From Candidatus Campbellbacteria bacterium (GTDB lineage: Bacteria; Patescibacteriota; Minisyncoccia; Phycocordibacterales; JAXHMZ01): DNA of 64,000 nucleotides. A program made the translations under genes and the position numbers. Below are positions 1 through 64,000 of this stretch, piece after piece. The notes beneath the pieces are model-generated. The model was not told the origin of the DNA. It made no database searches and saw only the letters and a list, made by a program, of their open reading frames with translations. The first letter of the stretch is position 1, and every line of letters begins with the position of its first letter. The stretch lies in contig JAXHMZ010000005.1 in NCBI GenBank assembly GCA_034521025.1, positions 126,796 to 190,795 of the forward strand, written 5' to 3'.

Positions 1-407
1 TATCCACCTCAGAAGAACAAGCCGACAACACAGCCAGTGCAAAAAGGACGAGAAAGAAGAACGGAACGGTTTTGAAGCGTACATCGAACATTCGATCCTC
101 CTTGGATCTGAGCCGCATTCGGCCCCTAGACACTATTGATCTCACGATGAGATCAATCTATCCTGTTTTTACACTGAAAAACTTTTTCTGTCAATACTTC
201 GTAATGGTTTTGGTACATTTGGAGTGTTCTTATCGAGAAAGTAAAAAGAAACTTAAAAAAGCATTTGTTTTGATCCACAGTCGATTTAAAGAAAAAAATA
301 CGCTCTTGGGGCAACTACTACAATAACACTGGGCACTGTTCTCGCTTAAAGTAAATATTTTAAGCCGTGTATTCTCTGGTAAAGCACCAAAAGTCATTAC
401 CTAAGAC

Positions 408-845
408 ATGTGGGTACTCGAGTGGCACCTCGCTATGCCCCGTGATACCATGGAGGCGTTACTCATTAAGAATGATTTTATGAAAACGCTTTTTTTAGGG
501 AAGGGTCGCATCAATAGGATTACGTTTTTCGTCGGCATACTTGCTGTCGGCCTGCTCGGGTTCTTATATACGCAAAGTGCTTCAGGTACTTATAATTACG
601 GAAGTGGTGACATGATTGTACTTCTTCCGCTTCTTTTGTTGATTTACTTTACTATACGCCTTTGTGTATTACGTTTATATGACGCAAACCAAAGCCCCGG
701 CTGGAGTATACTTTTGATCTTTCCCCCTATTGCGCCTCTAGTGTTGTTGGTTCTTGCACTTCTTCCGGGAACAAAAGGAGCAAACGAAAATGGCCCCCGG
801 CCGTCGTCTGGTATTTCGATCTCTTCCAGGCATCAAAACAACTAG
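408..845 (+). CDS. DUF805-family inner-membrane protein. True start is probably an internal Met (MKTLFLGKGRINR...).
   Basis: GRINRITFF motif followed by hydrophobic helices, typical of DUF805/YhaH-like proteins. Confidence 0.45.
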   Translation: MWVLEWHLAMPRDTMEALLIKNDFMKTLFLGKGRINRITFFVGILAVGLLGFLYTQSASGTYNYGSGDMIVLLPLLLLIYFTIRLCVLRLYDANQSPGWSILLIFPPIAPLVLLVLALLPGTKGANENGPRPSSGISISSRHQNN

Positions 846-894
846 AACGAAAAACATTCTTAATTTTTTATAGACATGATATAGTACCCCCGCT

Positions 895-1425
895 ATGTCA
901 GGACATAACAAATGGTCAAAAATAAAACACAAAAAAGCGAGCAGTGACGCGCAGAAATCAAAAATATTTTCAAAGTACGCAAAGATGATAGACGTGGAAG
1001 CAAAAAAAGCCGGCGGAGACGTAAACTCCCCGGGACTAAAGGCTGTTATCGACAGCGCTAAAAAAGACAATATGCCGAACGAAAATATAGACAGAGCCAT
1101 AAAAAAAGCAACCGATCCAAATACGGCTGCTATGGAAGAGGTGGTATATGAAGCTTATGGCCCGGGCGGCGTAGCGATCATAATTACCGCGCTTACAGAC
1201 AACAGAAACCGTACCGCGGCTGAAATAAAGCACTTGCTCTCCAAAAACGGCCTCAGCCTAGCAGAGCCGGGCGCTGCCAGTTGGGCCTTCGCCAAAGAAG
1301 AGGGTGAATATATGCCCAATACGACAATAGATCTATCCGAGGAAGACGAAGAGAAACTGGAAGAAATAATTGATTCGCTAAACGAAAGCGAGGAGATAGA
1401 AGAGGTGTTTACAAACAGATCATAA
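895..1425 (+). CDS. yebC: YebC/PmpR-family DNA-binding regulator, short 176-aa form.
   Basis: N-terminus MSGHNKWSKIKHKKA... with ...AYGPGGVAIIITALTDNRNRTAAEIKH and a C-terminal ...EEIEEVFTN, matching YebC. It sits immediately upstream of ruvC, as in the classic yebC-ruvC arrangement. Confidence 0.75.
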   Translation: MSGHNKWSKIKHKKASSDAQKSKIFSKYAKMIDVEAKKAGGDVNSPGLKAVIDSAKKDNMPNENIDRAIKKATDPNTAAMEEVVYEAYGPGGVAIIITALTDNRNRTAAEIKHLLSKNGLSLAEPGAASWAFAKEEGEYMPNTTIDLSEEDEEKLEEIIDSLNESEEIEEVFTNRS

Positions 1426-1464
1426 GTCCCGAGAATAGAACTTTGCCCGTGCTATACTCTCAGC

Positions 1465-1962
1465 ATGAAAGTTATCTCAATTGATCCCGGGTACGATCGT
1501 CTGGGGGTCGCGGTGCTAGAAAAAACCGGATCAAGCAAAGAAGCTATACTTTTCTCTGAGTGTGTTCACAGTGACCGAGAGTCGTCTTTTGAGGAGCGAC
1601 TTTTTTCTATTGTCTCTACTTTCAAAGAAACGATAAACAAATTTTCTCCGGATGAATTAGCTATAGAAAAGCTTTTCTTTCAAAATAATCAAAAGACAGC
1701 AATGGATGTATCCAAAGTGATCGGGGCTTTAGAGTTTGTAGCTATGGAAAACAAAATGCCGGTTTTTGAATATACTCCTCTGCAGATCAAAACAGCCATA
1801 ACCGGCAACGGTCGATCTACAAAAACAGAAATGATGAAAATGATCCCGCTTATCATAGAAAACCCAAAGAATGGATCAGATAAAAAAATGCTTGATGACG
1901 AGTATGACGCTATAGCGGTGGGGCTAACCCACCTCGCTATAAAGAAAACTCGAGACCTTTAA
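1465..1962 (+). CDS. ruvC: Crossover junction endodeoxyribonuclease RuvC.
   Basis: MKVISIDPGYDRLGVAV N-terminus and ...ITGNGRSTKTEMMKMI motif. 165 aa. Located downstream of yebC. Confidence 0.7.
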   Translation: MKVISIDPGYDRLGVAVLEKTGSSKEAILFSECVHSDRESSFEERLFSIVSTFKETINKFSPDELAIEKLFFQNNQKTAMDVSKVIGALEFVAMENKMPVFEYTPLQIKTAITGNGRSTKTEMMKMIPLIIENPKNGSDKKMLDDEYDAIAVGLTHLAIKKTRDL

Positions 1963-2063
1963 ATAGGGCTGAAAAAATCTCTTGCAAAAAATTTTTCTTC
2001 TGTTACAACTAATGCAAAACTTGCCACAATTACTGAAAATTAGACATAAAAATTACGCGCTAT

Positions 2064-2273
2064 ATGAATTCATTTTCTACAAACCTTCCCTTTTTCTCAT
2101 TTGAAAACGAAGACGACGAAATTATGAATAACGAGAAAGCAGAAGAAAACGCCTTTGATAGAATGAATTTCAACGAAGATGATCTTGAGATGGAGTCCGA
2201 GGAAGACGAGGAAGATGCGTTCGAAGAGGAAGCCGGTGATCCGTGGGAATATGACGACAGAGACGATTTTTAA
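2064..2273 (+). CDS. Small, highly acidic hypothetical protein.
   Basis: ORF only. Asp/Glu-rich low-complexity composition. Confidence 0.25.
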   Translation: MNSFSTNLPFFSFENEDDEIMNNEKAEENAFDRMNFNEDDLEMESEEDEEDAFEEEAGDPWEYDDRDDF

Positions 2274-2329
2274 AAATTCGCCCTTTGGGGCGAATTTTTG
2301 TTTTGCGTACGATGTATTTATTTATCTCC

Positions 2330-3794
2330 TTACCTAGAAACAACCGCTTCAACAAATTTTCTTTTCCCGACCCTAAGCTTAAGGTCTTCTTCCACGGAAT
2401 AAAAAGGATCGGTTATTTTTTCTTCTGACGGCAGTTCTCTTATAGAGCCACTTTCTATTAGTCTCCTGAATTCAGATTTTGAAGCTACTACATTTCCGCG
2501 AACCAAAATATCGGAGAGAGGCTCTCCTTTTGAACCGAACACTTTGTCCATCTCCTCGGGCATTTCGTGCTGCTGGAAAGTATTTACAAACGCTTGTTCG
2601 GCTTTTTCTGCCGCTTCTTCTCCGTGATAAATTGAGACTATCTCTCTCGCTAGACGCATCTTGGCATCACGCGGATGCAGTGAGTCCTTCCTCTATGTCT
2701 TTTTCGATCTTTTCTACATCTCTAAGCGGAGTAAGAGCGGCCAGTCGGAAATAGTTACCAATTGAATGGTCTTTGATGGACATAACCTTGCCGTACATAT
2801 CGTTAGGAGCATCGGTGATACTGATGTAGTTGTCACTGCTTTTGCTCATTTTCTCTGAGCCGTCAGTGCCTTCTATAAGGTCAAAAGAAAGCACCGCTTG
2901 TGGGTCTGTCTTGTTCGCTCGCATTACATTGCGCCCTTGCAACATATTAAAGGTCTGATCTGTGCCCCCTATTTCCAAGTCACAGGAGCCGTATATCTTG
3001 GCGAGCATATACGAATCAATTCCCTGTAAAATAGGATACATCATCTCGTGCATATAGAGTTCTTCTCCGTCTTCTAAACGATTTTTGAACATATCCCGCT
3101 CTATGAGCTGAGCGTGGGTGGTGTGTTTTAGCGTCCAAAGAAAGCTTCTGAGTGTAATTGCGTAGATTTGCTCTTTCTTTAGATGCGTCTTCTGCATACG
3201 ACTCGATTCAAAATAGAGCGCTTTCCCGACAAAGGAGTTTGCCGGTATGTTTGCCGTTGCCTTTTTGCCTTCTATTGTCGTGTTCAATTTTACCCGAGAT
3301 TTTGGTGCAGCAGCTAGGTCTTCCGGAGAAAGAAACCAATCTGAGTTCCGAATCCAGGAAAAAGTTGTTTTGTCCAAAATCAGAATTTTACCGATCTGCT
3401 CCAGAAAGGTTTTCATATTGCTCTCCACTTCCTTTTGTTGTACTTCCGGACGAACCTTGTTTTTTCCTGTTGGGTCGCCTATTTGAGCGGTAAAGTCTCC
3501 AACTATGAAAACTACCTTGCAGCCGAGCTCTTGAAATTTGCGCAACTTACGGAGACCGACGGCGTGCCCCAGGTGAATATCCGGTCGAGTCGGATCAACT
3601 CCTAGCTTTACAACTATGTCTTTATCGTATTCTCCTTTAACTTTATCTGTAAGTTTTTGCTTGAACGATCCGTCCGGATCTATGAACGTTTCCACGCCCC
3701 TTGAGAGAACGGTCTCGATAGCGGCAAGTTTTCGTTCTATTTCTGTATTTTCTTCAGTCGCCATATATCCGACACTATAGCACAAAAATCGCAA
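2330..3794 (-). CDS. tyrS: Tyrosyl-tRNA synthetase, split into two ORFs (2667..3794 catalytic domain, 2330..2659 S4 domain) by an apparent +1 frameshift near 2665-2690.
   Basis: HLGH and KMSKS class-I motifs in the larger ORF. The smaller ORF holds the S4 domain (LSDILVRGNVVASKSEFRRLIESGSIR). The conserved HPRDAKMRLA motif reads through in the neighbouring frame. Confidence 0.85.
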
Positions 3795-3900
3795 TTCAAA
3801 ACAAATTTGAGCGGTATAAATAGATGTATTTCTATCGAGTAGCGTTGTGTTCGTGGTATTATTTAGTAATCTGTATAGAAAGTATCGTCTTTAATTTCTC

Positions 3901-6334
3901 ATGAGTAAAAAAAGGTTCAAAAAAAGGAATATTCTTATTGGCATTTTTGCCTTTGTAATGTTGGTTATATCCGGAGGTCTTCTCTGGGCGTCTACTCTTT
4001 CCATCCCTGACATTTCCGCCTTTGAAACCAGAAAGGTGGAAGAGTCTACAAAGATATACGATCGCACAGGCGAAGTGCTTCTTTATGACGCACACGCGAA
4101 TATCCGCCGCACGGTAATAGACTCTGATGAGATGTCAGACAACATCCGCGGGGCAACCTTAGCCATTGAAGATCAAGATTTCTATAATCACATTGGGATT
4201 GATTTTTCCGCTATTTTTCGCGCTACTTTCGCTAATATAAAAGCAGGCGAGTACGCTCAGGGTGGATCTACAATAACCCAGCAAGTTATCAAGAACTCTC
4301 TTTTAACAAACGAGAAGACCTTGTCCCGTAAAGTCAAGGAGTGGATACTGGCTATAAAGCTAGAGAATGAATACTCTAAGGACGAAATACTAACACTCTA
4401 TTTGAATGAGATACCCTACGGCGGAACGATCTATGGCGCAGAAGAAGCGGCCCAAGCGTTCTTTGATAAACCAGCTAAGGATCTTGGTATAGCTGAATCA
4501 GCTTATTTGGCCTCGCTTCCGCAAGCACCCACTTATTTTCTAAATAACCCCGAGAAACTAGAAGCTCGGAAAAACGCTGTGTTGTCAAAGATGTTGAAAG
4601 GTAACTACATTTCTAGAGAAGAATACGAGGAAGCAAAAGAGGAAGACGTGGACTTTAACGGAATTGCCGGAACTGGTATAAAAGCTCCGCATTTTGTTTT
4701 TTATATCCTAGAAAAACTAGAAACCGAATATGGTAAAGAATTAATACGCGAAGGCGGACTAGACATAATCACAACACTAGATTATGAACTACAGGAGAAA
4801 ATTCAGGAAAGAGTATATGAATACATAATAGACCACCAAGAACAGTTTGATATGGAAAACGCTTCTGTTGTGGTTACAGATCCAAATAGCGGAGAAATAA
4901 TAGTAATGGTTGGCTCGCGTAAATATGACGACGAAAACATAGACGGCGCCGTAAATGTCGCCACCCGCTCTCGCCAGCCCGGCTCTACTTTTAAGCCGTT
5001 TGCCTATGCTACTGCCTTTAAAAACGGATATACGCCTGAATCAGTAATATTTCAACCTGCGCACACAGTTTTCAACGAACTGTGAGCCGCACGAAACAAC
5101 AAGAAAAGAATCTCCTTGTTTTTCCCCCGAAAACTATAACTTTAGCTACCCCGGACCGGTAACTATGCGCCAAGCTCTAGCCGCCTCACAAAACATTCCG
5201 GCAGTAAAAACACTATATTTAGCCGGAGCACGTAATACCATCAAAACCGCCAACGATATGGGGATCTCTACTCTAAATAACGACGACGCGGATCTCTCGC
5301 TCGTTTTAGGATCCGGCGAGGTTAAACTTCTTGAAATGACAAACGCTTACGGAGTTTTCGCCAACGGAGGCATCTACTATGAACCAACCGGAATTTTAGA
5401 GATAGAAGATAGAAGTGGAGAAAAAATAGAAGAGTTTGAAAAAGACAGCAAACGAGTATTGCCCGAACAGAACGCTTTACAAATAACAGATATACTTTCT
5501 GACAGAGGCTTGCGTGTAGGAACCTTCGGACCTGGTACGGCTCTCGATATCCCGAATCCTAATATAGCGGTAAAAACCGGTACGACCAATAATTATCGAG
5601 ATGTCTGGACTATAGGATACAACACAGATATGTCACTCGGTATTTGGGGTGGTAACAACAACAACGATCCTATCGTGAGAAGAGTTTCCACTTATGTCAT
5701 TTCTCCTTTGTGGCGAGAAATTCTTGATATTGTAACTGAAAAGTACCCGGGTGAGACTTTCAGAGAACCAAATAAGGATTATTCAGATATCAATAAACCT
5801 ATATTGACCGGATCTTATACCGGAGGAATTATAAGCGGCGGAAGGATCATCGATCGCGGAGTACATTCCATTCTCCATTGGACAAACCCTTCTAATCCTC
5901 GCGGTCCGGTACCTTCTAACCCTAACTCGATCTCTCAATACAGCTACTGGGAATATCCGGTGAGCGTGTGGAGTAGAGGACAGATTATCGATACCGAAGA
6001 TGAGGAAATAGAAATTGAGGAAGATGAAAACGAAGAGGAGGAAGATGAAAATAATAGTAATGAAGACGTAGAAGCCAACTTCGAGGTTGAGGGACTTAAC
6101 AGCACTTATGATATAGGAGACGAAATGGAATTTGTCGTAGATTCAAGATCTGTTGATATAGAAAAAGCAGAAGCTGTTTTTGGAGAGGAGAGTAATGTGG
6201 ATTCTACAGAGGCTTTCAGATTCACCTTTGAAACTTATTATCTTGACGAGGGCGTTTACTCCCTAGAAATCACCGTGTACGACCACGACGATCAACAAAT
6301 AATGAGAAGTTTTGAAGTAGAAATAGAAGACTAG
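3901..6334 (+). CDS. Class-A penicillin-binding protein (PBP1A-type: TM anchor, GT51 transglycosylase, transpeptidase, acidic C-terminal extension). Split between the SxxK and SxN motifs by a frameshift in about 5050-5140.
   Basis: GT51 motifs (ATLAIEDQDFYNHIGID, GGSTITQQ). STFK (SxxK) lies in ORF 3901..5085. FSPENYNFSYPGPVTMRQALAASQNIPAV (SxN) and KTGTTNN (KTG) lie in ORF 5165..6334, and the SxN segment is readable upstream of its ATG in frame 2. Confidence 0.85.
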
Positions 6335-6588
6335 CGAATATCGTCTATTACGTGAGGTGAGATATTTTTAAGAAGCTCTTCAATGAGCTCTTTTTTATTG
6401 AATAAAATCTCGCTCTTAACAATAGAAGGACAATTAATATATACAATTCTTCCTCTTACCTTGACTTGCTCTCTTGAGATCTCGTAGGACAGTCTACTTT
6501 CCAAAAGACTGACCACAGAGTCACGTATTGCCATATTCGGCGGTGTGAGACGTTTATAGCGTGCCAGAAACGATGATATATCCTTCAT
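6331..6588 (-). CDS. DUF721/DciA-like small protein downstream of dnaN.
   Basis: 85 aa. Position after dnaN and an alternating hydrophobic pattern reminiscent of DUF721 (YaaB/DciA). A weak call. Confidence 0.4.
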   Translation of the reverse strand: MKDISSFLARYKRLTPPNMAIRDSVVSLLESRLSYEISREQVKVRGRIVYINCPSIVKSEILFNKKELIEELLKNISPHVIDDIR

Positions 6589-6598
6589 CTAAAGAGAG

Positions 6599-7696
6599 TT
6601 ATTTATTCATAGGCATTACAATATAGGTAAAGTCTTTCGAACCAACTCCACGAACCACAAGCGGCCGTGATACTCCATTAAAAAGCAATTCAACCGATTC
6701 TTCCGGAATCGCCTGAAAACTATCTGTGATGTATCTATAGTTAAAATTAACTGACAGCGGCTCTCCTTCAGCGGTAACATCCAACTCTGCTTTATTCTCC
6801 CCAACTTCGCTTGATCTGGTTTCGAGGATCATCAAGTTTTTCTCGGGATCTATGTCAAACGTCACTTGATTGGTTTTTCCGGAAAAAATAGTTGAAACCT
6901 TAAAGGCGTCAATTAAGTCTTGTTTTAGAACTGTAACTTTAGTCGAATACCCTTCCGGAATAATTTTTGCGTAGTCGGGAAATACTCCATCAACTATTCG
7001 TGATGTTATATAAAAGGAATTATCTACAATAGCTATCTGATTATCTCCGAAGATCATTTCAACTTCACCGTCAACTCCCTCAAGGATCCTCTCTATTTCT
7101 AAAACATTTTTTTGCGGGACAAGCACCGGCTCTACAGAGTGAGCTTCTTTTTCGGATAATTTCTTCTCCGCTAAACGAAAAGAATCTGTCGCAACGAAAA
7201 CTAAGTTATTGTCATCGGTACCTGATATATACACACTGGACAATTCAGGTTTAACAGAAGAAACGGAGGCGCTGTACACAACTGACTTTATTCCCGCGCG
7301 TAGTTTTTCAGCACTGAAATGAACAGAAGTTCCTTTTATTCTAGGTATAGTTGGAAACTCTGAGTGATCAAAGGTATTAAAAGTCGCGTGTTGTTTCTCT
7401 GAGGCAACCAGAAGGGTCTTGTCTTCGCTTTCCAGGGTAATACTTTTTCCACGAAGAGAAGAAACATAAGAGGCGAGAGATTGAGCTGAAATAGCCACGA
7501 CTCCTTCCTTTTCTACTTTAACCGGAAGGGAAATTTCAATTCCTAATTCTAGATTAGTACTTTTTACTAATAGAATCCCATCCTTAGCTTCAAGTAAAAC
7601 AGAAGACAGAATTGGAAGAGATGCATGCTTTCCTGCTATCCTTTCTGTTTTTCTTAATGCGTCGGCTAGTTTGGTTTGTACACATTCTATCTTCAT
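6599..7696 (-). CDS. dnaN: DNA polymerase III beta sliding clamp.
   Basis: 365 aa with the three-domain clamp pattern. Immediately downstream of dnaA on the same strand. Confidence 0.9.
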   Translation of the reverse strand: MKIECVQTKLADALRKTERIAGKHASLPILSSVLLEAKDGILLVKSTNLELGIEISLPVKVEKEGVVAISAQSLASYVSSLRGKSITLESEDKTLLVASEKQHATFNTFDHSEFPTIPRIKGTSVHFSAEKLRAGIKSVVYSASVSSVKPELSSVYISGTDDNNLVFVATDSFRLAEKKLSEKEAHSVEPVLVPQKNVLEIERILEGVDGEVEMIFGDNQIAIVDNSFYITSRIVDGVFPDYAKIIPEGYSTKVTVLKQDLIDAFKVSTIFSGKTNQVTFDIDPEKNLMILETRSSEVGENKAELDVTAEGEPLSVNFNYRYITDSFQAIPEESVELLFNGVSRPLVVRGVGSKDFTYIVMPMNK

Positions 7697-7941
7697 ATTT
7701 TTATCTTTATCTTATTGTTGGTATTAGGTCTGTGAAAATGTGGATACGAACTCTATTGTTGCTTTGTTTAGGTTTATTTTTGTTTCTGTAACTGTTGATC
7801 TAACTGTGAATATAAATGTGTATTGTGTATATCTATAGTGGAACTTTGTCCTATCCCCAATTACTAACAACTTTCTTTCAACATATTTTGGTCATATTTC
7901 CACATAGTTATACAAAGTTATAAACATAGATATGCACAAAC
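7697..7941. promoter_or_regulatory. AT-rich dnaA-dnaN spacer with DnaA-box-like 9-mers. Probably the second half of a bipartite oriC.
   Basis: TGTGGATAC at about 7737-7745 and ATTTCCACA at about 7894-7902, plus further 2-mismatch boxes and AT-rich runs. Confidence 0.45.
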
Positions 7942-9288
7942 CTAAAGCATAGCGCGTATCTGTGACAGTTCATTGTATATCTCGGAGTTATTCTTTAACT
8001 CCTCTCGCACTCTGTCACAGGAATGAATAACGGTTGTATGGTCTCGACCTCCCAACTTTTGTCCAATCAACGGAAAAGAAATTTTAAAATCCTCTCTTAA
8101 TATGAACATTATCATTTGCCTCGGTCGCACAACCTCCTTTTTCCGTGTTTTCTCAAAGATAACCTTTTCATCAATGTTATAGAATTCCGAAATCGTTTTT
8201 ATAACATCTTTGATAGCGATCTGTTTTCTCGGTTTAACCGAGGTCTTGGTTATGGATTGCAATTCGGAAATATCCAAGTCTCTACCCTTCATTTCCGCCT
8301 GCATAATGACGGTATTGAGTATACCTTCGAGATCTCTAACATTTCCCTCTACGGCAGAGGCAAGGTGTTCTACAGATTCTCGAGAAAGCGAAAAATTAGA
8401 ATGCTTTGCTTTGGCTGTGATTATCGCTACTCGAGAATCATGATCTGGAGGAGGAATGTCTACGATCATTCCCGCGCCAAAGCGCGACTTTAGACGCTCT
8501 TCAAGGTTTTGTATGTAGTTCGGATGTTTATCGCTGGAGAATACTATTTGCTTATTTGCGTCATAAAGGGCGTTGAAAAGGTGGAACAATTCTTCTTGAG
8601 TTTTGTCTTTGTTTGATAGGAATTGTATGTCGTCCATTATCAAGACATCGTAGTCTCTGTACTTTTCCTTGAATGCGTTTACACGATTGACCTGGATAGA
8701 GTTTAGAAAATCAACAGCAAACTTTTCACTGGTCAGGTAGTAACATTTCTTTCCCGAATAGAGCTCCTTCATCTTGTTACCGATCGCTTGTATCAAGTGA
8801 GTTTTGCCGTGCCCCGTGTTTCCGTATATAAAGAGTGGGTTGTATGTGGTGCCGGGTTTTTTAATAACCGCCTGAGCCGCGGCGTACGCCAGTTCATTGA
8901 AAGGACCAACCACAAAGGAATCAAAGTCGTACCGAGGATTCAGATTGTCCTCTTTGTTTATATAAACATCCTCAAACGGCAACTCCCCTCCCCTTGGCTG
9001 TTCGCGAAATGTTTTCTGCTTCTGTGTTCTTGCCGGCTTGCCTATTACATACTCTACGTTGCGAACTTCTCCAGCTCTGTCTCGTACCGCTTTAAGTATT
9101 GTTTTGTGATATTTGTTAAAGAGCCAGTCGCGGACAAATTGATTCGGTACAGAAATGTAGATTATTCCATCTTCGTGTTTTTGTATGTGGGTATCTTTAA
9201 ACCAAGTGTTAAACGTTGCGCTCGAAACAGATAGTTCTATCTCCACGAGCACGCTATCCCAGAGCTCTTTAATGTTCATAGCAGGCAA
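7942..9288 (-). CDS. dnaA: Chromosomal replication initiator DnaA.
   Basis: Walker A GNTGHGKTHL, an AAA+ core and a C-terminal DNA-binding domain (...IGQKLGGRDHTTVIHSCDRV...). Confidence 0.95.
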   Translation of the reverse strand: MPAMNIKELWDSVLVEIELSVSSATFNTWFKDTHIQKHEDGIIYISVPNQFVRDWLFNKYHKTILKAVRDRAGEVRNVEYVIGKPARTQKQKTFREQPRGGELPFEDVYINKEDNLNPRYDFDSFVVGPFNELAYAAAQAVIKKPGTTYNPLFIYGNTGHGKTHLIQAIGNKMKELYSGKKCYYLTSEKFAVDFLNSIQVNRVNAFKEKYRDYDVLIMDDIQFLSNKDKTQEELFHLFNALYDANKQIVFSSDKHPNYIQNLEERLKSRFGAGMIVDIPPPDHDSRVAIITAKAKHSNFSLSRESVEHLASAVEGNVRDLEGILNTVIMQAEMKGRDLDISELQSITKTSVKPRKQIAIKDVIKTISEFYNIDEKVIFEKTRKKEVVRPRQMIMFILREDFKISFPLIGQKLGGRDHTTVIHSCDRVREELKNNSEIYNELSQIRAML

Positions 9289-9500
9289 AAGGCGTTAACG
9301 GCTAATACTCATAGTATACAACTTGTGGATAAGATAAGAAAATGTGGCCCTGATAAGCCCACTGGAAGCCCTTATTTTTCTATTCGGTGATAATTTTGTG
9401 GAAAACCTGTGGATATCTCGTTGAAAAATGGGAAAATAGCACCAGCACGAGCCAAAACGATTGACTGTTTTAGCAAAGTGAGCTAACATTCCTTTCGTAA
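9289..9500. promoter_or_regulatory. oriC / dnaA promoter region with a DnaA-box cluster.
   Basis: TGTGGATAA (perfect reverse-complement of TTATCCACA) at 9324-9332, TGTGGAAAA at 9397-9405 and TGTGGATAT at 9408-9416, all in the same orientation, plus an AT-rich stretch. Lies between the divergent dnaA and rpmH genes. Confidence 0.65.
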
Positions 9501-9510
9501 AGCAAAATCT

Positions 9511-9645
9511 ATGTCAATAACTTATCAACCTAAGAAACGAAAAAGAAAGCGATCACACGGCTTTTTAGAGCGTATGCGAACTTCAGGAGGAAGGCGCTCT
9601 ATTCTTCGTCGCAGGCAAAAAGGCCGCAAGAAATTGTCGGTGTAG
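9511..9645 (+). CDS. rpmH: 50S ribosomal protein L34 (44 aa). Absent from the ORF track because it is short.
   Basis: Translation [44 protein letters not shown] matches the L34 consensus. Directly upstream of rnpA. Confidence 0.85.
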
Positions 9646-9728
9646 TAGCGCTTTAAATTTGTAATTCGAGAGACCCGCCAATTTCTAAAAGGTGGGTTTT
9701 TTGAATATACTCAACTATAATTGTTTTT

Positions 9729-10052
9729 ATGATACCCAAAGCAAAACGATTAACACGAAAAGAGTGCGATGCTCTTATAGAAGGAAGTTCGCAGGTTATA
9801 CACACACCTTCCCTGTTCGCGCGGTTTGTCACCTCCCGCGAATTCAAAGCGGCTGTGGCTGTTTCAAGAAAGGTTGCGAAAAAAGCCGTTGATCGCAACA
9901 AACTTCGCCGAATAGTATATGACGGATTTCAACACTGTGAAAACTTGAACAACTCCCTGGTTCATATTCTGGTTTCAGTTAAAAAGCAAGCAGTAAAAAA
10001 AGACAAAACAGAAATACAAAACGAAGTTATAGACCTTTGTCGCAAAATATAG
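9729..10052 (+). CDS. rnpA: Ribonuclease P protein component.
   Basis: 107-aa basic protein with RLTRKECDALI... and a KLRRIVYD-type motif. Canonical rpmH-rnpA-yidC order. Confidence 0.8.
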   Translation: MIPKAKRLTRKECDALIEGSSQVIHTPSLFARFVTSREFKAAVAVSRKVAKKAVDRNKLRRIVYDGFQHCENLNNSLVHILVSVKKQAVKKDKTEIQNEVIDLCRKI

Positions 10053-10098
10053 CCCTAAATTCTTGATATAGCCCTTTCTTCTGGTAGAATGGGTCAAT

Positions 10099-10881
10099 AT
10101 GTTAGGAGATTTTTTTCACGCGGTGCTGTACCAGCCGTTTTATAACGCCTTAGTTCTTTTAATTGAAGTTGTCCCCGCGGCTGACGTAGGGATAGCGGTG
10201 ATCATTCTCACTCTGGCCGTAAAATTCATAATACTTCCCCTTTCCATAAAAGCCACTCGAGCTCAGATCAAACTAAAAACCCTTGAGCCGAAAATAAAGG
10301 AAATTCAGGAGAAGTATAAAGACAATCGTGAAGAACAAGCCAAGGCAATGATGGGAGTATACAGCGAAGCCAAGGTAAACCCTTTCTCCGGCATATTTCT
10401 TCTTTTGGTACAGATGCCGATAATAATTGCTCTTTATTTTGTCTTTACTCGTGGCGGATTGCCCGAAATAGACCCGGAAGTTCTTTATTCGTTCGTGCCC
10501 ACACCTGATACCGTAAACATGCACTTTTTGGGAACATTTGACCTCTCCGAGAAAAGCGTAGTCCTTGCTCTGATAGCCGCGGGCACTCAATTCCTACAAT
10601 CGCACTTCTTGCTTTCAACCAAAAAGAACGAAGCAGAGAAAAATACTGACGATACAAAAGAGGGCCAGTCAGAGGAAAAAGAAGAAAAGCCAAAAGAACC
10701 CTCTTTCAAGGACGAACTTGCTAAAAGTATGAATCTACAAATGCGATTTGTTTTTCCTATTATTATAGGTTTTATCGCCTACTCTCTTTCCGGAGTTATC
10801 GCCATTTACTTCATAGTAAGCGGTGTTGTCTCTATCGCTCAAGAACTCTTCGTAAAAAGGCGACTTCGTGAAGAGTCCTAA
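10099..10881 (+). CDS. yidC: Membrane protein insertase YidC/Oxa1 family, short form.
   Basis: 260 aa with multiple TM helices and the conserved hydrophilic loop. Positioned after rnpA. Confidence 0.85.
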   Translation: MLGDFFHAVLYQPFYNALVLLIEVVPAADVGIAVIILTLAVKFIILPLSIKATRAQIKLKTLEPKIKEIQEKYKDNREEQAKAMMGVYSEAKVNPFSGIFLLLVQMPIIIALYFVFTRGGLPEIDPEVLYSFVPTPDTVNMHFLGTFDLSEKSVVLALIAAGTQFLQSHFLLSTKKNEAEKNTDDTKEGQSEEKEEKPKEPSFKDELAKSMNLQMRFVFPIIIGFIAYSLSGVIAIYFIVSGVVSIAQELFVKRRLREES

Positions 10882-10886
10882 ACTTT

Positions 10887-11348
10887 ATGAAAAAAGATAT
10901 TCCAGTTTCAACACTTCTCGAAGAGATCCTGACGAGGATGCTTGTTTCATTTGAGAGAATAGACGAGGTGGATGATAGTATTGGTATAAATCGCTTTAAT
11001 ATTATCTCTAAAGATGACTCGCCGCTTTTGATAGGTCCTCGCGGGGATAATTTACAGGCGCTCAATACGCTTTTAAAACATATTAAAGAAAACCACGAGG
11101 GTTCCGAAGACCTCTCTTTTATTATAGATGTAAATGATTATCAAAAAGAGCTTTTAGAAGGTCTGCGCAATCAGACAAAGATCATTGCCGAGCGCGTAAA
11201 GCTTTTCAAAAAAGAACTGCCCCTCTCCAGTATGAGCGCTTACGAAAGAATGATCGTTCACGCGGTAGCCAAAACCATAGAAGGTATAAAAACTCGATCC
11301 GAAGGCCAAGGCAGAAAACGCTATGTGGTTATAGAGCCGGCGGACTAA
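10887..11348 (+). CDS. jag: Jag/KhpB-like KH + R3H RNA-binding protein.
   Basis: C-terminal R3H-like segment (ERMIVHAVAKTIEGIKTRSEGQGRKRYVVI). Classic position after yidC. Confidence 0.7.
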   Translation: MKKDIPVSTLLEEILTRMLVSFERIDEVDDSIGINRFNIISKDDSPLLIGPRGDNLQALNTLLKHIKENHEGSEDLSFIIDVNDYQKELLEGLRNQTKIIAERVKLFKKELPLSSMSAYERMIVHAVAKTIEGIKTRSEGQGRKRYVVIEPAD

Positions 11349-13232
11349 TTAACTCTCCCCGGTAATTGTCTCCCAGTAAGCTTGCAAAGGACACATAGTT
11401 TTATCTTTAATAAGGTCGAGGTTTTCCGGTGAAACATCAAGAAAGCCGGAGTTTGGGCAGCCGTTTTTAGTGGACCAGTTGTCGCTATCATTTTCCCCGA
11501 AGATGCACTTATCGTTCTCAAATGTCTCGAGGTGTAGATGTGGTTTAAATGTATCGCATGTTCCACCACCCGAATTGTATCCCGGATTATCTGACTTAAA
11601 GCCTATCGCATCTCCGGCTTCAATTGGATCACCCGTGGAGACGTCACCAAGTTCTATGTGAGTCAGGATCCACGCTCTGCCATTTTCATCCACAATTGCT
11701 ACTTTATCATTTGCCGTTCTCCCGCTCCCCTCCGCGTAACACCCAGTATCCATATTTCTCATAATTTGTACTTCGCCGCTAACTGGACTTGAAATTGTAC
11801 TAACATCATCCCTATTTGTTCTGATATCTATTCCGGCGTGGTACTTACCTTGACTCTCTATATATTCTTCGTCGTTATAGTATCCGCTTGTTTGGTAAGC
11901 CCTGGTGCCCATCTCGTTTGCGAATTGCTCAAAAAGCTCCTCGAGTTCTTTGCGCGCTTCTTCCCCTGCGCCTTCAAATGCAGGAATTGAATCAAGTGTT
12001 TCCGGGTTTGCGTCACAAAAAGCCTCATCCCACTCCGCATCACTTAAGTCCAATTCTTCGATCACAGGAAATGGACTCGTAGCCTCTTCTTCACAGGTTG
12101 CTTCGTCTGTTTCTGTTACACAATAGTAACTTCCAAATTCGGATGAGACGTTACTATAATCGAAAACAAGTCTTCCGCCCACATCAGAGCACTCTTCTGA
12201 GATAACCGCTTCCACTTCGTCCACATCTTCATCTTCAGAAAGAAGATAGCAGCCCCCTGGAGATTGGCTTTGGTCATTCAAACTATCAGCGGCAAATTCA
12301 ACGCTGTAATGTGCGTCATTGTCAAAACTATCTCCAGATATATCTTCGGTTATGTCCGCGTTACCACAGAACATTTGTCTTTGTTCGGTGGTTGATGGCC
12401 TTCGAAGCTCATCCTGGAAACATTGCTCGGGCGTACCAGGCTCAAACAGCTCGTCAGCAGCGGCTTCACATTCGCTCATATCAACAGTAAGTCGAAATGG
12501 TATTTCGTCCGTTGTACCGACCTGTACTTCGCCGCCGACAATTTGACATACGGAAGCGTCCCCCGGACCACGATAAAAGTCAATATATTCATCCTGTGTA
12601 AAATTAACGCCATCCCAATTACGCACTGAATCGGGGTGACTCCCCGGACACAACGGAAGATCGCTTACGTTATCAACGGGAATATTTGTTTCGGTATTGG
12701 TGATATCGCCAGTACAAAATGTATCAAAGTCCGGAGGGGGCTGTCCTTCTCCTGGCGGCGGATCAATCCACGGCAAATTACCAAAGTCAGAACTAACGGT
12801 AACAGTCCCCGCTCCCCCAATAAGGAAAAGAAGCACATAACTAGCCACAGCCAAAAGCAAACCAACCAAAGCCGCGGTGATAGTATCCTTGGCAGATCCC
12901 TTGGTAGTAACAGAGTCACTCGTCATATACTGTACACCACCAAATATCAACGCCACCACGGCAAACAAAATAGCCAAAGAAACACCAAGTCTGTACACGA
13001 TCTTCAGATATTCACCCAAAGGATTCTCACTATTTTCTACATCACCTGGCTCAAGACCGGGAAGAGGGGCGAGGAGGCTGTATCCCTCGTCTTCCTGCGC
13101 CAGCGCCGGTGTAGGAGAAGAAACTAGAGCGAACGCCGGAATAACAAGGAAAGCGAAAATAAAAATATAAGCAACGGTAGAACGTACGTATCTCATGTTT
13201 ATGCTTTGCCTCTTATAGTCCATCAACTTCAT
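11349..13232 (-). CDS. Large secreted protein: N-terminal VirB2/TrbC-like pilin domain (near-identical to ORF 14724..15209), a Cys-rich acidic middle region, and a C-terminal M23 (LytM-type) metallopeptidase domain.
   Basis: Signal peptide plus two hydrophobic helices shared with the 161-aa pilin-like paralog. M23 motifs YHAGIDI and PHLHLE near the C-terminus. Confidence 0.6.
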   Translation of the reverse strand: MKLMDYKRQSINMRYVRSTVAYIFIFAFLVIPAFALVSSPTPALAQEDEGYSLLAPLPGLEPGDVENSENPLGEYLKIVYRLGVSLAILFAVVALIFGGVQYMTSDSVTTKGSAKDTITAALVGLLLAVASYVLLFLIGGAGTVTVSSDFGNLPWIDPPPGEGQPPPDFDTFCTGDITNTETNIPVDNVSDLPLCPGSHPDSVRNWDGVNFTQDEYIDFYRGPGDASVCQIVGGEVQVGTTDEIPFRLTVDMSECEAAADELFEPGTPEQCFQDELRRPSTTEQRQMFCGNADITEDISGDSFDNDAHYSVEFAADSLNDQSQSPGGCYLLSEDEDVDEVEAVISEECSDVGGRLVFDYSNVSSEFGSYYCVTETDEATCEEEATSPFPVIEELDLSDAEWDEAFCDANPETLDSIPAFEGAGEEARKELEELFEQFANEMGTRAYQTSGYYNDEEYIESQGKYHAGIDIRTNRDDVSTISSPVSGEVQIMRNMDTGCYAEGSGRTANDKVAIVDENGRAWILTHIELGDVSTGDPIEAGDAIGFKSDNPGYNSGGGTCDTFKPHLHLETFENDKCIFGENDSDNWSTKNGCPNSGFLDVSPENLDLIKDKTMCPLQAYWETITGES

Positions 13233-14535
13233 CTACTCCGGGGATTATTAATTCCTCTGTCTGGTCCAAAGAAAACGCCCACAAACTCATATCTGCTTTA
13301 TTGTTAAATATCAAATATTCTTCGCTCTCAGATATGAATGGTTTATAAATATCAATGTTTTCACTGTCCGTCTCACTTGGAGAATAGATCTCTTGCGCGT
13401 TGCCCTCACTCGCGTCTATCTCAAATATAGAGTCCGAAAAAGAAGTCTGCCCCTTGTACCAAACGTCCGGATACATTCCCGATCCAATATCTTCCGGCAC
13501 TCCGCAGTAAGCCGTCTCGGTATCAGCCCACACGCACTTTTCTGGCAGTGTTTCTATGAAAAGATCGCGGGAATTTCCGGTTGCAGTGTTGTATATATGA
13601 ACACTTAGGTTGCTCCTTCCGCTGACCGAATAGAGAATGTAGCTCCCGTCGGGATTAGTGAGGGTGGTCAGTCCTTCCTCGTCGCCAATATTTCTTTCCA
13701 GCTGGCCGGTGGAGATAGGAAGGTCGTATGAATAACCATCGGTACGTCCACTGGCTTTTGTTGTCATATTGACTGTACCCGAAGAGAACCACTGCGGTAA
13801 CCACTCTGAGAATGATGATGAGAATACGGCGCTCTGGTTTGTACCATCAGGAGCGGAGACAATTCCCGTCGTTTTCGTAGGGGCGCTGTCAAGCCAAAAT
13901 ATTTCACTACCTTTCGGTGAGGAAACCAATTGTGGTATGTCGTCCTGCAAAAATTCTCCACTGAGCTCAAAAGGTGTTTCTCCGGCTTCTAGCTCACTCT
14001 CTTTTTCCACGAGCGCAGCCGTATAGGTTTTGATGGTCTGATTGTCTTCATCGAGATAGCGCAAAATTACACGATCGCCTCCGGAGGTCCAAATTGCTTC
14101 GTGTATTCTCGGTATTGTCGTACTAGATAGTCTTTCCTTCTCGAGAGACTCAAGATCAACGTCAAACACGTGAGACGATTCGCGCTCCAGTAGGCGTACA
14201 AATTCGTCTTTTGTTGTGTCTGTCTCTGTCTCATCGCTTGTGGGTGGCTCAGATCCTTTCAATACAGTAGTTGCCCCAGCTGTCGGCTCCTCGTGCACTA
14301 GTCGCAAGCGAGATTCGGGGTCAAACACCCCGGAGCCGCTTTCGCGGTCACTTTCCCTTTCGGGATTTGTTCCTTCTCTCGTTTCGCTTGTCTCTCCGAA
14401 GGTCGGTGGCTCGCCGTTTTCTTCGCCGCCTCCGTCATAAAAGAAAACGAAGTATATAGCGGCAATCGTAGCTATGATCAAAGCGATCACTCCGCTAATA
14501 ATAAGGATATTTTGTCGATTTTCTCCTTGGTCCAT
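13213..14535 (-). CDS. Membrane-anchored secreted protein with beta-propeller (PD40/TolB-like) repeats.
   Basis: N-terminal TM helix. Repeats such as DGSYILYSVSGRSNLSVHIYNTATG. Confidence 0.35.
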   Translation of the reverse strand: MDQGENRQNILIISGVIALIIATIAAIYFVFFYDGGGEENGEPPTFGETSETREGTNPERESDRESGSGVFDPESRLRLVHEEPTAGATTVLKGSEPPTSDETETDTTKDEFVRLLERESSHVFDVDLESLEKERLSSTTIPRIHEAIWTSGGDRVILRYLDEDNQTIKTYTAALVEKESELEAGETPFELSGEFLQDDIPQLVSSPKGSEIFWLDSAPTKTTGIVSAPDGTNQSAVFSSSFSEWLPQWFSSGTVNMTTKASGRTDGYSYDLPISTGQLERNIGDEEGLTTLTNPDGSYILYSVSGRSNLSVHIYNTATGNSRDLFIETLPEKCVWADTETAYCGVPEDIGSGMYPDVWYKGQTSFSDSIFEIDASEGNAQEIYSPSETDSENIDIYKPFISESEEYLIFNNKADMSLWAFSLDQTEELIIPGVDEVDGL

Positions 14536-14723
14536 ATGATGATTATATCAGATATAGAATATAAAAATGTTAAGTACAAGTGGATACGTTAGCCAATCTG
14601 TGCCCCTGTTACAGCAACCAAAAATGAAGCTGAATCCAGTGTCTCTACTTCTGAAATATTCGGAGAAGTTATACGCCTTATTCTTTAGCTTTCGAGGTGT
14701 ACTGTACTTCAGACATATAACAT

Positions 14724-15209
14724 CTATCTTCCGCCGCCACCTTCCGGCGGATCTTCGTCGTCAACTCTTACGGAGTCGTCGCTGTCTTCAGATTGAGGCG
14801 GCGGCTCAATCCACGGCAAACTCCCAAAGTCAGAACTAATAGTAACAGTCCCCGCTCCCCCAATGAGAAACAAAAGCACATAACTAGCCACAGCCAAAAG
14901 CAAACCAACCAAAGCCGCGGTGATAGTATCCTTGGCAGATCCCTTGGTAGTAACAGAGTCACTCGTCATATACTGTACACCACCAAATATCAACGCCACC
15001 ACGGCAAACAGAATAGCCAAAGAAACCCCAAGTCTGTACACGATCTTCAGATATTCACCCAAAGGATTGTCACTACTCTCTATGTCATCCACATCAAGAC
15101 CGGGGAGAGGGGCGAGGAGCACATATCCATCATCTCCTTGTGCCAATGCTGGCATTGGAGAAAAAAGTACAACGAACGCCAAGAACAAGGTCGCGAGTAA
15201 TTTTTTCAT
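14724..15209 (-). CDS. VirB2/TrbC-like pilin-type protein (signal peptide plus two TM helices).
   Basis: 161 aa with pilin-like topology. N-terminal about 120 aa are roughly 90% identical to the N-terminus of ORF 11349..13232. Confidence 0.5.
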   Translation of the reverse strand: MKKLLATLFLAFVVLFSPMPALAQGDDGYVLLAPLPGLDVDDIESSDNPLGEYLKIVYRLGVSLAILFAVVALIFGGVQYMTSDSVTTKGSAKDTITAALVGLLLAVASYVLLFLIGGAGTVTISSDFGSLPWIEPPPQSEDSDDSVRVDDEDPPEGGGGR

Positions 15210-15212
15210 ACA

Positions 15213-16265
15213 TTAAGGAGTAATTATTTCAACAGAGCCGTCGCCGGTTTGAAAAATATTGTCATTGTTGGTTACGTGTAGATCTATCTCTGAAGTTCCG
15301 CTTTGTTCGGAAACAAGCGGTAGTTCAGTATTGCCTGAAGTGGTTGTCTCTCTGACGCTCCTGCCGTTAAGCCGCCAGGTGTATTCAAGGGAGTCTTGAT
15401 TGCTAAAATAGTGTGGCTCGGCAACAACCGTAGAACTGCTTCCTTGTGCTAGATCAATACTCTCTGAGATTTCCCTTTCGTACTGAATACCGCCAAGGGG
15501 AGTTTTTCGATAGAAAAGAACCTCCGGCTCAGTTAGTCTGAACGAATCGGACGTAGACCATCTTGAGCCCGACTGTGGGTCCTCCACTTCTACCTCCGCG
15601 GAATGAGTTTTTCTCGTAAATCGTGCCAGTACCAAAATAGAGTTTTTACCGTAGCCGGAATCTGAAGCTCTTCGACCCCCGTCTTTGCTCCAGTTGTAAA
15701 TTAGGTTTTCTGCCGGCAACATTCCACTTTGGTTGCTTACTTGTGGTATTGCCACCATCCTAACTGCGGAATCCATGGTTGGCAGTGCCTTGCCTTTATA
15801 AAACGGATGAGTATATGAATCAACTACTTCCCACAAAAGATCTATGTTAGCGACAGAGAAAGTTATGGTTTGGGTTTCTTCTATCTCAGAGCCTCTGTTA
15901 ACTACGACTTTTACAGTATAGACGCTTCCCAGACCTCCTGCTTCAATGGATATCTGTTTCATACCGACCCCGCTTTCATATTCCTCACCATTGACTATCC
16001 AGGTGATGTTAGAGCTGTCCAAATAACTTCGGCCGTAATGATTCAACGATATCTGTACGGTCTCGCCCGGTTGCGGGCTACTAGTTATTGCTTGTATTCG
16101 TAGAGGCTGTTCAATAGTATCTTGTATTTCCTCCGTGCTTGGAAATTCCGGTGATAACCCCTCCAGGCCGCTTTGGGCAAACGAATCGGTCGGCACAGAT
16201 ACAAAGAGAACGCAAACAAAGGTTGCTATGATCGTTTGTATTTTATTGTTTGCGATGTATTTCAT
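15213..16265 (-). CDS. Secreted protein with Ig-like/Big-type beta domains.
   Basis: Signal peptide. Beta-rich repeats (QPGETVQISLN..., TVKVVVNRGSE...). Confidence 0.35.
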   Translation of the reverse strand: MKYIANNKIQTIIATFVCVLFVSVPTDSFAQSGLEGLSPEFPSTEEIQDTIEQPLRIQAITSSPQPGETVQISLNHYGRSYLDSSNITWIVNGEEYESGVGMKQISIEAGGLGSVYTVKVVVNRGSEIEETQTITFSVANIDLLWEVVDSYTHPFYKGKALPTMDSAVRMVAIPQVSNQSGMLPAENLIYNWSKDGGRRASDSGYGKNSILVLARFTRKTHSAEVEVEDPQSGSRWSTSDSFRLTEPEVLFYRKTPLGGIQYEREISESIDLAQGSSSTVVAEPHYFSNQDSLEYTWRLNGRSVRETTTSGNTELPLVSEQSGTSEIDLHVTNNDNIFQTGDGSVEIITP

Positions 16266-16276
16266 AAACCTCCCGT

Positions 16277-18089
16277 TTATTGATCAAGTTTGTTTTTTGC
16301 TTCTTTGATGGCGAGAATCTGCGCGGGGTCTGAGGTAATTATTTGCTCTTCTGTATACGAGGCGATTATTTTGATGGCAACATGCTTGAGTCCGGCAAAG
16401 AATATTCCCTCTCCCACATCACTCTCCAGCAAAAGATACTTTTCTTCGTCGGTCAGGTTAAAGACTTCTTGCACGTGATCGATCGAGGTGGGAGATTGCT
16501 TCAAGAGTAATTGAATAGAAGAGTTGGTCAAAATTGGCAGACCGTATTCGGAGTTCAAGAAGTCGTCCACGTCCTGGGTTATAGTAGCCACGCCCAAATA
16601 GTACTTGCGACCTCGCTTAACCATACTGTATAGGAATGAAGCAGTGTCTTCGGAGCGCATCATCCACCATGCCTCATCAACTACCAAAAGACGTTTCTTG
16701 AGCTCGAAACGCACAGCGTTCCAGATGAAGTGCGTTATAAGGTACATCGCCATTGGCTTTAATTCGTCTTCCATGTCGCGTATTGAGAACACGATCAACC
16801 TTTGGTCTATATCTACGTTTGTAGGCTGGTTGATAAATTCTGACCACGAACCTTTGGTGTACTTAGAGAGTCTTTGTACGAGAGATTCAGTGCCCTCCAT
16901 TCCGCTCAAGAACCATCTCAAAATCAGACATAAGCGGTGGATCAATGTTAGAAAAGTCGGAATCGGGCGTTATGTCTTTTAGAGCGTATGTTTCGGTAAT
17001 GGCACGGTCGATAATAGCATCTTCTTCCGGCGTTAATCCGCCGAACATAATTCGAAATAAGCCGACCAATTGGATCGTGTTCGACCTGAGCACGTCTGCG
17101 GGGTCCTCGTCTTCTCGTACATCGGGTAAATCAAAAGGATTTATGTGGTGCTCGGAATTTAGTGAAATATTAAAATATCGCCCGCCGATAGCCGTAGCTA
17201 GTTGCTCATATTCACGTTCCGGGTCTATAACTATAACTTCGGTATCGAACATCAGAGTACGAAGTATCTCTAGCTTGGTAGCAAAAGACTTGCCGGCGCC
17301 TGATTTCGCGAAAGAAACCGAGTTGTAGTTCTCGAGTGAAAAACGGTCAAACAAGACCAGCGAGGAATTGTGCCGATTTATGCCGTGGAGGATGCCTTTG
17401 TCTGATGTTAAGTCGAAAGAAATGAAAGGGAAAATACTAGAGAGCGGAGACGTGTTCAGCTTAGAATAAACGTTAAGCTTGTCAGTTCCGAAAGGGAATA
17501 CGCTCATCAGGCCCTGTTCCTGCTGGAATATAGCCGGCTTGATATAAACCAACTTTGCTTCCAGTATGGACCGGATCTCACTTTCGAGCTTATCCAGCTC
17601 GTTTTGGTCTTTTCCGAAAATGGATACATAAAGCCCCACATCGAATAGCTTTTCTTGCGCCTGCTGGAGATCGTCACGAAGACTTTCAAGGTCGGCGAGC
17701 GCTGTATCGAGCATTGGACTACGCACAAGCCCTTTTTGCATACGGGAATTTATCTGAGACTGAACTTCAGCCACCTTTTTTTGAAATTGTCTTAATACCC
17801 GCTCGGTTGAAATTGGATGAACAACAATTGAAATATCGACAATTTTGTCCATATTTATGATCGGAGCGAACCAGCCTTCAGACAGGTATCGCGGATAAGA
17901 GATGACAAAGAAAGTTCGCACCAGCTTGTCTCCCAAGTGGATATCCTTAGGCGTAACCTTTAGGGCCGAAGGAGCGATCACATCCTTTACTTCGAGAGCG
18001 CTGCCCGACGCCATCTCGCCCGGCAAGAGCGATTCGATCGCAGACATCTTGTTTTCTTCTTGATTGTTTTCTTTTCCGAAAAGAGCCAT
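16277..18089 (-). CDS. VirB4/TraC/TrbE-family conjugation/T4SS ATPase. Split by a frameshift in the 16887-16945 overlap; total about 610 aa.
   Basis: Walker A FAKSGAGKSFATKLE in ORF 16887..18089. Walker B LLVVDEAWWMM in ORF 16277..16945. The ORFs overlap by 59 nt in different frames. Confidence 0.8.
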
Positions 18090-18112
18090 ATTATATTTCT
18101 TTATTATATCAC

Positions 18113-18757
18113 CTACTCGCCTTCGGCGGTGTTGGTTGATTCTGTTGGGTTAAATAGCTTGTAATAAAGCTCTATCAATTCCTCCGAGCCCAGGCGCGCG
18201 GTCCGCACTCCGGTCCGCATAAGTCCCTGCTCTACTAATAGTAGGCGTTGTTCGAGTTGGCCTATTAGTTCATTTAAGTTTTCTTCCTTTTGCTCCTCCT
18301 TTTCTTTTTCGTTCTTCTTTTTTCCTCCGAACCCAAGAAAGCCCCCGCTAGATTTTTTGGTGGAAATGATAGCTCCTTGATAAGGAATAACCACAAAGAA
18401 GCTCTTTGACATAATATTAGTAGAATCCGTGAACTGTTTAATGAACTGCATATATTCACGAGTTTGCACCTTTAGAAGTTCGTTGGTTTGAACCGCCTCT
18501 CTTTCTTTGAGCAAGGAAAGATATGGACGTATATCCAGACGCCTGGATTGCACATAGATCTGGATCGGGAAATCAAGTGAGTTCAAAAGATTCTGGAACT
18601 GAAGAATGATCGCTCTTTGCTCGTCAGATCCCTTAAGAGCGAAGTTTATAGAAGAAGCCATAACCACAGCACGAAGCGATCCGTCGTTTAAAACGATCAT
18701 TCCGTTGCGAATTTCTTTTATGGGTACAAATTCTTGTGTTGCTTGTGCGTTTGCCAT
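18113..18757 (-). CDS. VirB4 N-terminal-domain-like protein. It could be the N-terminal portion of the VirB4 gene, ending in TAG 23 nt before the ATPase ORF.
   Basis: Pattern ...IVLNDGSLRAVVMASSINFALKGSDEQRAIILQFQNLLNSLDFPIQIYV... resembles the N-terminal domain of Gram-positive VirB4 proteins. Confidence 0.45.
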   Translation of the reverse strand: MANAQATQEFVPIKEIRNGMIVLNDGSLRAVVMASSINFALKGSDEQRAIILQFQNLLNSLDFPIQIYVQSRRLDIRPYLSLLKEREAVQTNELLKVQTREYMQFIKQFTDSTNIMSKSFFVVIPYQGAIISTKKSSGGFLGFGGKKKNEKEKEEQKEENLNELIGQLEQRLLLVEQGLMRTGVRTARLGSEELIELYYKLFNPTESTNTAEGE

Positions 18758-18758
18758 A

Positions 18759-19214
18759 TTATTCGTTGTCTTTAGCTTTTACTTTTTCTTCTACCTCCAA
18801 GTTCCACGAAATATCTTTTAGCTTACTCTCGGAGAGGTGAGGAACAGCGATAGGTTGGTAGGCGTCATTCACCTCTTCGTGTTCCTTAAGTGTTTTTTTC
18901 ATAGTTTTCCTGTCTTCCTTGCGCTTTTTCCATAGATATAGCTTGTTTTTTGTTATATACCGGAAGGCCGCTTCCAGGGTATAGACAAAGGGTTTTTTGT
19001 TGAACTTGTAGAAAGCGAGAGCCAGAGAAAGTCCGATCACAGGAGCTATAATGAACATTGCGAGATATAAAGGAAGCAGTTGATATATAAAGTAGGAAAT
19101 GCCTGCGCCCCCAATAACATAAATAAACTGCTTGAAGGAAAGCGGGCCGAATATCTTGTCTTCGATCTCAATAAATTGTGGGACCTGAAATCGCATATAG
19201 TTTAATGATAACAA
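18759..19214 (-). CDS. Small 2-TM membrane protein, VirB3-like by position and topology.
   Basis: 151 aa with two adjacent hydrophobic helices. Encoded immediately upstream of the VirB4-like genes. Confidence 0.4.
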   Translation of the reverse strand: MLSLNYMRFQVPQFIEIEDKIFGPLSFKQFIYVIGGAGISYFIYQLLPLYLAMFIIAPVIGLSLALAFYKFNKKPFVYTLEAAFRYITKNKLYLWKKRKEDRKTMKKTLKEHEEVNDAYQPIAVPHLSESKLKDISWNLEVEEKVKAKDNE

Positions 19215-19237
19215 ATATAGCTCTCACTTAATGTGCA

Positions 19238-19753
19238 CTATTCTTCGATCGGCTCTCTGTAAGGATCGTGCTTTGACCCCGGCCCTCGTTTTTCTCCCAA
19301 TATACTCCCAGCTACCGGATCTCCAGTCGGTCTTTCTTCGGTTTTCTCTTGCGAACTTCCTCCAACTTTTTCTTCTGAGGAATCGTCTTCTTGATCCAGT
19401 TTTTTATCTCCGCTCGACTGTGATTTTGGAGACGACAGCCCCTGAACTTCGTTAAACGAAGATCTTACCTTCGAGAAAACGTTTTGGTCTATTTTGGCTG
19501 TGATGTCGTTTGCCTTCTCAAGATTAATTCCAAGTTCGCTCTCAAGATTATAGGCGAATTCTTTAATGTCGGTCATTCCAAACAAAACCATAATTGTTTC
19601 GGCCTGTAGTGCACCGCTTTGTTCATCAGAAAAGCCTTCCTTTTCAACTATAGATTGGATAAAGGATTGAAATTCATCAGATATCGCTATCTCCTGGATA
19701 TCCTCAGGCATCTTTTTAAATTTTTCCGTTAATATTTGTTTTGGATCGTCCAT
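19238..19753 (-). CDS. Acidic hypothetical protein.
   Basis: ORF in an operon-like array on the - strand. Confidence 0.3.
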   Translation of the reverse strand: MDDPKQILTEKFKKMPEDIQEIAISDEFQSFIQSIVEKEGFSDEQSGALQAETIMVLFGMTDIKEFAYNLESELGINLEKANDITAKIDQNVFSKVRSSFNEVQGLSSPKSQSSGDKKLDQEDDSSEEKVGGSSQEKTEERPTGDPVAGSILGEKRGPGSKHDPYREPIEE

Positions 19754-19780
19754 AATTTAGTGAATTATATATGTTTAACC

Positions 19781-20629
19781 TTATTCCTCTTCATCTTCTT
19801 TGTCGCTTCCTTTATCTTCTTTCAGGTGCCCAGAAAGCTCTTCTAGAAGTTGTTCCGGCTTTGATTTCTTAAGATTCTTTCTGACTGCCGCCGCTCGTTT
19901 CTTGTCTATCCTTTCTTCTCCGGTGACGCCTGCACCCACCAAGGTGATTCGATTCCTAATATTTCTCTTTAGCCAATTTTGTTTTTCCAGTCTACGGGCA
20001 AACGCCTCCTGTCTTCTGGCGGTTATGTCTTTTCCGCCATACTCGCTTGCTTCTTTTCTTAGCTGCTGAGCACGCTTAAGCTTCTCTTCTCTTCGGCTTG
20101 CATATATCGTATTTTTAGACTCTTCTTCCGCCTGTTTTGCCTCTCTTAACATCCTCTGCTTCTCCCTTTCTATTTCTTTAGGGGTCGCCTGATATTGTTT
20201 CGAAGTCTCTACTGCCGCTTTCTCGGCCTCCTCTATTCCTTTTTGTACTCCTCCCTTGCCCGCGTTTTGGCTGACCCCTGCATTTTTCAATCCTTGCTTT
20301 TCGAGATTTTTTGTAGCTATCTTGCCTAGGGAAGTTGTTCTTGGGTCAAAGCTAGACTTTGAAAAACGATCAGCGGCTCCAAGAGCCATTCTAGCTGATA
20401 TACCCCGAGCTCCTCCCTCTTCGGCTCTGGCTTGAAGATTTGCGTTCTCTTTTAGTCTGCTGGCTTGAGTTCCAATTGTTCTTCTGCCGGCGAGAGCCAT
20501 TCCTCCGGTCGCGACTCCGAGGCTCATACCTAAGGCGGCTTTACCGGCGTTGTCTGCCATTTTACCAAACTTACCACTGAGGTTTTTGGTGATGTGCAAG
20601 GTCATGAACAGGCCAGCTATCACAAACAC
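19781..20629 (-). CDS. Membrane-anchored Lys/Glu-rich coiled-coil protein.
   Basis: N-terminal hydrophobic/Gly-rich segment followed by charged heptad-like repeats. Confidence 0.35.
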   Translation of the reverse strand: MFVIAGLFMTLHITKNLSGKFGKMADNAGKAALGMSLGVATGGMALAGRRTIGTQASRLKENANLQARAEEGGARGISARMALGAADRFSKSSFDPRTTSLGKIATKNLEKQGLKNAGVSQNAGKGGVQKGIEEAEKAAVETSKQYQATPKEIEREKQRMLREAKQAEEESKNTIYASRREEKLKRAQQLRKEASEYGGKDITARRQEAFARRLEKQNWLKRNIRNRITLVGAGVTGEERIDKKRAAAVRKNLKKSKPEQLLEELSGHLKEDKGSDKEDEEE

Positions 20630-20634
20630 ATAGA

Positions 20635-21648
20635 TTATGAAGAGAGTGACTCAGGGGTTTCGCCATTGCTTGTGTCACCAACTACGGGCACAAACTCTCG
20701 TACCTCTCCAGAAACTTCGACATCTGAGGTATCTATCGCGTTCTCCTCTCTGGCTTGGTAGGCAAAAGTTAGCACAACGAACACCAGGAAAAGAAAGACC
20801 GCGCCAAGTATTGTCCATTTGAAAAGCTCTTCGCGCCATTGCTGGGCGTACTTGCTGAGGATGGGAAGATTGGCTCCGGCGACACCTATAGGTGAAAGCA
20901 CAAAAATAAAGATAAGAGCAAACGTACGTGCCACAAAAAGAATAGCAGCAGAAAGGAAGATCCACATCGACATCAAAATGATTACTGTTTTGAGCAAATT
21001 AATACGCACTCCTTGCCAGCCGTTCTCTACCTGCTCCAGTCTAAAATCGTTGATTTTTTGGATTCCCAAAGCATTCATAAAGCGTTCACTAATCCCCACT
21101 TCATCGCGTGAATTTCCCTCGACGTCTTTACATTCATTACCATCGCCGCACTCTGTAATAGTAGTGTAAAAGCTTGAAGCCAGTATATTCCCCGCGTCTA
21201 CGACAACCTTTGTCAGGAAGAGACTAAAGTTGACCAAAAGTGCCGCGATGATAATGGCAGTGAGGTGTTTTTTCCAATTTATTGACTCAATGCGGAGTAT
21301 CGTACCGATCGCGACATAAAGAAGTATAAAAATGAACGAAATATTTATAATATCTCGGAGAAGAGTCCAAGCTATGTTAACGGAATCACTTTGATAGAGA
21401 TTGGTGGTAATAGAAAAGTCAATTGCTTTGTCAAGCACTGCTCCGATCAAGTATAAAAGCAAAGATAGAATCCCATTAATGGCCGACAAAAGTGTGGAAA
21501 CCATCGTACCGGAGCAGTCTTTGAAGTCTCTGACGAGATTGCATCCATGCGCTACCTCAGCGCCAACTGGGCCGAATGCGAGAAAAAGCACAAGAAATGG
21601 AAATAGTCCGTAAGTGAATATCTTTTTAAAAGCTGGTCGTTTCATCAT
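20635..21648 (-). CDS. Polytopic membrane protein, VirB6/TrbL-like.
   Basis: 337 aa with at least 6 predicted TM helices. Located within the VirB3/VirB4-like cluster. Confidence 0.45.
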   Translation of the reverse strand: MMKRPAFKKIFTYGLFPFLVLFLAFGPVGAEVAHGCNLVRDFKDCSGTMVSTLLSAINGILSLLLYLIGAVLDKAIDFSITTNLYQSDSVNIAWTLLRDIINISFIFILLYVAIGTILRIESINWKKHLTAIIIAALLVNFSLFLTKVVVDAGNILASSFYTTITECGDGNECKDVEGNSRDEVGISERFMNALGIQKINDFRLEQVENGWQGVRINLLKTVIILMSMWIFLSAAILFVARTFALIFIFVLSPIGVAGANLPILSKYAQQWREELFKWTILGAVFLFLVFVVLTFAYQAREENAIDTSDVEVSGEVREFVPVVGDTSNGETPESLSS

Positions 21649-21649
21649 A

Positions 21650-22318
21650 GGGGCAAATCCCGCGCGCGTTAAAGCGAAACCTTCGTTTCATTATAGCAAA
21701 ACAAAAGCCCGATTTTATCGAGCCCCTGTTGAAAAGTATATTGTTATATTTATTCTTTTGACGAGCTGTGAGTGTCCGTATTATTACTTAATCGATGCCT
21801 CCTATGACTTCCGCTTAACTTCTCCTTCGTACCTTCTTCTTCAAATAGTTAACTTCTCGCTTCTCCTTCTTCTAGTCACCGAATCGAATTTCAGCTCACG
21901 GCTTCGTTCAACCTACAGTTCTCAAATACAGTGTCTACATCTTCTCTCCGGTAAGTCCAGTTCTGTCTGCAATTGCTTCTCGAAACGAGTGCTGTCACTT
22001 GCGAACATCGCTCCGTCTCCTCTGCAATGTGGTCGTCTGACACTTGACTTCTAGTCTTATCAGATTCTTGCATCTTCGAACTTCCTGCTCTTCTTGCTTG
22101 TTCTCACTTTCTTGTATGCCTTCCCTCGCATCCTCTTCGGCTTCTTTTTGTTTTTCCTCTATCTCCTTTTCCTTTCCTAATCTCCTCACATCCTTTGAGT
22201 TTTCGCTACGCGTAGGCATACTTATTCCGTTCTCGTATTATGTCTTGACAAAGCATTCTCTACTCATGGAGCAATCATTGTTTCAAGAAATTCGTCTCCT
22301 TGGTCTTTGAATATATCA
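21650..22318 (-). other. Strand-biased, pyrimidine-rich (+ strand) segment with no intact long ORF. Possibly a decayed gene for a charged protein.
   Basis: CT-rich on + and AG-rich on -. Only short - strand ORFs (21995..22219 and 21891..22073), both encoding E/K/R-rich peptides. Confidence 0.3.
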
Positions 22319-23178
22319 CTACATATATGTACAACTCCAGAGGTCAGATCGCTGGCAATAGCAGAAGGGCTTACACGTTCGCGCTGCAAACATTCTCCTG
22401 TATTGCGGATCATATCTAGCGCATTTGCCTATATTCTGTGCACCCTCGCCTGTGGCTATCTCTCTCTCTTTGTTTTCAAATGCTCGTTGTCGTTGCGCGA
22501 GAGATTCTTCGATCAAGGTTATGCGGGTGCATTCATAGTTACTCGCGCAGTTTTGCGTTACCTCGAGGAACGCTCCCCAGCCACCTTCGGTAAAGTCATT
22601 GTTAAACGCTTGGCGTTGCTCGTCTGTGATATTGGTTTGAAATTCTTCTTCAAAATTAGCCCAAAAATCTTTCTGCGCGGATTGGGCTTCTCTCGCGAGC
22701 TCTCGTGCTAACGTTTCCTTGAACCCTTCCGGCAACTGATCATTCCCTACTTGTGTTTTAAAAGTTTCAGTGAAAATTGCCGCTTCTCTGGAGATCAAGT
22801 TTCTAAACGCTTCTTCGGGATTTTCAATATACTCAAAAGCGCTTTGTACTTCTGCATGTCTTTAAAAGTAACGTTATTAACCTTTCCTGTTCTCATCTCT
22901 CTACACTTCCACGTGGTTACTTTTACTGCACTGTTTATGAAATCATAAGTTCTTCTTTGTTTGGCAATATTTGCCCATACCGCATCTAAACGTTCAGCGT
23001 TGTCAAGCACATACTCTTTTACTTGCTGCACTACATCTAGCACAACAAACTGGGCAGCCGCCTCGTTTGGCTTAAAAGAAAAAGTTACTGTAAATACACA
23101 CAAAACTACCAAGAATAGTACGGCAACTTTTCCAAAAAAACCTTTTCGTGTATGACTGTTTAGTTTCGGGAATTTCAT
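22319..23178 (-). CDS. Secreted hypothetical protein encoded by two ORFs with a TTGA overlap (22795..23178 and 22319..22798). Either one frameshifted gene or two coupled genes.
   Basis: Signal peptide in the upstream ORF. The downstream frame stays open for about 20 codons into the upstream ORF. Confidence 0.35.
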
Positions 23179-23189
23179 ATTTTACTACT

Positions 23190-24240
23190 TTATCTCGAAT
23201 CCGTGTTGGTAATTACGTATCCCGGTTCGTTTGCTGAAAAAGTGACGTTGTTGTTGTTAAAATAACTCACTAAGCCGGAGTTACCTTCAGCTATGGACAC
23301 ATATCCTTTCTGATATCGCACTAAGCCTATCAGACTCTTAAGTGGGTCGGCGTCGAAATCGTCACGAATTGATTTAAGGGTGGTTGCTAAGTGGTGAGTA
23401 CCGTTGATTATTTGCAAGTGGTACTCAGCAGCTCCTTGTGGTACGTTCTCGATCGAGAGCAATTCAGCGGTGGCGGTTTCGTATGTGGAAATAATTTCAT
23501 TTAAAGCAGAGGTATTTTCGTTCTCTACTGCTTCTTGTACTGAACTATGTTCCTCCTCAATACTAATATTGGTATATGACCCAGCGATCACTCCTAGGAC
23601 GTTTCCATAAGTTCTTATATCGGCTTTGCTAGATGTTTTCATGGTAGAAATATCGGAGGCGTCGTATCTTTCTGGAATTGATTCTATGTCTCCTATGGAG
23701 TTTTGTACGTATTTTTGTGTCAACTCAGATAAAAGTGCGTCTATGGAAGAATCGTTAAAGTTACCGCTCGCGCTCAACTCATTAAGTCCTTGGAAATAAT
23801 CTCTATAAAAAGCTTCCGTGGTGGTCAGACCCTCATTGCTTTCGCGGAAAAACGTAGGAGTGTCGTTCGTGCTTAACTCGTCATTTGGTCCGGGCACTCG
23901 CGGATCGCGACCTGTCTCTACTTCTTCACCGTCCGGTGTTCCATCTCCGTCTGTGTCGGGGTTTTCGGGGTCAGTGCGCCACATCACTTCTTCCCAGTCG
24001 CGCAAGCCGTCACTGTCTCTGTCTGTCTCAAATTGCTCCGCGGTCGTACTTACAGACACCCCTCCGTCGGTTACGGCGACGGGCTCTTCTTCGGATTTCG
24101 TTTTCATTAAATCTTGTAAAGTAAAGCGTCGCGCCCACGGCAAGGATCGCTATAAGCACGACAAGGATACGCAAACTAAGGTTTTTGTCTTCATTCATAA
24201 TTAGTGCTTTTAGTATATAACCCAATATTTGGTATGCCAA
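23190..24240 (-). CDS. Membrane-anchored protein with Asp-rich calcium-binding (thrombospondin-type-3-like) repeats. The TM anchor sits in a different frame (24028..24240), so a frameshift is likely.
   Basis: DTDGDGTPDGEEVETGRDPRVPG motif. The hydrophobic N-terminus lies in the overlapping ORF. Confidence 0.4.
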
Positions 24241-25857
24241 TTAACGATTGTGGATAGCTTTTGTTTTTCTAGAAGTATTCAAAAAGGCCAATAAGGATAT
24301 GGAAAGAAAAGCTATTAAGAACGGCGACGTACCGAGTCGACTGAATATCGTTAGGTAGGAAAATACAGGAACGTCAGCATACATAATTGATTCTCTTTCT
24401 TGTTCATTTGTCTTACTGAGCACTTCACCTTTATTGTTTACTATAAAGGTCGGTGCCACGTTTCCGGCTTGGATAAAGTATCTTCCGTTTTCCACGGCAC
24501 GCACCTTTGATTGTTTTGTGGTTTGATTTACCAGAAGTGGATAGTATCCAAATAGGCTATGAGAAGAACTGTTCACAAGAACTCCCGATCCTGAGGTGGC
24601 TAGTTGTCGATATAGCTCCGGCGAATACACTTCTGAGCAGAAAAGCGCACCCACCTCAGCGCCATTGACTGAAAAAGTTGATACATCACTTCCCCTCTCA
24701 GCTATGTTGTGACCTCGGTATGATTCTCCCGATTCTTCATCAAGAAAAATATTCATCAAGGGAAGCATAATTGTGGGAGTATACTCGCCGAAAGGAGTCA
24801 GCAGTATTTTCTTGTAGATCTCTTCTTCTTTGTTTTCACTGATTATTCTAAAGCGCACAATAGTTTGATTGGAAGGTCTGAAGCCGTATGAATCCAAAAC
24901 CTTTGGTAGCGCTCCGCTTTCTTTAAAATTAGCAAAAAAACGTTTCTTCTCCGGCGGGACAAATCTGTTAAAGTACGCTGCCCCCTCTGGAAGTATTATC
25001 AGTTCCGGAGACCTGCTGTCTCTTTCAAACATGTCTATCACTTGGCGCTGTGACATATACGCTTCAACTTGATCACTTATACCCACTTCCGTATCGGTCT
25101 TTATGTTACTTTGAACGGCCGCTATAGAAAGACTAACCTCGGATTCTTTCTCCTGGGCAAACAAAACCAAGCCGCTTATTACCAAAAAAAGTGCAAAGAA
25201 AAAAGCAGTTAATGTTCTAAATCGAAATATATAGAGGAAGATCAAAAGATTGAATACGACAAGCGTAAACGACAACAGATGTATGCCCCCGACTGACGCA
25301 AGAGAAAGCAAAGGAGGAAACTCGGCAAGAATATATCCAATATGACCAAAGGTCCATTGTCCTCCGATATATGATCCATTGCCGTAGCTCAGTACGGAAA
25401 AAATGAAAGCTCCCAGCCACTCTGCAAAACTCCAGCTAGCGGCCAAGCCGAGAGTTGTTAAAGAGTTTAGGTTTTGAATAAATACCTTCGCTACTATTCC
25501 CCACAACCCAACGGCTGATGAAAAGATGGCGGTAGTTATGAACCAGATTAGTGAAACCAGGAATAACGATAGAGGGTAGTTTTCTACCCCCATCCAATTC
25601 AGAGGTAGCGTTTCAAAGAAAAATGAGAATATAGCACCAAAGTGTGTGAAACCAACCAAGAAACTCCACGCAAACGCTTCGCGACTGTTTTGCGAGTTTT
25701 TCAGTACCAAAAGGAGTGGAACAAGCGCTATGAACCCCAATAACCAAAGCAAGGGTATGTTAAAGGAAAGGAAGAGCAGGGAACCCGAGAGGAGTGAGAG
25801 TAATAGCTTATGCGTTCTTTTCATACAACAAGTGTAGCAGTTTCTGCCAAGTTTCAA
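24241..25857 (-). CDS. lnt: Apolipoprotein N-acyltransferase (polytopic N-domain plus CN-hydrolase domain).
   Basis: Multi-TM N-terminal half. C-terminal nitrilase-type domain (...LIILPEGAAYF..., ...ALFCSEVYSPE...). Confidence 0.65.
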   Translation of the reverse strand: MKLGRNCYTCCMKRTHKLLLSLLSGSLLFLSFNIPLLWLLGFIALVPLLLVLKNSQNSREAFAWSFLVGFTHFGAIFSFFFETLPLNWMGVENYPLSLFLVSLIWFITTAIFSSAVGLWGIVAKVFIQNLNSLTTLGLAASWSFAEWLGAFIFSVLSYGNGSYIGGQWTFGHIGYILAEFPPLLSLASVGGIHLLSFTLVVFNLLIFLYIFRFRTLTAFFFALFLVISGLVLFAQEKESEVSLSIAAVQSNIKTDTEVGISDQVEAYMSQRQVIDMFERDSRSPELIILPEGAAYFNRFVPPEKKRFFANFKESGALPKVLDSYGFRPSNQTIVRFRIISENKEEEIYKKILLTPFGEYTPTIMLPLMNIFLDEESGESYRGHNIAERGSDVSTFSVNGAEVGALFCSEVYSPELYRQLATSGSGVLVNSSSHSLFGYYPLLVNQTTKQSKVRAVENGRYFIQAGNVAPTFIVNNKGEVLSKTNEQERESIMYADVPVFSYLTIFSRLGTSPFLIAFLSISLLAFLNTSRKTKAIHNR

Positions 25858-26668
25858 GAGGGACTTCTTGCGGACGAGTGGTTTCCTCGAGTCCGACTTG
25901 GTTTAAGATATTTTTCCCGCGTTCTTTGTCTTGAGCGAACAGGGTGTTTAAAAGCGTTTTTCGTTTCTGTGAAAATGCCCGGCGAATGGTTTTGAAAAAA
26001 TCCGCTTCGTTTATGGTAGTAAAAAAATCGCGTGAAATATTCTCGATCGCGAGAATTGCCGAATCAACTTTCGGCGCCGGGAAAAAAGAACCGGCTTTAA
26101 CCTTACCTCTATATACGGGAGTTCCAAATGCCTTAATTGAAAGCGACAATATACTTTCGGTATCTGAGACAATGCGCTTCGCTACTTCATCTTGTATCAA
26201 CAGCACTACCGAGCTTGGCAGGTTATCCAAAGAAAAAATAAATCGTAAAATTTTACCGGTGATGTAATAAGGGATATTCGCGATAACTTTATATTCTTTA
26301 TCTTTTAGTTTTTTCTCGAGAGCGTCTCTTTCTTCAAGAACATCTCCCTCTATAATAGTTAGTTGTTTTGATTCTATTTCTTCAGCGAATGTTTCTTTTA
26401 AAAACGAGACAAGTCCCTCGTCTTTTTCTACCGCGATCACTTTGACTCCCGTTGAAAGAAGAGTTCTGGTTAACGATCCCCTACCGGGGCCGATCTCTAC
26501 AACCGTTTCATCACCTTTAATATCTCCGGCGTTAACGATCTTTTCAAGAATTTTTTTATCGGAGAGAAAATTTTGCCCAAGATGTTTTTTGGGCTTGCTA
26601 CTGTCTTTGTTTTGATCAGGTGAATTAATCATATTAACTTTTTGTAGTGTGATTACTTTAAAAAGCAA
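25808..26668 (-). CDS. rsmA: 16S rRNA (adenine1518/1519-N6)-dimethyltransferase.
   Basis: HLGQNFL motif and VVEIGPGRGSLT SAM motif. Start probably at the internal Met (MINSPDQ...). Confidence 0.85.
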   Translation of the reverse strand: MLFKVITLQKVNMINSPDQNKDSSKPKKHLGQNFLSDKKILEKIVNAGDIKGDETVVEIGPGRGSLTRTLLSTGVKVIAVEKDEGLVSFLKETFAEEIESKQLTIIEGDVLEERDALEKKLKDKEYKVIANIPYYITGKILRFIFSLDNLPSSVVLLIQDEVAKRIVSDTESILSLSIKAFGTPVYRGKVKAGSFFPAPKVDSAILAIENISRDFFTTINEADFFKTIRRAFSQKRKTLLNTLFAQDKERGKNILNQVGLEETTRPQEVPLETWQKLLHLLYEKNA

Positions 26669-26669
26669 A

Positions 26670-27446
26670 CTAACTCTTCTTCGCTTTCACTAAAAAACGT
26701 TTTGATGTAAACGTAAGGCTGCCTTCAGCTTCGAGTTTATCTTGTATCTTTTTTAGATATGGCAAATGAGTTGCCACACTAAAATCCTTTACCACCCACG
26801 GAACGAACTTTAGATAGTAAACAAGCGCACCCACATCTTTAAAAGATGTCTTTCCTTCCCACTCTCTTGCTTCTTCTATACTCATCCCCGCCTCGGATAA
26901 CTTCCTTTTAACGTGCGAAAGTGTGTTCTCTGAGTGTGTTGGCTTCTCTTCAAAAAAGAAAAGGAGGTCGCTGAGATTATCGCCAGCTACCTGTTGGGTG
27001 AAAAATATACCTCCATTTTGAAGTACGCGGTTTATTTCTCTGACGTTCAATCCGCCGTGCCGGTTTAATATGAGATCGAAACTCTCGTCTCCAAAAGGAA
27101 GGGCTTCTGTCTCATCGATAAAAACGACATCAACGCCAAACGAGGCCAAGTTGTCTTTCGCTATTTTTACGTTCGGCCCGTATCCTTCCGTCGCTACCAT
27201 TTTTCTTTCATTAAATGGAGCTAGTTTGGATAGTTTCTCGCCGCCGCCAGTTGCAACATCTAATATGGATTCGGCCTTATAAACCAATTGCCTTGCTTGT
27301 GAAAGATAGTCCCAATCTGGCTTTTCCTCGATCATTCGATCTTGTAGGTATGAGAAATCCCATCCTTCAAAGTGAGCCTGTTCATCTTTTTTCCATTGCT
27401 CAATAATGTTTTTATTCATAGGAATAAAATAACACGAACAATGCAC
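26670..27446 (-). CDS. Class-I SAM-dependent methyltransferase.
   Basis: ILDVATGGGEKL SAM-binding motif. Confidence 0.55.
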   Translation of the reverse strand: MHCSCYFIPMNKNIIEQWKKDEQAHFEGWDFSYLQDRMIEEKPDWDYLSQARQLVYKAESILDVATGGGEKLSKLAPFNERKMVATEGYGPNVKIAKDNLASFGVDVVFIDETEALPFGDESFDLILNRHGGLNVREINRVLQNGGIFFTQQVAGDNLSDLLFFFEEKPTHSENTLSHVKRKLSEAGMSIEEAREWEGKTSFKDVGALVYYLKFVPWVVKDFSVATHLPYLKKIQDKLEAEGSLTFTSKRFLVKAKKS

Positions 27447-27571
27447 TTGATACGTTCATTAGTTCCACACGAAAACTTCATTGTTGAGTCTCGAGTCTTA
27501 AGGGTGGCGTGCTTATCTCTCCGAGAGTCGCACCAACCTCTCTCTTTATAGTCTACGGAAGTTTTGAAAAG

Positions 27572-29635
27572 TTAGAAGTCCAGATAAACTGTTTTGATCG
27601 GTTCTCCGCCCTCTCCGGATCCTTCGGCGTCCAGAAAGTCCTCGTCTATTCCGGTAATGAACTCTGAGGGAACCGTGCCGTTGCGTGAACCAAATACAGT
27701 GCGTACAAGAGCGTGCGTCAAAAACAATTTTCTCCTAGCTCTGGTTAAGGCAACATAAAATAGCCGGCGCTCTTCCTCTTCAGCTTCTTTGCTTAAAGAT
27801 TCTTCGTCTAGTCTTTGGTGCGGAAACAGTCCTTCTTCCAGTCCCGTGATAAATACCACATCAAATTCAAGTCCCTTGGAAGCATGTACGGTTAGAAGCT
27901 TAACCCCTTGTTTCTCTTCAGCAAGAGAGTCTTGATCCGTTGTTAATGAGGCACTCTCTAAAAGGCTCTCTATTCCCTCCTCGGGCGGTAGCTCGTCATA
28001 TCTCTGCGCAAGGGTGACGAGCTCTCTTACGTTCTCTAGATCTTCGCGTCCTTCGTCACCCCCGTCTTTAAAAGCTTTTTCCATGCCGGTCTCGCGAATA
28101 ATGAATTTAAGGGTTTCTGATGGAGTGTCGGATAGTGCGTGGGTTCTAATCTCTTTAAGCAGGGTTCGAAAATCAGCGACTCGTTTCTGCATGGCCGGGG
28201 TCAGCTCGCTTTCCTTATTAGCAAGAATCCTCATTAATGTAGTCTTGCCAATTCCTCGAGGTGGCACATTGATGATCCGAGACAGATCGGTGGTGTTGTC
28301 GGGATTTAGAGCCAGCCTGAGAAAGGTCAATGTATCTTTGATTTCTTTGCGATCGAAGAATTTAGTTCCCAGCACTTGGTGTGGCACTTCCATATCTATC
28401 ATTGCTTGCTCTACTGCTCGCGATTGAAAGTTTGCCCTGTAGAGAATGGCTATTTCTTCAGGAGGCGTACCGCCCCGGATCAATTCGCTTGCCTTCTCGG
28501 CTATGAAGCGTGCCTCGTCTTGTTCATCAAAGGAAGTATAGAGGGTTATGTTCTCTCCCTCCATATTGTTCGTAAAAAGATTCTTTTCTTTGCGGATCGT
28601 ATTTTTCGCAATAGTGGCGTTGGCCACAGTTATGATGGTTTTTGTAGAACGGTAATTTTCTTCGAGAAGAACGCTGTGCGCGTTTGGAAAATCTTCTTCA
28701 AAGTCAAAAATGTGTTTCATATTTGCTCCCCGCCAAGAATAAATATTTTGATCCATATCGCCCACGACGCAGATATTTTTGTGTTTCTCTGCCAAAAGCC
28801 GTGATATCTCATATTGAACTCCGTTTGTATCCTGGAATTCATCGATGTGGATATACGACCACTTGTTTTGGTAGTGTTCCAATATTTTGGGTTCTTTCTT
28901 TAAAAGAAGCAGAGTTTTTAGGAGCAGATCGTCAAAGTCTAACGCCTTTTCTTCTTGCAGCGCCTTTTCATATTCTCTCCACACCTGAAGAACAAGTTCG
29001 TTGAAAATATTTCCTTTGGCTTGTTCTTCGTATGTGCCGGGTGTAAGCCCCTCCCCTTTTTTGCGGGAAATAACAGAAAGTATTTTGCCCGGATCGTGTT
29101 GCTTGGGATCTATTCCGAGTTTTTCAAGAGCTCTCTTTATTATGCGCTTGGAATCACTTCTATCGAAGATAGAGAAATGCCTAGTGAGTCCAAAATATCC
29201 CGCGTGCTGTTTTAATATATGAACTCCCAGAGAATGAAAGGTAGAAACGAAAGGTCGCGCGGAGCGACTGTCTATAGTAAGAGAAGGGTCTTTGTCTATA
29301 AGATCTACGACGCGTTCGCGCATTTCGCTCGCCGCTTTGTTGGTAAAGGTTATGGCCAGTATTTTTTCCGGGGCTATACCCTGTCTCGTCAAATGTAAAA
29401 TTCTGGTAGTTATGACTTTGGTCTTTCCGGCACCGGCACCGGCCAGAATAAGTAACGGCCCGTCTGTGTATTCGACCGCCTCTCGTTGGGCGGGGTTTAG
29501 ATTCTCTAGATATTCCATCGCAACCATAATAGCACAGCCGAGATAATTCATTCGTTTATTTGTTTTTGGGAGAAAGTTGACAAGAAAGATAAAAAATTGT
29601 TGCGCACACCTGACCCGTTGACAACTTTTCTCCAT
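27572..29635 (-). CDS. UvrD/PcrA-family ATP-dependent DNA helicase. True start probably near MEYLENLNPAQ at about 29507.
   Basis: NPAQREAV..., GAGAGKT Walker A, and UvrD helicase motifs throughout. Confidence 0.85.
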   Translation of the reverse strand: MEKSCQRVRCAQQFFIFLVNFLPKTNKRMNYLGCAIMVAMEYLENLNPAQREAVEYTDGPLLILAGAGAGKTKVITTRILHLTRQGIAPEKILAITFTNKAASEMRERVVDLIDKDPSLTIDSRSARPFVSTFHSLGVHILKQHAGYFGLTRHFSIFDRSDSKRIIKRALEKLGIDPKQHDPGKILSVISRKKGEGLTPGTYEEQAKGNIFNELVLQVWREYEKALQEEKALDFDDLLLKTLLLLKKEPKILEHYQNKWSYIHIDEFQDTNGVQYEISRLLAEKHKNICVVGDMDQNIYSWRGANMKHIFDFEEDFPNAHSVLLEENYRSTKTIITVANATIAKNTIRKEKNLFTNNMEGENITLYTSFDEQDEARFIAEKASELIRGGTPPEEIAILYRANFQSRAVEQAMIDMEVPHQVLGTKFFDRKEIKDTLTFLRLALNPDNTTDLSRIINVPPRGIGKTTLMRILANKESELTPAMQKRVADFRTLLKEIRTHALSDTPSETLKFIIRETGMEKAFKDGGDEGREDLENVRELVTLAQRYDELPPEEGIESLLESASLTTDQDSLAEEKQGVKLLTVHASKGLEFDVVFITGLEEGLFPHQRLDEESLSKEAEEEERRLFYVALTRARRKLFLTHALVRTVFGSRNGTVPSEFITGIDEDFLDAEGSGEGGEPIKTVYLDF

Positions 29636-29651
29636 TTTCTATACTCTCTTG

Positions 29652-29800
29652 TATCGCTGAAACGACAGGTTAACTGGGTGCGGTGAATGCGTTTAGGGGA
29701 TCATTTAATTCACCCGCCGAGATCGAATTGAAAGAACGACTTTCTTAACAAAACCGACTATTTTACCCAGTCCACAGGATCCGAGTTATTCAAAACAACG
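29652..29800 (+). ncRNA. Structured 5' leader of the LysM-M23 gene. Candidate c-di-AMP (ydaO-type) riboswitch.
   Basis: Promoter TTGACA-17nt-TATACT at about 29617-29645. The leader contains CGCTGAAAC, GGTGAATG, GGGGATCA and CCCGCCGA segments reminiscent of ydaO motif blocks. Cell-wall hydrolase genes are typical ydaO targets. Confidence 0.25.
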
Positions 29801-29804
29801 TAGC

Positions 29805-30830
29805 TTGGTGAAATACGCGAAAGCCGAAGTTGGCACAAAAGCGATAATAGCAGTTACAGCACTGCTAATTGCTCTTCCGCTATCTATCGGAGCGCAAGCA
29901 GGCGCCGCCAATGTTAGTTCTTCTAATAATGAGGAACAAAAAGGCGGTTTTTCTCGTAATGCGCAAACGATCTCTCTTCTAAGGGCGGACCGCGGAGCGA
30001 ATAACAATACCTCTCAAGGTGGTGGTGGTGTTGAAATAATCGATGTTAGTGCTCTGAAGTCGAGCCAAAGAACAAGCTCTGAGGAGAGTGAATCCTCCGC
30101 GACTAATACAGGCAATGTCAGCGTCTACGAAGTTAGTAAAGGCGACTCTCTGGGAGAGATCGCCCAAATGTTCGACGTTTCCACCAACACCATAATCTGG
30201 GCAAACGATCTTGAAGGTAGCACCATTCAACCCGGACAATCTCTTGTCATATTGCCAATGTCCGGTGTTCGGCACGAAGTGAAAGAGGGAGACACTCTAA
30301 GATCAATAGCCGATAAGTACAACGGAGACATTGACGAAATACGAGAATTTAACGAGATCGAAGAAGACGTCGCCTTGTCTGTCGGAGATTATGTAGATAT
30401 TCCCGACGGAGAAGTTCAAGAGACCGTCTCTACTCCTTCTCCTGAGGCTAACTCGTCTCCGTCTCCTGCACCTTCATCCGGCGGTGGATGGCTGATAAGA
30501 CCTATTTCAGGCGGCATAAAGACCCAAGGGTTACACGGTTACAACGCGGTAGACTTAGCTGCTCCAAAAGGTACGAACGTTATGGCTTCCGCTCCAGGAA
30601 CCGTGATCACGACAAAGAGTGATAGAGGGTGGAACGGTGGATATGGAAATTATGTGATCGTGGAGCACGCCAACGGAGTTCAGACCCTGTATTCGCACCT
30701 GGGAAGTGTTCTCGTAAGCAGAGGTCAATATGTAGTACAGGGTCAAGTCTTAGGTCATATTGGAATGACAGGAAAGACCACCGGACCCCATGTTCACTTT
30801 GAGGTACGGGGAGCGACTAACCCGTTCTAG
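29805..30830 (+). CDS. Secreted LysM-domain M23 peptidoglycan endopeptidase.
   Basis: Two LysM repeats (GDSLGEIAQMF..., GDTLRSIADKY...). M23 signature HLGSV...GHIGMTGKTTGPHVHFEV. Confidence 0.85.
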   Translation: MVKYAKAEVGTKAIIAVTALLIALPLSIGAQAGAANVSSSNNEEQKGGFSRNAQTISLLRADRGANNNTSQGGGGVEIIDVSALKSSQRTSSEESESSATNTGNVSVYEVSKGDSLGEIAQMFDVSTNTIIWANDLEGSTIQPGQSLVILPMSGVRHEVKEGDTLRSIADKYNGDIDEIREFNEIEEDVALSVGDYVDIPDGEVQETVSTPSPEANSSPSPAPSSGGGWLIRPISGGIKTQGLHGYNAVDLAAPKGTNVMASAPGTVITTKSDRGWNGGYGNYVIVEHANGVQTLYSHLGSVLVSRGQYVVQGQVLGHIGMTGKTTGPHVHFEVRGATNPF

Positions 30831-30859
30831 AGTATTATTTTAAATAAAATAACGAAAAT

Positions 30860-30889
30860 AAATGCTTCAATCTATAGATTGAAGCATTT
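30860..30889. terminator. Bidirectional hairpin terminator between the convergent LysM-M23 and comM genes. An identical palindrome occurs at 43408..43437.
   Basis: AAATGCTTCAATC-TATA-GATTGAAGCATTT perfect inverted repeat flanked by A/T runs. Confidence 0.55.
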
Positions 30890-30903
30890 ATTTTGAGAAC
30901 TGG

Positions 30904-32487
30904 TTATAAAAATATTGGCTTTTGACGATATTGCAGCGCTTCAAGCAAATGCTTTTCCTTTACTCTCTCACTTTCATTCAAGTCGGCTATGGTGCGGGCA
31001 ACTTTGAGTACCTTGTGATATCCGCGCGCTGAAAGTTCCAGTTCATTAGCTACATTTTCTATAAGAGTATACACTTCATCTTCGGCGTTTATCTTTTGGG
31101 TTATAGATCTTGGTCCCAATTGTGCGTTTCTCTTTACCTCTTCCTTTTTAAACCTTTCTGACTGTAAAGAGCTGGCTAGAGCGATCCTTTTCTTGGTCAT
31201 CTCCTCTTCGGCAAAAGGATCACCCTCCTTCTTTGTTGTGCTTTCACGTAGTTTAGATATTTCTATCTTGCCCACCTCAATCCATAAGTCTATTCTGTCC
31301 AGTATGGGGCCCGATAGTTTGCGCTCGTAGCGCGCGAGATCGCTTGGGGTGCAACGGCAATCTTTTTCGCTCCCCCGATTGCCGCAAGGACAGGGGTTCA
31401 TAGCGGCTATAAGGATAAAATCTGCCGGAAAGCTTGAGGATCTTTGTGATCTGGAAACGGTCAGTCTTTTTTCTTCCAAGGGCTCTCTCAGAGACTCAAT
31501 AACACGCCTGTCGAATTGAGGAAATTCGTCCAAAAAGATGACACCGCGATGAGCCAGCGTTATTTCTCCCGGGCGAGGGTTCGCTCCTCCTCCAACTATC
31601 GATACATAAGAAGAGGTATGGTGCGGAGACCTAAATGGCGGTCTGGTCAGAAGCGGCTGATCGAGCTTCCCTACCGCTGAATGTATAGCGGTAACCTCGA
31701 GGGCTTCTTCAAAAGAAAGGTCGCTAAGTAATGAGGAAAATGCTTTTGCCAAAAGTGTTTTACCTGTGCCGGGAGGGCCAAACAAAAGTACGTTATGTCC
31801 GCCGGCTGCCGCTATCTCGAGCCCTCGCTTTGCCGTCTCTTGGCCTTTAATGTCATCGAGACTGACGCGATTTCTATCACTGTCTTTTAGTTGTTTGGGT
31901 TTGGTTTTGGGTTGCGCCGATAAGGAGCGCGCAAATAATTTGCCCTTGGTATCCCTTTCTAACGCGCTTTCGGGGTCTAAGTGAGTTATAAGTTCGTTTA
32001 AAGTTGAGGGTGAGTATATATCTACATTTTCAACCAAAGCAGCTTCTTCGGCATTCTCTTTGGGTACGAAAATTTCCAAATAGCCCTCTTCTTTTGCCTT
32101 TTGGACTATGGAAAGAACGCCGTTTATAGGTTTGATCTCGCCGTTGAGTGAAAGTTCGCCGAGAAACATCTTTTTTTCGGGCGCAAAATTAATTTCTTCG
32201 GAAGCCAGAAGGTATGCCATAGCAATACCCAGATCGAACACCGGTCCGGTCTTTTTAAGTTCTGCCGGAGCGAGCGAGATCACCACGTTCTCGTTTTTCT
32301 GTTTGGGAGATTTAAACCCCGAGTTTTTAATAGCCGCGGAAACCCTATCGTGTGATTCTTCTACTGCTTTGTCGGGAAGTCCCACCAAGGTGAACGAGTT
32401 CAACCCGCGCGCGATGTCTATTTCTATAGAAACGAGCTTTGGCTCTAGCCCGTCTATTTGAGCACTAGTCAGTTTAGCAAAGCCCAT
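30904..32487 (-). CDS. comM: YifB/ComM-family Mg-chelatase-like AAA+ ATPase.
   Basis: Walker A LLFGPPGTGKTLLAKA, a sensor region and a C-terminal domain, as in ComM. Confidence 0.8.
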   Translation of the reverse strand: MGFAKLTSAQIDGLEPKLVSIEIDIARGLNSFTLVGLPDKAVEESHDRVSAAIKNSGFKSPKQKNENVVISLAPAELKKTGPVFDLGIAMAYLLASEEINFAPEKKMFLGELSLNGEIKPINGVLSIVQKAKEEGYLEIFVPKENAEEAALVENVDIYSPSTLNELITHLDPESALERDTKGKLFARSLSAQPKTKPKQLKDSDRNRVSLDDIKGQETAKRGLEIAAAGGHNVLLFGPPGTGKTLLAKAFSSLLSDLSFEEALEVTAIHSAVGKLDQPLLTRPPFRSPHHTSSYVSIVGGGANPRPGEITLAHRGVIFLDEFPQFDRRVIESLREPLEEKRLTVSRSQRSSSFPADFILIAAMNPCPCGNRGSEKDCRCTPSDLARYERKLSGPILDRIDLWIEVGKIEISKLRESTTKKEGDPFAEEEMTKKRIALASSLQSERFKKEEVKRNAQLGPRSITQKINAEDEVYTLIENVANELELSARGYHKVLKVARTIADLNESERVKEKHLLEALQYRQKPIFL

Positions 32488-32543
32488 TACTGTAAATTTG
32501 ATCTGTTATTAAATAATAAAAAATGACGCTTGGGCGCCATCAA

Positions 32544-32933
32544 TTAGTCGTTCATATGAGCCTTACTTGTTCTGGCCGCCGGGTTTGCCTCTAATCGATC
32601 TTTTTCGATGGGCTCTCCGGAAACCTCACAAATTCCGTAGGTGCCGTTTTCGATCTTTTCAATAGCGTCATTCACTGCTCTGAGCTGAGACTCCAACTCT
32701 TCGGTTATGACGCTTGTCTCGTAAAATTCTTCTTGTTCATCAGCTGCTTCGTTTCGGTCTGCTTCTTGTATATTTAGGTCTCTGAGCTCGCCCTCCCAGT
32801 TTTCTTTATCTAGTTTGTCGTGTTGATCTCCGGCTCTGCCCAGGCCTTCTAAAAGAAGCTTCTTTTCTTCTTCTAGTCTCTTTTTGAAATAGTTTGTGTC
32901 TATGTCTTTTCTCATTTCTATATTGTAACCCAA
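32544..32933 (-). CDS. DksA/TraR-family coiled-coil protein with a degenerate (mostly Cys-less) zinc finger.
   Basis: Long acidic coiled coil followed by C-E-V-S-G...RLEANPAA...TSKAH in place of the CxxC...CxxC motif. Confidence 0.4.
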   Translation of the reverse strand: MGYNIEMRKDIDTNYFKKRLEEEKKLLLEGLGRAGDQHDKLDKENWEGELRDLNIQEADRNEAADEQEEFYETSVITEELESQLRAVNDAIEKIENGTYGICEVSGEPIEKDRLEANPAARTSKAHMND

Positions 32934-32955
32934 AACATTTTCTTCGCTACCCTTT

Positions 32956-34111
32956 TTACTCTTCTAGGCGCAAGATAATGTCGCGCAGAGCCTCAGAGGT
33001 TCGGGTTAGTATGAGCTTGTTTTCTTCCGGAAGAGAGTATATCAAAATACTTTCTCTCTCGACTTCTTCGTTGTTCGTTTCTGAATCTGCCTCAGTGCTA
33101 TCTTCGGCTATTACTAACTCTCTTGCGTCGTACCCCCTGACAGTTGAATCTTCGAAAGAATTATTGCTCGAAATAGCGGCGCGGTGTTGGTGAAAAATAT
33201 TATAGAGATCGCTTGCCATATCCTCTTCCCAGTCGAGCAAGGCGCCGAAACTTTCATCGTATGATCTTATATCAGCCAATAAAAATACCTCTCCGCCCGA
33301 GCTTTGTGTATCAATAGCTCCAATTGTATAGCCCTCGATGTTACGAGCGAGCGCGCTGTCAACGGAGAGATCAAGTAAGCTAAAAACTTCTCTTGGGGTT
33401 AACATAACCTGCTTGGTCTCCTCCTCGGAAGCCAGCACTTCTTTTACCGGAATAATGGCGTGTATACCTCCCGAGCCTGCTTTATCTATGCTTCCCAAGA
33501 TCGCTTCTCCAAATTCTCTGCGACTGGTGGAATTATTTGTAACAAATATTTTTTCTGAACTTGTATCGATCAGTGTTTCGTATGTGACGTTGCTTCCGTC
33601 CTCAGAGGTATCCGGATCTCCTTTGAAAAACGAAAACGAAGGGAGTGATATGTTAGGCATAGAAATATTAGGCAGAGAAAAAGATCCAAGAGATATACCC
33701 TGTCGAGAAAGGAAGAGATAAGAAGATCCGAGAAATACAACCAAGACCAGCACGATCACAAAAGCGCGTAGTGGAAAACGCCTTGAGGTTGATCCAGAGT
33801 AAGAGCTATGATCGTCACTGTGGCTTTGTATTCTTGGCGACCTTGGGGGTTTCTTGAGGTTTTTTACTTTGTCTTTTTAGGGCTTCTCCGGCCAAAGTAA
33901 TGTTTTGTTCAGAAGTGACCGTTTGCATGTCTTCGGCCAGTGTTCTGATAGGCGAAACTTTGGATACACTTTTTGGACTATCAAATTTTGGCGGTGGAGC
34001 CTGACTCTCTTTTTTGTTTGGATCTTCATTTCTAACAGCTTTGACGATCCCACGACCACCTTTTTCTAGGGATTCTGAACTTGTTTGGAAGCTGTCTTTG
34101 TATTTGGCCAT
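32956..34111 (-). CDS. Membrane protein: Lys-rich cytoplasmic N-region (33815..34111), a TM helix and an extracytoplasmic domain (32956..33759). Probably one gene with a frameshift.
   Basis: The downstream ORF's frame stays open upstream (...RRFPLRAF-VIVLVLVVFLG), giving a positive-inside TM topology. Confidence 0.3.
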
Positions 34112-34189
34112 TGTAAAGAATGCTATAACGGGGGCTCTTATAGTCTAGATTCTATCACGTTTTCGCTCTCGGCTTTCAACAGTGCTTAA

Positions 34190-34753
34190 TTATTTTTTTG
34201 GAGACCGGGAATTTTTAGAATTTTTCTTACCACGTCTGGAGCGTCGGTCGTTGATCAAGTACTTTGAACTTTCTTCGTCTAGGTCTACAAAATCGTCCGC
34301 CGCTTCTTTAAGTCGAGCGGAGGCTGATTTTCCGAAGGTCATAACTTCAACCTGCGAACCTTCTTTGTTTTGTATGTAAGTGACCAGAGGTACAAAATCT
34401 CCGTCTCCCGAGCAAATAACGACCGCGTCTACTTTTGTAGCTAGCTTAATGGCGTCAACCGCAATTCCGACGTCCCAGTCGGCCTTTTTCGCTCCCCCGT
34501 AAAATATTTGTAAGTCCTTTGTTTTTGTCTCTATGCCAAGCTTTTCTAAGGCTTCAAAGAAGATCTTCTCTTCTCCGGTTTCGGTTGTGATCACGTAAGC
34601 AATGGCCCTGATAAGTGACCTTCCCGCTACGGCGGAGTCAAGCACTTCGCCGAAATTTACCTTCGATTTATAAAGGTGTTTTGCACTATGGTATAGATTT
34701 TGCGCGTCAATAAAAACAGCAACGCGCTGCTCCTTATGTTTTATTATTGTCAT
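34190..34753 (-). CDS. NYN/LabA-like (PIN-related) domain protein.
   Basis: VAVFIDAQNLYHS... and ...DAVVICSGDGDFVPLV motifs, typical of PF01936. Confidence 0.65.
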   Translation of the reverse strand: MTIIKHKEQRVAVFIDAQNLYHSAKHLYKSKVNFGEVLDSAVAGRSLIRAIAYVITTETGEEKIFFEALEKLGIETKTKDLQIFYGGAKKADWDVGIAVDAIKLATKVDAVVICSGDGDFVPLVTYIQNKEGSQVEVMTFGKSASARLKEAADDFVDLDEESSKYLINDRRSRRGKKNSKNSRSPKK

Positions 34754-34867
34754 GAAAAATAGAACTAAATTTATAAAAAGGATCCTGAATAAATATATAA
34801 ATTATATAGATCAGAATATTCGTTCGCTCAATTAAAAACTTCTGCCTAGCTCTTAGTATACTCTAAA

Positions 34868-34898
34868 GATGTAAAAAACCTCTGTGGAGAGAGGTCAA
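34868..34898 (-). terminator. Rho-independent terminator downstream of rpsO.
   Basis: On the - strand, a CCTCTCTCCACAGAGG hairpin followed by a TTTTTT tract. Confidence 0.5.
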
Positions 34899-34900
34899 AA

Positions 34901-35164
34901 TTATTTTAGTTTGAGCTTCTTGCGAATCTCTGTGGCTCTCTTTGGAGATCTCTTATCCAGATATTTTAGGTGCTTTCTGCGGTCGGCGACCATCTGCAGA
35001 AGCCCTCTTCGTGAGTGCTGATCTTTGTAATGTTTCTTAAGATGAGCCGAAAGAGAGTTGATGCGCTCTGTGAGTAACGCAACCTGAACCTCCGGAGATC
35101 CCGTGTCCCCTTCTTTCGTTTGTGTTTTTGAAATTATTGTCTGTTTCTTTTTCGTGCTAAGCAT
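34901..35164 (-). CDS. rpsO: 30S ribosomal protein S15. The ORF-track start at 35215 is probably an artefact; the true start is the internal Met.
   Basis: ...[48 protein letters not shown] matches the S15 consensus. Confidence 0.85.
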
Positions 35165-35335
35165 AATTTTTCTTATGAGCTTCGGCACTGTAGCACATAC
35201 TAGCGATCTTTGCAAGTATTTGTACTAGATGAGTACACCGTTAAATAGCGCCTTTGAACAACTTCGGAAGTTATTCAACAATAGTTACAAGTTGACAAAG
35301 CTTTGGACTGATATACCGTTAAATATAGAAAGGAG

Positions 35336-35758
35336 GTGATCAGGTTGAACGGATGCATAAGGTATTTCTTGGGCGAGGAAGACTTCAAAAGAGTAAAGGC
35401 AAACATCACCGAAGGAGGTCAGCTTGAGTCTTCTTATCGAGGACTGTTAAGCGACATAGCCGCAGTTGTTTTGTGCGAAGCCAACTTGGACTTCTCGGGA
35501 AAGGAATTGAGTTTTTCGCTACTGATCGAGCTTTACTGGAGGGCTCGTTACCCTGGATTAATGAATCGTGAAAAAAGAAGAGTTGATGAGGCTTACGAAT
35601 ATAAGAACAAATTGCCACCGGTAGATGAAAGAGTGGTCCTCGAAGAAATCCTCGTAGATAAAGAAGTTTTCAGGTCGTGGCTAATTCAAAACACCGAAGG
35701 AGTTCTTGTGGAGTCAGCCGTTTCCGACGAAACCCACGCTAAAATACCCTTTAGCTAG
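35336..35758 (+). CDS. Hypothetical protein.
   Basis: ORF with an RBS (aaaggagg). No recognisable domain. Confidence 0.35.
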   Translation: MIRLNGCIRYFLGEEDFKRVKANITEGGQLESSYRGLLSDIAAVVLCEANLDFSGKELSFSLLIELYWRARYPGLMNREKRRVDEAYEYKNKLPPVDERVVLEEILVDKEVFRSWLIQNTEGVLVESAVSDETHAKIPFS

Positions 35759-35797
35759 TAGACCGCGTTATTTGAAACGAAAGCGCGGTCTTTTTCT

Positions 35798-36765
35798 TTG
35801 CTATACTATAGGTATAAACGGCTTATGAATGCTTTAGAGACTTATAAACGAGAATTTCTCGAACATATTGAAATTGAAAAGGGGCGTTCTCTCAAAACGG
35901 TTGAGAATTACGACCGCTATCTAAATAGTTTTTTTGAATTTGCCAAAATATCTCAACCGGATCAGAAATTAACGAAGAATTAATTCGTCGTTTTCGTCTG
36001 CATTTGAACCGCAAGCGAGCTAACGCGGACGGAGATACTCTAAAGAAGAAAACGCAAAATTACTATTTGATCGCGCTCAGAAGTTTTCTGAAGTATTTAT
36101 TAAAAAGAGATATCTCTACTCTTTCCCCCGAAAAAATCGAACTAGCCAAAGTGTCCGACAGAAACCTTGACTTAATTACTCGCGAGGAGCTGAATAGGAT
36201 CTTAGCTGGTCCGGACACTGACAGTGAAAATAAAAACGAAAAATTGGCGGCGCTTCGTGATCGAGCTATTTTAGAAATGCTCTTTTCTACCGGATTGCGT
36301 GTCTCCGAGCTCTGTTCCCTTTCTAGAGAGATAGACTTAAGCCGAGAGGAGATGACCATTAGAGGAAAAGGAGATAAGGTGAGAATTGTTTTTATCTCGG
36401 AAGACGCGAAAGACGCTGTTCGTGCCTATCTGAAAGAGCGAGTAGATATAGACGAAGCCCTTTTTATTTCACACTCCAAGCGTGACATCAACAAAGACGG
36501 GAGCGACGTTGAAAGACACCTGACGCCGCGTTCAGTAGAAAGAATAGTAGAAAAATATGCTATTAAGGCCGGTATCTCAAAGAAAGTTACTCCTCATGTT
36601 ATACGGCATTCTTTCGCGACCGATCTTTTACAAAATGGAGCTGATATACGTTCTGTGCAGACCCTGCTTGGCCACGCTGATATCTCCACAACACAAGTTT
36701 ATACACATGTGTCGAACTCACATTTAAAAGAGGTCTATAAAAAGTATCACAACAAAAAGAATTAG
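35798..36765 (+). CDS. XerC/XerD-type tyrosine recombinase. Split (35798..35983 and 36004..36765) by a frameshift near 35955-35975.
   Basis: N-terminal SAM-like domain in ORF 1. ORF 2 carries the catalytic R...HxxR...Y set (LRVSEL, HVIRHSFAT, TQVYTHV). Its frame reads ...NEELIRRFRLHL upstream of the start. Confidence 0.8.
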
Positions 36766-36994
36766 TCGTGAATATAAGCAAACAAAAAGGGCGCAAGAGT
36801 TGGGGGTGCAAAACTCTTGCGCCTGTATACAAGGGGCGGCTGATGCTTTCTCTTTACTGGGAGGTCGCGCGGATGGGAGAGGAGGAGATAGCGAGCAAAG
36901 CGAAAGCAGTCCGGGAGGAAAAGGAGCCACCCATAAGATATTCTACCCTGAAGATACACTATATTGTGCGAATTATCAATATTGATTAGAGTAA

Positions 36995-37030
36995 AAACAA
37001 GAAAAAGGCGCCCTTTAGAGACAGGCGCCT
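36995..37030. terminator. Bidirectional terminator hairpin between xerD and ctpA.
   Basis: AAGGCGCC-CTTTAGAGAC-AGGCGCCTT flanked by A-runs and T-runs. Confidence 0.45.
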
Positions 37031-37038
37031 TTTGTGTC

Positions 37039-38613
37039 TTAAGTTCCTTCAGCTTGGCAGGCTCTCTGCAGGGCTCCGATGGTATCAACGTCTATTTTGG
37101 GGTTCGAGAAAGGCACCCCCTCACCCTCGGCGATCCTTGTGATCTCCTCTCTCTGGAATCTTTCTGTTTCAATATCCGGAGCAATGCCTACTTCGTGAAA
37201 GTTTTCTCCAGAGGGTGTCAGTAGCTCGAAACTTGTTACGTGGGAAGTCCCCCTGTTTTTCAAGTGAAGCAATCGCTGTCCTACGCCTTTGCCGAACGTT
37301 CTTTGGCCTACCAGGGTAGCCCCTTCTGACTGTAGGGCGGCCGCGAGTATTTCTGCGGCGGAAGCTGTTTGGTTGTTGATCAGTACTGTGAGTAATCCGA
37401 CATTGACACGCTCTTTTTCTTCGATGTTTGTCCTATGTTCTTCTAGGACGCCATAGCGATCCTTGGTGTAAAGCACCGTCGAATCGTGTGGCATGAACTC
37501 GCTTGCTACGTCAATTGCCGTGTCAATCAATCCTCCTCCATTCCCCGTTAAGTCCAAAACTATGTTGGGGAGAGGACATTGATCTCTTATTTCCTCCAGA
37601 GCGTCCCTCAGTTCACTGTGGGCTCTTTCCTTGGAAAGAGATCTCAAGCTGATGTAGAACGTCGCGTTGGTAAGACGCCTTGATGACACCAACCGCGGAA
37701 GATCGCTTAGGCGCTGAAGCTCTATTATCTCATCAGCGCCATCACCGTCCTTCCTCAGTACCCTCATTTGTACTGTCGTTCCGTGCGCACCTCGCAAGGA
37801 CTCGATGGCTTCTTCCAAAGTTTTAGGACCTACCGGATTTCCGTTAATGGCGTAGAGCTTGTCGCCGTATCTCAGTCCGGCTTCTTCGGCCGGGCTGTTT
37901 TCTCTCACGTCGATTATGGTAAATGGACCGACGTTCTCTTCCCGGAATATGGTTATACCCGGACCGGACCATTCTTCTGCTGAAGCCATTGCTCTATCTG
38001 AAGAGCGTGCAACTTCAACGGGTGTTCTGTAGAAGGTGTACCTGTCGTGAAGTGACCAAAGAGCCTGTGATATTGCTTCTCTGAGCGGTCTGTCTGCCGT
38101 GTTTAGCAGATCTTCCCGGCAAAGGTAGGAAAAAAAGTAGAAAAAGTCTTTAGCATTTCTACTCTCGTTTACTTTTTCGTAAGCGATCAAGCTCTCGAGT
38201 TTTTGGTTCACAGGCCTTACTTCTTCGCGCAAAAATCTTACGGTCCTTTTCAGCTCGTGATCTCCGAATGAATGTTTGAGCGATAAGTTAAGGCCAACCA
38301 GGGCGTTCCACCACATGTGCTCCGAAGTTGAATTTCCCGGAATGTCGTAGAGGAAATTGCGCTCAGCGAGTTCAGTGGTTTGTATCAAGGAGACGAGGTC
38401 TTCCAGCTCTAGACCGCATACATCGTCGTTGTCGGTTATGATCTCGGCGACTGCTTGAAAGGTTTCGGTCTCTTTCTCTTTCATATTCATCTCCTCCAGT
38501 TGCGCTCTCGCGGATATGCCAAGTATAAGTGCGGTGAAGATGAACGCGACCACTGCCAGGACTTCACTAAGTCGATGCATTTTCTGACCACACCTCCTTT
38601 CGTGGCCTGCCAA
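37039..38613 (-). CDS. ctpA: S41-family C-terminal processing peptidase with a PDZ domain.
   Basis: PDZ-like segment (YGDKLYAINGNPV...). S41 catalytic region (...ASAAEILAAALQSEGATLVGQRTFGKGVGQ). Confidence 0.75.
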   Translation of the reverse strand: MAGHERRCGQKMHRLSEVLAVVAFIFTALILGISARAQLEEMNMKEKETETFQAVAEIITDNDDVCGLELEDLVSLIQTTELAERNFLYDIPGNSTSEHMWWNALVGLNLSLKHSFGDHELKRTVRFLREEVRPVNQKLESLIAYEKVNESRNAKDFFYFFSYLCREDLLNTADRPLREAISQALWSLHDRYTFYRTPVEVARSSDRAMASAEEWSGPGITIFREENVGPFTIIDVRENSPAEEAGLRYGDKLYAINGNPVGPKTLEEAIESLRGAHGTTVQMRVLRKDGDGADEIIELQRLSDLPRLVSSRRLTNATFYISLRSLSKERAHSELRDALEEIRDQCPLPNIVLDLTGNGGGLIDTAIDVASEFMPHDSTVLYTKDRYGVLEEHRTNIEEKERVNVGLLTVLINNQTASAAEILAAALQSEGATLVGQRTFGKGVGQRLLHLKNRGTSHVTSFELLTPSGENFHEVGIAPDIETERFQREEITRIAEGEGVPFSNPKIDVDTIGALQRACQAEGT

Positions 38614-38692
38614 GCTGTCGTGTCAAAGAGCGGTTTATTTGATTTAAAACAAAAAGTTCCGCGCAGTCAATGCTTTTTGGTATGATAGAGAT

Positions 38693-39469
38693 ATGAAAAT
38701 CATTTCTTGGAATGTAAACGGCATAAGGGCTTTGGAAAAGAAAGGACAATTCAACTGGCTTTTAAGCAAAGGTCCGGATGTTTTTTGTCTGCAAGAAACC
38801 AAAGCCAGAGCAGAACAACTGGATGAGTCACTTCTTTCTCCTGCCGGTTACTTTTCCTTTTTTTCATCACACGAAGAAAAGAAGGGGTATAGCGGTACAG
38901 CTTTATACAGCAAAAAAGAGCCGGATAGGGTTGACCATGGAATCGGAATAAAGGAGTTTGATAACGAAGGTCGAATGGTAATAGCAACCTTTGGCAAAAC
39001 TATCGTAGCTAATGTGTATTTTCCCAATGGCGGAGGAGGCCCGGAACGGTTGGATTATAAGCTGAGATTTTATGATGCCTTTTTGGAATATTGCCTCAAA
39101 AAACAAGAGCAAGGATATGAATTGATAATAGCCGGTGATGTTAATACGGCACACGAAGAAATTGACCTTGCTCGAGCAAAAGAGAATGAAAAAAACACCG
39201 GCTTTTTGCCGGAAGAAAGAGCGTGGATCGACGAGGTGATCCGCAATGGATTTGCCGACGCTTTTCGTAGTGTTTATCCAAATAGAGCTGAGGCCTATAC
39301 ATATTGGGATCAAAAAACATACGCGCGAGAGCGTAATGTCGGTTGGCGCATAGACTACTTTCTAGTTACTCAGGGAATTAAAGCAAAAATAAAAGACGTG
39401 GTTCTGCATACTGACGTAAAAGGTTCTGACCATTGTCCGATAGAATTAGTTCTAAAGGACACTTTGTAA
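38693..39469 (+). CDS. xth: Exodeoxyribonuclease III.
   Basis: MKIISWNVNGIRA..., ...CLQETK..., and the C-terminal ...GSDHCPIELV. Confidence 0.9.
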   Translation: MKIISWNVNGIRALEKKGQFNWLLSKGPDVFCLQETKARAEQLDESLLSPAGYFSFFSSHEEKKGYSGTALYSKKEPDRVDHGIGIKEFDNEGRMVIATFGKTIVANVYFPNGGGGPERLDYKLRFYDAFLEYCLKKQEQGYELIIAGDVNTAHEEIDLARAKENEKNTGFLPEERAWIDEVIRNGFADAFRSVYPNRAEAYTYWDQKTYARERNVGWRIDYFLVTQGIKAKIKDVVLHTDVKGSDHCPIELVLKDTL

Positions 39470-39545
39470 AAGACATTCTAAAGGACATTTTTTGTAAAGG
39501 ACACTTATCCACAGAAATGTCCTTTACAAATCTAAAGGACAAATT
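39451..39545. repeat. Array of five CTAAAGGACA-type repeats (one inverted) enclosing a perfect DnaA box (TTATCCACA, 39505..39513).
   Basis: Direct reading: the 12-mers TGTAAAGGACAC / TGTCCTTTACAA flank TTATCCACA as an inverted pair. Confidence 0.5.
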
Positions 39546-39847
39546 ATACTAATAATCAGACGTATCGCGATACAATTTTAGAGAAACATATTCGGAATTC
39601 TACAAAAGGAATTCATCAATTAGGTAGCTGTTTCTTGTAAAACATATGTTCTTTCCTGTCCGCGCGGCCACGTGGACCACAACTAAACAAAAGCCTGCGT
39701 TATTTCTCGCTAAATTGCGAATTTGCTCCTAACTTATCCCACTTATTGGCAAGCCCGCACTATTTAGCCCATTTCAAAGCCGTACTTGCGACCATTTTTC
39801 ATCCCACTTATTTGAGTTGCATCATAGTGCGGCTTTTTCTATTTTAT

Positions 39848-39863
39848 TGTTTCATGTGAAACA
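39848..39863. promoter_or_regulatory. parS-like site (TGTTTCATGTGAAACA, one mismatch).
   Basis: 16-bp palindrome matching the parS consensus TGTTNCACGTGAAACA. Confidence 0.5.
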
Positions 39864-39895
39864 GATTTAAGGTTTCTCGGGAAACAAATATAATA

Positions 39896-41392
39896 CTATT
39901 TTACCCAGTATTTTTTGCGAATTTCTTTAATAGTAGCTTCGTCGTACTCCTCTTGGGTAGATTTCCCCTTTTTTCCTAATTCCTCTAGTTCTTTATTTGG
40001 TAATTTGAACAACTCTTCTGCCCGGTTTTTGAGATACTCTGCGATGTTTTTGTCGGGGTCATCAAGGACTTCTTCGAGGAGAGCGTGAAGGATATAGCCA
40101 ATATGAGGACCCGGTTTTGAATCTGTCAGTTTCATAATTTCACTGCCGTCAATTTTTAGCATATCTACGGATATTGGGTCTCGCAGTACTTCAGCGATCA
40201 TCGCCTCGTATTTTCTTAATCTATAAGGACTTTCTTTAGGTCTTCCGGTTCCGATCCTGTCGGCACGACGCAAGCTCAAAAGGTCTTCGACGTTCTCTTT
40301 CCCCACGTTTCTTACCATTCTTCTGACCGCGGAATATGATATTTGATCAGTATCCGTAAAAAACATATGCCATCGTACTAACTTTGTTACACGTGAAACG
40401 GTCTCTTTTGGATATTTTAAGCGTTCTAAGACAGTCTTTGTTACACGTGAACCAACCACGTCGTGGCCGTGAAATGCCCAATCTTTTTTCTTGTTAGACC
40501 ATTCTCGCGTATATGGCTTACCGATATCGTGAAAAATTGAAGCAAGTTTTACGTGAAACGGAAGATCTTTGTCAGCTGCATACTGAGCTGTGCGTAGCAA
40601 ATGCTCCCAGACGGTGAAGGCGTGCGCCTGATTTTGCTCTATTCCCACACTTTTCTCAAATTCGGGCAATATAACGTGCAATATTCCCAAACGTTCCATG
40701 AGAAACATACCAGTCATAGGGTTTTTTGAATCGATGATCTTGGAAAACTCATCTCTAATTCTCTCTTGAGCGATGTTTTTGAGCTCTTCTGTGTGGTTTT
40801 GAATGGCCTCTTGCGTAGAATTCTCAATAGAGAAGTCTAGAGTTGTAGCTAGGCGTACGGCACGCATTATTCTAAGCGCGTCTTCAGCGAATCTTTGACT
40901 CGGGTTTCCAACCGCTTTAATGGTTTGTGCCTTAAGGTCATTTTGTCCGTTGTAGGGGTCAACAAATGTTCCACGAGAAACGTCGGAAGGGTTATTTGCA
41001 CTTAGATCCGGGGATAATGCTATAGCATTAACTGTAAAGTCGCGTCTTTTCAGGTCATCATTAATGTTTTTCGTGAAACTAACCTGATCTGGCCTTCTTT
41101 TGTCGCTATAACCGCTTTCTTCGCGGTATGTAGTAACTTCAATTGTTTGGTGACGAGGGTCTTCTGCGTCTTCAAAAACAACACCAACTGTTCCAAATTC
41201 GTTTTCGTAAAAACTGTGTTCAAACAAAGACAATATTTCTTCGGGAGTAGCGTCAGTGGCGACGTCCCAATCGTCTGGCTCGCTTTCAAGGAGTATGTCG
41301 CGCACGCAACCACCCACAAAATATGCCTCAAAACCGGCTTGTTTGAGAGTTTTTACCGTATCCAGCGCTTCCTGAGGTATTTGTTGTGCCAT
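39896..41392 (-). CDS. cca: CCA-adding tRNA nucleotidyltransferase with a C-terminal HD domain.
   Basis: YFVGGCVRD...DWDVATDATPEE Pol-beta-type head. HD motif ...FHDIGKPYT. Confidence 0.85.
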   Translation of the reverse strand: MAQQIPQEALDTVKTLKQAGFEAYFVGGCVRDILLESEPDDWDVATDATPEEILSLFEHSFYENEFGTVGVVFEDAEDPRHQTIEVTTYREESGYSDKRRPDQVSFTKNINDDLKRRDFTVNAIALSPDLSANNPSDVSRGTFVDPYNGQNDLKAQTIKAVGNPSQRFAEDALRIMRAVRLATTLDFSIENSTQEAIQNHTEELKNIAQERIRDEFSKIIDSKNPMTGMFLMERLGILHVILPEFEKSVGIEQNQAHAFTVWEHLLRTAQYAADKDLPFHVKLASIFHDIGKPYTREWSNKKKDWAFHGHDVVGSRVTKTVLERLKYPKETVSRVTKLVRWHMFFTDTDQISYSAVRRMVRNVGKENVEDLLSLRRADRIGTGRPKESPYRLRKYEAMIAEVLRDPISVDMLKIDGSEIMKLTDSKPGPHIGYILHALLEEVLDDPDKNIAEYLKNRAEELFKLPNKELEELGKKGKSTQEEYDEATIKEIRKKYWVK

Positions 41393-41557
41393 TTATGCTT
41401 AATTGTATTACAGGTTGTGGTATTTATCTAACCAATTTAAGAAGTTTCGATTAGATAACTCTAATTTAAATGATTATGTTGTCAAATGGAGCTAATGTTT
41501 CAAATACGCCCATTTGCATTTATAATTCAGAGATATATACTGAGTTTCTGGAAAAAC

Positions 41558-41629
41558 GCTCCCGTGGTGAAATGGATATCACAACTGACTTCGGATCAGT
41601 TATTCTGGGTTCGAATCCTGGCGGGAGCA
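41558..41629 (+). tRNA. tRNA-Arg (anticodon TCG).
   Basis: Manual cloverleaf fold: acceptor GCTCCCG/CGGGAGC, D-arm GTGA/TCAC, anticodon loop CTTCGGA, T-arm CTGGG-TTCGAAT-CCTGG, discriminator A. Confidence 0.85.
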
Positions 41630-41846
41630 CACGAATGAAGTGAGTGGGCCTCCGAGAAAGCTCATTTCTGAGCTTTCGTCCGGGAGGACTGTTTGAGAAG
41701 GTTGCCAGATGGTTTGGAGAGCTTGCGAGGCAAACCATCGACAACCTGTACTGCTCCTGTAAGGAGGAGTATATCGCGCGGAACGTAGTGAGCACGATAC
41801 GAGACCTGTACTGATCATGTAATGATCGAATCCTGGCGGGAGCACA
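41630..41846 (+). mobile_element. About 200-nt insert ending in a direct repeat (41826..41846) of the tRNA-Arg T-loop-to-3'-end (41611..41631). Contains a module homologous to those at the Gly-GCC and Pro loci.
   Basis: 21-nt exact repeat TCGAATCCTGGCGGGAGCACA. Internal ...GAGTATATCGCGCGGAACGTAGTGAGCACGATACGAGACCTGTACTGA... is about 75% identical to the other modules. Confidence 0.5.
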
Positions 41847-41948
41847 AAGATCAAACAAAACTAATTTGTGGTTGAAACTAAATTTTGGGTTTGATTAACT
41901 TGTAGAGTTCCGTGAGAAACATTTTTCTTCCAGAAGGAAATCATAATT

Positions 41949-41966
41949 ATGTTTCACGTGAAACAT
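41949..41966. promoter_or_regulatory. Perfect parS site (ATGTTTCACGTGAAACAT), just upstream of the tRNA-Gly promoter (TTGCTT-16nt-TATAAT).
   Basis: 18-bp perfect palindrome containing the 16-bp consensus parS. Confidence 0.65.
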
Positions 41967-42019
41967 AATATCAAAATTTGCTTCAATTCGAGCAACTGGT
42001 ATAATCTCCTAAGCCATTT

Positions 42020-42090
42020 GCGAGTATAGTTTAGTGGTAGAACGCATCCTTGCCAAGGATGAGACGGGAGTTCGATTCTCCCTACTCGCA
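42020..42090 (+). tRNA. tRNA-Gly (anticodon GCC).
   Basis: Acceptor GCGAGTA/TACTCGC, anticodon loop TTGCCAA, T-arm GGGAG-TTCGATT-CTCCC. Confidence 0.85.
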
Positions 42091-42274
42091 CCGTAATCCA
42101 AAAACCTCTTTGCATCTTGCGAGTCACACTACGCTGGGGAATGGCGAGAGCGAGCACATTTCTGTGCTCGCGCCGGCGGGGAATCGAAAAGATCGAGTAT
42201 ATCGTACGGAGCGACAGCGAGTACGATACGAGATCTCTACCGAATCTGTAAGATTCGATTCTCCCTACTCGCAC
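42091..42274 (+). mobile_element. Insert with a conserved ~72-nt module (42182..42253), ending in a 21-nt direct repeat (42254..42274) of the tRNA-Gly T-loop-to-3'-end.
   Basis: Module GAATCGAAAAGATCGAGTATATCGTACGGAGCGACAGCGAGTACGATACGAGATCTCTACCGAATCTGTAAG is nearly identical (3 mismatches) to the one at 44170..44243. Confidence 0.55.
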
Positions 42275-42421
42275 ACTAGAAAAATCCCTTTCTGCGGTGA
42301 TTTTACTTACTCTAGCGAGTAGACTTGTTGCACTGCGAGAGACTTAGGAGTTTGATTTAAAGCCCATATCGCTTGATTTTACAGCGTGCCTAGGATAATG
42401 TGGCTTTTGAGTTAGGTCTGG

Positions 42422-43324
42422 TTGTCAGATCTAAGCTGTACTTTCTCAGCCATAGAAAAGGAGAAGAAAATGAGTCGAAATTTTAGGGAGATGATCGGTC
42501 GGCATTGGTCTAGAGGGAATTTTGTTTGTGTCGGGCTTGATACTGACTTTGACAAAATTCCAAAGGTCGCCAAGGGCAACAAGAGCCATTATTCTCCGGA
42601 AGACATCTCCAGTGTTGTCGTCAGTTACAACAAAAGAATAATTGAGGCAACGCGAGACTTGGTCTGCGCTTACAAGCTAAACACTGCTTTCTACGAGAAA
42701 CACGGTGCTAATGGCTTGGACGCGCTTCGTCAGACGATCGACTACATCCTCGAAACCGCCGCAGACGTTCCCGTGATCCTAGACGCCAAGCGGGCTGACA
42801 TTGGCAATAGTAACGAGGCCTATGCAGAAGCAGCTTTTGCTTCTCTACGGGCAGACGCGATCACTGTTCATCCATACCTTGGTCATGCGGCACTTGAGCC
42901 ATTTCTGGCACAAAGAAACAAAGGGATCTTTGTTTTGTGTCGCACCTCTAACTCGGGAGCTGGTGAGTTTCAGGACCTCTCCGTAGGGAACAATGAGCCA
43001 CTATATCTCCGAGTTGCTAGAAACGTAGCTGACATTTGGAACAAGTACGGAAACTGCGCTCTGGTTGTCGGCGCTACTTTCCCCAAGGAGTTGGGCGAAA
43101 TTAGAAAAACCGTCGGGAATCTGCCGATACTCATTCCGGGTATTGGAGTGCAAGGGGGCGACTTGAAGGAGGTCGTAAATGCTGGCAAAGATAGCCGCGG
43201 TATGGGAATGATAATTAACTCATCACGCGGTATCATCTTTGCCTCAGAGGGCGACAATTACGCAGAAGCTGCGAGAGTAGAAACCAAAAGACTCCAAGGC
43301 AGGATCACTAGATACCTACTCTGA
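42422..43324 (+). CDS. pyrF: Orotidine-5'-phosphate decarboxylase (type 2). True start probably the internal Met (MSRNFREMIG...).
   Basis: ...VCVGLDTD... and ...VILDAKRADIGNS... motifs. Confidence 0.75.
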   Translation: MSDLSCTFSAIEKEKKMSRNFREMIGRHWSRGNFVCVGLDTDFDKIPKVAKGNKSHYSPEDISSVVVSYNKRIIEATRDLVCAYKLNTAFYEKHGANGLDALRQTIDYILETAADVPVILDAKRADIGNSNEAYAEAAFASLRADAITVHPYLGHAALEPFLAQRNKGIFVLCRTSNSGAGEFQDLSVGNNEPLYLRVARNVADIWNKYGNCALVVGATFPKELGEIRKTVGNLPILIPGIGVQGGDLKEVVNAGKDSRGMGMIINSSRGIIFASEGDNYAEAARVETKRLQGRITRYLL

Positions 43325-43340
43325 AGCTCTCACTTAAAAG

Positions 43341-43378
43341 ACCAGAGCCGCTGTGACTCAGAATAGCGGCTCTTTTTT
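43341..43378 (+). terminator. Rho-independent terminator after pyrF.
   Basis: AGAGCCGCT...AGCGGCTCT hairpin followed by TTTTTTG. Confidence 0.6.
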
Positions 43379-43407
43379 GTTGCAAAACTGTATTTTGTGT
43401 GTAAATA

Positions 43408-43437
43408 AATGCTTCAATCTATAGATTGAAGCATTTA
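43408..43437. repeat. Second copy of the 30-bp palindromic element AAATGCTTCAATCTATAGATTGAAGCATTT.
   Basis: Identical to 30860..30889. Confidence 0.5.
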
Positions 43438-43453
43438 AGTGATCGTTTTCAGT

Positions 43454-43469
43454 GTTTCACGTGACACAT
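43454..43469. promoter_or_regulatory. parS-like site (TGTTTCACGTGACACA, one mismatch). A perfect DnaA box (TGTGGATAA) lies 47 nt downstream at 43516..43524.
   Basis: Direct reading. Confidence 0.5.
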
Positions 43470-43609
43470 TTTTAACGCATTTAAGCCATATTTATAGGAC
43501 ATTTTGTGTATAACTGTGGATAAGTCTGTGAATATGTGTATAAAAGACATTTCTTTTTTGTCTCTAATGTCTTTTCTAAAACGCTTAACCACGCTATTCT
43601 AAATGGACA

Positions 43610-44001
43610 ATGCATCCATTAACGCATCTGGATATAGGACAAATCGGGGAAAATGCCGCGCTTCGTCATTATGAGAAAAGAGGCTTCAGATCAATACAGC
43701 AGAACTATCAAAAACCTTTTGGGGAGATAGATCTAATTGTAGAAAAAGATAAAAAATTGGTTTTTGTGGAGGTGAAAGAGTGTTTCATGTAAAACTTATT
43801 CGGATGTTTCACGTGACACACATAATCCCGCAGAGAATATTCACTTTAAAAAACGAAAAAGACTGCGCAAGACCATTGTCAGTTTTCTGTCGGAGATTCG
43901 ACGACGGTTTCTCGGAGTGGCGTTTTGACGTTGCATTGGTGCTAGTAAACACTAAAGTAAGACACTCTAGGGTGGAGATCATTGAAGATGTTGTGCTATA
44001 A
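43610..44001 (+). pseudogene. yraN: YraN/UPF0102-family endonuclease disrupted by a short insert carrying parS-like sites (43790..43820) and at least one further frameshift.
   Basis: N-terminal part ...GEIDLIVEKDKKLVFVEVKE then stops. The middle (ENIHFKKRKRLRKTIVSFL) and the C-terminus (RFDVALVLV...) lie in two other frames. Confidence 0.55.
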
Positions 44002-44061
44002 ACAACGACAGATTGAATTTTTTATCTACCGGTGATACTATCAGTTGGCGTAAACGCAATA

Positions 44062-44134
44062 CGGAGTGTGGTGTAACGGCTAACATTCCTGGTTTGGGAC
44101 CAGGCGATTCCGGGTTCGAATCCCGGCGCTCCGA
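44062..44134 (+). tRNA. tRNA-Pro (anticodon TGG), with a C1:G72 pair.
   Basis: Acceptor CGGAGTG/CGCTCCG, anticodon loop TTTGGGA, T-arm CCGGG-TTCGAAT-CCCGG. Confidence 0.85.
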
Positions 44135-44264
44135 AAGAAGTAAGGATAAGAAAAGCAGGGCTTTTCCAGGGATTCGAAAAGATCGAGTATATCGCACGGA
44201 GCGACAGCGAGTACGATACGAGATCTGTACCGAATCTGTAAGATTCGAATCCCGGCGCTCCGAA
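44135..44264 (+). mobile_element. Insert with the conserved ~72-nt module (44170..44243), ending in a 21-nt direct repeat (44244..44264) of the tRNA-Pro T-loop-to-3'-end.
   Basis: TTCGAATCCCGGCGCTCCGAA is repeated exactly. The module is near-identical to that at 42182..42253. Confidence 0.55.
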
Positions 44265-44363
44265 CGAATCCTCGCTTTTTCTTGACAAACACATGGTTTA
44301 ACAATACAACTAACGCTGGAGACGGTGGGTGTTCTTTCTAAAGAGGTTTGGAGGCTTGTCTAA

Positions 44364-44798
44364 ATGTTAGGTAAAGAAGTTCTCTGTATCGCGCATAGAG
44401 ATGATACGCTTGCTTGTTTAGCGATCGAGGCATTGGAAGCGTATAAAGGGAAAACAGATATACACTTCAAAACAGAGTTAGCTGGGAGTGTGAGTATCTC
44501 TGAGACCCCGTGTGTAGTTTTTGTTACCTTGAGCGAAAGAGAAATAACCGACAATGGTAGAACCACCACAGGGAGTCTGCGATTTAGGGGCAAATATCTC
44601 AAGATATTGGGAGGCAAGGAGATTGAGTTGTATAAGCCCGCATGGGCTCCGAATGCCTATATGGTGGTTGCTCTGAAAAACGAGCTAAAGACAGTGAAAG
44701 GGGACCCAAAAGAATCTGAGGCGTTTGGGCAAGCCATCATACACGTTTTTGAAGGAGGTAAGGGTAGAAAAATAGTTCGAGCTCAAAAAGATACCTAA
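44364..44798 (+). CDS. Hypothetical protein.
   Basis: 144-aa ORF with no recognisable motif. Confidence 0.35.
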   Translation: MLGKEVLCIAHRDDTLACLAIEALEAYKGKTDIHFKTELAGSVSISETPCVVFVTLSEREITDNGRTTTGSLRFRGKYLKILGGKEIELYKPAWAPNAYMVVALKNELKTVKGDPKESEAFGQAIIHVFEGGKGRKIVRAQKDT

Positions 44799-44847
44799 AC
44801 TTCTTGGACAAACTCCAGGTGGCTTGCATAGCCACCTTTAAATACAA

Positions 44848-44950
44848 ATGTCTTTTACAAATATTCTAAAGGACATATAATACAAGAAGTGTCCTTTAGG
44901 GCATCAACTATAAAGGACAAAATACTTATAAAGGACATAAAGGACAAATA
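44848..44950. repeat. Array of about six TAAAGGACA-type repeats in both orientations, ending at the mscS start codon.
   Basis: CTAAAGGACAT, GTGTCCTTTAGGG, TATAAAGGACAAAA, TATAAAGGACATAAAGGACAAAT. Confidence 0.5.
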
Positions 44951-44953
44951 ACA

Positions 44954-46027
44954 ATGAATTTAGATACAGTTATATTGGGAAATAATATAGAAGAATATTT
45001 ACTAGCAGTGGCCGCTACAATAGTGGTTTACGCTATTTTGTGGGTATTCAAACAAATTACTTTTTCGTTTTTAAAAAAGAGAAAAGATAAACTGGGTGGC
45101 GACGTTGGTTACGCCTTATTCGAAATGGCTTCCTACGTGAAGTTTTGGTTCTATCTTGCTATCTCCTTGTATGTTGGAACACAATTTCTAGAATTATCGG
45201 CGAGGGCTTCGTTGGTGTTTGAAAGGGTCTTTTTAGTGGCATTGGTAGCACAAGCAATTATATTGGGCTCAATTTTCTTGCGTTTTCTTCTCCGACAAAA
45301 GTACGCCAAAGGAAAGAGCGCCACTATCCAGTCGGCAGTTGAGATCCTATCTACGGTGGCAGTAGCGCTATTGTGGATACTCGGTGTCCTATTTGTCCTT
45401 TCTAATTTTGGTGTAGAAATTACTTCTCTTATCGCCGGCCTTGGTGTTGGAGGTTTGGCTGTAGCTCTCGCTCTGCAGGGAGTATTGGGTGATCTTTTCA
45501 GCTCTCTTGCTATCTACTTTGATAAGCCGTTCGAGGTGGGGGACTTTATTGAGTACGCAGGAAATTTCGGTACCGTGAAGCATATAGGAATGAAGACCTC
45601 AAGAATTGAGCTTCTTAGCGGGGAAGAGTTTGTAGTGACCAACCGAGAACTTTCTGATGGAAAAATTAGAAACTTTACGCGCTTGGAAGAATATAGAGAG
45701 TCTATGAACTTTGGTGTTACATATGAAACGTCTCTTGATAAGCTCGAGCGTATACCAGAGATCGTTCAGAGTATAGTTGAGTCCATTGATAAGGCGCGCT
45801 TCGATAGAACTCATCTGAGCGGGTTTGATGAATCAGCGCTTACTTTTACGACAATTTACTTCGTAGAGGATAATAATTATGACGTATATATGGACACCAA
45901 GCAAAAAATAAACCTTGAGGTATTGCGCGCTTTCGAAAAAGAGGGAATTGAAATTGCTTACCCAACTAGAACGCTTCACGTACAAAAGGAGTCTCCCTAC
46001 ACAAATTCTCAAGCTACTGATTCCTAG
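44954..46027 (+). CDS. mscS: Small-conductance mechanosensitive channel (MscS family).
   Basis: TM3-like GLGVGGLAVALALQGVLGDLFS. Beta-domain ...PFEVGDFIE..GNFGTVKHIGMKTSRIE.... Confidence 0.8.
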   Translation: MNLDTVILGNNIEEYLLAVAATIVVYAILWVFKQITFSFLKKRKDKLGGDVGYALFEMASYVKFWFYLAISLYVGTQFLELSARASLVFERVFLVALVAQAIILGSIFLRFLLRQKYAKGKSATIQSAVEILSTVAVALLWILGVLFVLSNFGVEITSLIAGLGVGGLAVALALQGVLGDLFSSLAIYFDKPFEVGDFIEYAGNFGTVKHIGMKTSRIELLSGEEFVVTNRELSDGKIRNFTRLEEYRESMNFGVTYETSLDKLERIPEIVQSIVESIDKARFDRTHLSGFDESALTFTTIYFVEDNNYDVYMDTKQKINLEVLRAFEKEGIEIAYPTRTLHVQKESPYTNSQATDS

Positions 46028-46318
46028 TTGGTAAATGTTATACTACGGATTATGAGTAACGATCAAGAATACAAATACAACGGCAACGAATATGAAACTC
46101 CGGAAGAGGCGGAGAGAAGGCGAGCGGCCGAAAAAGAGGCTCACCTTAATAGTCCCGACGAGATTTTAGAGGAAGCGGATTCTCTGGAAGAAAGCCAGAC
46201 CGTCCAAGGAGAGGTTGGCGATAACTTAACCGAACAATTTCCCACGAAAGATCAAACAGCAGGGGAGAGTGCGACAGGCGGAAAGGACGATGAAGAGTTC
46301 GGTTCAAGTGATAAATAG
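46028..46318 (+). CDS. Small acidic hypothetical protein.
   Basis: ORF only. Confidence 0.3.
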   Translation: MVNVILRIMSNDQEYKYNGNEYETPEEAERRRAAEKEAHLNSPDEILEEADSLEESQTVQGEVGDNLTEQFPTKDQTAGESATGGKDDEEFGSSDK

Positions 46319-46416
46319 ACGCGCTTTTGACTCGACCAAGGATTGATAAAGAGGTTTTGTTTTGCTACGATATCGTAGTATCTTAGCCACGACATGGTGG
46401 AAAACGGAGGTCGTTT

Positions 46417-46487
46417 GCGGGTATAGTTTAGTGGTAGAATGTCTGCCTTCCAAGCAGAAGACGAGAGTTCGATTCTCTCTACCCGCA
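46417..46487 (+). tRNA. tRNA-Gly (anticodon TCC).
   Basis: Acceptor GCGGGTA/TACCCGC, anticodon loop CTTCCAA, T-arm GAGAG-TTCGATT-CTCTC. Confidence 0.8.
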
Positions 46488-46542
46488 CATTACAAATTAC
46501 TGAGACATTTCCGTCAGGAAATGTACTCGTGGACGATTCTCT
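46488..46542 (+). repeat. 35-nt hairpin-containing spacer followed by a 19-nt direct repeat (46524..46542) of the tRNA-Gly(TCC) T-loop-to-3'-end.
   Basis: CGATTCTCTCTACCCGCAC is repeated. Spacer hairpin GACATTTCC-GTCA-GGAAATGT. Confidence 0.5.
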
Positions 46543-46631
46543 CTACCCGCACCTTATAGAAAATATTCTCTTTAGCCGATTTTCTCGCAATAAGCGGGTA
46601 TAGAGCGAGCAAACTGCAATAGCACACAAAA

Positions 46632-46662
46632 AAGCCCCATCTTGGGGCTTTTTTGTGTGTTC
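46632..46662. terminator. Bidirectional Rho-independent terminator, downstream of hup on the - strand.
   Basis: AAAAAAGCCCCATCTTGGGGCTTTTTTG. Confidence 0.65.
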
Positions 46663-46678
46663 GATGGGTTATCAAAAA

Positions 46679-46951
46679 CTATCGTACGGAATCCTTCAGA
46701 GCTTTTGCCGGTCGGAATTTCGGTACTCTCATAGCTGGAACCTGTATTTTCTCACCGGTGCGCGGATTACGTGCTTCGCGAGCCGCGCGTTTCTTAGCTG
46801 AAAAAATACCGAGCCCTGCAATGGATACCTCGTCGCCTCTTTTGAGGGCGTCCGTAATGCTGTTAACAAAGGTCTCAACAACTTCTTCTGCTTCCACCTT
46901 TGTTCCTCCTGTAACTTCCTGAACTTTGTTTACTAAATCTGCTTTGTTCAT
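46679..46951 (-). CDS. hup: DNA-binding protein HU.
   Basis: MNKADLVNKV... and ...RNPRTGEKIQVPAMRVPKFRPAKALKD. Confidence 0.9.
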   Translation of the reverse strand: MNKADLVNKVQEVTGGTKVEAEEVVETFVNSITDALKRGDEVSIAGLGIFSAKKRAAREARNPRTGEKIQVPAMRVPKFRPAKALKDSVR

Positions 46952-47121
46952 AATGTATTTAGAGTAATTGATAATGCGACTTGAAACTCTGACTTCAAGA
47001 ACTTATGTTTCTTTAACTAAAAAGCTCTCTATCAAGCCATACTTTATCTACCTTTAATTATAGTATACACACAAAAGCTTGCAAGAGCTCTCTCTATGGT
47101 TTTCTATATCCTGCCTTACTT

Positions 47122-48654
47122 CTATCTGGCGTATTCTATTGTGCGGGACTCGCGAATAACGTTGACCTTTATTTCTCCCGGGTAGCGCAACTCTCCTTCG
47201 ATTTTTCTTGCCAAATTTTTTGCCAGCTCCACCGCGTCTATGTCCGAGATATTTTCCGGAGTTACAAAAACTCTGATCTCTCGGCCGGCCTGTAGGGCGT
47301 AAGCTCTATCTATGCCATCAAAGGTCAGAGCCATATCCTCTAATTCAGAAAGGCGCTTGAGATAATTTTCTACCGAATCGCGTCTTGCTCCCGGACGAGA
47401 AGCGGAGATAGAGTCGGCAACTTGTACTATTTTTGCTTCCAATGTCTCGTAAGGATATTCTTCGTGATGAGCCTGCATCGCTTTTATGATCTCGGGCTTG
47501 GCTCCGAATTTTTCAAGAATACGTTTTCCTATTTCTACGTGCGATCCCTGAACTTCGTGATCAACCGCCTTTCCTATATCGTGAACAAGTCCGGCTGTTT
47601 TTGCTACTAACACATCAGCTCCGACTTCTTCGGCTATCATTCCGGCTAGGTGAGAGACCTCAATTGAGTGGCGTAATACATTTTGCCCGTAGGAAGATCT
47701 GAAATAAAGTCTTCCGAGAATAGACGTTATACGATTGTCTAGGTTGTAGATGCTACATTCATACACAGCTTCTTCTCCTTTTTCTCTTATTATCTGATTC
47801 ACCTCGGCTTGCGCTTTTTCTATTTCTTCCTCTATCCTGGTTGGCTGTACTCGTCCATCTAGTATTAGATTTTCCAAGGCAACCCTTGCTATCTGACGAC
47901 GGATCGGATCAAAGCTCGAAATCAAAATAGCGCCGGGAGTATCATCTATTATCAATTCAACACCGGCGGCTTTCTCAAACGTTCTTATGTTTCTGCCTTC
48001 TTTGCCGATTATTTTTCCTTTTATGTCCTCTGAATCTATGGATACAGAAGTGGACATTATTTCTGAGGCAACCGAGTTGCCTAAGCGGTGGATCGAGCTC
48101 ACCAAGACCTCTTTGGCTTTTTGTTGCATTCGTTCCTCACCTGAGATATCAAGCTTTTTGAGACGGTGCATCAGATCTTCTTCGTAATCGTGCTTTATTA
48201 CTTTGAAAATTTCTTCACGTGCCTCTTTTTCGTCCATATTTGAGATACTCGCGAGCTCTTGTCTTAACCTTTCTTCTAACTCTTTCGTTTCGTTTGAGTA
48301 AGAATCAAGCTCGCTTTGCTTCTCTTTCAGGCGAGACTCCTCGGAGTCCAGAGATAACTGCCTTTTGTCGAGAAGCTCTTCTTTTTTGATCAGGCGATCT
48401 TCAGTAGTCTTTCGTTTTTCGTCTGTGTTTTCTGCCTCCGTTTCAGCTCTTTCGCGAATTTCATCGGCTTTTTTCTGAGCGTCTGCGGTTATGTTTTTAG
48501 CCTCTTCTCGGGCTTCCAGAAGTATCTGTTTTACCTCCAGCTCCATAGACCCCCTTTTTCCTAGGGAAATGAGGAGGCGTAAAAAATAACCGACTGCGAT
48601 CCCGACAACAAGAGCAAATGCTACATAGAGGAGCAACAGTTCGTTATTAACCAT
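47122..48654 (-). CDS. rny: Ribonuclease Y.
   Basis: N-terminal TM helix, a long coiled coil, a KH domain, and an HD domain (...LVHDIGKA...). Confidence 0.85.
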   Translation of the reverse strand: MVNNELLLLYVAFALVVGIAVGYFLRLLISLGKRGSMELEVKQILLEAREEAKNITADAQKKADEIRERAETEAENTDEKRKTTEDRLIKKEELLDKRQLSLDSEESRLKEKQSELDSYSNETKELEERLRQELASISNMDEKEAREEIFKVIKHDYEEDLMHRLKKLDISGEERMQQKAKEVLVSSIHRLGNSVASEIMSTSVSIDSEDIKGKIIGKEGRNIRTFEKAAGVELIIDDTPGAILISSFDPIRRQIARVALENLILDGRVQPTRIEEEIEKAQAEVNQIIREKGEEAVYECSIYNLDNRITSILGRLYFRSSYGQNVLRHSIEVSHLAGMIAEEVGADVLVAKTAGLVHDIGKAVDHEVQGSHVEIGKRILEKFGAKPEIIKAMQAHHEEYPYETLEAKIVQVADSISASRPGARRDSVENYLKRLSELEDMALTFDGIDRAYALQAGREIRVFVTPENISDIDAVELAKNLARKIEGELRYPGEIKVNVIRESRTIEYAR

Positions 48655-48787
48655 AATTTTTTGTTTGTTTCAATAATCAATTCCACTGTTTAATAATAAG
48701 TAATTCAGCCTATTCTGTCTAATTGAGCAAATAATAAGGCCCTCTTTTCAAAAGAAGGCCTTATATTATCGTCTTTCTCTTCAGAAC

Positions 48788-49411
48788 TTATTTGTTGCTT
48801 GGTTTGGTGAGGACTTCGTCAATTATTCCGTAATCCTTGGCTTCTTTAGCTTCCATAAAGAAATCGCGCTCCACGTCTTTTTCTATCTTGGAAAGCTTTT
48901 GGCCGGTAAAGCCGGCTAGTAATTTGTTCAGTCGTTCGCGGGTTTTCAAGATGTGACGTGCTGTGATGTCTATGTCGGTGGCTTGTCCTGTGGCACCGCC
49001 GTGTGGTTGGTGGACCATAACTTCTGAGTTTTCCAGGGCAAATCTTTTTCCTTTTGCTCCGGCGGCAAGGGTAATAGCTGCTCCTGAAGCCGCAATTCCC
49101 ACACACACCGTTGAAACATCGGGTTTGATGTAATTCATCGTGTCGATCATTGCCATCGTAGAAGTTACAGCGCCACCGGGAGAATTAATGTAAAGAGAAA
49201 TATCTTTATCTTGATCCTCTTTCTGCAAAAATAGCAATTGCGCGATTATCGTATTAGCGACATCGTCGTCTATTGGTCCGCCTAAAAATACAATGCGGTC
49301 CTTTAGAAGTCTGGAGTATATGTCGTAAGCTCGTTCGCCGAACTGTTCTTTTTCGATTACTGTTGGTATTAACATGGATGTAATGTTACGTATGCTAAGT
49401 AGGGAAGTCAA
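48788..49411 (-). CDS. clpP: ATP-dependent Clp protease proteolytic subunit.
   Basis: ...[19 protein letters not shown]... and ...[13 protein letters not shown].... Confidence 0.9.
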
Positions 49412-49450
49412 GCTAGGGCGCTAGTGCTTCGCAGTCCTATTTAAGCGTTT

Positions 49451-50581
49451 CTAGGAGTCTTGCTTTTGGTTTTCCAAGAACTCAAAAACGTTTTGATTAG
49501 CAAGTTGTGTTTCTACGTATGTCTCAGCACGCTCTCGCTCTACTTGAGGATTTTGCTCCAAGACTTGATTTATATGAGGTTCCATATCCTCTTTTTTCGG
49601 TAGAAGCTCTTCTTGGGTAGCGATCTTATTGAGCAATAATTGCATCTTGGCGCGCTTTTCAGCGTGCGGCCTCCATTCTTTTTTCAGCTCCTCCTCGGTT
49701 TTGCCCGCCTGTTTTAGGTAATCTTCCATTTTCATACCCGCTTGAGTTACATCTTGGGCAAATTGGGCCATCATAGAAGCCAACTCACTTTCAACGACCA
49801 TTTCCGGAATGGTAACTTCAGATTTCTCCAGGATTTTTTCAATAATAGCTAAACGATGTTTTTCGTTTGCCTGTTTCTCTTTATGGGTTTTGAGGTCTTC
49901 GCGCACTGTTTGCTCGAACTCTGCTACTGTCTTTGCGGGGGACACTTTCTGTATTTTTTCATCGGTTAGTGGCGATGGCTCTTTTTCTTCACTTTCGCCT
50001 GCTCCACTTTCGCTTGTCTCGTTGCTCTCACTTTCTTCTTTATTTTCTCCTTCGGATTTCTCTTCCCCTTCGCCGGCATTTGCTTGCTGTTCGCGCTTGT
50101 CCAATTCTTTCCTTACTTCCAAGAGTGCCTTCTGAACTTCTTCGTCGGTTACTGTTACTTCTTCTTTATCCTTATTCACCTCAGCTGCAATTTCTTTGTA
50201 GTCGGGAATCTCAACTTTTGGCATTACTGCTGTGTGAACCGTAAATTCCACCGGATTGCCCGGGGCAAGTTTGTTGAAGTGTACGTGAGGACGTCCAAAG
50301 ATATCGAGTTTTTCTTCTCGAACAATTTCCGGATAAATTTCATTTAGCGCGCGACTTGCCATTTCTTCGTAAATAGCACTTTCCGATACGTGTTTTTTGA
50401 GAACATCTTCAGGTACATTTCCTTTACGAAAGCCATCTATAGAGACATTTTCTGAAAAAAACTTTAGTGTTCCTTCTTTGTGTTTTTCTACTTCCTCGGA
50501 AGGGATGCTTCCCGAAATTGAGATCTCTCCTTTTGAGTCGTCTTTTTCTACTTTTACGTTATATTTTTCAGTTACAGACAT
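49451..50581 (-). CDS. tig: Trigger factor without a recognisable FKBP/PPIase domain. An acidic low-complexity insert sits in its place.
   Basis: N-terminal ribosome-binding domain (...GFRKGNVP...). tig-clpP synteny. The middle region is Glu/Ser-rich. Confidence 0.75.
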   Translation of the reverse strand: MSVTEKYNVKVEKDDSKGEISISGSIPSEEVEKHKEGTLKFFSENVSIDGFRKGNVPEDVLKKHVSESAIYEEMASRALNEIYPEIVREEKLDIFGRPHVHFNKLAPGNPVEFTVHTAVMPKVEIPDYKEIAAEVNKDKEEVTVTDEEVQKALLEVRKELDKREQQANAGEGEEKSEGENKEESESNETSESGAGESEEKEPSPLTDEKIQKVSPAKTVAEFEQTVREDLKTHKEKQANEKHRLAIIEKILEKSEVTIPEMVVESELASMMAQFAQDVTQAGMKMEDYLKQAGKTEEELKKEWRPHAEKRAKMQLLLNKIATQEELLPKKEDMEPHINQVLEQNPQVERERAETYVETQLANQNVFEFLENQKQDS

Positions 50582-50701
50582 TATTTATGAGTTTTATTTA
50601 CTACTAAGCTCGTCAAACTAACTGCGAGTAAGCGCAGCAGCTATCTTTTAAAGTCCCACTATACGCACAAGCGGGATTTTGTGCAAACGACTCTTTAATA
50701 T

Positions 50702-51061
50702 TTATTGACTAAATTCAGCGTCTAGCTCGTTTTCCAATTCTTGGCCGAGGCCGTCAAAATCAGTATCTGAATTAAGTTCCTGTTCCATTTCATCAAACTC
50801 GTTTTCTTTAGGTTCCTCGTCTAGAGGAAGATCTTCCTGTACTTGGTTTTGTTCTTGATTTTCGCTTTCTGAGTTTTCTAAGGATCGTCCGTAGAAGTAT
50901 AGTCCTAGAATAATTAACGCTAAAAGCAGAGCGCCGAACAAAAGCGCGTTTCGAAGTGAATTTCTCTCTTGTTTTCTGGGAGAATATTCAGGGATCGCGC
51001 CACCTTTTTCTTTTGAATAACGGCTTCCTTCTGGCTGGTTGTTTTGGTTATCTTCATCCAT
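50702..51061 (-). CDS. Small membrane protein with acidic tails.
   Basis: One central TM helix. Confidence 0.3.
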   Translation of the reverse strand: MDEDNQNNQPEGSRYSKEKGGAIPEYSPRKQERNSLRNALLFGALLLALIILGLYFYGRSLENSESENQEQNQVQEDLPLDEEPKENEFDEMEQELNSDTDFDGLGQELENELDAEFSQ

Positions 51062-51072
51062 ATTAATAATTG

Positions 51073-51762
51073 TTAGTTTTCAACAGAGTTGTTGCTCGTT
51101 TCTGTTTCTGAAAATTGTCTATAGGTAGCGCGAGCGCTCGCTAATGCTTCAACTAATGCTTCGTGAGCTTCTCTCAGTTCTTCACGAGCCGCTCTGAGCG
51201 ACTCTTTTGCCTGACCCACCATCTCTCTTGGGGTGTCCGTTGTAATAACATCTTGGGTTGAATCAGCGATATCTGAAATACTCTCAGCGGCCTCGATTAG
51301 TTTCTCGCGAGCCGACTCGAGTATTTCTCTCGTCTCTCTTACATCTACGCCTCTACTTTCCATTTTGTCTAAACGCGATTCAAGCCGATCTGCTATATTT
51401 GAACGCCTAATAATGGCCTCCTCAAACCTTGTAAGTGTAATGTCGAGAGCCATTTGGATACGCTCCAGCACTCTGGCGTTTACTCGAGCGTTGACCTCTT
51501 GTCTTTGACTTTCAATTCGGTCGCGTACTTCTCTAACTTTTTCCCTTACTTCAGAGCGACTTTGGGGCTGTCCGTCTTCTCCGGGCACGGTTTCTCTTTG
51601 AGGGGCTACGTCTTCAGACTGCTCGTTACCTCTTTCTAGAGGCGTTCTGTTTTCATTGGTCCTCGCGTCACTATCATGAGTGTCCGCCTGCGCCATTTGT
51701 GTAAAAGTAACTAAAGAGGCGAATAGTAGTAAGGTACTTAATAGGGATATTTTTTTCATCAT
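51073..51762 (-). CDS. Secreted coiled-coil protein.
   Basis: Signal peptide. Arg/Glu-rich heptad-like repeats. Confidence 0.3.
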   Translation of the reverse strand: MMKKISLLSTLLLFASLVTFTQMAQADTHDSDARTNENRTPLERGNEQSEDVAPQRETVPGEDGQPQSRSEVREKVREVRDRIESQRQEVNARVNARVLERIQMALDITLTRFEEAIIRRSNIADRLESRLDKMESRGVDVRETREILESAREKLIEAAESISDIADSTQDVITTDTPREMVGQAKESLRAAREELREAHEALVEALASARATYRQFSETETSNNSVEN

Positions 51763-51871
51763 TTTTAATTTGTACTCTATTGTTATCGTGACCTCATTAT
51801 ACTGTACGCCAGAAACAAAAACACCAGCCCGTTGTGGACTAGTGTTTTTGTAATTTTAAATCTCAGAAAGG

Positions 51872-52423
51872 TTATTCTACTTCTTTTTTGTATATTTCTA
51901 CAGATTTTTCGATTGCTTCGTGGGCTTCTTTTTTACCCTTGAATCCATGTATCTCTACTGGAACCTGCGTTGCTTTGTCGTCCTTTAGCTCCTTGTACGT
52001 CTCAAAGAAATGCTTGAATTCTCTCAGAGAGTGAGGATTTACGTCGTCAATGTCTTGGACCGTCTCAAAACGACGGTCGTCGGTTGGGACCGTTATAACT
52101 TTGTAGTCCGATTCGCCGGAATCGATCATTTCCATCACAGCAACAGGTCGTACCTTAACAAGAATGCCGGGATACAGAGGATAAGTGGTAAGCACTATTA
52201 TGTCTAACGGATCGTCGTCTTCCCATAATGTCTGTGGAGCAAATCCATAGTCAAAAGGGAAGGGAGCTGAGGAATAATTAGCTCGATCAAGTGATATAAG
52301 TCCGGTATCTTTATCTATCTCGTATTTGTTGTTTGACCCTCTTGGGATCTCGATAATGGTATTAATTTCTTCTGGGGCGTTTTCTCCTAGCGGAATGTCT
52401 TTCCAAAGACTCATAATTTTCAT
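51872..52423 (-). CDS. ppa: Inorganic pyrophosphatase (family I).
   Basis: ...IIEIPRGSNNKYEIDKDTG... and DPLDIIVL... motifs. Confidence 0.9.
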   Translation of the reverse strand: MKIMSLWKDIPLGENAPEEINTIIEIPRGSNNKYEIDKDTGLISLDRANYSSAPFPFDYGFAPQTLWEDDDPLDIIVLTTYPLYPGILVKVRPVAVMEMIDSGESDYKVITVPTDDRRFETVQDIDDVNPHSLREFKHFFETYKELKDDKATQVPVEIHGFKGKKEAHEAIEKSVEIYKKEVE

Positions 52424-52463
52424 TTAACTTTTAGCTTGTAATGATGGTTGTAGGTGCATTGTA

Positions 52464-53849
52464 CTACACCTCTTTCTTTTCTTCTTCCTCCGCGTCCTCG
52501 GAAGCCGTCTCTTCCTCGCTAGCTGTTTCTGTCTCTTCTTCTGATGAAGTTTCGGTTTCTTCTTTTGCTCCTGTCTCTTCTTCGTCTTCTTCGGTGCTTT
52601 CGGCCTCGATGGCTTCTTCCTCGACTTCCTCTGTTGTCTCCTCTGTCGCTGCTGTTTCTTTGCCGGGAATGTTCTCAAGGTTGCCCTTTATTGTGTCGTC
52701 TGGGGCAGCTTCAACTTCTTCGTCACTTCCTACGGAGTGTATTTCGATCTTCCAACCCGTAAGTCTTGCCGCCAAGCGAACATTTTGACCTCCTTTACCG
52801 ATGGCTAGAGATTGTTGGTCGGTGCTAACTTCGACAAAGGCCTTGCCTTCTTCTTCGTCCAGCTCTACCGACAAAACTGAAGCAGGGGAAAGCGCGTCTT
52901 CAATGAACTTGTGCGGATTGTCAGACCATTCGATAATGTCTATCTTCTCTCCGCCCAGCTCGGACATAACTGTTGAAACTCGTACACCTCGTTGTCCTAC
53001 GAGTGAGCCGACGGGATCAATGTTTGGGTCGTTGGAGTATACGGCGACCTTGGAGCGCGAACCCGGTTCTCTCGCGATAGCCGTGATCTCGACCACGTCC
53101 GTTGAGATCTCGGGGGCCTCTGCCTTGAACAATTCTTTTAGAAAATCAGGGTGAGAACGTGAAAGGCGCAAAAATACTCCGCGTCCGCTTTCTTCTACCA
53201 AATAGAGGAGGGCGCGTATTCTCTCGCCCTGTCGGAATCTTTCTCCGGGTATCTGATCATCCCAACCGATGATACCGGTGGTTCTTCCGAGGTCAACGAA
53301 AACTGCCCCGCGCTCAATGCGCTGTACGGTTCCTGAGACGATAGTTCCTTCTTTTTCTCCGAATTCGTCTACAACCGAGACCTTCTCAGCTTCGCGAATT
53401 TTTTGAATGATCACTTGCTTTGCGGTTTGAGCCGCTATGCGTCCGTAGTCGTCTTTTTTCTCCAAAGGAAAGACAATTTCTTCTCCTACTTCGGCATCCT
53501 TTTTGATCTTTTTAGCGTCTTCTAGGAATATATGGTGCTCAGGGTTGTAGCGAGGACGTTCGTCTTCTTCCTCGCCGTTTGTTTCTGTCTCCTCGATGGG
53601 TTCGCCTGTTTCATCCGTTTCAACTACTCGTACGGTTGATTCATCAACCACGATCTTTACCTGAAAGAACTCTACGCCTCCCGAATCTACGTTAAATTGA
53701 GCGCGTATGATCTGTCCTTTTTTTCCGTATTCCTTCTTGTAAGCGGTAGCTAGAGCCGATTCTATGGCCTCTAACACACTAGCGCGCGGAATACCCCTTT
53801 CTTCTTCGAGTTCGGTAAGTACCGAATTAATTACTTTTAGGTCAAACAT
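52464..53849 (-). CDS. nusA: Transcription termination/antitermination factor NusA with a long acidic C-terminal tail.
   Basis: N-terminal, S1 and KH1/KH2 domains (e.g. ...LAIGKGGQNVRLA...). The overlapping basic ORF 52424..52678 is a mirror artefact. Confidence 0.9.
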   Translation of the reverse strand: MFDLKVINSVLTELEEERGIPRASVLEAIESALATAYKKEYGKKGQIIRAQFNVDSGGVEFFQVKIVVDESTVRVVETDETGEPIEETETNGEEEDERPRYNPEHHIFLEDAKKIKKDAEVGEEIVFPLEKKDDYGRIAAQTAKQVIIQKIREAEKVSVVDEFGEKEGTIVSGTVQRIERGAVFVDLGRTTGIIGWDDQIPGERFRQGERIRALLYLVEESGRGVFLRLSRSHPDFLKELFKAEAPEISTDVVEITAIAREPGSRSKVAVYSNDPNIDPVGSLVGQRGVRVSTVMSELGGEKIDIIEWSDNPHKFIEDALSPASVLSVELDEEEGKAFVEVSTDQQSLAIGKGGQNVRLAARLTGWKIEIHSVGSDEEVEAAPDDTIKGNLENIPGKETAATEETTEEVEEEAIEAESTEEDEEETGAKEETETSSEEETETASEEETASEDAEEEEKKEV

Positions 53850-54004
53850 ATATAAATTATTATTTTGTTGTTTCTCAAAACGATCTGTCTATCTCGCCGC
53901 AGAGATATGATGAGTTTTTAATAAAAAAGTCCCGTTTCGTCGGGATTTCAGTCAAACTATATTCACACCTCTTTGTATCTTCTAGGTTACTTTAATTTAT
54001 ATAG

Positions 54005-54577
54005 TTGTCAATAGACCTTTTCACAGGTGTGAGGTTGTTTATGTCTGTGTTACAATTCCCACATATGAATGGAAAAAGTATTTTAATTATTGTTCTTCTG
54101 TTAGCTGTAGTTGGGATCATCTGGCTTGCCGCCTCCGGCGATGAGCAAGACGGTGACAACGATCAGGATAACGAGGAGCAAGTAGAAACAAACGGTGAGA
54201 CAGACGAAGACCCTGAGTCAGAGGGGAGTAATGACGACTCAGAGGTAGAAGGAGAGCAGAATGGTGAAGATGAAACCTCGGTTGATGACGAAGAAGGCGA
54301 GGAAGAAACCGTGATCACGTTTACGGACAATGGATTTGATCCCGAAGAAGTGACGGTCTCTGTGGGCGAGAGCGTTGTGTGGGTCAATGAGTCCAGTGAA
54401 GGAATGTGGCCTGCTTCAAATGTACATCCAACCCACGAGATATATTCCGAGTTTGATGCTTTAGGTGAAATTCCACCAGGAGAAGGCTGGGAGTTCACAT
54501 TTGAAGAAGCCGGAGATTGGGGATTTCACGATCATCTGAGTCCGCAATTTGAGGGCGTAGTACACGTCACTGAATAG
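54005..54577 (+). CDS. Secreted acidic protein with a C-terminal cupredoxin-like beta-sandwich domain.
   Basis: Signal/TM segment and an Asp/Glu-rich linker. C-terminal ...VITFTDNGFDPEEVTVSVGESVVWVN... pattern. No Cys ligand, so probably not a copper site. Confidence 0.35.
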   Translation: MSIDLFTGVRLFMSVLQFPHMNGKSILIIVLLLAVVGIIWLAASGDEQDGDNDQDNEEQVETNGETDEDPESEGSNDDSEVEGEQNGEDETSVDDEEGEEETVITFTDNGFDPEEVTVSVGESVVWVNESSEGMWPASNVHPTHEIYSEFDALGEIPPGEGWEFTFEEAGDWGFHDHLSPQFEGVVHVTE

Positions 54578-54682
54578 ACAATCTATTATAAGGGACGAAA
54601 GCACGAAGCTCTGGTTTAAGCCAGAGCTTTTGTTTTGAGATTTACCCTTCCCTCATTCTCGCTTAATTACCAATTCGAGCAC

Positions 54683-54785
54683 TTGACAGAAAAAGTATTT
54701 CAATGTAAAAGCAAGATAGATTGGTCTCATAGGGAGACCATCAACACCTAGAGGCCAAATGTGGCCCGGATCCAAGGAGGATCAA
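54683..54785 (+). promoter_or_regulatory. Promoter (TTGACA-17nt-TAAAAG) plus a leader with two hairpins and an RBS. A paralogous leader lies at 60424..60526.
   Basis: Hairpins GGTCTC-ATAGG-GAGACC and GGCCA-AATG-TGGCC. The second shows compensatory changes in the paralog (GGTCA-AATG-TGACC). Confidence 0.5.
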
Positions 54786-55303
54786 ATGTTTGTACGTTTC
54801 AAGATCGTTCCGCTTCTCTTACTCGCCCTTTTTGCTCGGCGCTCCGCGCTCTGGGTAGAATCTTCGGAAGAGGATCCCCTACTTGAAGAAACTTCCCCTC
54901 AAGTTTGGAGCGTGGATCTCAGTGAAGCCGGCTTTGGATTGACCTTTACGCCAAACGACGACCTAAGGTCTGATCCCTACGTGGACTTTCTGGGGATCTA
55001 ATGAAGGTGGAGGTTCTTGCGCAGAGCAACAACCCCGATCTTCACCTACAAACACTCCAAGGGTTCACTCGATATGACTTCATCGATTCAATTTCTGTGT
55101 GTGCCTTGGAGCGCGAGGAAAACGCGGAGCTGCTCGAGAGGATCGATAACGCTACAGAAAGCAACTTCGGTTCTTTCTATGACGCTTGGCTTGGGCTGTA
55201 TGACAGAGAATGTGACACTTCCTTCTCTCGTCTTGGGTGGCCGAACCCTGAAGCCAATGAAGGCCTGGGAATGTGTTCGCTGGAGAGGGTTAGTGAAGTC
55301 TAA
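54786..55303 (+). pseudogene. Array unit 1 of the lectin-like secreted-protein gene, broken into two ORFs by a stop/indel after ...DFLGI.
   Basis: Near-identical to the intact unit 3, except for TAATGAAGG versus TACGAAGG at the junction. Confidence 0.55.
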
Positions 55304-55332
55304 GTAGTTATCCCCAGTGAACTTCATGTTCA

Positions 55333-55925
55333 TTGGCAATTTATATTATAATTAAAGTGTATATGAGTGTTTTCAAACTACTTTCGATATTGGTCTCAGC
55401 TGTAGTCGCTTTTCTATCTGTTGTCGCGTTGTTTTTGATGTTTCTAATGAGAAGGATCCCCCAACCGAAGAAACTTCCCCTCAAGTTTGGAGCGTGGATC
55501 TCAGTGAAGCCGGCTTTGGCGTATTGACCTTTACGCCAAACGACGACCTAAGGTCTGATCCCGACGTGGACTTTCTGGGGATCTAACGAAGGTGGAGGTT
55601 CTTGCGCAGTACAATACAACCCCGATCTCCACGGACAAACACTCGAAGGGTTCACTCGATATGACTTCATCGATTCAATTCTCGTGTGTGCCTTGGAGCG
55701 CGAGGAAAACGCGGAGCTGCTCGAGAGGATTGATAACGCTACAGAAAGCAACTTCGGTTCTTTCTATGACGCTTGGCTTGGGCTGTATGACAGAGAATGT
55801 GACACTTCCTTCTCTCGTCTTGGGTGGCCGAACCCTGAAGCGAATGAAGGCCTGGAATGTGTTCCTGGCTTGGAAGAGGGCTTGAGCGAAGTCTAAGTAG
55901 TTATCCCCAGTGAACTTTATGTTCA
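55333..55925 (+). pseudogene. Array unit 2, frameshifted.
   Basis: T5 versus T6 homopolymer difference in the signal-peptide region relative to unit 3, and TAACGAAGG versus TACGAAGG later. The downstream domain is otherwise intact in another frame. Confidence 0.55.
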
Positions 55926-55955
55926 TTGGGGATTTATATTATAATTAAAGTGTAT

Positions 55956-56471
55956 ATGAGTGTTTTCAAACTACTTTCTTTTTTATTGGTCTCAGCTGTA
56001 GTCGCTTTTCTATTTGTTGTCGCGTTGTTTTTTGATGTTTCTAATGAGAAGGATCCCCCAACCGAAGAAACTTCCCCTCAAGTTTGGAGCGTGGATCTCA
56101 GTGAAGCCGGCTTTGGCGTATTGACCTTTACGCCAAACGACGACCTAAGGTCTGATCCCGACGTGGACTTTCTGGGGATCTACGAAGGTGGAGGTTCTTG
56201 CGCAGTACAATACAACCCCGATCTCCACGGACAAACACTCGAAGGGTTCACTCGATATGACTTCATCGATTCAATTCTCGTGTGTGCCTTGGAGCGCGAG
56301 GAAAACGCGGAGCTGCTCGAGAGGATTGATAACGCTACAGAAAGCAACTTCGGTTCTTTCTATGACGCTTGGCTTGGGCTGTATGACAGAGAATGTGACA
56401 CTTCCTTCTCTCGTCTTGGGTGGCCGAACCCTGAAGCGAATGGAGGCCTGGAACGTGTTCCTGGCTTGTGA
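55956..56471 (+). CDS. Array unit 3, intact: secreted protein with a C-type-lectin-like signature (about 170 aa from Met11 of the ORF).
   Basis: Signal peptide MSVFKLLSFLLVSAVVAFLF. Motifs WLGLYDRECDTSFSRLGWPNPEAN and ...EREENAELLERIDNATESNFGSFYDA. Confidence 0.55.
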   Translation: MSVFKLLSFLLVSAVVAFLFVVALFFDVSNEKDPPTEETSPQVWSVDLSEAGFGVLTFTPNDDLRSDPDVDFLGIYEGGGSCAVQYNPDLHGQTLEGFTRYDFIDSILVCALEREENAELLERIDNATESNFGSFYDAWLGLYDRECDTSFSRLGWPNPEANGGLERVPGL

Positions 56472-56559
56472 AGAGGGCTTGAGCGAAGTCTAAGTACAGT
56501 TAATCCTCAGTGAACTTTATGTTCATTGGGGATTTATATTATAATTAAAGTGTATATGA

Positions 56560-57120
56560 GTGTTTTCAAGCTTACTTTTCTTTTTTATTGGTCTCAGCTG
56601 TAGTCGCTTTTCTATTTGTTGTCGCGTTGTTTTTCTGACGTTTTCCAACGAGAAGGATCCCCCAACCGAAGAGACTTCCCCTCAAGTTTGGAGCGTGGAT
56701 CTCAGTGAAGCCGGCTTTGGCGTATTGACCTTTACGCCAAACGACGACCTAAGGCTCTGATCGACGTGGACTTTCTGGGGATCTACAAAACGAAGGTGGG
56801 AGGTTCTTGCGAGCAGACAAAGTCCGATCTCCACGGACAAACACTCGAAGGGTTCACTCGATATGACTTCATCGATATCAACTCTCGTGTGCGCCTTGGA
56901 GCGCGAGGAAAACGCGGAGCCGCTCGAGAGGATTGATAACGCTACAGAAAGCAACTTCGGTTCTTTCTATGACGCTTGGCTTGGGCTGTATGACAGAGAA
57001 TGTGACACTTCCTTCTCTCGTCTTGGGTGGCCGAACCCTGAAGCGAATGAAGGCCTGGAATGTGTTCCTGGCTTGGGAGAGGGCCTTCTGATGCAGATAG
57101 AGATCCATTATCCCTGACAT
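56560..57120 (+). pseudogene. Array unit 4: the most divergent copy, with several indels and stops.
   Basis: Homologous segments are spread over three frames (56560..56760, 56863..57117). Confidence 0.5.
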
Positions 57121-57203
57121 TATTGAAATGTTTGCCTACAAAAGGTGTTCGTGACAACTTACGCCACCCCTGTTAACAACAACTTGTTGTATAGTGAAAA
57201 GTA

Positions 57204-57389
57204 ATGAACGACAAAAAGTTCTTCTATGTACTATTGATAGCATCTGTTGCCCTGGCCCTTGTTTTTGCGGTGCTTATTTTTGGCAAGGGAGGAGCTCAGC
57301 CCACAGGGCAAGATGAAGTCTATCAATATGCTTCGTTGGCAAATGAACACTATTCGAACGAAGAATGGAACAAAACAATCGCACACTGA
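57204..57389 (+). CDS. Small membrane-anchored protein.
   Basis: N-terminal TM helix. 61 aa. Confidence 0.25.
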   Translation: MNDKKFFYVLLIASVALALVFAVLIFGKGGAQPTGQDEVYQYASLANEHYSNEEWNKTIAH

Positions 57390-57456
57390 CTAACAAGGGT
57401 CGGCTTAGGCAAAGCGGGCTTCATCGGGTATATGGAAAAACAGGGGCTATGCATTT

Positions 57457-58080
57457 TTGAGATTGGCTCATGAGGAGCAGTACAATAATGATGCAGACGC
57501 CTCAGTTACAGACGAATTCGCAGAAGAAGCAATACGTAGCCTTGAAACAGCCGTAGAGCGTGACCCACAGGATCATGAAAGTTTGTTCTACCTCGGATAC
57601 ATTCACCTGTTTATGCGTGATAACTGGGAGAGGGCAGCCCCGTACTTAGAACGAGCATACGACCTTGATCCAAAAGACCCCGAGTATCTCATCGGTATGG
57701 GGTGGGTACATAGTCAAAATGCCGAAGAGTCGCTTGAGGATGCCCAGACAGCCGTAACGTACTACGAGGAGTCCATCGAGATCTCCCCGATGCCTTTGGC
57801 GTATAACGGACTCGGCCACGTACTGAGTAACGGTATAAACGACCAAATACGCGCAATAGAAAGCCTCGAGCAGGCGATAGAGCTCGATCCTTCTTACGTT
57901 TCTCCTTACCACAATCTTGCACTTGCTCACGCTCGACTGGGAGAGAAAGAGAAGGCACTTGAATATTACGAGGGAGTCTATGAGCTCACGGGCGAGAATG
58001 ATACGCGGAGAGACGAATTACGTGAAGAGTTGTTAGCAATAGACACTATAAATATACAAGATGATGAATTGGCGCAATAA
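57457..58080 (+). CDS. TPR-repeat protein.
   Basis: Repeated A..Y/...LG.....A 34-residue-like units, e.g. ESLEQAIELDPSYVSPYHNLALAHARLGEKEKALEYYE. Confidence 0.6.
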   Translation: MRLAHEEQYNNDADASVTDEFAEEAIRSLETAVERDPQDHESLFYLGYIHLFMRDNWERAAPYLERAYDLDPKDPEYLIGMGWVHSQNAEESLEDAQTAVTYYEESIEISPMPLAYNGLGHVLSNGINDQIRAIESLEQAIELDPSYVSPYHNLALAHARLGEKEKALEYYEGVYELTGENDTRRDELREELLAIDTINIQDDELAQ

Positions 58081-59520
58081 AATTACCGGCTTTGTTTTTT
58101 TGGTAGCCTTGCTAGCGGTTTTTGGTGGTATTGGAATTCAAACTGCAGACGCTTCGCCGCGACAGGGCTTTCCTCCATCTGCATCGGATGATGACGCGGA
58201 AGCAACAGACGAACCGTTAGTCGAAGGGACGGTAATACTTTAGAGTTCGTAGTCAGACGACGATGGGATTACAGACTAACCGAGTCTGAGCCAGTTACGA
58301 CCAGAAGTTAAACCATGCTCCATGCAGCGGAGCGGAATGATACTGGCGACAGATGATGAATGAATCAGAGTATGGATGCAGTGGTGGCGATGTTATCGTA
58401 AAAACAATGAAACTGAGCGTCCTGGGGGGTTCGGGAACGGAGGTGAACAGCCAGGTAAGGTGATATGTTCAACCTGTGGCATAGAGGAGTCTTGATAGAA
58501 GCGGGAGTCGCGTCGGAATAGATGGCGGGTATCTGGAGCTGATGATCCCGAAGAAGATTATTGCGATCGTTTCCCTATGTCGAGGAGATGCAATGGTGGA
58601 GACGATGGAGGAGACGATGGTGGAGATGATGGTGGAGACGAATGCCCTCCCGGCGATGAGCTCGTGGACGGTAGGTGTGTTCACGTACCAGATCCAGAAC
58701 CGGAGCCCGAGCCGGAACCAGAACCAGAACCGGAGCCCGAGCCGGAACCAGAACCAGAACCGGAGCCCGAGCCGGAACCAGAACCGGAGCCCGACCCTTC
58801 CGTTTTGAATATAAGCAGTAACATAGACAGCTCCGTCGCCCCGGGAGCGGAAGTAACGCGGTGGAATCGTTCTGTTACCTATGATTATGATATGTGCACT
58901 AGAGGTACTCGGTGGGGAGACTTTTCTTATCCATGCAACTTTCGCAGTATAGTTAATTGGTCAGAGTCTGGAACAACATACACAACGATTCGACGAATAA
59001 GGAGTTCAAGTTCTTCTGTACGTAGATACCTTGAGGCGGAAGATACACACAAAGGAGCTAGTTTTACTGGTTGGAGTGGATGTAATGGGGATACATTTAC
59101 GATCGACGGAGGCGTCGGATAGATGCGGTAAGCGCAACGCACGCTGAACTACCAGAACCGTCACCGCTCAAAACCGAGGACCCGATACTCCCACCTCCAC
59201 CAGCACCACAACCAAAGATCAACTCCTTCACCGCCAATCCGGAGTGGATACGACGCTACTCCGAAACTCGAGAAAACGACACCGACGGAAAATCAACTCT
59301 CAGGTGGGACGTCAAAGACGTAGACACCTGTGAAATGGAAGCGAACCCAGAACTAGAACCACCTCTTTCAATGGGCTCAATTGAATCCGATGGAAAAAAA
59401 GAAGTAACCGAGATCACCCGAACCACTGAATTTACCCTCACCTGTACCGGAGAGGATAGCAGTGACGAGGTCTCCGCCACCACCACTGTCAATGTGTTGC
59501 CGGTGTACGAGGAGTTTTAG
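58061..59520 (+). pseudogene. Secreted Cys-rich protein with a (PE)n linker and a C-terminal Ig-like domain, fragmented across at least three frames.
   Basis: Signal peptide in 58061..58243. 58577..59122 holds the GDDGGDD and PEPEPEP... repeats. Frame +2 continues from about 59085 to 59520 (...KINSFTANPEW...TLRWDVKDVDTCEM...). Confidence 0.45.
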
Positions 59521-59871
59521 TAAACATTTACTAAGTACATTAACAAAAACCCCGACCTCACTCGGCGTTTTCGCCAACTCAGAAACCATTTAAAACGATA
59601 CGATTTGTTTTAGCTCCAAGCAGAAACTGCCACCAGAAGAGGAGTTGTTGAATGCAACAACTTCATCCGCCCTGCCGCGATTTCTCGTGGTCTCACCGTA
59701 CTTTCATAGGAGTGGCCAAATTGGAAACGCTCCTCCCCCGACGACCTTGAGCCTACCCCTTTCACTAAGTGCCTGCGCTCAGTTGAACCACCGGAAGCCC
59801 AGGAAGCTTCGAACTCAGAGATCCGACTTGCCTGCCTGATCAAGACACACCCCGAGCAACAGCGTGAGGAG

Positions 59872-60324
59872 ATGAATTATCATCCCATCCTGGGTAAGGT
59901 AGCGCGAGAACGAGCTGAGGACATGGCTGAAAATGGCTACTACGGAGGAGAGGACTATGGTCTTCCATACCCTCCTCACGTTGACCACGACGGCTTTGGC
60001 CCCAATTACTACATTTGCAAAGCGGGCTACATCATAGATCCTTGGATCTGTGAGGAGGCTGAAGAAGACCCGTTCATCAATACGGTTGAGTCGATTGGTT
60101 GGGGTTCGGGTAGTTCAAGGAGTTCCCCTCAAGATCAACTGAACGGTTGGTTAAATTCACCGGGTCATCGCCGGCACGTATTGGCTACTTCAGGCCCCCA
60201 CGAAGTTGCGTCCACCAACTACGGCATAGGCCACGCCGCGACCGGTGATAGCCCCGACCGTCCTGGCAGATCAGCCAGTTTCTGGGTGTTCATTGCCGCA
60301 CCTCCGCCTGAGTCGAGTGAATAG
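59872..60324 (+). CDS. CAP/YkwD-like domain protein, probably lacking its N-terminus (frameshifted upstream).
   Basis: ...NGWLNSPGHRRHVLATSGPHEVASTNYGIGHA resembles the YkwD/CAP motif. The reading frame stays open upstream of the annotated Met. Confidence 0.4.
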   Translation: MNYHPILGKVARERAEDMAENGYYGGEDYGLPYPPHVDHDGFGPNYYICKAGYIIDPWICEEAEEDPFINTVESIGWGSGSSRSSPQDQLNGWLNSPGHRRHVLATSGPHEVASTNYGIGHAATGDSPDRPGRSASFWVFIAAPPPESSE

Positions 60325-60360
60325 AGAAAAAGTACAAAAAACCAAAAGTGGCAGTACAAT

Positions 60361-60390
60361 GAACGGGTCTACGGGCCCGTTCTTTTTTAT
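60361..60390 (+). terminator. Rho-independent terminator after the CAP-like gene.
   Basis: GAACGGG...CCCGTTC hairpin followed by TTTTTTA. Confidence 0.5.
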
Positions 60391-60526
60391 GAAAATTCCA
60401 GCGTCAAACACCATGCCTATCATTGACAGAAAAAGCTTCCCAATGTAAAAGCAAGATAGAGTGGTCTCAAAGGGAGATCATTTACACCTAGAGGTCAAAT
60501 GTGACCTCGGATCCAAGAAGGATCAA

Positions 60527-61009
60527 ATGTTTGGCGTACGTTTAAAGATCGTTCCGCTTTTTCTCATCGTCCTTTTTACTCTGGTTACTCTGGCAGCTTG
60601 CGCTCCCGCGACGGATGCGTTGCCCGAGAGTAGCCCGGAGATTCTCTCTCTTGATGCCAAGAGGATAGACGGCGGAGAGAGAATGCGCTACGAATGGGAA
60701 GTCGATCCGAATGGCTCTACCGCGGATACGTGGCTTGGGGTTTGGACGGGCGACCCACAGCGCCCGGAAATCCCGCAAGGGGAAACGTGGCCGTTTTCTC
60801 TTGATGAATGTGACAATGAAGATAGTGTAACTTGTCACAGCGACTCGCGGGTGACTTTTGCATTTATTCTCGATGTCACTACGGGTGAGGAGGAATCCGG
60901 CACGACTTACTACCAAGTGTACGTCGGTAATTTCGGCCCTCCGAACGATTTTTCTACCCCAAGAGAGGTGGAAGTGAGTAGCGACATTCGCTCTCACGCG
61001 TACCCGTAA
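60527..61009 (+). CDS. Lipoprotein paralogous at its N-terminus and leader to the lectin-like array gene.
   Basis: MFGVRLKIVPLFLIVLFTLVTLAAC lipobox. Upstream leader homologous to 54683..54785. Confidence 0.5.
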   Translation: MFGVRLKIVPLFLIVLFTLVTLAACAPATDALPESSPEILSLDAKRIDGGERMRYEWEVDPNGSTADTWLGVWTGDPQRPEIPQGETWPFSLDECDNEDSVTCHSDSRVTFAFILDVTTGEEESGTTYYQVYVGNFGPPNDFSTPREVEVSSDIRSHAYP

Positions 61010-61158
61010 GGTTCAACTGACAGTAAACATAAGGCGGACACTCGATGTCCGCCTTAACTTATTTTCATAAATTTATATAACATTGATTTTTGATAAAATG
61101 TTGAGCTGTGGAAAACTTTTCGTCTGGTATTTGTATATATGCCATATAATTAATACCA

Positions 61159-61686
61159 ATGGACACTAAAAGCGTTCTCTATATACTATTGGTCGTGCTT
61201 GTCGGATTAGCTCTGATATTTGTAGTGTCGATTTTTGACGGGGAAGAAAGTTCTACGGTTGATGACAAAGGAAGCGAAGAAGAATCAGAAGCTCCGGCGG
61301 AGCAAACCTCAACACAAGATGGTTGGACTCACACCGCCACCGTCAACAACATGAATATCACCTACTACGTCGTCGATGAAGTAGACAGCGAGGAGGGATA
61401 TACGAACGAATACGATCATGAGGCAGAGATGTGCCTCATTCGTCTTTCGGAGGACTACTTGGAAGGGACACCACCTGCAGTTTTTGGTATCCTAGGCTCT
61501 CTCGCACGTTGTTACGGTCAGGCAGAGCTCGGATTTCCAACGGGTGACTTTGTCGCGGATACGAATTACATCAACCGCTTCATCCGTGAATACATCGATC
61601 GGTGCGACAGACAACTCGAACCTCTTGGTTTTCCGGTGAATGACGGACAATGCGAGGATATGCCTCGATTTGAAGAGGAGTTGTAG
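61159..61686 (+). CDS. Membrane-anchored hypothetical protein.
   Basis: N-terminal TM helix. Terminator hairpin at about 61697-61735. Confidence 0.4.
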   Translation: MDTKSVLYILLVVLVGLALIFVVSIFDGEESSTVDDKGSEEESEAPAEQTSTQDGWTHTATVNNMNITYYVVDEVDSEEGYTNEYDHEAEMCLIRLSEDYLEGTPPAVFGILGSLARCYGQAELGFPTGDFVADTNYINRFIREYIDRCDRQLEPLGFPVNDGQCEDMPRFEEEL

Positions 61687-61807
61687 GTTGGAGTACTGCC
61701 GAAGCCCCGTTTTTATGGGGCTTCTTTATATTTGTGGTTATCCCCAATACAAAATGCAAGATGTTCTTACGTCTGTATAATACGGATATATTAAGTTCAG
61801 TTTTGTT

Positions 61808-62971
61808 ATGACATCTCGATATCTCTTTCAATCTCTCTTGGTTTTATCAGCAGCGGTGCTTGTTTCTTTGTTTATACCGACACAGGTATACGCCCAAGGA
61901 GGAAGTGTTGGCGTGTACAAATGTTTTGGAGGGGCGTGTCAAATGGTTTCTTGTGCTACAGGTAGTTGCGTAGACCAGTGTAGTTCTTATAAAGACTGTC
62001 AAGAGCCCGAGCCCGAGCCTGATGACGATGAGGAAACACATAGAATCAGGATAATAGTAAGCGGAGAGGGGTCAGGAACGGTTAGGGGTAATTATGGGAT
62101 CAACTGTAGCTCCGACTGTCGCTATAGTAATAGAACTTCATCTAGTTCCACTACCTGGTCTCCGAGAGCAACTGCTGATTTCTGACCTCGGAATTCGTGG
62201 AATGGAAAAGCGGCCCCGTTTGATAGAGATGGAAGATATGTTTGCGGAACGAATATAGAGTGCGAGGTCGAAGGGAGAACCTCTACTGTTACTTTAGAAG
62301 CAGAGTTTGACCTTGTGCCGGAGCCCGATCCTGAACCAGAGCCGGAGCCGGATCCGGATCCTGAACCCGATCCCGAGCCTGAACCAGAGCCTGACCCCGA
62401 ACCTGAGCCAGAGCCGGTTGAAACAATTCTTAATGTACGTAGCAGGATCAACAATATCTCGGCAAACGCGGACGTTACATTTTGGCGAGAAGAGTTTTCC
62501 GGATGGAACTCCTGCACCATATCTGGTTATGTGTTTCCCTATTGTGAGCCGGAGTACACCTGGACCGAGTACTCTACAGCCCAAACACCCCATCAAATTA
62601 AAACTAGCAGTAACATTGAGCGATATATAGAAGCCGAAGGAGAGCACAGCGGAGCTAACTTTTCCCGCTGGAATGACTGCGACAATAATTCATATCCAAT
62701 AAACGGCGCTTCCAATGACGTTTGCTATACGTATGTCTCCGCCGATGGAACACAAACTGTTACTGCTAGGTATGAGGATAATGCCTCAGATTTAACTCTG
62801 GAAAAAAATATTTCCTCAAAAACAACCTTCTTCGGCAAGGGGGGCGTGGTAACAAATGAGACCGGCCAAAACGGTGGTATACAACTTACTTGCGACAATG
62901 ATAGTAGTAGTTGTAGAACCGCTACTGATAGTTTCACACAGTCTGAAGTCGGAGTAGTGGCTACCCCCTGA
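61808..62971 (+). CDS. Secreted Cys-rich protein with a (PE/PD)n linker, read as one frame containing a single in-frame TGA at 62183..62185.
   Basis: ORFs 61808..62185 and 62315..62971 are in the same frame, separated only by TGA. The C-terminal domain is paralogous to 58577..59122 (...[14 protein letters not shown].. versus ..ERYIEAEGEHSGANF..). Confidence 0.45.
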
Positions 62972-63032
62972 CTCGAACACATCCTCCGTCTTTCATAGGT
63001 GGCTGGTACCCTGATTCCGGATTATAGCTGCT

Positions 63033-63500
63033 ATGGACAGAAGGAATACAGCGTTGTCCCAAACCTGCAATGTGCCAATGAGTCAATCTTCCGAGAGCCT
63101 GGGTGCTCGGTTTAGGAACTTTAGAACTTTGGCCGGCGAGGCGGAGCAAGTGCTGGGCTCTAGTGCTAGATTACACGGGGAAGTGCAGGTATATAACTCC
63201 ACCTATGATTCTCCTATAGAGCTATCATTTAGACTTTGGGATTCTGAAAATGTCCCGGCTGAATGTGATGCGCCGGGAGGAATAGATATCTCTGTGGAAG
63301 AAAGGACATTTTCCAATAATGGAACTTATGAGTTTTCTACTATCATAGGAGCCGAGGGAGAGCACGATGTTGATTTGGAGCAAAATACCGAATATGTTTA
63401 TTGTGCGATCGGCGAACAGGATAACGGAACACAGGTTACGAAATACAGTGACTTAAGTGGACTTCAGACTTTGATAAGACCAAACTTTCAAGAGTTTTAG
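63033..63500 (+). CDS. Paralog of the C-terminal domain family (AEGEH motif).
   Basis: ...FSTIIGAEGEHDVDLEQNTEYVYCAIGEQDNGT.... Confidence 0.35.
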   Translation: MDRRNTALSQTCNVPMSQSSESLGARFRNFRTLAGEAEQVLGSSARLHGEVQVYNSTYDSPIELSFRLWDSENVPAECDAPGGIDISVEERTFSNNGTYEFSTIIGAEGEHDVDLEQNTEYVYCAIGEQDNGTQVTKYSDLSGLQTLIRPNFQEF

Positions 63501-63702
63501 ATTGTTACACAGATGTTCAATTCTTCGATCAGTAAATAGTGGCAATGCCAATGTATATTTGACATAACCACTAGAGACCTTTACATCATCCATTTTTAAT
63601 GCTAAAGCTTTAAATAGAACGACGTTTTTGAAAGGAGGTTCGACAAAACATGCAATAGCTCTTACATAAACTACGTCTCTTGCCGTCTCGAAAGGGGACA
63701 AA

Positions 63703-64000
63703 ATGTACAAAATCCTTGGGATCTCAATGTTCGCTTTAGCGATGGTCGCCCTTGTGGCGTGCTCTCCGTCAACTACCACTCCCGATTCCTCGGTGCCCAC
63801 CGAATGGACAGCGGAAGTCAACGACATTCCGATCAGGTACGTAATACAGCGCAGTGTTACGTTCAGGGACGTCGAAATTGACGTGTGGAGTGAGTGGACT
63901 AATGGCGAGTGTCGCATGGAAATCCGTACTGCATACGCTCGTGATATGGATTCAGAGGGACTTGCCCAGCTCGTAGCAGGCTGTTACGACCTGCGCGAAC
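63703..64000 (+). CDS. Lipoprotein, truncated at the window end.
   Basis: RBS aaagggga-N5-ATG. MYKILGISMFALAMVALVACS lipobox. The ORF is open to the end of the window. Confidence 0.45.
   Translation, partial: MYKILGISMFALAMVALVACSPSTTTPDSSVPTEWTAEVNDIPIRYVIQRSVTFRDVEIDVWSEWTNGECRMEIRTAYARDMDSEGLAQLVAGCYDLRE

Follow-up and report, generated by a model that had tools for sequence, protein, structure and literature searches.

Inverted and direct target-like copies surround a foldable spacer in integron attC cassettes and CTX-type elements, and target-primed insertion of the SINE/non-LTR type is known in eukaryotes. Mycobacteriophage Ms6 has a 26-base core located in the T-loop region of tRNA-Ala (PMC1762012). 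Phage T4 SegB recognizes the sequence GGTTCRANTCC and makes its cut at a distance that varies and in many cases falls just beyond the tRNA end (PMC2330249); it also drives tandem amplification (PMC13096335). Here we describe inserts behind the tRNA genes of a 64-kb stretch of DNA (the window) from a Campbellbacteria MAG (Paceibacteria/CPR). These are best read as a new family of trans-mobilised miniature elements that target the tRNA T-loop.

ARAGORN and Rfam identified exactly four tRNA genes in the window, all on the + strand (Table 1). In agreement with what the earlier note had claimed, all four are followed downstream by an exact 19–21 nt copy of their own 3′ part, which starts in the T-loop, at tRNA position 54, 55 or 56, and ends 1–2 nt past the discriminator. 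The chance probability of one 19-nt match within 200 nt is ~1e-9. The geometry that the note proposed, an intact tRNA with its T-loop-to-3′-end segment duplicated beyond the insert, was also correct: duplication of everything from the T-loop onward preserves the host tRNA.

Table 1. Positions of tRNA genes, repeats and insert features in the window.
Feature	Position	Strand	Description or evidence
tRNA-Arg(TCG)	41558–41630	+	ARAGORN, Rfam
Arg repeat pair	41611–41631 = 41826–41846		21 nt, 100% identical; repeat family D12
Arg insert, composite	41632–41825	+	sequence; repeat D13
Arg insert, left half			leader (CGAATGAAGTGAG...), hairpin GAGAAAGCTCA-TTTC-TGAGCTTTC, M3-like stretch
Arg insert, additional hairpin	41747–41766		CTGTACTG-CTCC-TGTAA-GGAG
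Arg insert, right half	41767–41825		M1 core without guide and without P2 5′ strand
Arg match to covariance model R1	41727–41845		88.8 bits
Arg copy 2	41826–41846	+	tRNA-Arg positions 55–73 plus CA
tRNA-Gly(GCC)	42020–42092	+	ARAGORN, Rfam
Gly-GCC repeat pair	42071–42091 = 42254–42274		21 nt exact
Gly-GCC leader	42092–42177	+	locus-specific; sequence and fold; unrelated to Pro leader
Gly-GCC leader hairpin	42150–42171		GCGAGCACA-TTTC-TGTGCTCGC
Gly-GCC guide	42178–42188	+	GGGGAATCGAA; inverted copy of T-loop and T-stem 3′ strand (TTCGATTCTCCC); 5′ strand of helix P1
Gly-GCC M1 core	42189–42253	+	alignments A1, A2 with pair counts
Gly-GCC helix P2	42190–94/42232–36
Gly-GCC helix P3	42200–07/42221–28
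Gly-GCC helix P4	42242–46/42252–56		loop TGTAA
Gly-GCC core, conserved junction			GAGTATA / CGA / CT(C/G)TAC
Gly-GCC match to R1	42150–42274		112 bits
Gly-GCC copy 2	42254–42274	+	tRNA positions 54–73 plus C; first 10–12 nt form 3′ strand of P1
tRNA-Pro(TGG)	44062–44134	+	ARAGORN, Rfam
Pro repeat pair	44115–44135 = 44244–44264		21 nt exact
Pro leader, short	44136–44168	+	hairpin GAAAAGC-AGG-GCTTTTC
Pro guide	44169–44178	+	GGGATTCGAA; perfect complement of TTCGAATCCC in tRNA-Pro
Pro M1 core	44179–44243	+	R1 match, 106 bits
Pro copy 2	44244–44264	+	tRNA-Pro positions 54–73 plus A
tRNA-Gly(TCC)	46417–46488	+	ARAGORN, Rfam
Gly-TCC repeat pair	46470–46488 = 46534–46552		19 nt exact
Gly-TCC insert	46489–46533	+	45 nt, guide absent; hairpin ACATTTCC-GTCA-GGAAATGT, end ...ACTCGTGGA
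Gly-TCC copy 2	46534–46552	+	tRNA positions 56–73 plus C

Over 83 nt (42179–42261 versus 44169–44251) the Gly-GCC and Pro modules share 95% identity, and the Arg copy is 65–79% identical to them, which bears out the near-identical pair and diverged Arg version reported before. The Gly-GCC and Pro M1 cores differ at 2 of 65 positions, and the sole difference between the two guides falls exactly at the position that distinguishes the two T-loops. Within the window, each of two module sub-motifs is confined to the Arg, Gly-GCC and Pro loci, with 0.00–0.01 occurrences expected. The Arg leader resembles that of the second element of L121. The earlier note overlooked that the Gly-TCC insert comes from another core family, M3. 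This insert is the 3′-terminal part of an M3-type core, a 5′-truncated copy: its 16-mer ATTTCCGTCAGGAAAT (46507–46522) is found elsewhere only at the equivalent place in the first tRNA-Arg element of L142–L148, and its end is similar to the M3 ends ...GACTCGTGAC.

M1 folds into a three-way junction whose four helices (P1–P4) all show compensatory changes; RNAalifold recovered these helices independently. In 14 distinct M1 sequences 89% of the cells pair and 24 of the 29 pairs show a compensatory change, a level reached in none of 500 shuffles; slid controls gave at most 6–10 pairs. The stem of P4 is fully replaced between sequences and its loop, TGTAA, is kept. On the + strand the M1 cells include 14 G.U versus 16 A.C, and folding z-scores are alike on both strands, which favours neither strand and neither RNA nor DNA as the functional folded form. 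The hairpin TATCGTAC-N13-GTACGATA predicted in the earlier note is present and corresponds to helix P3. The earlier suggestion that the module fits an arm-type integrase-binding region was not supported; the module is a covarying three-way-junction fold.

The order of a full element is a variable leader with a hairpin, a guide of 10–14 nt, a structured core and the direct tRNA copy. Elements are non-coding and ~45–290 nt long, or ~1 kb when cargo is present. The guide is the exact reverse complement of tRNA positions 54–65 (±2) and ends at T54; paired with the duplicated T-loop/T-stem it forms the closing helix P1. This inverted tRNA copy of 10–14 nt, a key feature, had escaped the earlier reading. 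Guides match the adjacent tRNA in at least 11 independent loci and are never located upstream of the tRNA, and the base after the guide complements G53 in one of the 22 listed guide matches. At least three core families (M1, M3 and M4) exist, which are mutually unrelated and share the same overall design. The 3′ junction always lies within the T-loop, M3 copies starting at position 56 in 5 of 6 cases and M1 copies at 54–58. The duplicated block measures 13 to ~73 nt and its right end varies (+1, +2, +14, +37, +56). At their 3′ ends the elements are conserved; at their 5′ ends they are not, and mosaics and truncations occur there, as in the truncated Gly-TCC copy of the window. Guides without a copy are present at L131 tRNA-Arg and L130 tRNA-Lys, the L006 copy is reduced to 7 nt, and copies with a merely degenerate guide are found at L130 Phe and Glu. 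The existence of guide-only and copy-only elements indicates that neither part is strictly required in the resident state.

We rejected an assembly artefact, since independent NCBI, ENA, JGI and Logan assemblies of related bacteria show this architecture at many tRNA types. The link between module and tRNA was confirmed: covariance-model matches lie behind tRNAs in 8/8 and 15/15 cases, on the same strand and within 250 nt downstream, the exception to an intact tRNA being the match at L142 8088–8210, behind a degenerate tRNA-end-like sequence. In some of these tiny bacteria almost all tRNA genes have such an insert. In loci of element-bearing genomes a copy follows 14 of 20 tRNAs, and 11 of 20 have a guide; the corresponding figures are 0 of 12 for element-free Paceibacteria loci and 0 of 12 for unrelated control loci. 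The overall sample is small, with ~20 independent elements from ~8 genomes, found partly through the module search itself. Neither Rfam nor the literature gave a match to the elements.

Empty orthologous sites, which the earlier note had suggested looking for, were found. The tRNA-Leu site is empty in L123, where an identical tRNA is followed by native flank, and contains two identical tandem 131-nt units in L015; the tRNA-Lys site carries an element in L143/L145 and none in L139/L140; and tRNA-Arg sites are empty in L122, L133, L134, L136 and L138. The states seen are empty, single, tandem, nested and with cargo; in the cargo copy, 933 nt of upstream sequence holding a 227-aa ORF are carried between two identical units. 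A synteny breakpoint is located exactly at the T-loop copy. Together, the empty sites, tandem arrays, cargo copy and breakpoint indicate that the elements are insertions that are gained and lost and do not constitute a fixed processing signal.

The frameshifted XerD-like gene mentioned in the earlier note is indeed present (35827–36765, 1-nt frameshift), ~5 kb from the elements, and looks like an ordinary chromosomal gene that has no link to the elements in other genomes. No integrase was found in or adjoining any element in ~20 loci, and transposases and reverse transcriptases were likewise not linked to them. Apart from the XerD-like gene, the 64-kb window contains no reverse transcriptase, HUH, DDE, IS110, TnpB or integrase gene. 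An HNH endonuclease gene is located 15 nt upstream of an element-bearing tRNA-Ser in L142; the other element-bearing loci examined contain no homologue. Scans detected no intrinsic-terminator-like site between tRNA and element at any locus, and no minus-strand promoter at the elements.

We propose, giving it about an even chance of being right, that these are small non-coding, non-autonomous mobile elements that are inserted immediately behind tRNA genes of some Paceibacteria by a T-loop break and copy-in. Templated copy-in after a T-loop break is favoured over classical attP × attB recombination. A trans-acting enzyme would read the universally conserved T-arm DNA, SegB being a precedent for a nuclease of this kind, and break one T-loop strand (positions 53–58), and a second break would fall at a variable downstream point, usually directly after the tRNA end, or alternatively past the terminator or in the inverted T-loop of a resident element. 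An RNA or DNA template would then direct synthesis of a new element copy at the site, the conserved 3′ hairpin acting as its recognition handle and the tRNA-like tail and/or guide annealing to the broken target, and gap filling would duplicate positions 54 to +n. The 3′ junction fixed in the T-loop, the shifting right end of the duplication, the irregular 5′ ends and the carried upstream segment form a signature of copy-in. Having no promoter themselves, the elements would be transcribed together with the tRNA from its promoter, and the guide may serve in target choice or mask the spare 3′ half to protect folding of the real tRNA. Points against this reading are the lack of candidate enzymes in the window besides the XerD-like gene, the restriction of the HNH gene to L142 among the loci examined, the elements that lack a copy or an intact guide, the small sample, and the fact that direct repeats would also be left by recombination at an identity block. 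The earlier note's model is that of tyrosine-integrase miniature elements, in which a small attP circle would carry the T-loop-to-3′-end as identity block and recombine with the tRNA gene in the manner of Ms6 and other T-loop-class integrases, with an integrase encoded elsewhere acting in trans. The repeats begin in the T-loop and span the tRNA 3′ end, exactly as in Ms6 (PMC1762012). Target regeneration would account for the tandem arrays, the outermost copy decays (L006, L121, L130-Ser) as a displaced native end would, in L130/L131 two tRNA-Arg genes have undergone an exchange precisely at the duplicated block, and the window holds the XerD-like gene. We nevertheless consider this explanation unlikely. 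There is no T-stem-5′-like core site directly left of the duplicated T-loop, and thus no C-O-C′ attP core; the unrelated cores M1, M3 and M4 have only tRNA-derived parts in common, and thus no common arm sites; and the module is conserved as a fold of covarying stems, unlike protein-binding repeats. The variable right end of the identity block and the variable or truncated 5′ ends also argue against it, as does the lack of a linked integrase in ~20 loci, the sole candidate in the window being frameshifted.

Folded single-strand recombination sites, like those of attC cassettes or CTX-type Xer-exploiting elements, are a quite improbable alternative, in which guide and copy would pair in single-stranded DNA to rebuild a duplex image of the T-loop/T-stem, a host recombinase would carry out a one-strand exchange with the tRNA gene, to be completed by replication. 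The layout (inverted copy, spacer and a direct target copy closing each unit on the right, a regenerated target and arrays of units, one with an ORF) is that of CTX and integron systems, neither strand folds more stably than the other and both G.T and A.C are tolerated, these genomes have few recombinases besides Xer, and the window + strand would be the lagging-strand template if the origin lies at dnaA/dnaN (6.6–9.3 kb). However, P1 comprises only the T-loop and one T-stem strand, which amounts to half a recombinase site, with the apparent crossover placed at the inner end of this helix; neither 5′ truncation nor a duplication of variable length would be expected, no IntI-like gene was seen, and an independent source of single-stranded copies is lacking. 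We regard as very doubtful that the elements are primarily a cis-acting RNA device in tRNA precursors, a riboswitch-like control or insulation of folding and processing in which the guide would pair alternatively with the upstream T-arm or the downstream copy, and which would have spread through duplication and gene conversion. With its invariant junction and loop bases, the three-way junction closed by P1 does resemble an aptamer or an RNA that binds protein; a + strand RNA would suit the tandem G.A motif and the several G.U pairs; the scan placed no terminator-like site between tRNA and element; and the guide remains a perfect match to the tRNA after copy loss (L006, L131). Against such a device are the patchy distribution, with entire genomes free of elements, the empty sites in close relatives, the identical tandem units, the mosaic and truncated copies and the copy with cargo; moreover, a regulator would not need the duplicated acceptor strand, discriminator and up to ~56 nt of flank.

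Compared with known systems, the elements share with Ms6-type integration the T-loop target, the element-borne T-loop-to-3′-end replacement that keeps the tRNA functional and the flanking direct repeats of ~20–26 nt. Unlike Ms6-type inserts, which are kilobases long, they measure 45–290 nt with repeats of variable length, have neither an integrase nor core-type inverted sites beside the crossover, and contain a conserved fold as well as a target copy in inverted orientation. As in attC/CTX-type systems, the target is regenerated, units form arrays and a unit can carry a gene; there the target is attI or dif and here it is a tRNA gene, the helix spans no more than a portion of a recombinase site, and the duplication is long, with a length that varies. 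SINE/non-LTR insertions resemble them in the conserved structured 3′ end, variable, truncated or mosaic 5′ ends, target duplications of variable length, carried upstream sequence and a presumed dependence on a tRNA promoter, and differ in that the hosts here are bacterial, no reverse transcriptase was found, an A-tail is absent, and the target is a precise intragenic place repaired by duplication. MITEs and CIMEs are likewise small, non-coding, non-autonomous, multi-copy per genome and presumably moved in trans; unlike them, our elements have no terminal inverted repeats or fixed-length target duplication, and their repeat content depends on the target. SegB is not known to leave small structured guide-plus-copy inserts, and, unlike the elements, it moves its own gene and neighbouring tRNA genes via homologous repair. 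It is similar in reading the T-arm sequence GGTTCRANTCC, in a variable-distance cut near the tRNA 3′ end and in recombination with tandem amplification (PMC2330249, PMC13096335), and the HNH gene adjoining one element-bearing tRNA (L142) provides a parallel. By appearance, the elements represent an undescribed mobile-element family specialised for tRNA genes in some CPR bacteria.

The four tRNA genes of the window (Arg-TCG, Gly-GCC, Pro-TGG and Gly-TCC) all lie on the + strand, and 45-196 nt behind each of them lies an exact 19-21-nt repeat of its own 3' part (see the table). We refer to the small non-coding insert behind a tRNA gene as an element, to the repeat on its far side as the copy (copy 2), and to genomes with elements as carriers. 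The window copies start at T-loop position 54, 55 or 56 and end 1-2 bases past the discriminator base. The Gly-GCC and Pro inserts are 95% identical over a common stretch of 83 nt, and the Arg insert carries a version with 65-79% identity. Two sub-motifs of this module are absent elsewhere in the 64 kb (0.00-0.01 expected by chance). An earlier note had described tRNA 3'-end copies and a common module here; with exact repeats at four of four tRNAs, 95% module identity and sub-motifs confined to the module, that observation is correct as written.

Coordinates of the features discussed, in the window unless a contig handle is given
Feature	Location	Strand	Remark
tRNA-Arg-TCG repeat pair	41611-31/41826-46	+	exact copy
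tRNA-Gly-GCC repeat pair	42071-91/42254-74	+	exact copy
tRNA-Pro-TGG repeat pair	44115-35/44244-64	+	exact copy
tRNA-Gly-TCC repeat pair	46470-88/46534-52	+	exact copy
Guide, Gly-GCC element	42178-88		GGGGAATCGAA
Guide, Pro element	44169-78		GGGATTCGAA
XerD-like gene	35827-36765		single-base frameshift near 35975
PBP1-like gene	3901-6334		appears split
VirB4/TraG-like gene	16277-18089		appears split
16-nt palindrome TGTTTCACGTGAAACA	39848, 40385, 40439, 41950, 43453, 43805		six copies within 39848-43820, <=2 mismatches
Insert of ~45 nt with two palindrome copies	43779-43824		
YraN/UPF0102-like ORF	43611-44001		broken by a stop codon in the ~45-nt insert
Direct duplication of ~590 nt	55330-56000	-	
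Island around elements	L142 7198-9713		HNH gene (157 aa), tRNA-Ser, element, 227-aa ORF, near-identical element, HTH-SocA/Panacea antitoxin-like gene
Segment shared by L130 and L131	L130 9576-10010; L131 5262-5696		434/435 identical
tRNA-like sequence	L130 5034-5120		
DDE (rve) transposase gene	L145 5748-6878; L146 1142-2272		between ruvA and rpsT
Large serine recombinase gene	L126 7994-9544		overlaps tRNA-Leu-GAG (8002-8089)
Contig start inside nrnA, beside tandem-unit site	L125 1-631		

According to Pfam scans, the genes around the elements are those ordinarily found on the chromosome of a small-genome bacterium, including dnaA, dnaN, pyrF and genes for the CCA-adding enzyme, MscS, RNase Y, ClpP, trigger factor and NusA, and the window also contains a type IV secretion-like cluster. 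PyrF has an identical counterpart in a 'Candidatus Campbellbacteria' MAG, and its nearest relatives share only 66% identity with it. These scans detected no transposase, reverse transcriptase or mobile-element-type nuclease in the 64 kb. The frameshifted XerD-like gene lies ~5 kb from the inserts; this gene and the PBP1-like and VirB4/TraG-like genes, which also appear split, are either real pseudogenes or carry MAG indel errors. The region contains in addition a palindrome present in six copies where 0.03 were expected by chance, which may have a regulatory role or belong to a second miniature element unrelated to those behind the tRNAs. Finally, both copies of a ~590-nt duplication hold the same ~100-nt AT-rich block (AAGTAGTTTGAAAACACTCATATACAC...GGGGATAACTACTT).

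Related loci on contigs of other assemblies (L handles) brought the sample to ~20 independent elements from ~8 genomes, some of them recovered by searching for the module itself. The 15-base pattern used for the first scan of a genome collection was too short, and most of its 120 hits arose by chance; the true matches were L006 and L015 only. A metagenome pattern scan gave one match, L121, and further loci were reached by walking outward from neighbouring proteins. In L015 (Paceibacteria) a tRNA-Leu gene is followed by two identical 131-nt units in tandem, in L006 (Nomurabacteria) a full module with only 7 nt left of its downstream copy lies behind tRNA-Ile, and in L121 two different elements stand in series behind tRNA-Arg. 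Elements were also found behind tRNA-Ser (two isoacceptors), Glu, Phe, Arg (two isoacceptors) and Lys in L130 and L131, and behind tRNA-Arg (one or two elements), Ser and Lys in L141-L148. The latter two groups of loci have cores other than the M1 module of the window, namely M3 (ending ...TTAGTGA-N-TCGTGAC) and the short M4, and keep the M1 plan of hairpin leader, guide (see below), core and copy. The window Gly-TCC insert corresponds to the final, 3' portion of an M3 core, and its 16-mer ATTTCCGTCAGGAAAT occurs elsewhere only at the equivalent place of the tRNA-Arg element in L142-L148.

Several further features of these contigs were recorded. CA, not CCA, directly follows the discriminator in 12 of the 15 tRNAs called by ARAGORN in the window, L006, L130 and L131, element-free tRNAs included. 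In L130 a tRNA-like sequence within the 5' end of a gene called as class-I aminoacyl-tRNA synthetase scores 51 bits with the Rfam tRNA model and is read by ARAGORN as a Pro-TGG whose anticodon region holds a long insert. The transposase gene between ruvA and rpsT in L145 and L146 is missing from the sister contigs L142-L144 and L147 of the same population. The serine recombinase locus of L126 may be a conventional tRNA-integrated element in a genome without the small elements.

The M1 module folds into a three-way junction, a result obtained alike by single-sequence folding, by RNAalifold on six copies and by pair counting. Its closing helix, P1, pairs the start of the duplicated segment (10-13 nt, T-loop and T-stem 3' strand) with a 10-14-nt inverted copy of it, the guide, which lies 65-100 nt upstream of the segment it pairs with and matches tRNA positions 54-65 exactly in reverse complement. 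The last base of the guide is always the complement of T54, and the base after it complements G53 in 1 of the 22 guide matches listed. Between the Gly-GCC and Pro elements there are two core differences, and the guides differ exactly where the T-loops do. P1 encloses helices P2, P3 and P4, and the hairpin that the earlier note had predicted in the module was recovered as P3. The P4 stem varies between copies (GAATC/GATTC, GATCA/TGATC, CCCC/GGGG, TCCA/TGGA, CTCC/GGAG and others), its loop TGTAA is invariant, and a conserved GTAC precedes P4.

A covariance model seeded with six copies recovered further, non-seed members. Among 14 distinct M1 sequences, in an alignment that was fitted to the model and so favours the structure, 89% of the cells pair and compensatory changes occur at 24 of 29 pairs; none of 500 shuffles reached the real value, and slid controls gave 6-10 pairs. 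The independent RNAalifold result together with the slid controls argues against an alignment artefact. The functional form may be either strand, as RNA or as single-stranded DNA, and the two strands are hardly told apart by wobble pairs on the + strand (14 G.U against 16 A.C cells, an even count) or by folding z-scores, which are about equal. A tandem G.A motif in the module and the lack of minus-strand promoters at the elements in a promoter scan weakly favour a + strand transcript, which would arise by read-through from the tRNA promoter. In Rfam scans of the window and five related loci the modules remained unmatched even at E<=10 / E<=1, and only tRNAs reached the gathering score. A hammerhead-like junction was rejected by inspection, as junction-strand order and sequence misfit on either strand, and an outer helix resembling an acceptor stem (a tRNA minihelix mimic) is found in Gly-GCC and L121-2 only and is thus not general.

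The left end of the copy is a T-loop position that differs by family: it is at position 56 in five of six M3 cases and at 54-58 in M1, with positions 60 and 62 in two decayed cases. The right end is at +1 or +2 in most cases, at +14 in L015, at +37 behind the tRNA-Phe of L130, where a terminator hairpin is included, and at +56 in L142, where it also covers a resident element's leader and most of its guide. The duplicated block measures 13-73 nt at the other loci, compared with 19-21 nt in the window. Partial elements in L141 and L142, cut 2-3 bases short of the guide end, abut native flank, which indicates that the inverted T-loop, too, is a place of breakage. The 3' ends of the elements are conserved, and their 5' parts are unrelated (Gly-GCC versus Pro), mosaic (Arg) or truncated (Gly-TCC). 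The decayed copy is the outermost one (L006, L121 and the tRNA-Ser locus of L130), in line with new units entering beside the tRNA body.

Comparison of filled with empty sites provides evidence for insertion. In L123 a tRNA-Leu gene identical to that of L015 is followed directly by native flank (CGAGTAAAACGAGT...) and nrnA, the NrnA proteins of the two loci being 77% identical; each unit of L015 repeats the tRNA-Leu end plus 14 nt of this native flank. L139 and L140 have an empty tRNA-Lys site that carries an element in L143 and L145, the tRNA being identical or differing by 1-2 bases. The tRNA-Arg site adjoining the CCA-adding enzyme gene is empty in L122, as is the one upstream of pyrF in L133, L134, L136 and L138. 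In the loci of carrier genomes a copy was present at 14 of 20 tRNAs and a guide at 11 of 20, compared with 0 of 12 both in other Paceibacteria loci and in unrelated loci, so that the distribution is bimodal.

A rearrangement and a carried segment are further evidence for insertion. L130 and L131, which share the same pyrF, are nearly identical from T55 of tRNA-Arg onward and unrelated upstream, L130 having tRNA-Arg-CCT plus an element and L131 an intact tRNA-Arg-GCG. That the identity starts at T55 indicates that the copy served as recombination breakpoint. In L142 two units, one base apart, flank 933 nt encoding a 227-aa protein with no family assigned; this segment terminates in a degenerate tRNA-end-like sequence, which indicates that extra DNA can travel with a unit. 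The surrounding region, also present in L144, forms a small island built around elements. An assembly artefact was rejected on account of the recurrence in independent assemblies. The JGI contig L125, which like L015 comes from the Lake Mendota series and whose shared part of nrnA is identical to that of L015, starts beside the tandem-unit site, as would fit an assembly break at the element repeats.

We consider it an even call that these are trans-mobilised elements moved by a mechanism of target breakage and copying in, an estimate that includes the general claim of mobility; the individual steps are held more loosely. Target-primed insertion makes one precise and one loosely placed break, recognises the 3' end of its template and leaves ragged 5' ends. 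Similarly, the elements would be copied in after staggered breaks, the precise one in the T-loop and the second loosely placed, from a template recognised by its 3' end and left with ragged 5' ends. The classical attP model, in which a tyrosine integrase recombines the attP of a small circle with the tRNA, accounts for the repeats and the arrays, and Ms6 integration at a tRNA is a good precedent (PMC1762012). The T-loop-to-3'-end repeats flanking the insert in T-loop-class (Ms6-like) elements are also present here. Such elements, however, need an integrase in or beside them, whereas the inserts are non-coding and adjoin none: no integrase flanks the elements in L130, L131 and L141-L145, and Pfam scans of the window found only the frameshifted XerD-like gene. 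Moreover, the imperfect inverted T-stem-like core sites that flank a 7-bp overlap in Ms6-like attP are missing beside the crossover, the sequence left of copy 2 being the P4 hairpin / ..TAAGA (M1) or ..GTGAC (M3) and not a T-stem 5' strand; the core families have nothing in common beyond their tRNA-derived parts; and repeat length and element 5' ends vary. This model leaves these points unexplained.

Like copying in after staggered breaks, a folded single-strand site fits the layout better than the classical attP model. In integron attC and CTX-type systems, inverted and direct images of the target pair and present a duplex to a host recombinase, and the elements likewise have an inverted and a direct target image able to pair. 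In attC, imperfect inverted repeats fold into a target mimic; P1 (10-13 bp) covers only part of such a two-arm site. Integron cassettes and Xer-exploiting elements depend on IntI or XerC/D and on a target resembling attI or dif; no IntI was seen in the window and related loci examined. Regarding breakage and copying in, phage T4 SegB recognises GGTTCRANTCC T-arm DNA and cuts at a variable distance, often just past the tRNA end, and this sets off tandem amplification (PMC2330249, PMC13096335), so that nuclease reading of T-arm DNA has precedent. The guide may select the target, or it may mask the spare 3' half against competition in precursor folding. We think it rather unlikely that the elements are nucleic-acid-guided, with guide pairing and an RNA intermediate. 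In that case the guide (and/or the tRNA-like tail) would pair with the opened T-arm and so select the insertion site, the element would ride on tRNA transcription and be copied in via RNA, and its target could be altered by 1-2 substitutions, as between the Gly-GCC and Pro copies.

Few mobile elements have been recognised in CPR/Patescibacteria, whose genomes are tiny, and a family occupying most tRNA genes of some lineages would be a major overlooked share of their mobilome. Full-text literature searches found no description of such elements, and Rfam has no matching family. We have not seen described the combination of miniature size, a conserved fold, an inverted T-arm segment tracking the host tRNA, several interchangeable cores and near-saturation of tRNA genes in some genomes. 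The design is unusual in joining a spare tRNA 3' end to a matching inverted segment that closes a conserved fold, and the moving enzyme must read the T-arm, called the most conserved DNA motif in biology. A guide that selects the target would turn the element into a compact, programmable device for insertion, whereas with a guide that only masks the spare half a selfish element would have evolved harmlessness toward an essential gene. Guide pairing with an RNA intermediate, if true, would make this a new kind of element, a bacterial, tRNA-specific, programmable SINE-like system. In practical terms, the element repeats are likely sites of assembly breaks (L125) and rearrangement (L130/L131). 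It is well known that integrating elements leave tRNA fragments, which mislead automated tRNA annotation and for which the present elements could be mistaken (PMC9897764).

We file the family with the tRNA-targeting integrative and insertion elements, as a variant of these. MITEs have terminal inverted repeats and a short, fixed-length target duplication, both missing here, since element left ends are unrelated to right ends and the duplication varies. None of TnpB/IscB, IS200/IS605, IS110, casposons, retrons and group I/II introns is known to give a variable-length T-loop-to-3'-end duplication. Readings based on TnpB/IscB-type guide RNA, IS200/IS605 or IS110 bridge RNA, and likewise casposon, retron or group I/II intron readings, were rejected as the protein families are absent from the window (Pfam scans). 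There is no sign of a phage carrier in the sequences: three patterns gave no real match in a viral collection, and the covariance model was negative on the pattern hits it was run on. In SegB-like mobility an endonuclease is tied to the mobile segment; here an HNH gene (PF01844, 30.5 bits) lies directly upstream of one element-bearing tRNA, the tRNA-Ser of L142/L144, and other element-bearing loci examined have no homologue of it. Pfam scans found no reverse transcriptase partner within the 64-kb window, and the hallmarks of non-LTR/SINE-like elements, a conserved 3' end, 5' truncation and a variable target duplication, are all present.

Follow-up and report, generated by a model that had tools for sequence, protein, structure and literature searches.

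The locus raises the question of whether four broken gene copies lying head to tail form a regulated switch, a gene family in decay or a product of faulty assembly. The copies lie at 54683–57117 of the window, the 64,000-nucleotide stretch of a Candidatus Campbellbacteria metagenome-assembled genome (MAG) that we analysed.

Layout of the array and lesions in its copies

The array consists of four tandem head-to-tail units of 587–607 bp that are 92–98% identical. This bears out the first-pass annotation, which had described units of about 590 bp. With unit 3 as blastn query, identity was 97.7% for unit 2, 93.8% for unit 4 and 91.7% for the body of unit 1, and start-to-start spacing is 587, 596 and 607 nt. 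The similarity is beyond chance (blastn E = 0 to 1e-179). Each ~0.6-kb unit comprises a gene, a terminator hairpin and a short AT-rich spacer. A terminator-like hairpin with a T-run (54605–54630, + strand) at the end of the upstream cupredoxin-like gene (54005–54577) marks the left edge of the locus. A second one (55314–55336, + strand) lies in the spacer between units 1 and 2; after it come TATAAT and, at 55363, the ATG start codon of unit 2, while the spacer hairpins of units 3 and 4 are at 55903–55933 and 56502–56534. Units 2–4 retain their own start codon, TATAAT box and terminators, and a hydrophobic anchor, MSVFKLLSFLLVSAVVAFLFVVALFF, can be read at their N-terminus. Differences between units are grouped in blocks separated by invariant stretches of 110–260 nt, and units 2 and 3 have an identical 263-nt stretch in common. 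Units 1 and 4 share a variant at alignment columns 366–367, and units 1 and 2 both carry an extra A.

Unit 1 (54786–55303, + strand) departs from the other copies at its start. Over the first ~190 nt (54683–54870) it has a promoter, 5'UTR and signal-peptide module of a different kind, so that a signal-peptide start, MFVRFKIVPLLLLALF..., is fused to the repeat body from 54871. The sequence reads as a promoter-like TTGACA, a 17-nt spacer and TAAAAG (54683–54711, + strand; conserved in three copies), followed by a 5'UTR (54712–54785, + strand) with three hairpins, the last of which encloses the Shine-Dalgarno AAGGAGG. The promoter-like element is common to two lipoprotein genes elsewhere in the window, and the leader shows compensatory changes among its three copies there. 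It had no match in Rfam, and a covariance model of it recovered only these three copies. Among the four units, this promoter, the structured 5'UTR and the strong Shine-Dalgarno occur in unit 1 only; the unit may have acquired them, with the signal-peptide start, as the module that also heads the two lipoprotein genes.

All four copies are disrupted. Unit 1 has an extra A at 55000, which creates a TAA, and an extra G at 55267; it has also lost 2 nt after 55028 and 7 nt after 55279, and the NCBI annotation places two ORFs in it (80 and 100 aa). Unit 2 (55304–55896, + strand) carries two frameshifts, T5 instead of T6 at 55432–55436 and an extra A at 55585 that leads to TAA, which jointly put ~50 codons out of frame. 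Its C-terminal two thirds, with CVPGLEEGLSEV, otherwise equal the consensus. The first-pass annotation had picked up the T5/T6 difference (T6 lies at 56028–56033 in unit 3) as well as a difference of units 1 and 2 at ...LGIY, which proves to be the extra A after ...GGGATCTA that makes a TAA at ...LGI in both.

Unit 3 (55897–56493, + strand) holds the longest ORF (ATG 55956 to TGA 56471, 171 aa, NCBI MDZ7726595) and had been taken for the only intact copy. It is indeed the sole unit with one long ORF, but comparison with seven full-length homologues revealed three defects. TGT to CGT at 56454 turns the invariant fourth cysteine of the CVP motif into arginine, GAA to GGA at 56443 replaces glutamate with glycine, and an inserted T at 56469 creates the TGA that cuts off the conserved C-terminal segment. 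Unit 4 (56494–57117, + strand), already noticed as more decayed, is the most damaged, with at least seven indel events, at 56573–56574, 56636–56637, 56755–56761, 56785–56789, 56798, 56810 and 56877; that at 56785–56789 is a 5-nt insertion at the site of the extra A of units 1 and 2. At ~57085 its 3' end (...CVPGLGEGLLMQIEIHYP, then stop) departs from the repeat. This end is similar to the C-terminus of P0003, a single-copy homologue, and so probably preserves the ancestral end of the gene.

Recovering the conserved product takes two corrections in unit 2, at least four in unit 1 and at least seven in unit 4. By tblastn, intact P0003 matches units 1 and 2 in two frames each, and tblastn and three-frame translations locate frameshifts and premature stops relative to intact homologues throughout the assembled copies. 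Because unit 3 lacks the fourth cysteine and the C-terminus and the other units are frameshifted, none of the four copies, as the sequence stands, is predicted to be able to make the conserved protein. Two forms of recoding were considered and rejected. Programmed +1 frameshifting at ...GGGGAUCUAAC (prfB-like) would leave units 1 and 2 each in need of a second shift, and the AUC to UCU re-pairing is non-cognate; TGA recoding is at odds with the first 54 kb, whose genes translate without interruption under table 11.

A rare family of four-cysteine proteins

Among 1.84 billion representative proteins searched, we found seven full-length homologues of 177–218 aa (P0003, P0005/P0014, P0007, P0008, P0009, P0010 and P0012), all uncharacterised and from metagenomes only. 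The reconstructed unit consensus aligns with them end to end at 30–48% identity (phmmer match to P0003, E = 1.9e-30). The hallmarks of the family are four invariant cysteines and the motifs W-x-x-DLS, YNP, E-N, RLGW and CVP. The full-length pattern of four cysteines with RLGW and CVP is present in the reconstructed consensus and in the C-terminal part of unit 2, and in unit 3 it lacks the fourth cysteine. Homologue N-termini read as lipobox (P0003 ...LFTSC, P0009 ...ILTAC, P0012 ...LAAC), signal-peptide or anchor types. The family protein is small (~180 aa) and, with its N-terminal membrane anchor or signal peptide, predicted to be exported. The family is very rare and limited to metagenomic contigs that resemble this MAG in gene content, from which we infer a CPR/Patescibacteria origin.

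The neighbours of family genes are surface-protein genes with TPR or InlB-B repeats (Flg_new_2), and the family has repeatedly undergone tandem duplication. Loci L005 and L006 have two intact copies, while L001 has an intact copy and a second one frameshifted at a C4 run. This frameshift is identical in nine contigs (a JGI sample and seven separate sequencing runs), and no in-frame variant of the copy was found in databases. Its reproduction across the nine contigs indicates that real, fixed inactivation occurs in the family. At L004, one intact family copy lies beside an intact TPR gene that is 68% identical to the TPR gene of the window, which suggests that the broken state is specific to the window's lineage.

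The AlphaFold model (pLDDT 77) has four strands followed by four helices, and a single-sequence AF2 model of unit 3 (pLDDT 48) was unusable. NCBIfam gave nothing relevant to the unit protein, a PDB sequence search gave no match, and neither the unit consensus nor any of 11 family members matched Lectin_C or any other Pfam family at E ≤ 1. The best Foldseek match in the PDB had E = 0.58 and TM ~0.2. Foldseek rows for ZMPSTE24, SprT-like and lethal factor were discounted (E > 0.5, TM ~0.2), the family having no HExxH motif. As modelled, the family has no recognisable fold relative. The analysis thus flags a tiny, putatively exported family without annotation or structural relative that has repeatedly been tandem-duplicated and inactivated.

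Gene decay or assembly error

The array forms the left end of a ~9-kb block (54.7–63.5 kb) of similarly broken exported-protein genes, with a GC content of 0.47–0.51 compared with ~0.43 in the rest. The block contains exported proteins only, including the TPR gene and InlB-B-repeat-like genes with Pro-Glu linkers. The TPR gene, adjacent to the array (57204–58080, + strand), is split into ORFs of 61 and 207 aa by at least one in-frame stop and at least one frameshift, located at 57387–57430 and including at least one nonsense substitution; by tblastn, its intact L004 orthologue (281–300 aa) matches it in two frames, 3 and 1. Across the other 54 kb, the housekeeping genes (NusA, trigger factor, ClpP, RNase Y, pyrophosphatase, MscS) are intact, and lesions are more than 100-fold denser in the block than there. 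Outside the block, a gene for a VirB4/TraC-like ATPase is likewise split, at a G3 run at about 16893, so that a base-level indel problem or decay is to some extent present in other parts as well.

The copies had been described as differing by homopolymer length. This holds for ~5 of the ~16 indel events, one-base changes in short runs that include T5/T6, G2/G3 and A1/A2, but the others are 2–8 nt long (2-, 3-, 5- and 7-nt) or complex. No lesion site has a run longer than the T6 of unit 3, the other runs being 1–3 nt, and TRF found no short-period repeat in the array. By blastn, unit 2 differs from unit 3 by 8 mismatches and 4 gaps, and unit 4 from unit 3 by 14 and 14. Substitutions of unit 1 or unit 4 relative to units 2 and 3 have a pN/pS of ~0.45–0.55, which suggests that these copies diverged under constraint for a time, and the differences between units 2 and 3 comprise 0 synonymous and 4 non-synonymous changes.

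In our best reading, held with a little less than even confidence, the ~0.6-kb unit was amplified in tandem, recently and in this lineage only, and its copies are now decaying along with the rest of the ~9-kb block at whose left end they lie. If the lesions are true mutations, as we infer, the locus would be a dying accessory surface-protein island and not a regulated switch. The multi-base and complex indels, the TPR nonsense change and the missense changes of unit 3 at invariant residues are atypical of consensus errors. Lesions are confined to the block while housekeeping genes are intact, and an independent Logan assembly reproduces 59847–62071. The fixed frameshift at L001, the intact copy and TPR gene at L004 and the pN/pS values also favour decay. 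Against it, indels are unusually frequent relative to substitutions for a locus in neutral decay (8:4 mismatches to gaps for units 2 and 3, 14:14 for units 4 and 3), units 2 and 3 show no synonymous difference, and the VirB4/TraC-like gene is split outside the block. CPR genomes are normally compact, so that 9 kb of pseudogenes would not be expected by default.

The main rival, quite possible although we lean away from it, is an assembly or consensus artefact, in which several paralogues, possibly different in number, are truly intact. The source, to which we give the same tentative credence, would be mis-polishing or the mixing of haplotypes in an island that is rich in repeats, variable between strains and low in coverage, with frameshifts that extend to the neighbouring genes. 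The same concentration of lesions in the block that favours decay also fits this rival, as do indels nearly as frequent between units as substitutions and the several one-base changes in short runs. A tandem repeat with 263-nt identity is a typical failure site of assemblers and polishers and invites read mis-placement. The block, GC-richer and encoding exported proteins only, resembles strain-variable islands with low, mixed coverage in metagenomes, and the split of the VirB4-like gene at G3 hints at residual indel errors elsewhere. On the other side stand the many multi-base or complex lesions and at least one nonsense substitution, a pN/pS below 1 that random errors would not be expected to give, and a genuine fixed frameshift in the same family in another organism. 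Moreover, ~50 genes elsewhere in the window are clean, which indicates good base-level quality of the contig.

Among independent assemblies, a single Logan contig matched the window, at 100% identity over 59847–62071, which is also the stretch of the block with intact genes, and run SRR26473340 has an identical 2.2-kb contig in common with the MAG; neither the array nor the TPR lesions were found in independent assemblies. Exact 30-mer and profile-derived pattern searches of genome and metagenome collections gave no further relatives or array copy, and exact-protein look-ups (fragments of units 1, 3 and 4, the TPR N-terminal ORF, a VirB4 half and NusA) gave no other contig. The absence of the array from Logan carries no weight, because housekeeping proteins of the MAG are also NCBI-only. 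Pseudogenisation and assembly error, both raised in the first-pass annotation, survive side by side. If the lesions are real, the locus is a clear case in which a streamlined CPR genome amplified an accessory surface-protein island and later abandoned it. If they are artefacts, the five short 'hypothetical proteins' deposited as U5L75_03375–03395 would be fragments of three or four intact paralogues.

Less probable readings and known systems

Slipped-strand phase variation of the copies, suggested at first, is poorly supported, and classical phase variation is unlikely. Here, slippage in short runs or recombination between units would toggle surface-protein copies. The T5/T6 difference lies within the signal-anchor coding region, the site after ...GATCTA has A-rich insertions of +1, +1 and +5 in three units, the L001 relative is frameshifted at its C4 run, the proteins are predicted to be exported, and blocks of differences between invariant stretches would permit gene conversion. 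However, every unit carries at least two independent defects, mostly outside runs, so that no single slip restores the wild-type protein. The frameshift state at L001 is the same in all nine contigs, with no in-frame variant in the databases. Runs at lesion sites are at most 6 nt, and tracts of known contingency genes are longer. No long tract or short tandem repeat lies in the promoter or 5' coding region, and the putative ON and OFF copies do not differ by tract length alone, as unit 3, the 'on' copy, combines the loss of an invariant cysteine with an insertion outside a tract. We likewise consider it improbable that the array functions as a contingency locus in a CPR episymbiont, with slippage and gene conversion continually making and breaking copies and the unit 1 module marking the expressed slot. 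If true, it would be the first phase- or antigenic-variation system described in CPR, with a protein fold unseen in the PDB. The array resembles contingency genes of Neisseria, Haemophilus, Campylobacter and Helicobacter in its exported product and a one-base T-run change in the 5' coding region, but its tract is only 5–6 nt and each copy has several lesions, mostly outside tracts.

Still less probable is an expression site, unit 1 with its strong promoter and leader, served by units 2–4 as silent donor cassettes for gene conversion. The restriction of the promoter module to unit 1, the terminator-like hairpins between units, and the variants that unit 1 shares with units 4 and 2 fit such a site, but unit 1 is itself frameshifted twice, and the copies number only four and differ little. 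Neither a recombinase nor guide elements turned up near the array. Donors of the pilE/pilS and vlsE type are promoterless and 5'-truncated, whereas units 2–4 keep start codon, anchor, TATAAT and terminators.

That the units encode C-type-lectin-like carbohydrate-binding proteins, as first proposed from a signature (WLGLYDRECD...GWPNPEAN), is hardly credible: the likeness of AWLGLYD to the WIGL motif and the cysteines are its sole support, the GL of WLGL varies among homologues, no profile matched, and Foldseek found no CTLD or lectin fold in the PDB and no lectin fold in BFVD. The C-type lectin-like domain (PF00059) is also small, cysteine-containing and extracytoplasmic, and the unit protein has a W-L/I-G-L-like tetrapeptide in this one genome; the WIGL of the domain lies in a core beta-strand, while the motif of the unit protein falls in helix 127–142 of the model. 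Whether the lesions are real or not, the locus opens no new mechanism, and neither the lectin nor the phase-variation label should be carried forward.

Among the closest known systems are pseudogenised tandem paralogue arrays, products of the ordinary birth and death of accessory surface-protein genes. These likewise have highly similar head-to-tail units with a terminator each, independent lesions per copy and broken accessory genes next to them. The window array differs from ordinary arrays of this kind in that no copy is intact, the share of indels is unusually high and the genome belongs to the normally compact CPR. It also stands apart from other loci of the four-cysteine family, which have one or two copies, by its four disrupted copies and by the foreign promoter, leader and signal module of the first.

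A tandem array of an exported-protein family

The first-pass annotation described four head-to-tail units of about 590 bp, and these were confirmed at 54683-57117. When unit 3 (55897-56493) was used as the blastn query, unit 2 (55304-55896) was 97.7% identical, unit 4 (56498-57084) 93.8% and the body of unit 1 (54871-55303) 91.7%, with no further matches elsewhere in the window. A repeat finder placed successive unit starts 587, 596 and 607 nt apart; TRF missed the array solely because its maximum period was 500. Each unit runs from the gene through a terminator-like hairpin (55314-55336, 55903-55933 and 56502-56534) and an AT-rich spacer with TATAAT to the next start codon. Unit 4 diverges from the repeat at about 57085. 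Its C-terminus (...CVPGLGEGLL...) is probably the original gene end, since it resembles that of the single-copy metagenomic homologue P0003 (...CVPGLEEGLLSNSE...). In the deposited MAG, the array is annotated as five hypothetical proteins of 80, 100, 67, 171 and 84 aa (U5L75_03375 to 03395).

Searching the complete set of 1.84 billion representative proteins by HMMER, with unit 3 as query, gave ten hits. Three were fragments of the window's own array locus, six were full-length (P0003, P0005, P0007, P0008, P0009 and P0010; 177-218 aa, 32-48% identity) and the remaining one, P0011, covered just the N-terminus of a copy that is frameshifted. A profile search brought the full-length members to seven by adding P0012. 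Common to these homologues are four invariant cysteines and the motifs W-x-x-DLS, YNP, E-N, RLGW and CVP, and each begins with a lipobox, signal peptide or membrane anchor. All family homologues originate from metagenomes, and no relatives were found among 185,579 species-representative genomes. The tandem array is genuine, and its genes belong to a rare, uncharacterised family of exported proteins in CPR bacteria.

The proteins had been called lectin-like on the basis of a short signature. The family has no Pfam, NCBIfam or PDB sequence match, and the GL of 'WLGL' is not conserved across it. We modelled the closest intact homologue, P0003, with AlphaFold2 from an 11-sequence alignment (pLDDT 77, and 83-92 across most of residues 40-150; pTM 0.67). 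The model predicts four strands followed by four helices, with the AWLNRY segment inside helix 127-142. A C-type-lectin identity is therefore unsupported, and we rejected it.

Lesions in the four copies and the leader of unit 1

Lesions were read from the unit alignment, three-frame translation and tblastn with an intact homologue. Unit 3, the sole long ORF, had been taken as the only intact copy. However, its invariant fourth cysteine is replaced by Arg (56454) and a Glu by Gly (56443), and an inserted T at 56469 creates a TGA, with loss of the conserved tail. Unit 2 has the T5 in place of T6 seen at first pass (55432-55436), and its additional A at 55585 produces a TAA; the two shifts are mutually compensating, yet the roughly 50 codons between them are out of frame and closed. 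Units 1 and 2 had been described as one or two nucleotides off at ...LGIY, which holds for the extra A that they have in common (55000 in unit 1), but unit 1 has also lost 2 nt after 55028, 7 nt after 55279 and a further 3 nt in frame, and has gained a G at 55267. Unit 4 is indeed more decayed, with at least seven indel events. Since lesions occur in all four units, none encodes the conserved protein in the sequence as deposited.

Insertions recur at one site after ...GGGGATCTA: +1 (A) in unit 1 (54999-55001), +1 (A) in unit 2 (55584-55586) and +5 (CAAAA) in unit 4 (56785-56789). Either the site is a local hotspot for insertions, or the units share an ancestral lesion there. The proposal that the copies differ by homopolymer length was only partly borne out, as about five of some 16 indel events alter a run of 1-6 nt by a single base and the remainder are multi-base or complex.

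Unit 1 is a chimera: its opening ~190 nt (54683-54870) bear no relation to the 5' ends of units 2-4. Within this segment, ~155 nt (54683-54838, +) match 60423-60581 (+) at 85% identity and 34-195 (-) at 75%, and each of these two copies lies upstream of a lipoprotein gene. The module comprises a promoter (TTGACA-17-TAAAAG), a 5'UTR of ~75 nt whose third and last hairpin encloses the Shine-Dalgarno, and the opening ~17 codons of a signal peptide (MF.VR.K.VP...). The hairpins are supported by compensatory stem changes (GGCC/GGCC versus GGTC/GACC; GGTCTC/GAGACC versus GATCTC/GAGATC), and the leaders fold more stably than shuffled sequences (z = -2.3 and -4.1). There was no Rfam match, and a covariance model recovered the three known copies and nothing further. 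The module possibly represents a new cis-regulatory leader serving exported proteins.

A lesion-dense island and related loci

The first 54 kb is housekeeping DNA that codes densely and cleanly, with NusA, pyrophosphatase, trigger factor, ClpP, RNase Y and MscS all intact. NusA (52464-53849, -) has a long acidic C-terminal tail, and a cupredoxin-like membrane protein (54005-54577, +) contains an Asp/Glu-rich linker of ~70 residues; organisms from saline habitats typically have such acidic proteomes. The one visible exception to the intact coding of this 54 kb is a VirB4/TraC-like ATPase (16277-18089, -), split into overlapping ORFs of 400 and 222 aa that both match the PF19044 TraG P-loop profile (positions 27-108 and 186-344). 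The junction lies at a G3 run (GGAGGGCAC) near 16893, outside the lesion-dense block, and reflects either a frameshift or an assembly indel. It is one gene of a T4SS-like cluster (~11-21 kb), which also encodes an M23 peptidase/T4SS-pilin protein.

From 54.7 to ~63.5 kb, GC is 0.47-0.51 versus ~0.43 over 1-54000. This ~9 kb encodes only exported proteins and lipoproteins and holds nearly all of the window's frameshifts, with genes repeatedly broken. In the TPR gene adjoining the array (57204-58080, +), at least one in-frame stop and one frameshift interrupt the reading frame around codon 60. Two paralogous large exported-protein genes (58061-59517 and 61808-63500, both +) switch frame several times each; they have Pro-Glu repeat linkers (58687-58797 and 62318-62415) and InlB-B-repeat-like segments, and the C-terminus ...LPVYEEF recurs in the Flg_new_2 protein of the metagenomic locus L004. 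The lipoprotein gene and the 175-aa gene that lie between these two are intact. An independent 2,225-bp Logan contig (L015, SRR26473340) is 100% identical to 59847-62071, a segment that may be shared between strains or present at higher abundance than the remaining genome. The housekeeping proteins of the MAG that we checked were absent from Logan; coverage by this source is thus patchy, and the lack of an array match in it is uninformative.

L004 is syntenic with the window and carries a single intact family copy, flanked by an InlB-B-repeat protein on one side and, on the other, by an intact orthologue of the window's TPR gene (68% identical). Two tandem copies, both intact, are found in L005/L006. 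L001, another CPR-like metagenomic contig, has at 10001-11251 an intact copy followed by one frameshifted at a C4 run (TACAACCCCGCATC), where C5 would restore ...YNPRIF.... This split (143 + 84 aa) is identical in nine contigs (L001, L007-L014) from a JGI sample and seven separate sequencing runs, with no sign of switching across them. The family thus shows recurrent tandem duplication and genuine inactivation.

Decay, mis-assembly or switching

The structure suggests that a gene-plus-terminator unit was amplified in tandem by unequal recombination, and that the first copy would later have captured the leader module. Pseudogenisation and assembly error, both raised at first pass, still stand. 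We tentatively favour real decay, given the multi-base and complex indels, the nonsense substitution in the TPR gene, the missense changes at invariant residues, a pN/pS of ~0.5 for older unit pairs, the L001 precedent and the clean remainder of the window. Local assembly or consensus error is a possibility that we hold with less confidence: the indel share is very high, the lesions are confined to a repeat-rich, GC-atypical and likely strain-variable island, units 2 and 3 are identical over a 263-nt stretch, and no independent assembly covers the lesions. Phase variation, also proposed at first pass, is improbable because the runs are short and each copy has several lesions, so that no single slip would yield a wild-type product. 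An expression-site/silent-cassette system is more improbable still, as unit 1, the putative expression copy, is broken too and each of the other units forms a complete transcription unit.

The orphan protein family and the shared structured leader are small points of interest. The array itself is neither a convincing contingency locus nor a lectin array; it is a feature of an ordinary kind, in which an array of paralogues is decaying or has been mis-assembled.

Follow-up and report, generated by a model that had tools for sequence, protein, structure and literature searches.

A promoter and three-hairpin leader module shared by three unrelated secreted-protein genes in a Candidatus Campbellbacteria genome

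The shared 5′ module and its three copies

The same block of about 190 bp was found to open three otherwise unrelated secreted-protein genes in the window, i.e. the 64 000-nt stretch of a Candidatus Campbellbacteria contig that was analysed. It consists of a promoter, an mRNA leader with three hairpins and a lipoprotein signal peptide. In each copy, TTGACA is followed by 17 nt, by TAAAAG or TAAAAA, by a leader of ~68 nt carrying hairpins H1 (7 bp), H2 (5–7 bp) and H3 (5 bp), and by a lipoprotein-type signal peptide. The pattern of substitutions among the copies indicates that the pairing of H1 and H2 in the predicted sense transcript is maintained by selection, and the leader is probably a real, lineage-restricted regulatory RNA.

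Two of the leaders (copies A and B, plus strand) had been described in an initial annotation of this DNA and were found where it had placed them, with small corrections only. A search for further copies recovered a third one (copy C) on the minus strand. Distances between the copies are 5.7 and 54 kb; copy C is inverted and lies 54 kb off, with the essential genes dnaA, dnaN and nusA in between. All three loci lie on the chromosome in the vicinity of dnaA and nusA, and no prophage context was seen. The likeness of the three copies is far above chance: sub-motifs of 20–22 nt were expected 0.00–0.02 times in shuffled windows, and nhmmer run on the module gave E = 1e-64 to 1e-68. No additional copy was found by genome and metagenome scans, an exhaustive signal-peptide search or Rfam. 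The nusA neighbourhood of four relatives contained no module copy, and no homologous leader was found outside the source genome.

The −35 hexamer is the exact start of the homology, which extends ~30 codons into the gene. Identity is 80–88% in the promoter and leader, 60–66% in the signal-peptide codons and ~30% further downstream, which is the random level. Over 69 leader columns, 8 substitutions were counted for copy B and 16 for copy C. This divergence of leaders and signal codons, together with the abrupt end of homology on both sides, contradicts a recent segmental duplication, which had been named as a finding that would refute a role of the pairing. The genes had also been called paralogous surface-protein genes. 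This description was not retained: the 5′ module alone is common to them, and the three mature parts are unrelated (an array family for A, an orphan for B and a TSP_3-repeat lipoprotein for C). As the module precedes three unrelated protein bodies, it has, judging by sequence, been either transferred or kept as a whole.

The features of copy A are as follows.

54605–54630, plus strand: terminator-like hairpin and T-run at the end of the upstream cupredoxin-like gene (11-bp stem, TGTTTTGAGA tail)
54683–54711, plus strand: promoter-like element of module A (TTGACA 54683–54688, 17-nt spacer, TAAAAG 54706–54711)
54722–54740, plus strand: H1, TGGTCTC-ATAGG-GAGACCA, 7 bp, −10.5 kcal/mol
54753–54766, plus strand: H2, GGCCA-AATG-TGGCC, 5 bp, −7.8 kcal/mol
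54769–54783, plus strand: H3, GATCC-AAGGA-GGATC, −6.4 kcal/mol
54786–54875, plus strand: coding part of module A, signal peptide MFVRFKIVPLLLLALFARRSALWVESSEED, matching B and C up to ...GGAT
54871–57117, plus strand: body of gene A and three more tandem units of ~595 bp of the same family

The gene upstream of module A (54005–54577) has a Cupredoxin_1 match just under the Pfam cut-off, and the predicted hairpin at its end sets module A apart as its own transcription unit. From hexamer spacing only, transcription would start at ~54718, 7 nt past the −10 hexamer, so that H1 would begin ~4 nt from the 5′ end. The Shine–Dalgarno sequence AAGGAGG is formed by the loop of H3 and the first 2 nt of its 3′ arm, and the start codon is the ATG at 54786. 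H3 was absent from the initial annotation, which gave two hairpins.

Gene A is chimeric: module and array-unit body meet abruptly at AGGAT (54871–54875). Its lipobox Cys has been lost (TGT to TGG, Trp) and it is interrupted by a stop at 54999–55001. Array units 2–4 have their own, different signal peptide and are without the module; unit 3 (55956–56471) is the only uninterrupted ORF of the array. With its lost Cys and internal stop gene A looks degenerate, yet its stems are the most perfect of the three.

The features of copy B are as follows.

60361–60382, plus strand: terminator-like hairpin and T-run at the end of the upstream CAP-domain gene, just 5′ of module B
60423–60451, plus strand: promoter-like element of module B (TTGACA 60423–60428, 17-nt spacer, TAAAAG 60446–60451)
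60462–60480, plus strand: H1, TGGTCTC-AAAGG-GAGATCA, third pair G.U
60491–60508, plus strand: H2, core GGTCA-AATG-TGACC at 60493–60506, 7 bp as GAGGTCA/TGACCTC
60510–60524, plus strand: H3, GATCC-AAGAA-GGATC, with the Shine–Dalgarno sequence weakened to AAGAAGG
60527–61009, plus strand: gene B, 160-aa predicted lipoprotein, signal peptide MFGVRLKIVPLFLIVLFTLVTLAAC, lipobox LAAC, ATG at 60527

The location given earlier for this leader was correct, apart from the start of its −35 hexamer, which was one base off. The GGTCTC-N5-GAGACC hairpin that both leaders had been said to carry is present in copy A; copy B has GAGATC, with one pair G.U. In the minimum free energy (MFE) fold, the H1 helix of copy B is lengthened to 10 bp. 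The 7 bp of its H2 are due to an inserted T. Module homology stops near 60616, and the mature part of gene B is an orphan with no Pfam match.

The features of copy C are as follows.

1–194, minus strand: module C, third copy (window 194–1), whose gene continues past the window start
194–166, minus strand: promoter-like element of module C (TTGACA 194–189; TAAAAA 171–166)
155–137, minus strand: H1, TGATCTC-ATCGT-GAGATCA, with A-U where copy A has G-C
124–111, minus strand: H2, GGCCG-AATG-CGGCT; relative to A, A-U is changed to G-C and G-C to G.U
108–94, minus strand: H3, followed by the ATG at 91–89

The signal peptide of copy C (MFDVRFKTVPFFFLVLFALAVLSAC...) continues beyond the window edge; the full product (P0003), a TSP_3-repeat lipoprotein, is 131 aa long.

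The promoter is sigma-70-like, with a perfect −35 hexamer, a 17-nt spacer and an imperfect −10 hexamer. The latter (TAAAAG/TAAAAA) is without the canonical final T, which the tRNA promoters of this genome do carry. The first 13 nt of the module, TTGACAGAAAAAG, are invariant across the three copies, as are the AAUG loop of H2, the CTAG preceding it and the stems of H3. Since it never varies, H3 gives no covariation signal and could be kept simply as Shine–Dalgarno sequence.

Base pairing and folding of the leader

All 51 stem cells (17 pairs in each of 3 copies) were paired, in every case by standard pairs. Changes on both sides were observed at three pairs, and one pair of H1 provides a full series: G-C in copy A, G.U in B and A-U in C. 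The compensatory change reported earlier for H2 of copies A and B (C-G to U-A in GGCCA..TGGCC versus GGTCA..TGACC) was confirmed. Preservation of pairing through covariation, claimed from these two copies, extended to the third, whose H1 and H2 changes are compensatory or G.U; non-compensatory changes in an additional copy, which would have refuted the claim, were thus not seen there. The single-sided stem changes were two in number, both G.U on the sense strand.

When the 3′ partners were slid by 1–3 columns, pairing was 25–51% with zero compensatory pairs. Random re-placement of the observed substitutions left no pair broken with P = 1e-4, for a set of three related sequences from one genome in which R-scape-type significance is out of reach (n = 3) and in which the definition of the hairpins on copy A introduces a slight bias toward structure. 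The value was P = 3e-4 when shared changes were modelled on one branch and P = 9e-4 for H1 and H2 only. In a column-shuffle control, the observed values were reached in 31 of 500 shuffles.

Each leader folded alone gave the same three hairpins as its MFE structure, with z-scores of −3.1, −3.8 and −3.4. Hairpin energies stayed within ~2 kcal/mol despite the substitutions (H1, −8.5 to −10.5; H2, −7.8 to −9.2 kcal/mol), and the sense fold was more stable than the antisense fold by 4.6 kcal/mol in copy B and 8.6 kcal/mol in copy C. The unpaired parts vary: A and C agree at 5 of 12 positions in linker 1, and identity in the H1 loop is 2–4 of 5. The stretch from the ATG in the H2 loop to the main ATG is non-coding. 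In copy B it reads ATG-TGA, out of frame, and between A and C every difference would be non-synonymous.

The block might instead be an old duplication kept alike by gene conversion, its pairing being without function and looking compensatory through hairpin-templated (quasi-palindrome) mutation, in which one arm is copied onto the other in replication, together with chance. Templated correction is known to act on short inverted repeats, the copies are only three and in one genome with no conservation found outside it, and the apparently decaying gene A keeps perfect stems. This explanation is nevertheless distinctly unlikely. After 24 substitutions no stem cell was broken (P ~1e-4 to 9e-4), and the changes were fewer in stems (8 in 34 columns) than in unpaired parts (16 in 35 columns). 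H2 was lengthened independently in two copies, by the T insertion in B and by a change of A to G in copy C, which allows pairing with a downstream C. The non-coding promoter and leader are conserved above the adjoining coding part, the reverse of neutral decay. Moreover, gene conversion makes copies alike and is no source of different complementary pairs in each copy.

The initial annotation had left the choice between an RNA structure and a dyad operator open. The RNA structure is favoured here, and the operator is not, because each single-sided change gives a G.U pair on the sense strand and the two half-sites of H1 in copy C have changed together. That the hairpins, or the corresponding DNA palindromes, are sites for a trans-acting regulator switching the three genes together is possible, though unlikely. 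Such a regulator could be a repressor on the H1 dyad (~+5 to +23) or an RNA-binding protein reading the hairpins and the invariant AAUG loop. In favour, H1 forms a perfect dyad of 19 bp immediately past the −10 hexamer, a typical operator position; the 13 invariant bases at the start of the module exceed the needs of a −35 hexamer, the AAUG loop and CTAG do not vary, and the nearest analogue, the Borrelia erp module, is under the control of conserved operator DNA (PMC10016077). A DNA-reading dimer, however, gives no reason for the joint half-site change in copy C, nor for H2 changes at two different pairs with complementarity kept, and H1 of copy B is asymmetric as DNA but paired as RNA. A scan of neighbouring ORFs revealed no regulator gene adjoining the three loci. 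None of the data conflicts with the RNA-binding-protein form, which in effect merges into the favoured explanation, a structured leader acting in cis.

Proposed role of the leader

A cis-acting structured 5′UTR within a portable expression/export module is the best reading of these sequences, and we hold it with about even confidence. The leader of ~68 nt would fold as RNA into three independent hairpins. H1, ~4 nt from the predicted 5′ end, and H2 would form a 5′ stabiliser blocking 5′-end-dependent decay, while H3, a weak invariant stem whose 5-nt loop presents the Shine–Dalgarno sequence, may determine how fast ribosomes load. The three exported proteins would then be expressed at matched, probably high, levels. 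This mechanism is proposed from the position of the elements and by analogy with known systems: in ompA, aprE and ermC, mRNA is known to be stabilised by 5′ stem-loops and by ribosomes bound at a strong Shine–Dalgarno sequence (PMC7509114). RNase Y is encoded in the genome (47122–48654). With a predicted 5′ end, H1 begins at +5 from the start deduced from the hexamers and at +2 in MFE folds.

An extended form of this proposal, which we consider very doubtful, is that the block is a portable expression/export cassette, which this lineage grafts onto unrelated genes by recombination (as at the AGGAT junction of gene A), making arbitrary proteins into co-regulated surface lipoproteins, and that a dedicated RNA-binding regulator or localisation factor recognises the covarying hairpins. 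If true, this would be a first case of surface-protein diversification by modules, and of post-transcriptional control, in an episymbiotic CPR bacterium.

CPR bacteria (Patescibacteria) are uncultured and, to our knowledge, their gene regulation is almost unknown, especially for surface and secreted proteins with a presumed role in host attachment. The module offers a concrete cis-element, with 17 base pairs and ready natural compensatory variants, and is a candidate native expression/secretion cassette for genetic work in CPR. It also hints that CPR surface proteomes are shaped by the kind of module shuffling known in Borrelia and Mycoplasma. Its general importance is limited by the three copies in one MAG found so far.

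Comparison with known systems

At the gathering threshold, Rfam 15 matched only 4 tRNAs in the whole window. Permissive scans of leaders A and B gave sub-threshold noise, the best being the pan motif, confined to the antisense strand of copy A (20.2 bits versus a cut-off of 36.2). H3 resembles RNA thermometers (ROSE, fourU, prfA) in its weak stem (−6.4 kcal/mol) at the Shine–Dalgarno sequence, immediately 5′ of the start codon. Unlike in these, most of the Shine–Dalgarno sequence (AAGGA) lies in the loop, only the last two G are paired, and there is neither a U-rich anti-Shine–Dalgarno strand nor an Rfam match. A thermometer or another RBS-sequestering hairpin was rejected, the loop part of the Shine–Dalgarno sequence having a probability of 0.85–1.0 of being unpaired in copies B and C. 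An alternative pairing of this region with the coding region was predicted in copy A only and is not common to B and C.

In stabilisers such as the E. coli ompA and B. subtilis aprE and ermC leaders, the leader of an abundant exported protein combines a stem-loop at the 5′ end, or within a few nucleotides of it, with a ribosome-binding-site element, and guards against 5′-end-dependent decay (PMC7509114). The predicted geometry is similar here, with H1 close to the predicted start, a strong Shine–Dalgarno sequence and RNase Y. The three short hairpins differ from the hp1/ss1/hp2/ss2 layout of ompA, with no sequence or Rfam relationship.

In Mycoplasma agalactiae vpma and M. bovis vsp genes, the 5′UTR and signal-peptide region are conserved and the rest is without significant homology (PMC2268961). 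By analogy, the block could be a recombination substrate shuffling gene bodies behind an expression site to vary surface proteins, with the dyads as recombinase core sites. The three unrelated bodies fit this, as does the sharp chimera of gene A before an array of promoter-less-looking, mostly interrupted units. It is extremely improbable, however: vpma/vsp genes are clustered and share one promoter moved through site-specific inversion by the neighbouring Xer1 recombinase, whereas here each copy has its promoter-like element, so that a single expression site is lacking. With 12–20% divergence, the copies are not in active exchange. Were C to recombine with A or B by inversion, a large core segment (dnaA, dnaN, nusA) would be flipped. 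The gene A junction lies at the module end, away from the dyads. A phase-variable locus of the vsp/vpma type was rejected, as TTGACA-17-TAAAAR is found on all three copies and a scan of neighbouring ORFs revealed no recombinase domain.

The Borrelia burgdorferi erp genes (OspE/F-related, ‘upstream homology box’) have in common the promoter/operator, the leader peptide and the first mature residues, the remaining coding sequences being independent in origin (PMC10016077). Likewise, the homology described here covers the promoter, 5′UTR, signal peptide, and lipobox plus ~5 residues, with unrelated bodies. The erp operator DNA lies upstream of the promoter and is bound by BpaB, BpuR and EbfC, whereas here the extra conserved part lies downstream and behaves as RNA hairpins. 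The erp genes occupy allelic positions on cp32 prophages; the present copies are three, chromosomal and in a CPR bacterium. The likeness to erp is one of functional class and not of homology family, and sequence similarity is not expected. On the sequence comparison, the three loci carry a conserved 5′ module of the erp/UHB type, in which the 5′ parts and signal peptide are kept and the mature parts are of independent origin.

Layout of the module

The window was searched with 20–22-nt pieces of the leader, for which the chance expectation was 0.00–0.02. The leaders reported in the initial annotation ahead of array unit 1 and the lipoprotein gene (copies A and B) were present as described, B starting at 60423, 1 base ahead of the coordinate first noted. 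A third copy (C) emerged within the first 194 nt of the window, on the minus strand. Searches with nhmmer and, filters being disabled, with R1, a covariance model of the three leaders, gave exactly three copies in 64 kb. A third hairpin (H3), bearing the Shine-Dalgarno sequence, had been missed.

Features of the three copies
Copy A, 54683–54688, plus strand: −35 hexamer TTGACA, then a 17-nt spacer and TAAAAG (54706–54711)
Copy A, 54722–54740, plus strand: H1, TGGTCTC-ATAGG-GAGACCA
Copy A, 54753–54766, plus strand: H2, GGCCA-AATG-TGGCC
Copy A, 54769–54783, plus strand: H3, GATCC-AAGGA-GGATC, bearing Shine-Dalgarno AAGGAGG
Copy A, 54786, plus strand: start codon ATG
Copy B, from 60423, plus strand: layout as in copy A, ATG at 60527
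Copy C, 194–189 and 171–166, minus strand: TTGACA and TAAAAA
Copy C, 155–137, 124–111 and 108–94, minus strand: H1, H2 and H3
Copy C, 91–89, minus strand: start codon ATG
Upstream of A, 54605–54630: terminator-like hairpin and T-run
Upstream of B, 60361–60382: terminator-like hairpin and T-run

In alignments, similarity started exactly at the −35 hexamer and stopped about 30 codons into each gene, so that the block takes in the signal peptide and lipobox plus a few further residues. Identity was 80–88% in the promoter and leader, 60–66% in the signal-peptide codons and about 30%, the random level, outside the block. Given the terminator-like hairpins upstream of A and B, each module appears to open a separate transcription unit.

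The −35 hexamer is perfect and the spacer is 17 nt, but the final base of the −10 hexamer is G or A instead of T, which is why the module was missing from a consensus promoter scan. The tRNA genes of the window have canonical TTGnnn-16/17-TAnnnT promoters. Thirteen bases, TTGACAGAAAAAG, are invariant, more than a −35 hexamer needs. Judged by its sequence, the element is promoter-like, though unproven.

Each module contains 3–4 GATC sites per ~110 nt (94–200, 54769–54880 and 60476–60590), and in B and C the compensatory change in H1 introduces GATC into the arms. Dam-type control was rejected because GATC is generally over-represented (349 observed versus ~250 expected) and eight other clusters in the window are equally dense; the sites in the modules are probably incidental.

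Conservation of pairing

Each leader was folded alone from its putative transcription start. The minimum free energy structure comprised the same three hairpins each time (z-scores −3.1, −3.8 and −3.4), and standard pairs were found in 51/51 cells (17 pairs in three copies). The GGTCTC-N5-GAGACC hairpin attributed to both leaders was found in A; B has GGTCTC-N5-GAGATC, a G.U replacing the G-C of A. The covariation claimed for H2 (GGCCA/TGGCC versus GGTCA/TGACC) is a true double change, C-G to U-A, and the changes of the further copy, C, are also compensatory.

Pairs that differ among the copies
H1 pair 3: G-C in A, G.U in B, A-U in C
H2 pair 1: G-C in A, G-C in B, G.U in C
H2 pair 3: C-G in A, U-A in B, C-G in C
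H2 pair 5: A-U in A, A-U in B, G-C in C

When the 3′ partners were slid by 1–3 columns, pairing fell to 25–51% and no compensatory pair was left. The observed values were reached in 31/500 column shuffles, a control that is weak, as expected with three rows. A re-placement test was therefore used: with copy A as the reference, the substitutions of B and C were randomised over the 69 leader columns, keeping their transition or transversion type. The probability that no pair was broken was 1e-4 when the substitutions of B (8) and C (16) were placed independently, 3e-4 when the two changes common to B and C were placed once, on a shared branch, and 9e-4 for H1 and H2 alone, excluding H3 and the Shine-Dalgarno region.

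Stems carried 8 changes in 34 columns and unpaired positions 16 in 35. The H1–H2 linker is nearly free to vary (A and C identical at 5/12 positions). H2 is lengthened in B by a T insertion and in C by an A-to-G change that pairs with a downstream C, and hairpin energies differ by only ~2 kcal/mol across the copies. H1 and H2 are thus under selection for pairing, as shown on three copies from one genome, with the structure defined on one copy and at a level below R-scape-grade significance. A recent segmental duplication, raised earlier as a source of the similarity, does not fit, the block being neither recent nor uniformly diverged. A non-adaptive origin of the paired changes, by templated mutation or gene conversion, is improbable.

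Three further candidate structures were discarded. For A and B, folding predicts a fourth hairpin across the start codon (AAAUGU/ACGUUU), which an uncompensated CGT-to-CGC change breaks in C; an outer helix around H1 was seen in copy C only; and a linker 1 block (ACAC to GTGT) has no complementary partner.

RNA or DNA, and the start codon

Read on the sense strand, each of the two single-sided changes leaves a G.U pair; on the antisense strand it would be an A.C mismatch, and at the DNA level the dyad loses its symmetry. Folding favoured the sense over the antisense strand by 4.6 kcal/mol in B and 8.6 kcal/mol in C. In H1 of copy C, both half-sites changed together, which a dimer reading DNA does not explain. 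We therefore favour hairpins acting as RNA in the sense mRNA leader over a DNA dyad. A trans-acting regulator recognising the leader, as RNA or as DNA, is unlikely, though less so than the non-adaptive origin.

Two possible starts of gene A lie in the stretch 54759–54788. The one annotated by NCBI (U5L75_03375, P0001, 80 aa, MWPGSKEDQ..., MWPGSKEDQMFVRF...) is the ATG inside the H2 loop. An uORF or alternative start at this ATG was rejected: B reads ATG-TGA, out of frame, and the differences between A and C are all non-synonymous. Nothing between this ATG and the main one is coding, so the annotated start is probably too far upstream. The alignment to B and C points to the ATG at 54786, behind the strong Shine-Dalgarno sequence, as the real start.

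Possible function of the leader

There is about an even chance that the leader acts in cis as a structured 5′UTR. More tentatively, it may be a 5′ stabiliser. Transcription would start ~7 nt past the −10 hexamer, near 54718 in A (near 60458 in B and, on the minus strand, near 159 in C), with no more than ~4 nt ahead of H1. The known 5′ stabilisers ompA, aprE and ermC have this geometry (reviewed in PMC7509114). RNase Y is encoded at 47122–48654.

In H3, the AAGGA of the Shine-Dalgarno sequence lies in the loop, with a predicted probability of being unpaired of 0.85–1.0 in B and C; pairing is limited to the final two G. A thermometer-type occluder was rejected on these grounds, and H3 would rather present the ribosome-binding site or mildly tune its use. 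A transcription attenuator was also rejected, since none of the hairpins precedes a U-run.

Genes behind the module

Gene B (60527–61009) encodes a predicted lipoprotein of 160 aa with the lipobox LAAC. It had no Pfam match, and a search of 5.8 billion clustered proteins recovered no homologue apart from the protein itself. The full product of gene C (P0003, 131 aa, lipobox LSAC) is made of thrombospondin type-3 repeats. Gene A is chimeric, matching B and C up to 54875 and, from 54871 (AGGATCCCC...), array units 2–4, which have their own, different signal peptide. In gene A a TGT-to-TGG change replaces the lipobox Cys, and a TAA at 54999–55001 interrupts the reading frame. No significant similarity was found between gene B and the array protein. 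The bodies of A, B and C being unrelated, the description of these genes as paralogous surface-protein genes applies to the 5′ module only.

Downstream of gene C, beyond the window start (L035, 773–2620), lies the gene for a second, much larger TSP_3-repeat protein (>616 aa), which also has a Pro-Glu-rich stretch. Module C may thus serve an operon of two genes, both for surface proteins with calcium-binding repeats.

The array (54871–57117) consists of four ~595-bp tandem units of a small secreted-protein family, unit 3 (55956–56471) being the sole intact ORF. An additional A distinguishes units 1 and 2 from unit 3 (CTAATGAAGG and CTAACGAAGG versus CTACGAAGG), giving an in-frame TAA and, in unit 1, a TAATG stop/start overlap (54999–55003); unit 4 is interrupted at several places. 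The interrupted units could be pseudogenes, repeat assembly errors or split genes. The unit junctions (55314–55336, 55903–55933 and 56502–56534) carry a long hairpin with a 9–14 bp stem and the core CCAGTGAAC...GTTCATTGG, followed by TTATATTATAATTAAAG immediately ahead of the next unit's ATG. This element, which recurs with each unit, resembles a terminator joined to an AT-rich, promoter-like stretch.

Distribution and genomic setting

The source contig, part of a Candidatus Campbellbacteria MAG, is 266,769 bp long, and pieces of the same genome were found in Logan run SRR26473340. Further copies, proposed as a check in the initial annotation, were not recovered outside the window by pattern scans, protein profile or nusA synteny. 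The promoter pattern gave two chance promoter matches in the genome contig collection, one ahead of a T-box-like leader; its relaxed form gave 31 stretches in the metagenome contig collection, none leader-like by nhmmer; and the RBS-hairpin pattern gave no match in the viral contig collection. With the signal-peptide profile, the sole match of a word-indexed search was the NCBI protein of gene A, while exhaustive scanning of 1.84 billion representative proteins with HMMER yielded the products of A, B and C and no others. For the synteny route, nusA loci with flanks were taken from four relatives (NusA 76–85% identical). R1, filters off, gave no match in these 92 kb and none further in the window.

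In most of these relatives a type IV pilus operon stands at the place of the window's secreted-protein island; in three of the four (L036, L038 and L041) it is the gene divergent from nusA (T2SSE, T2SSF, pilins). The island (54005–63500, ~9.5 kb), at the position of the pilus operon, holds small secreted or orphan proteins (cupredoxin-like, the array, a TPR protein, Pro-Glu-linker proteins, a CAP domain protein and lipoprotein B) and appears lineage-specific. Within it, ORFs 58577–59122 and 62315–62971 contain long (Pro-Glu/Asp)n linkers made of imperfect 6-nt repeats GAACCN (58687–58797 and 62317–62417), followed by similar-looking Cys-containing domains. Short overlapping ORFs around them suggest larger, frameshifted genes.

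From the positions of dnaN (6599–7696, minus strand), dnaA (7942–9288, minus strand) and yidC (10099–10881), the replication origin is probably near 9.3–10.1 kb, with module C ~9 kb away. A class A penicillin-binding protein apparently occupies two ORFs, 3901–5085 (transglycosylase and start of the transpeptidase) and 5165–6334 (remainder of the transpeptidase), possibly through a frameshift or a genuine split.

Comparison with known systems

The structured leader is real, statistically supported and lineage-restricted, and lies inside a reused promoter/leader/signal-peptide module, which is of modest interest unless further copies or a dedicated factor emerge. No Rfam family matched the leaders. 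That the module is a recombination site is very improbable. The closest architecture is the ‘upstream homology box’ family of Borrelia erp. In Mycoplasma vpma/vsp, only the 5′UTR and the signal-peptide region are conserved (PMC2268961), a feature that the module shares. The present case differs in three respects: its conserved non-coding part lies downstream of the promoter and behaves as RNA hairpins, every copy has its own promoter-like element, and neither a recombinase nor a prophage context was seen around the module loci. The module is thus an analogue of the erp and vpma/vsp systems and not a member of them.
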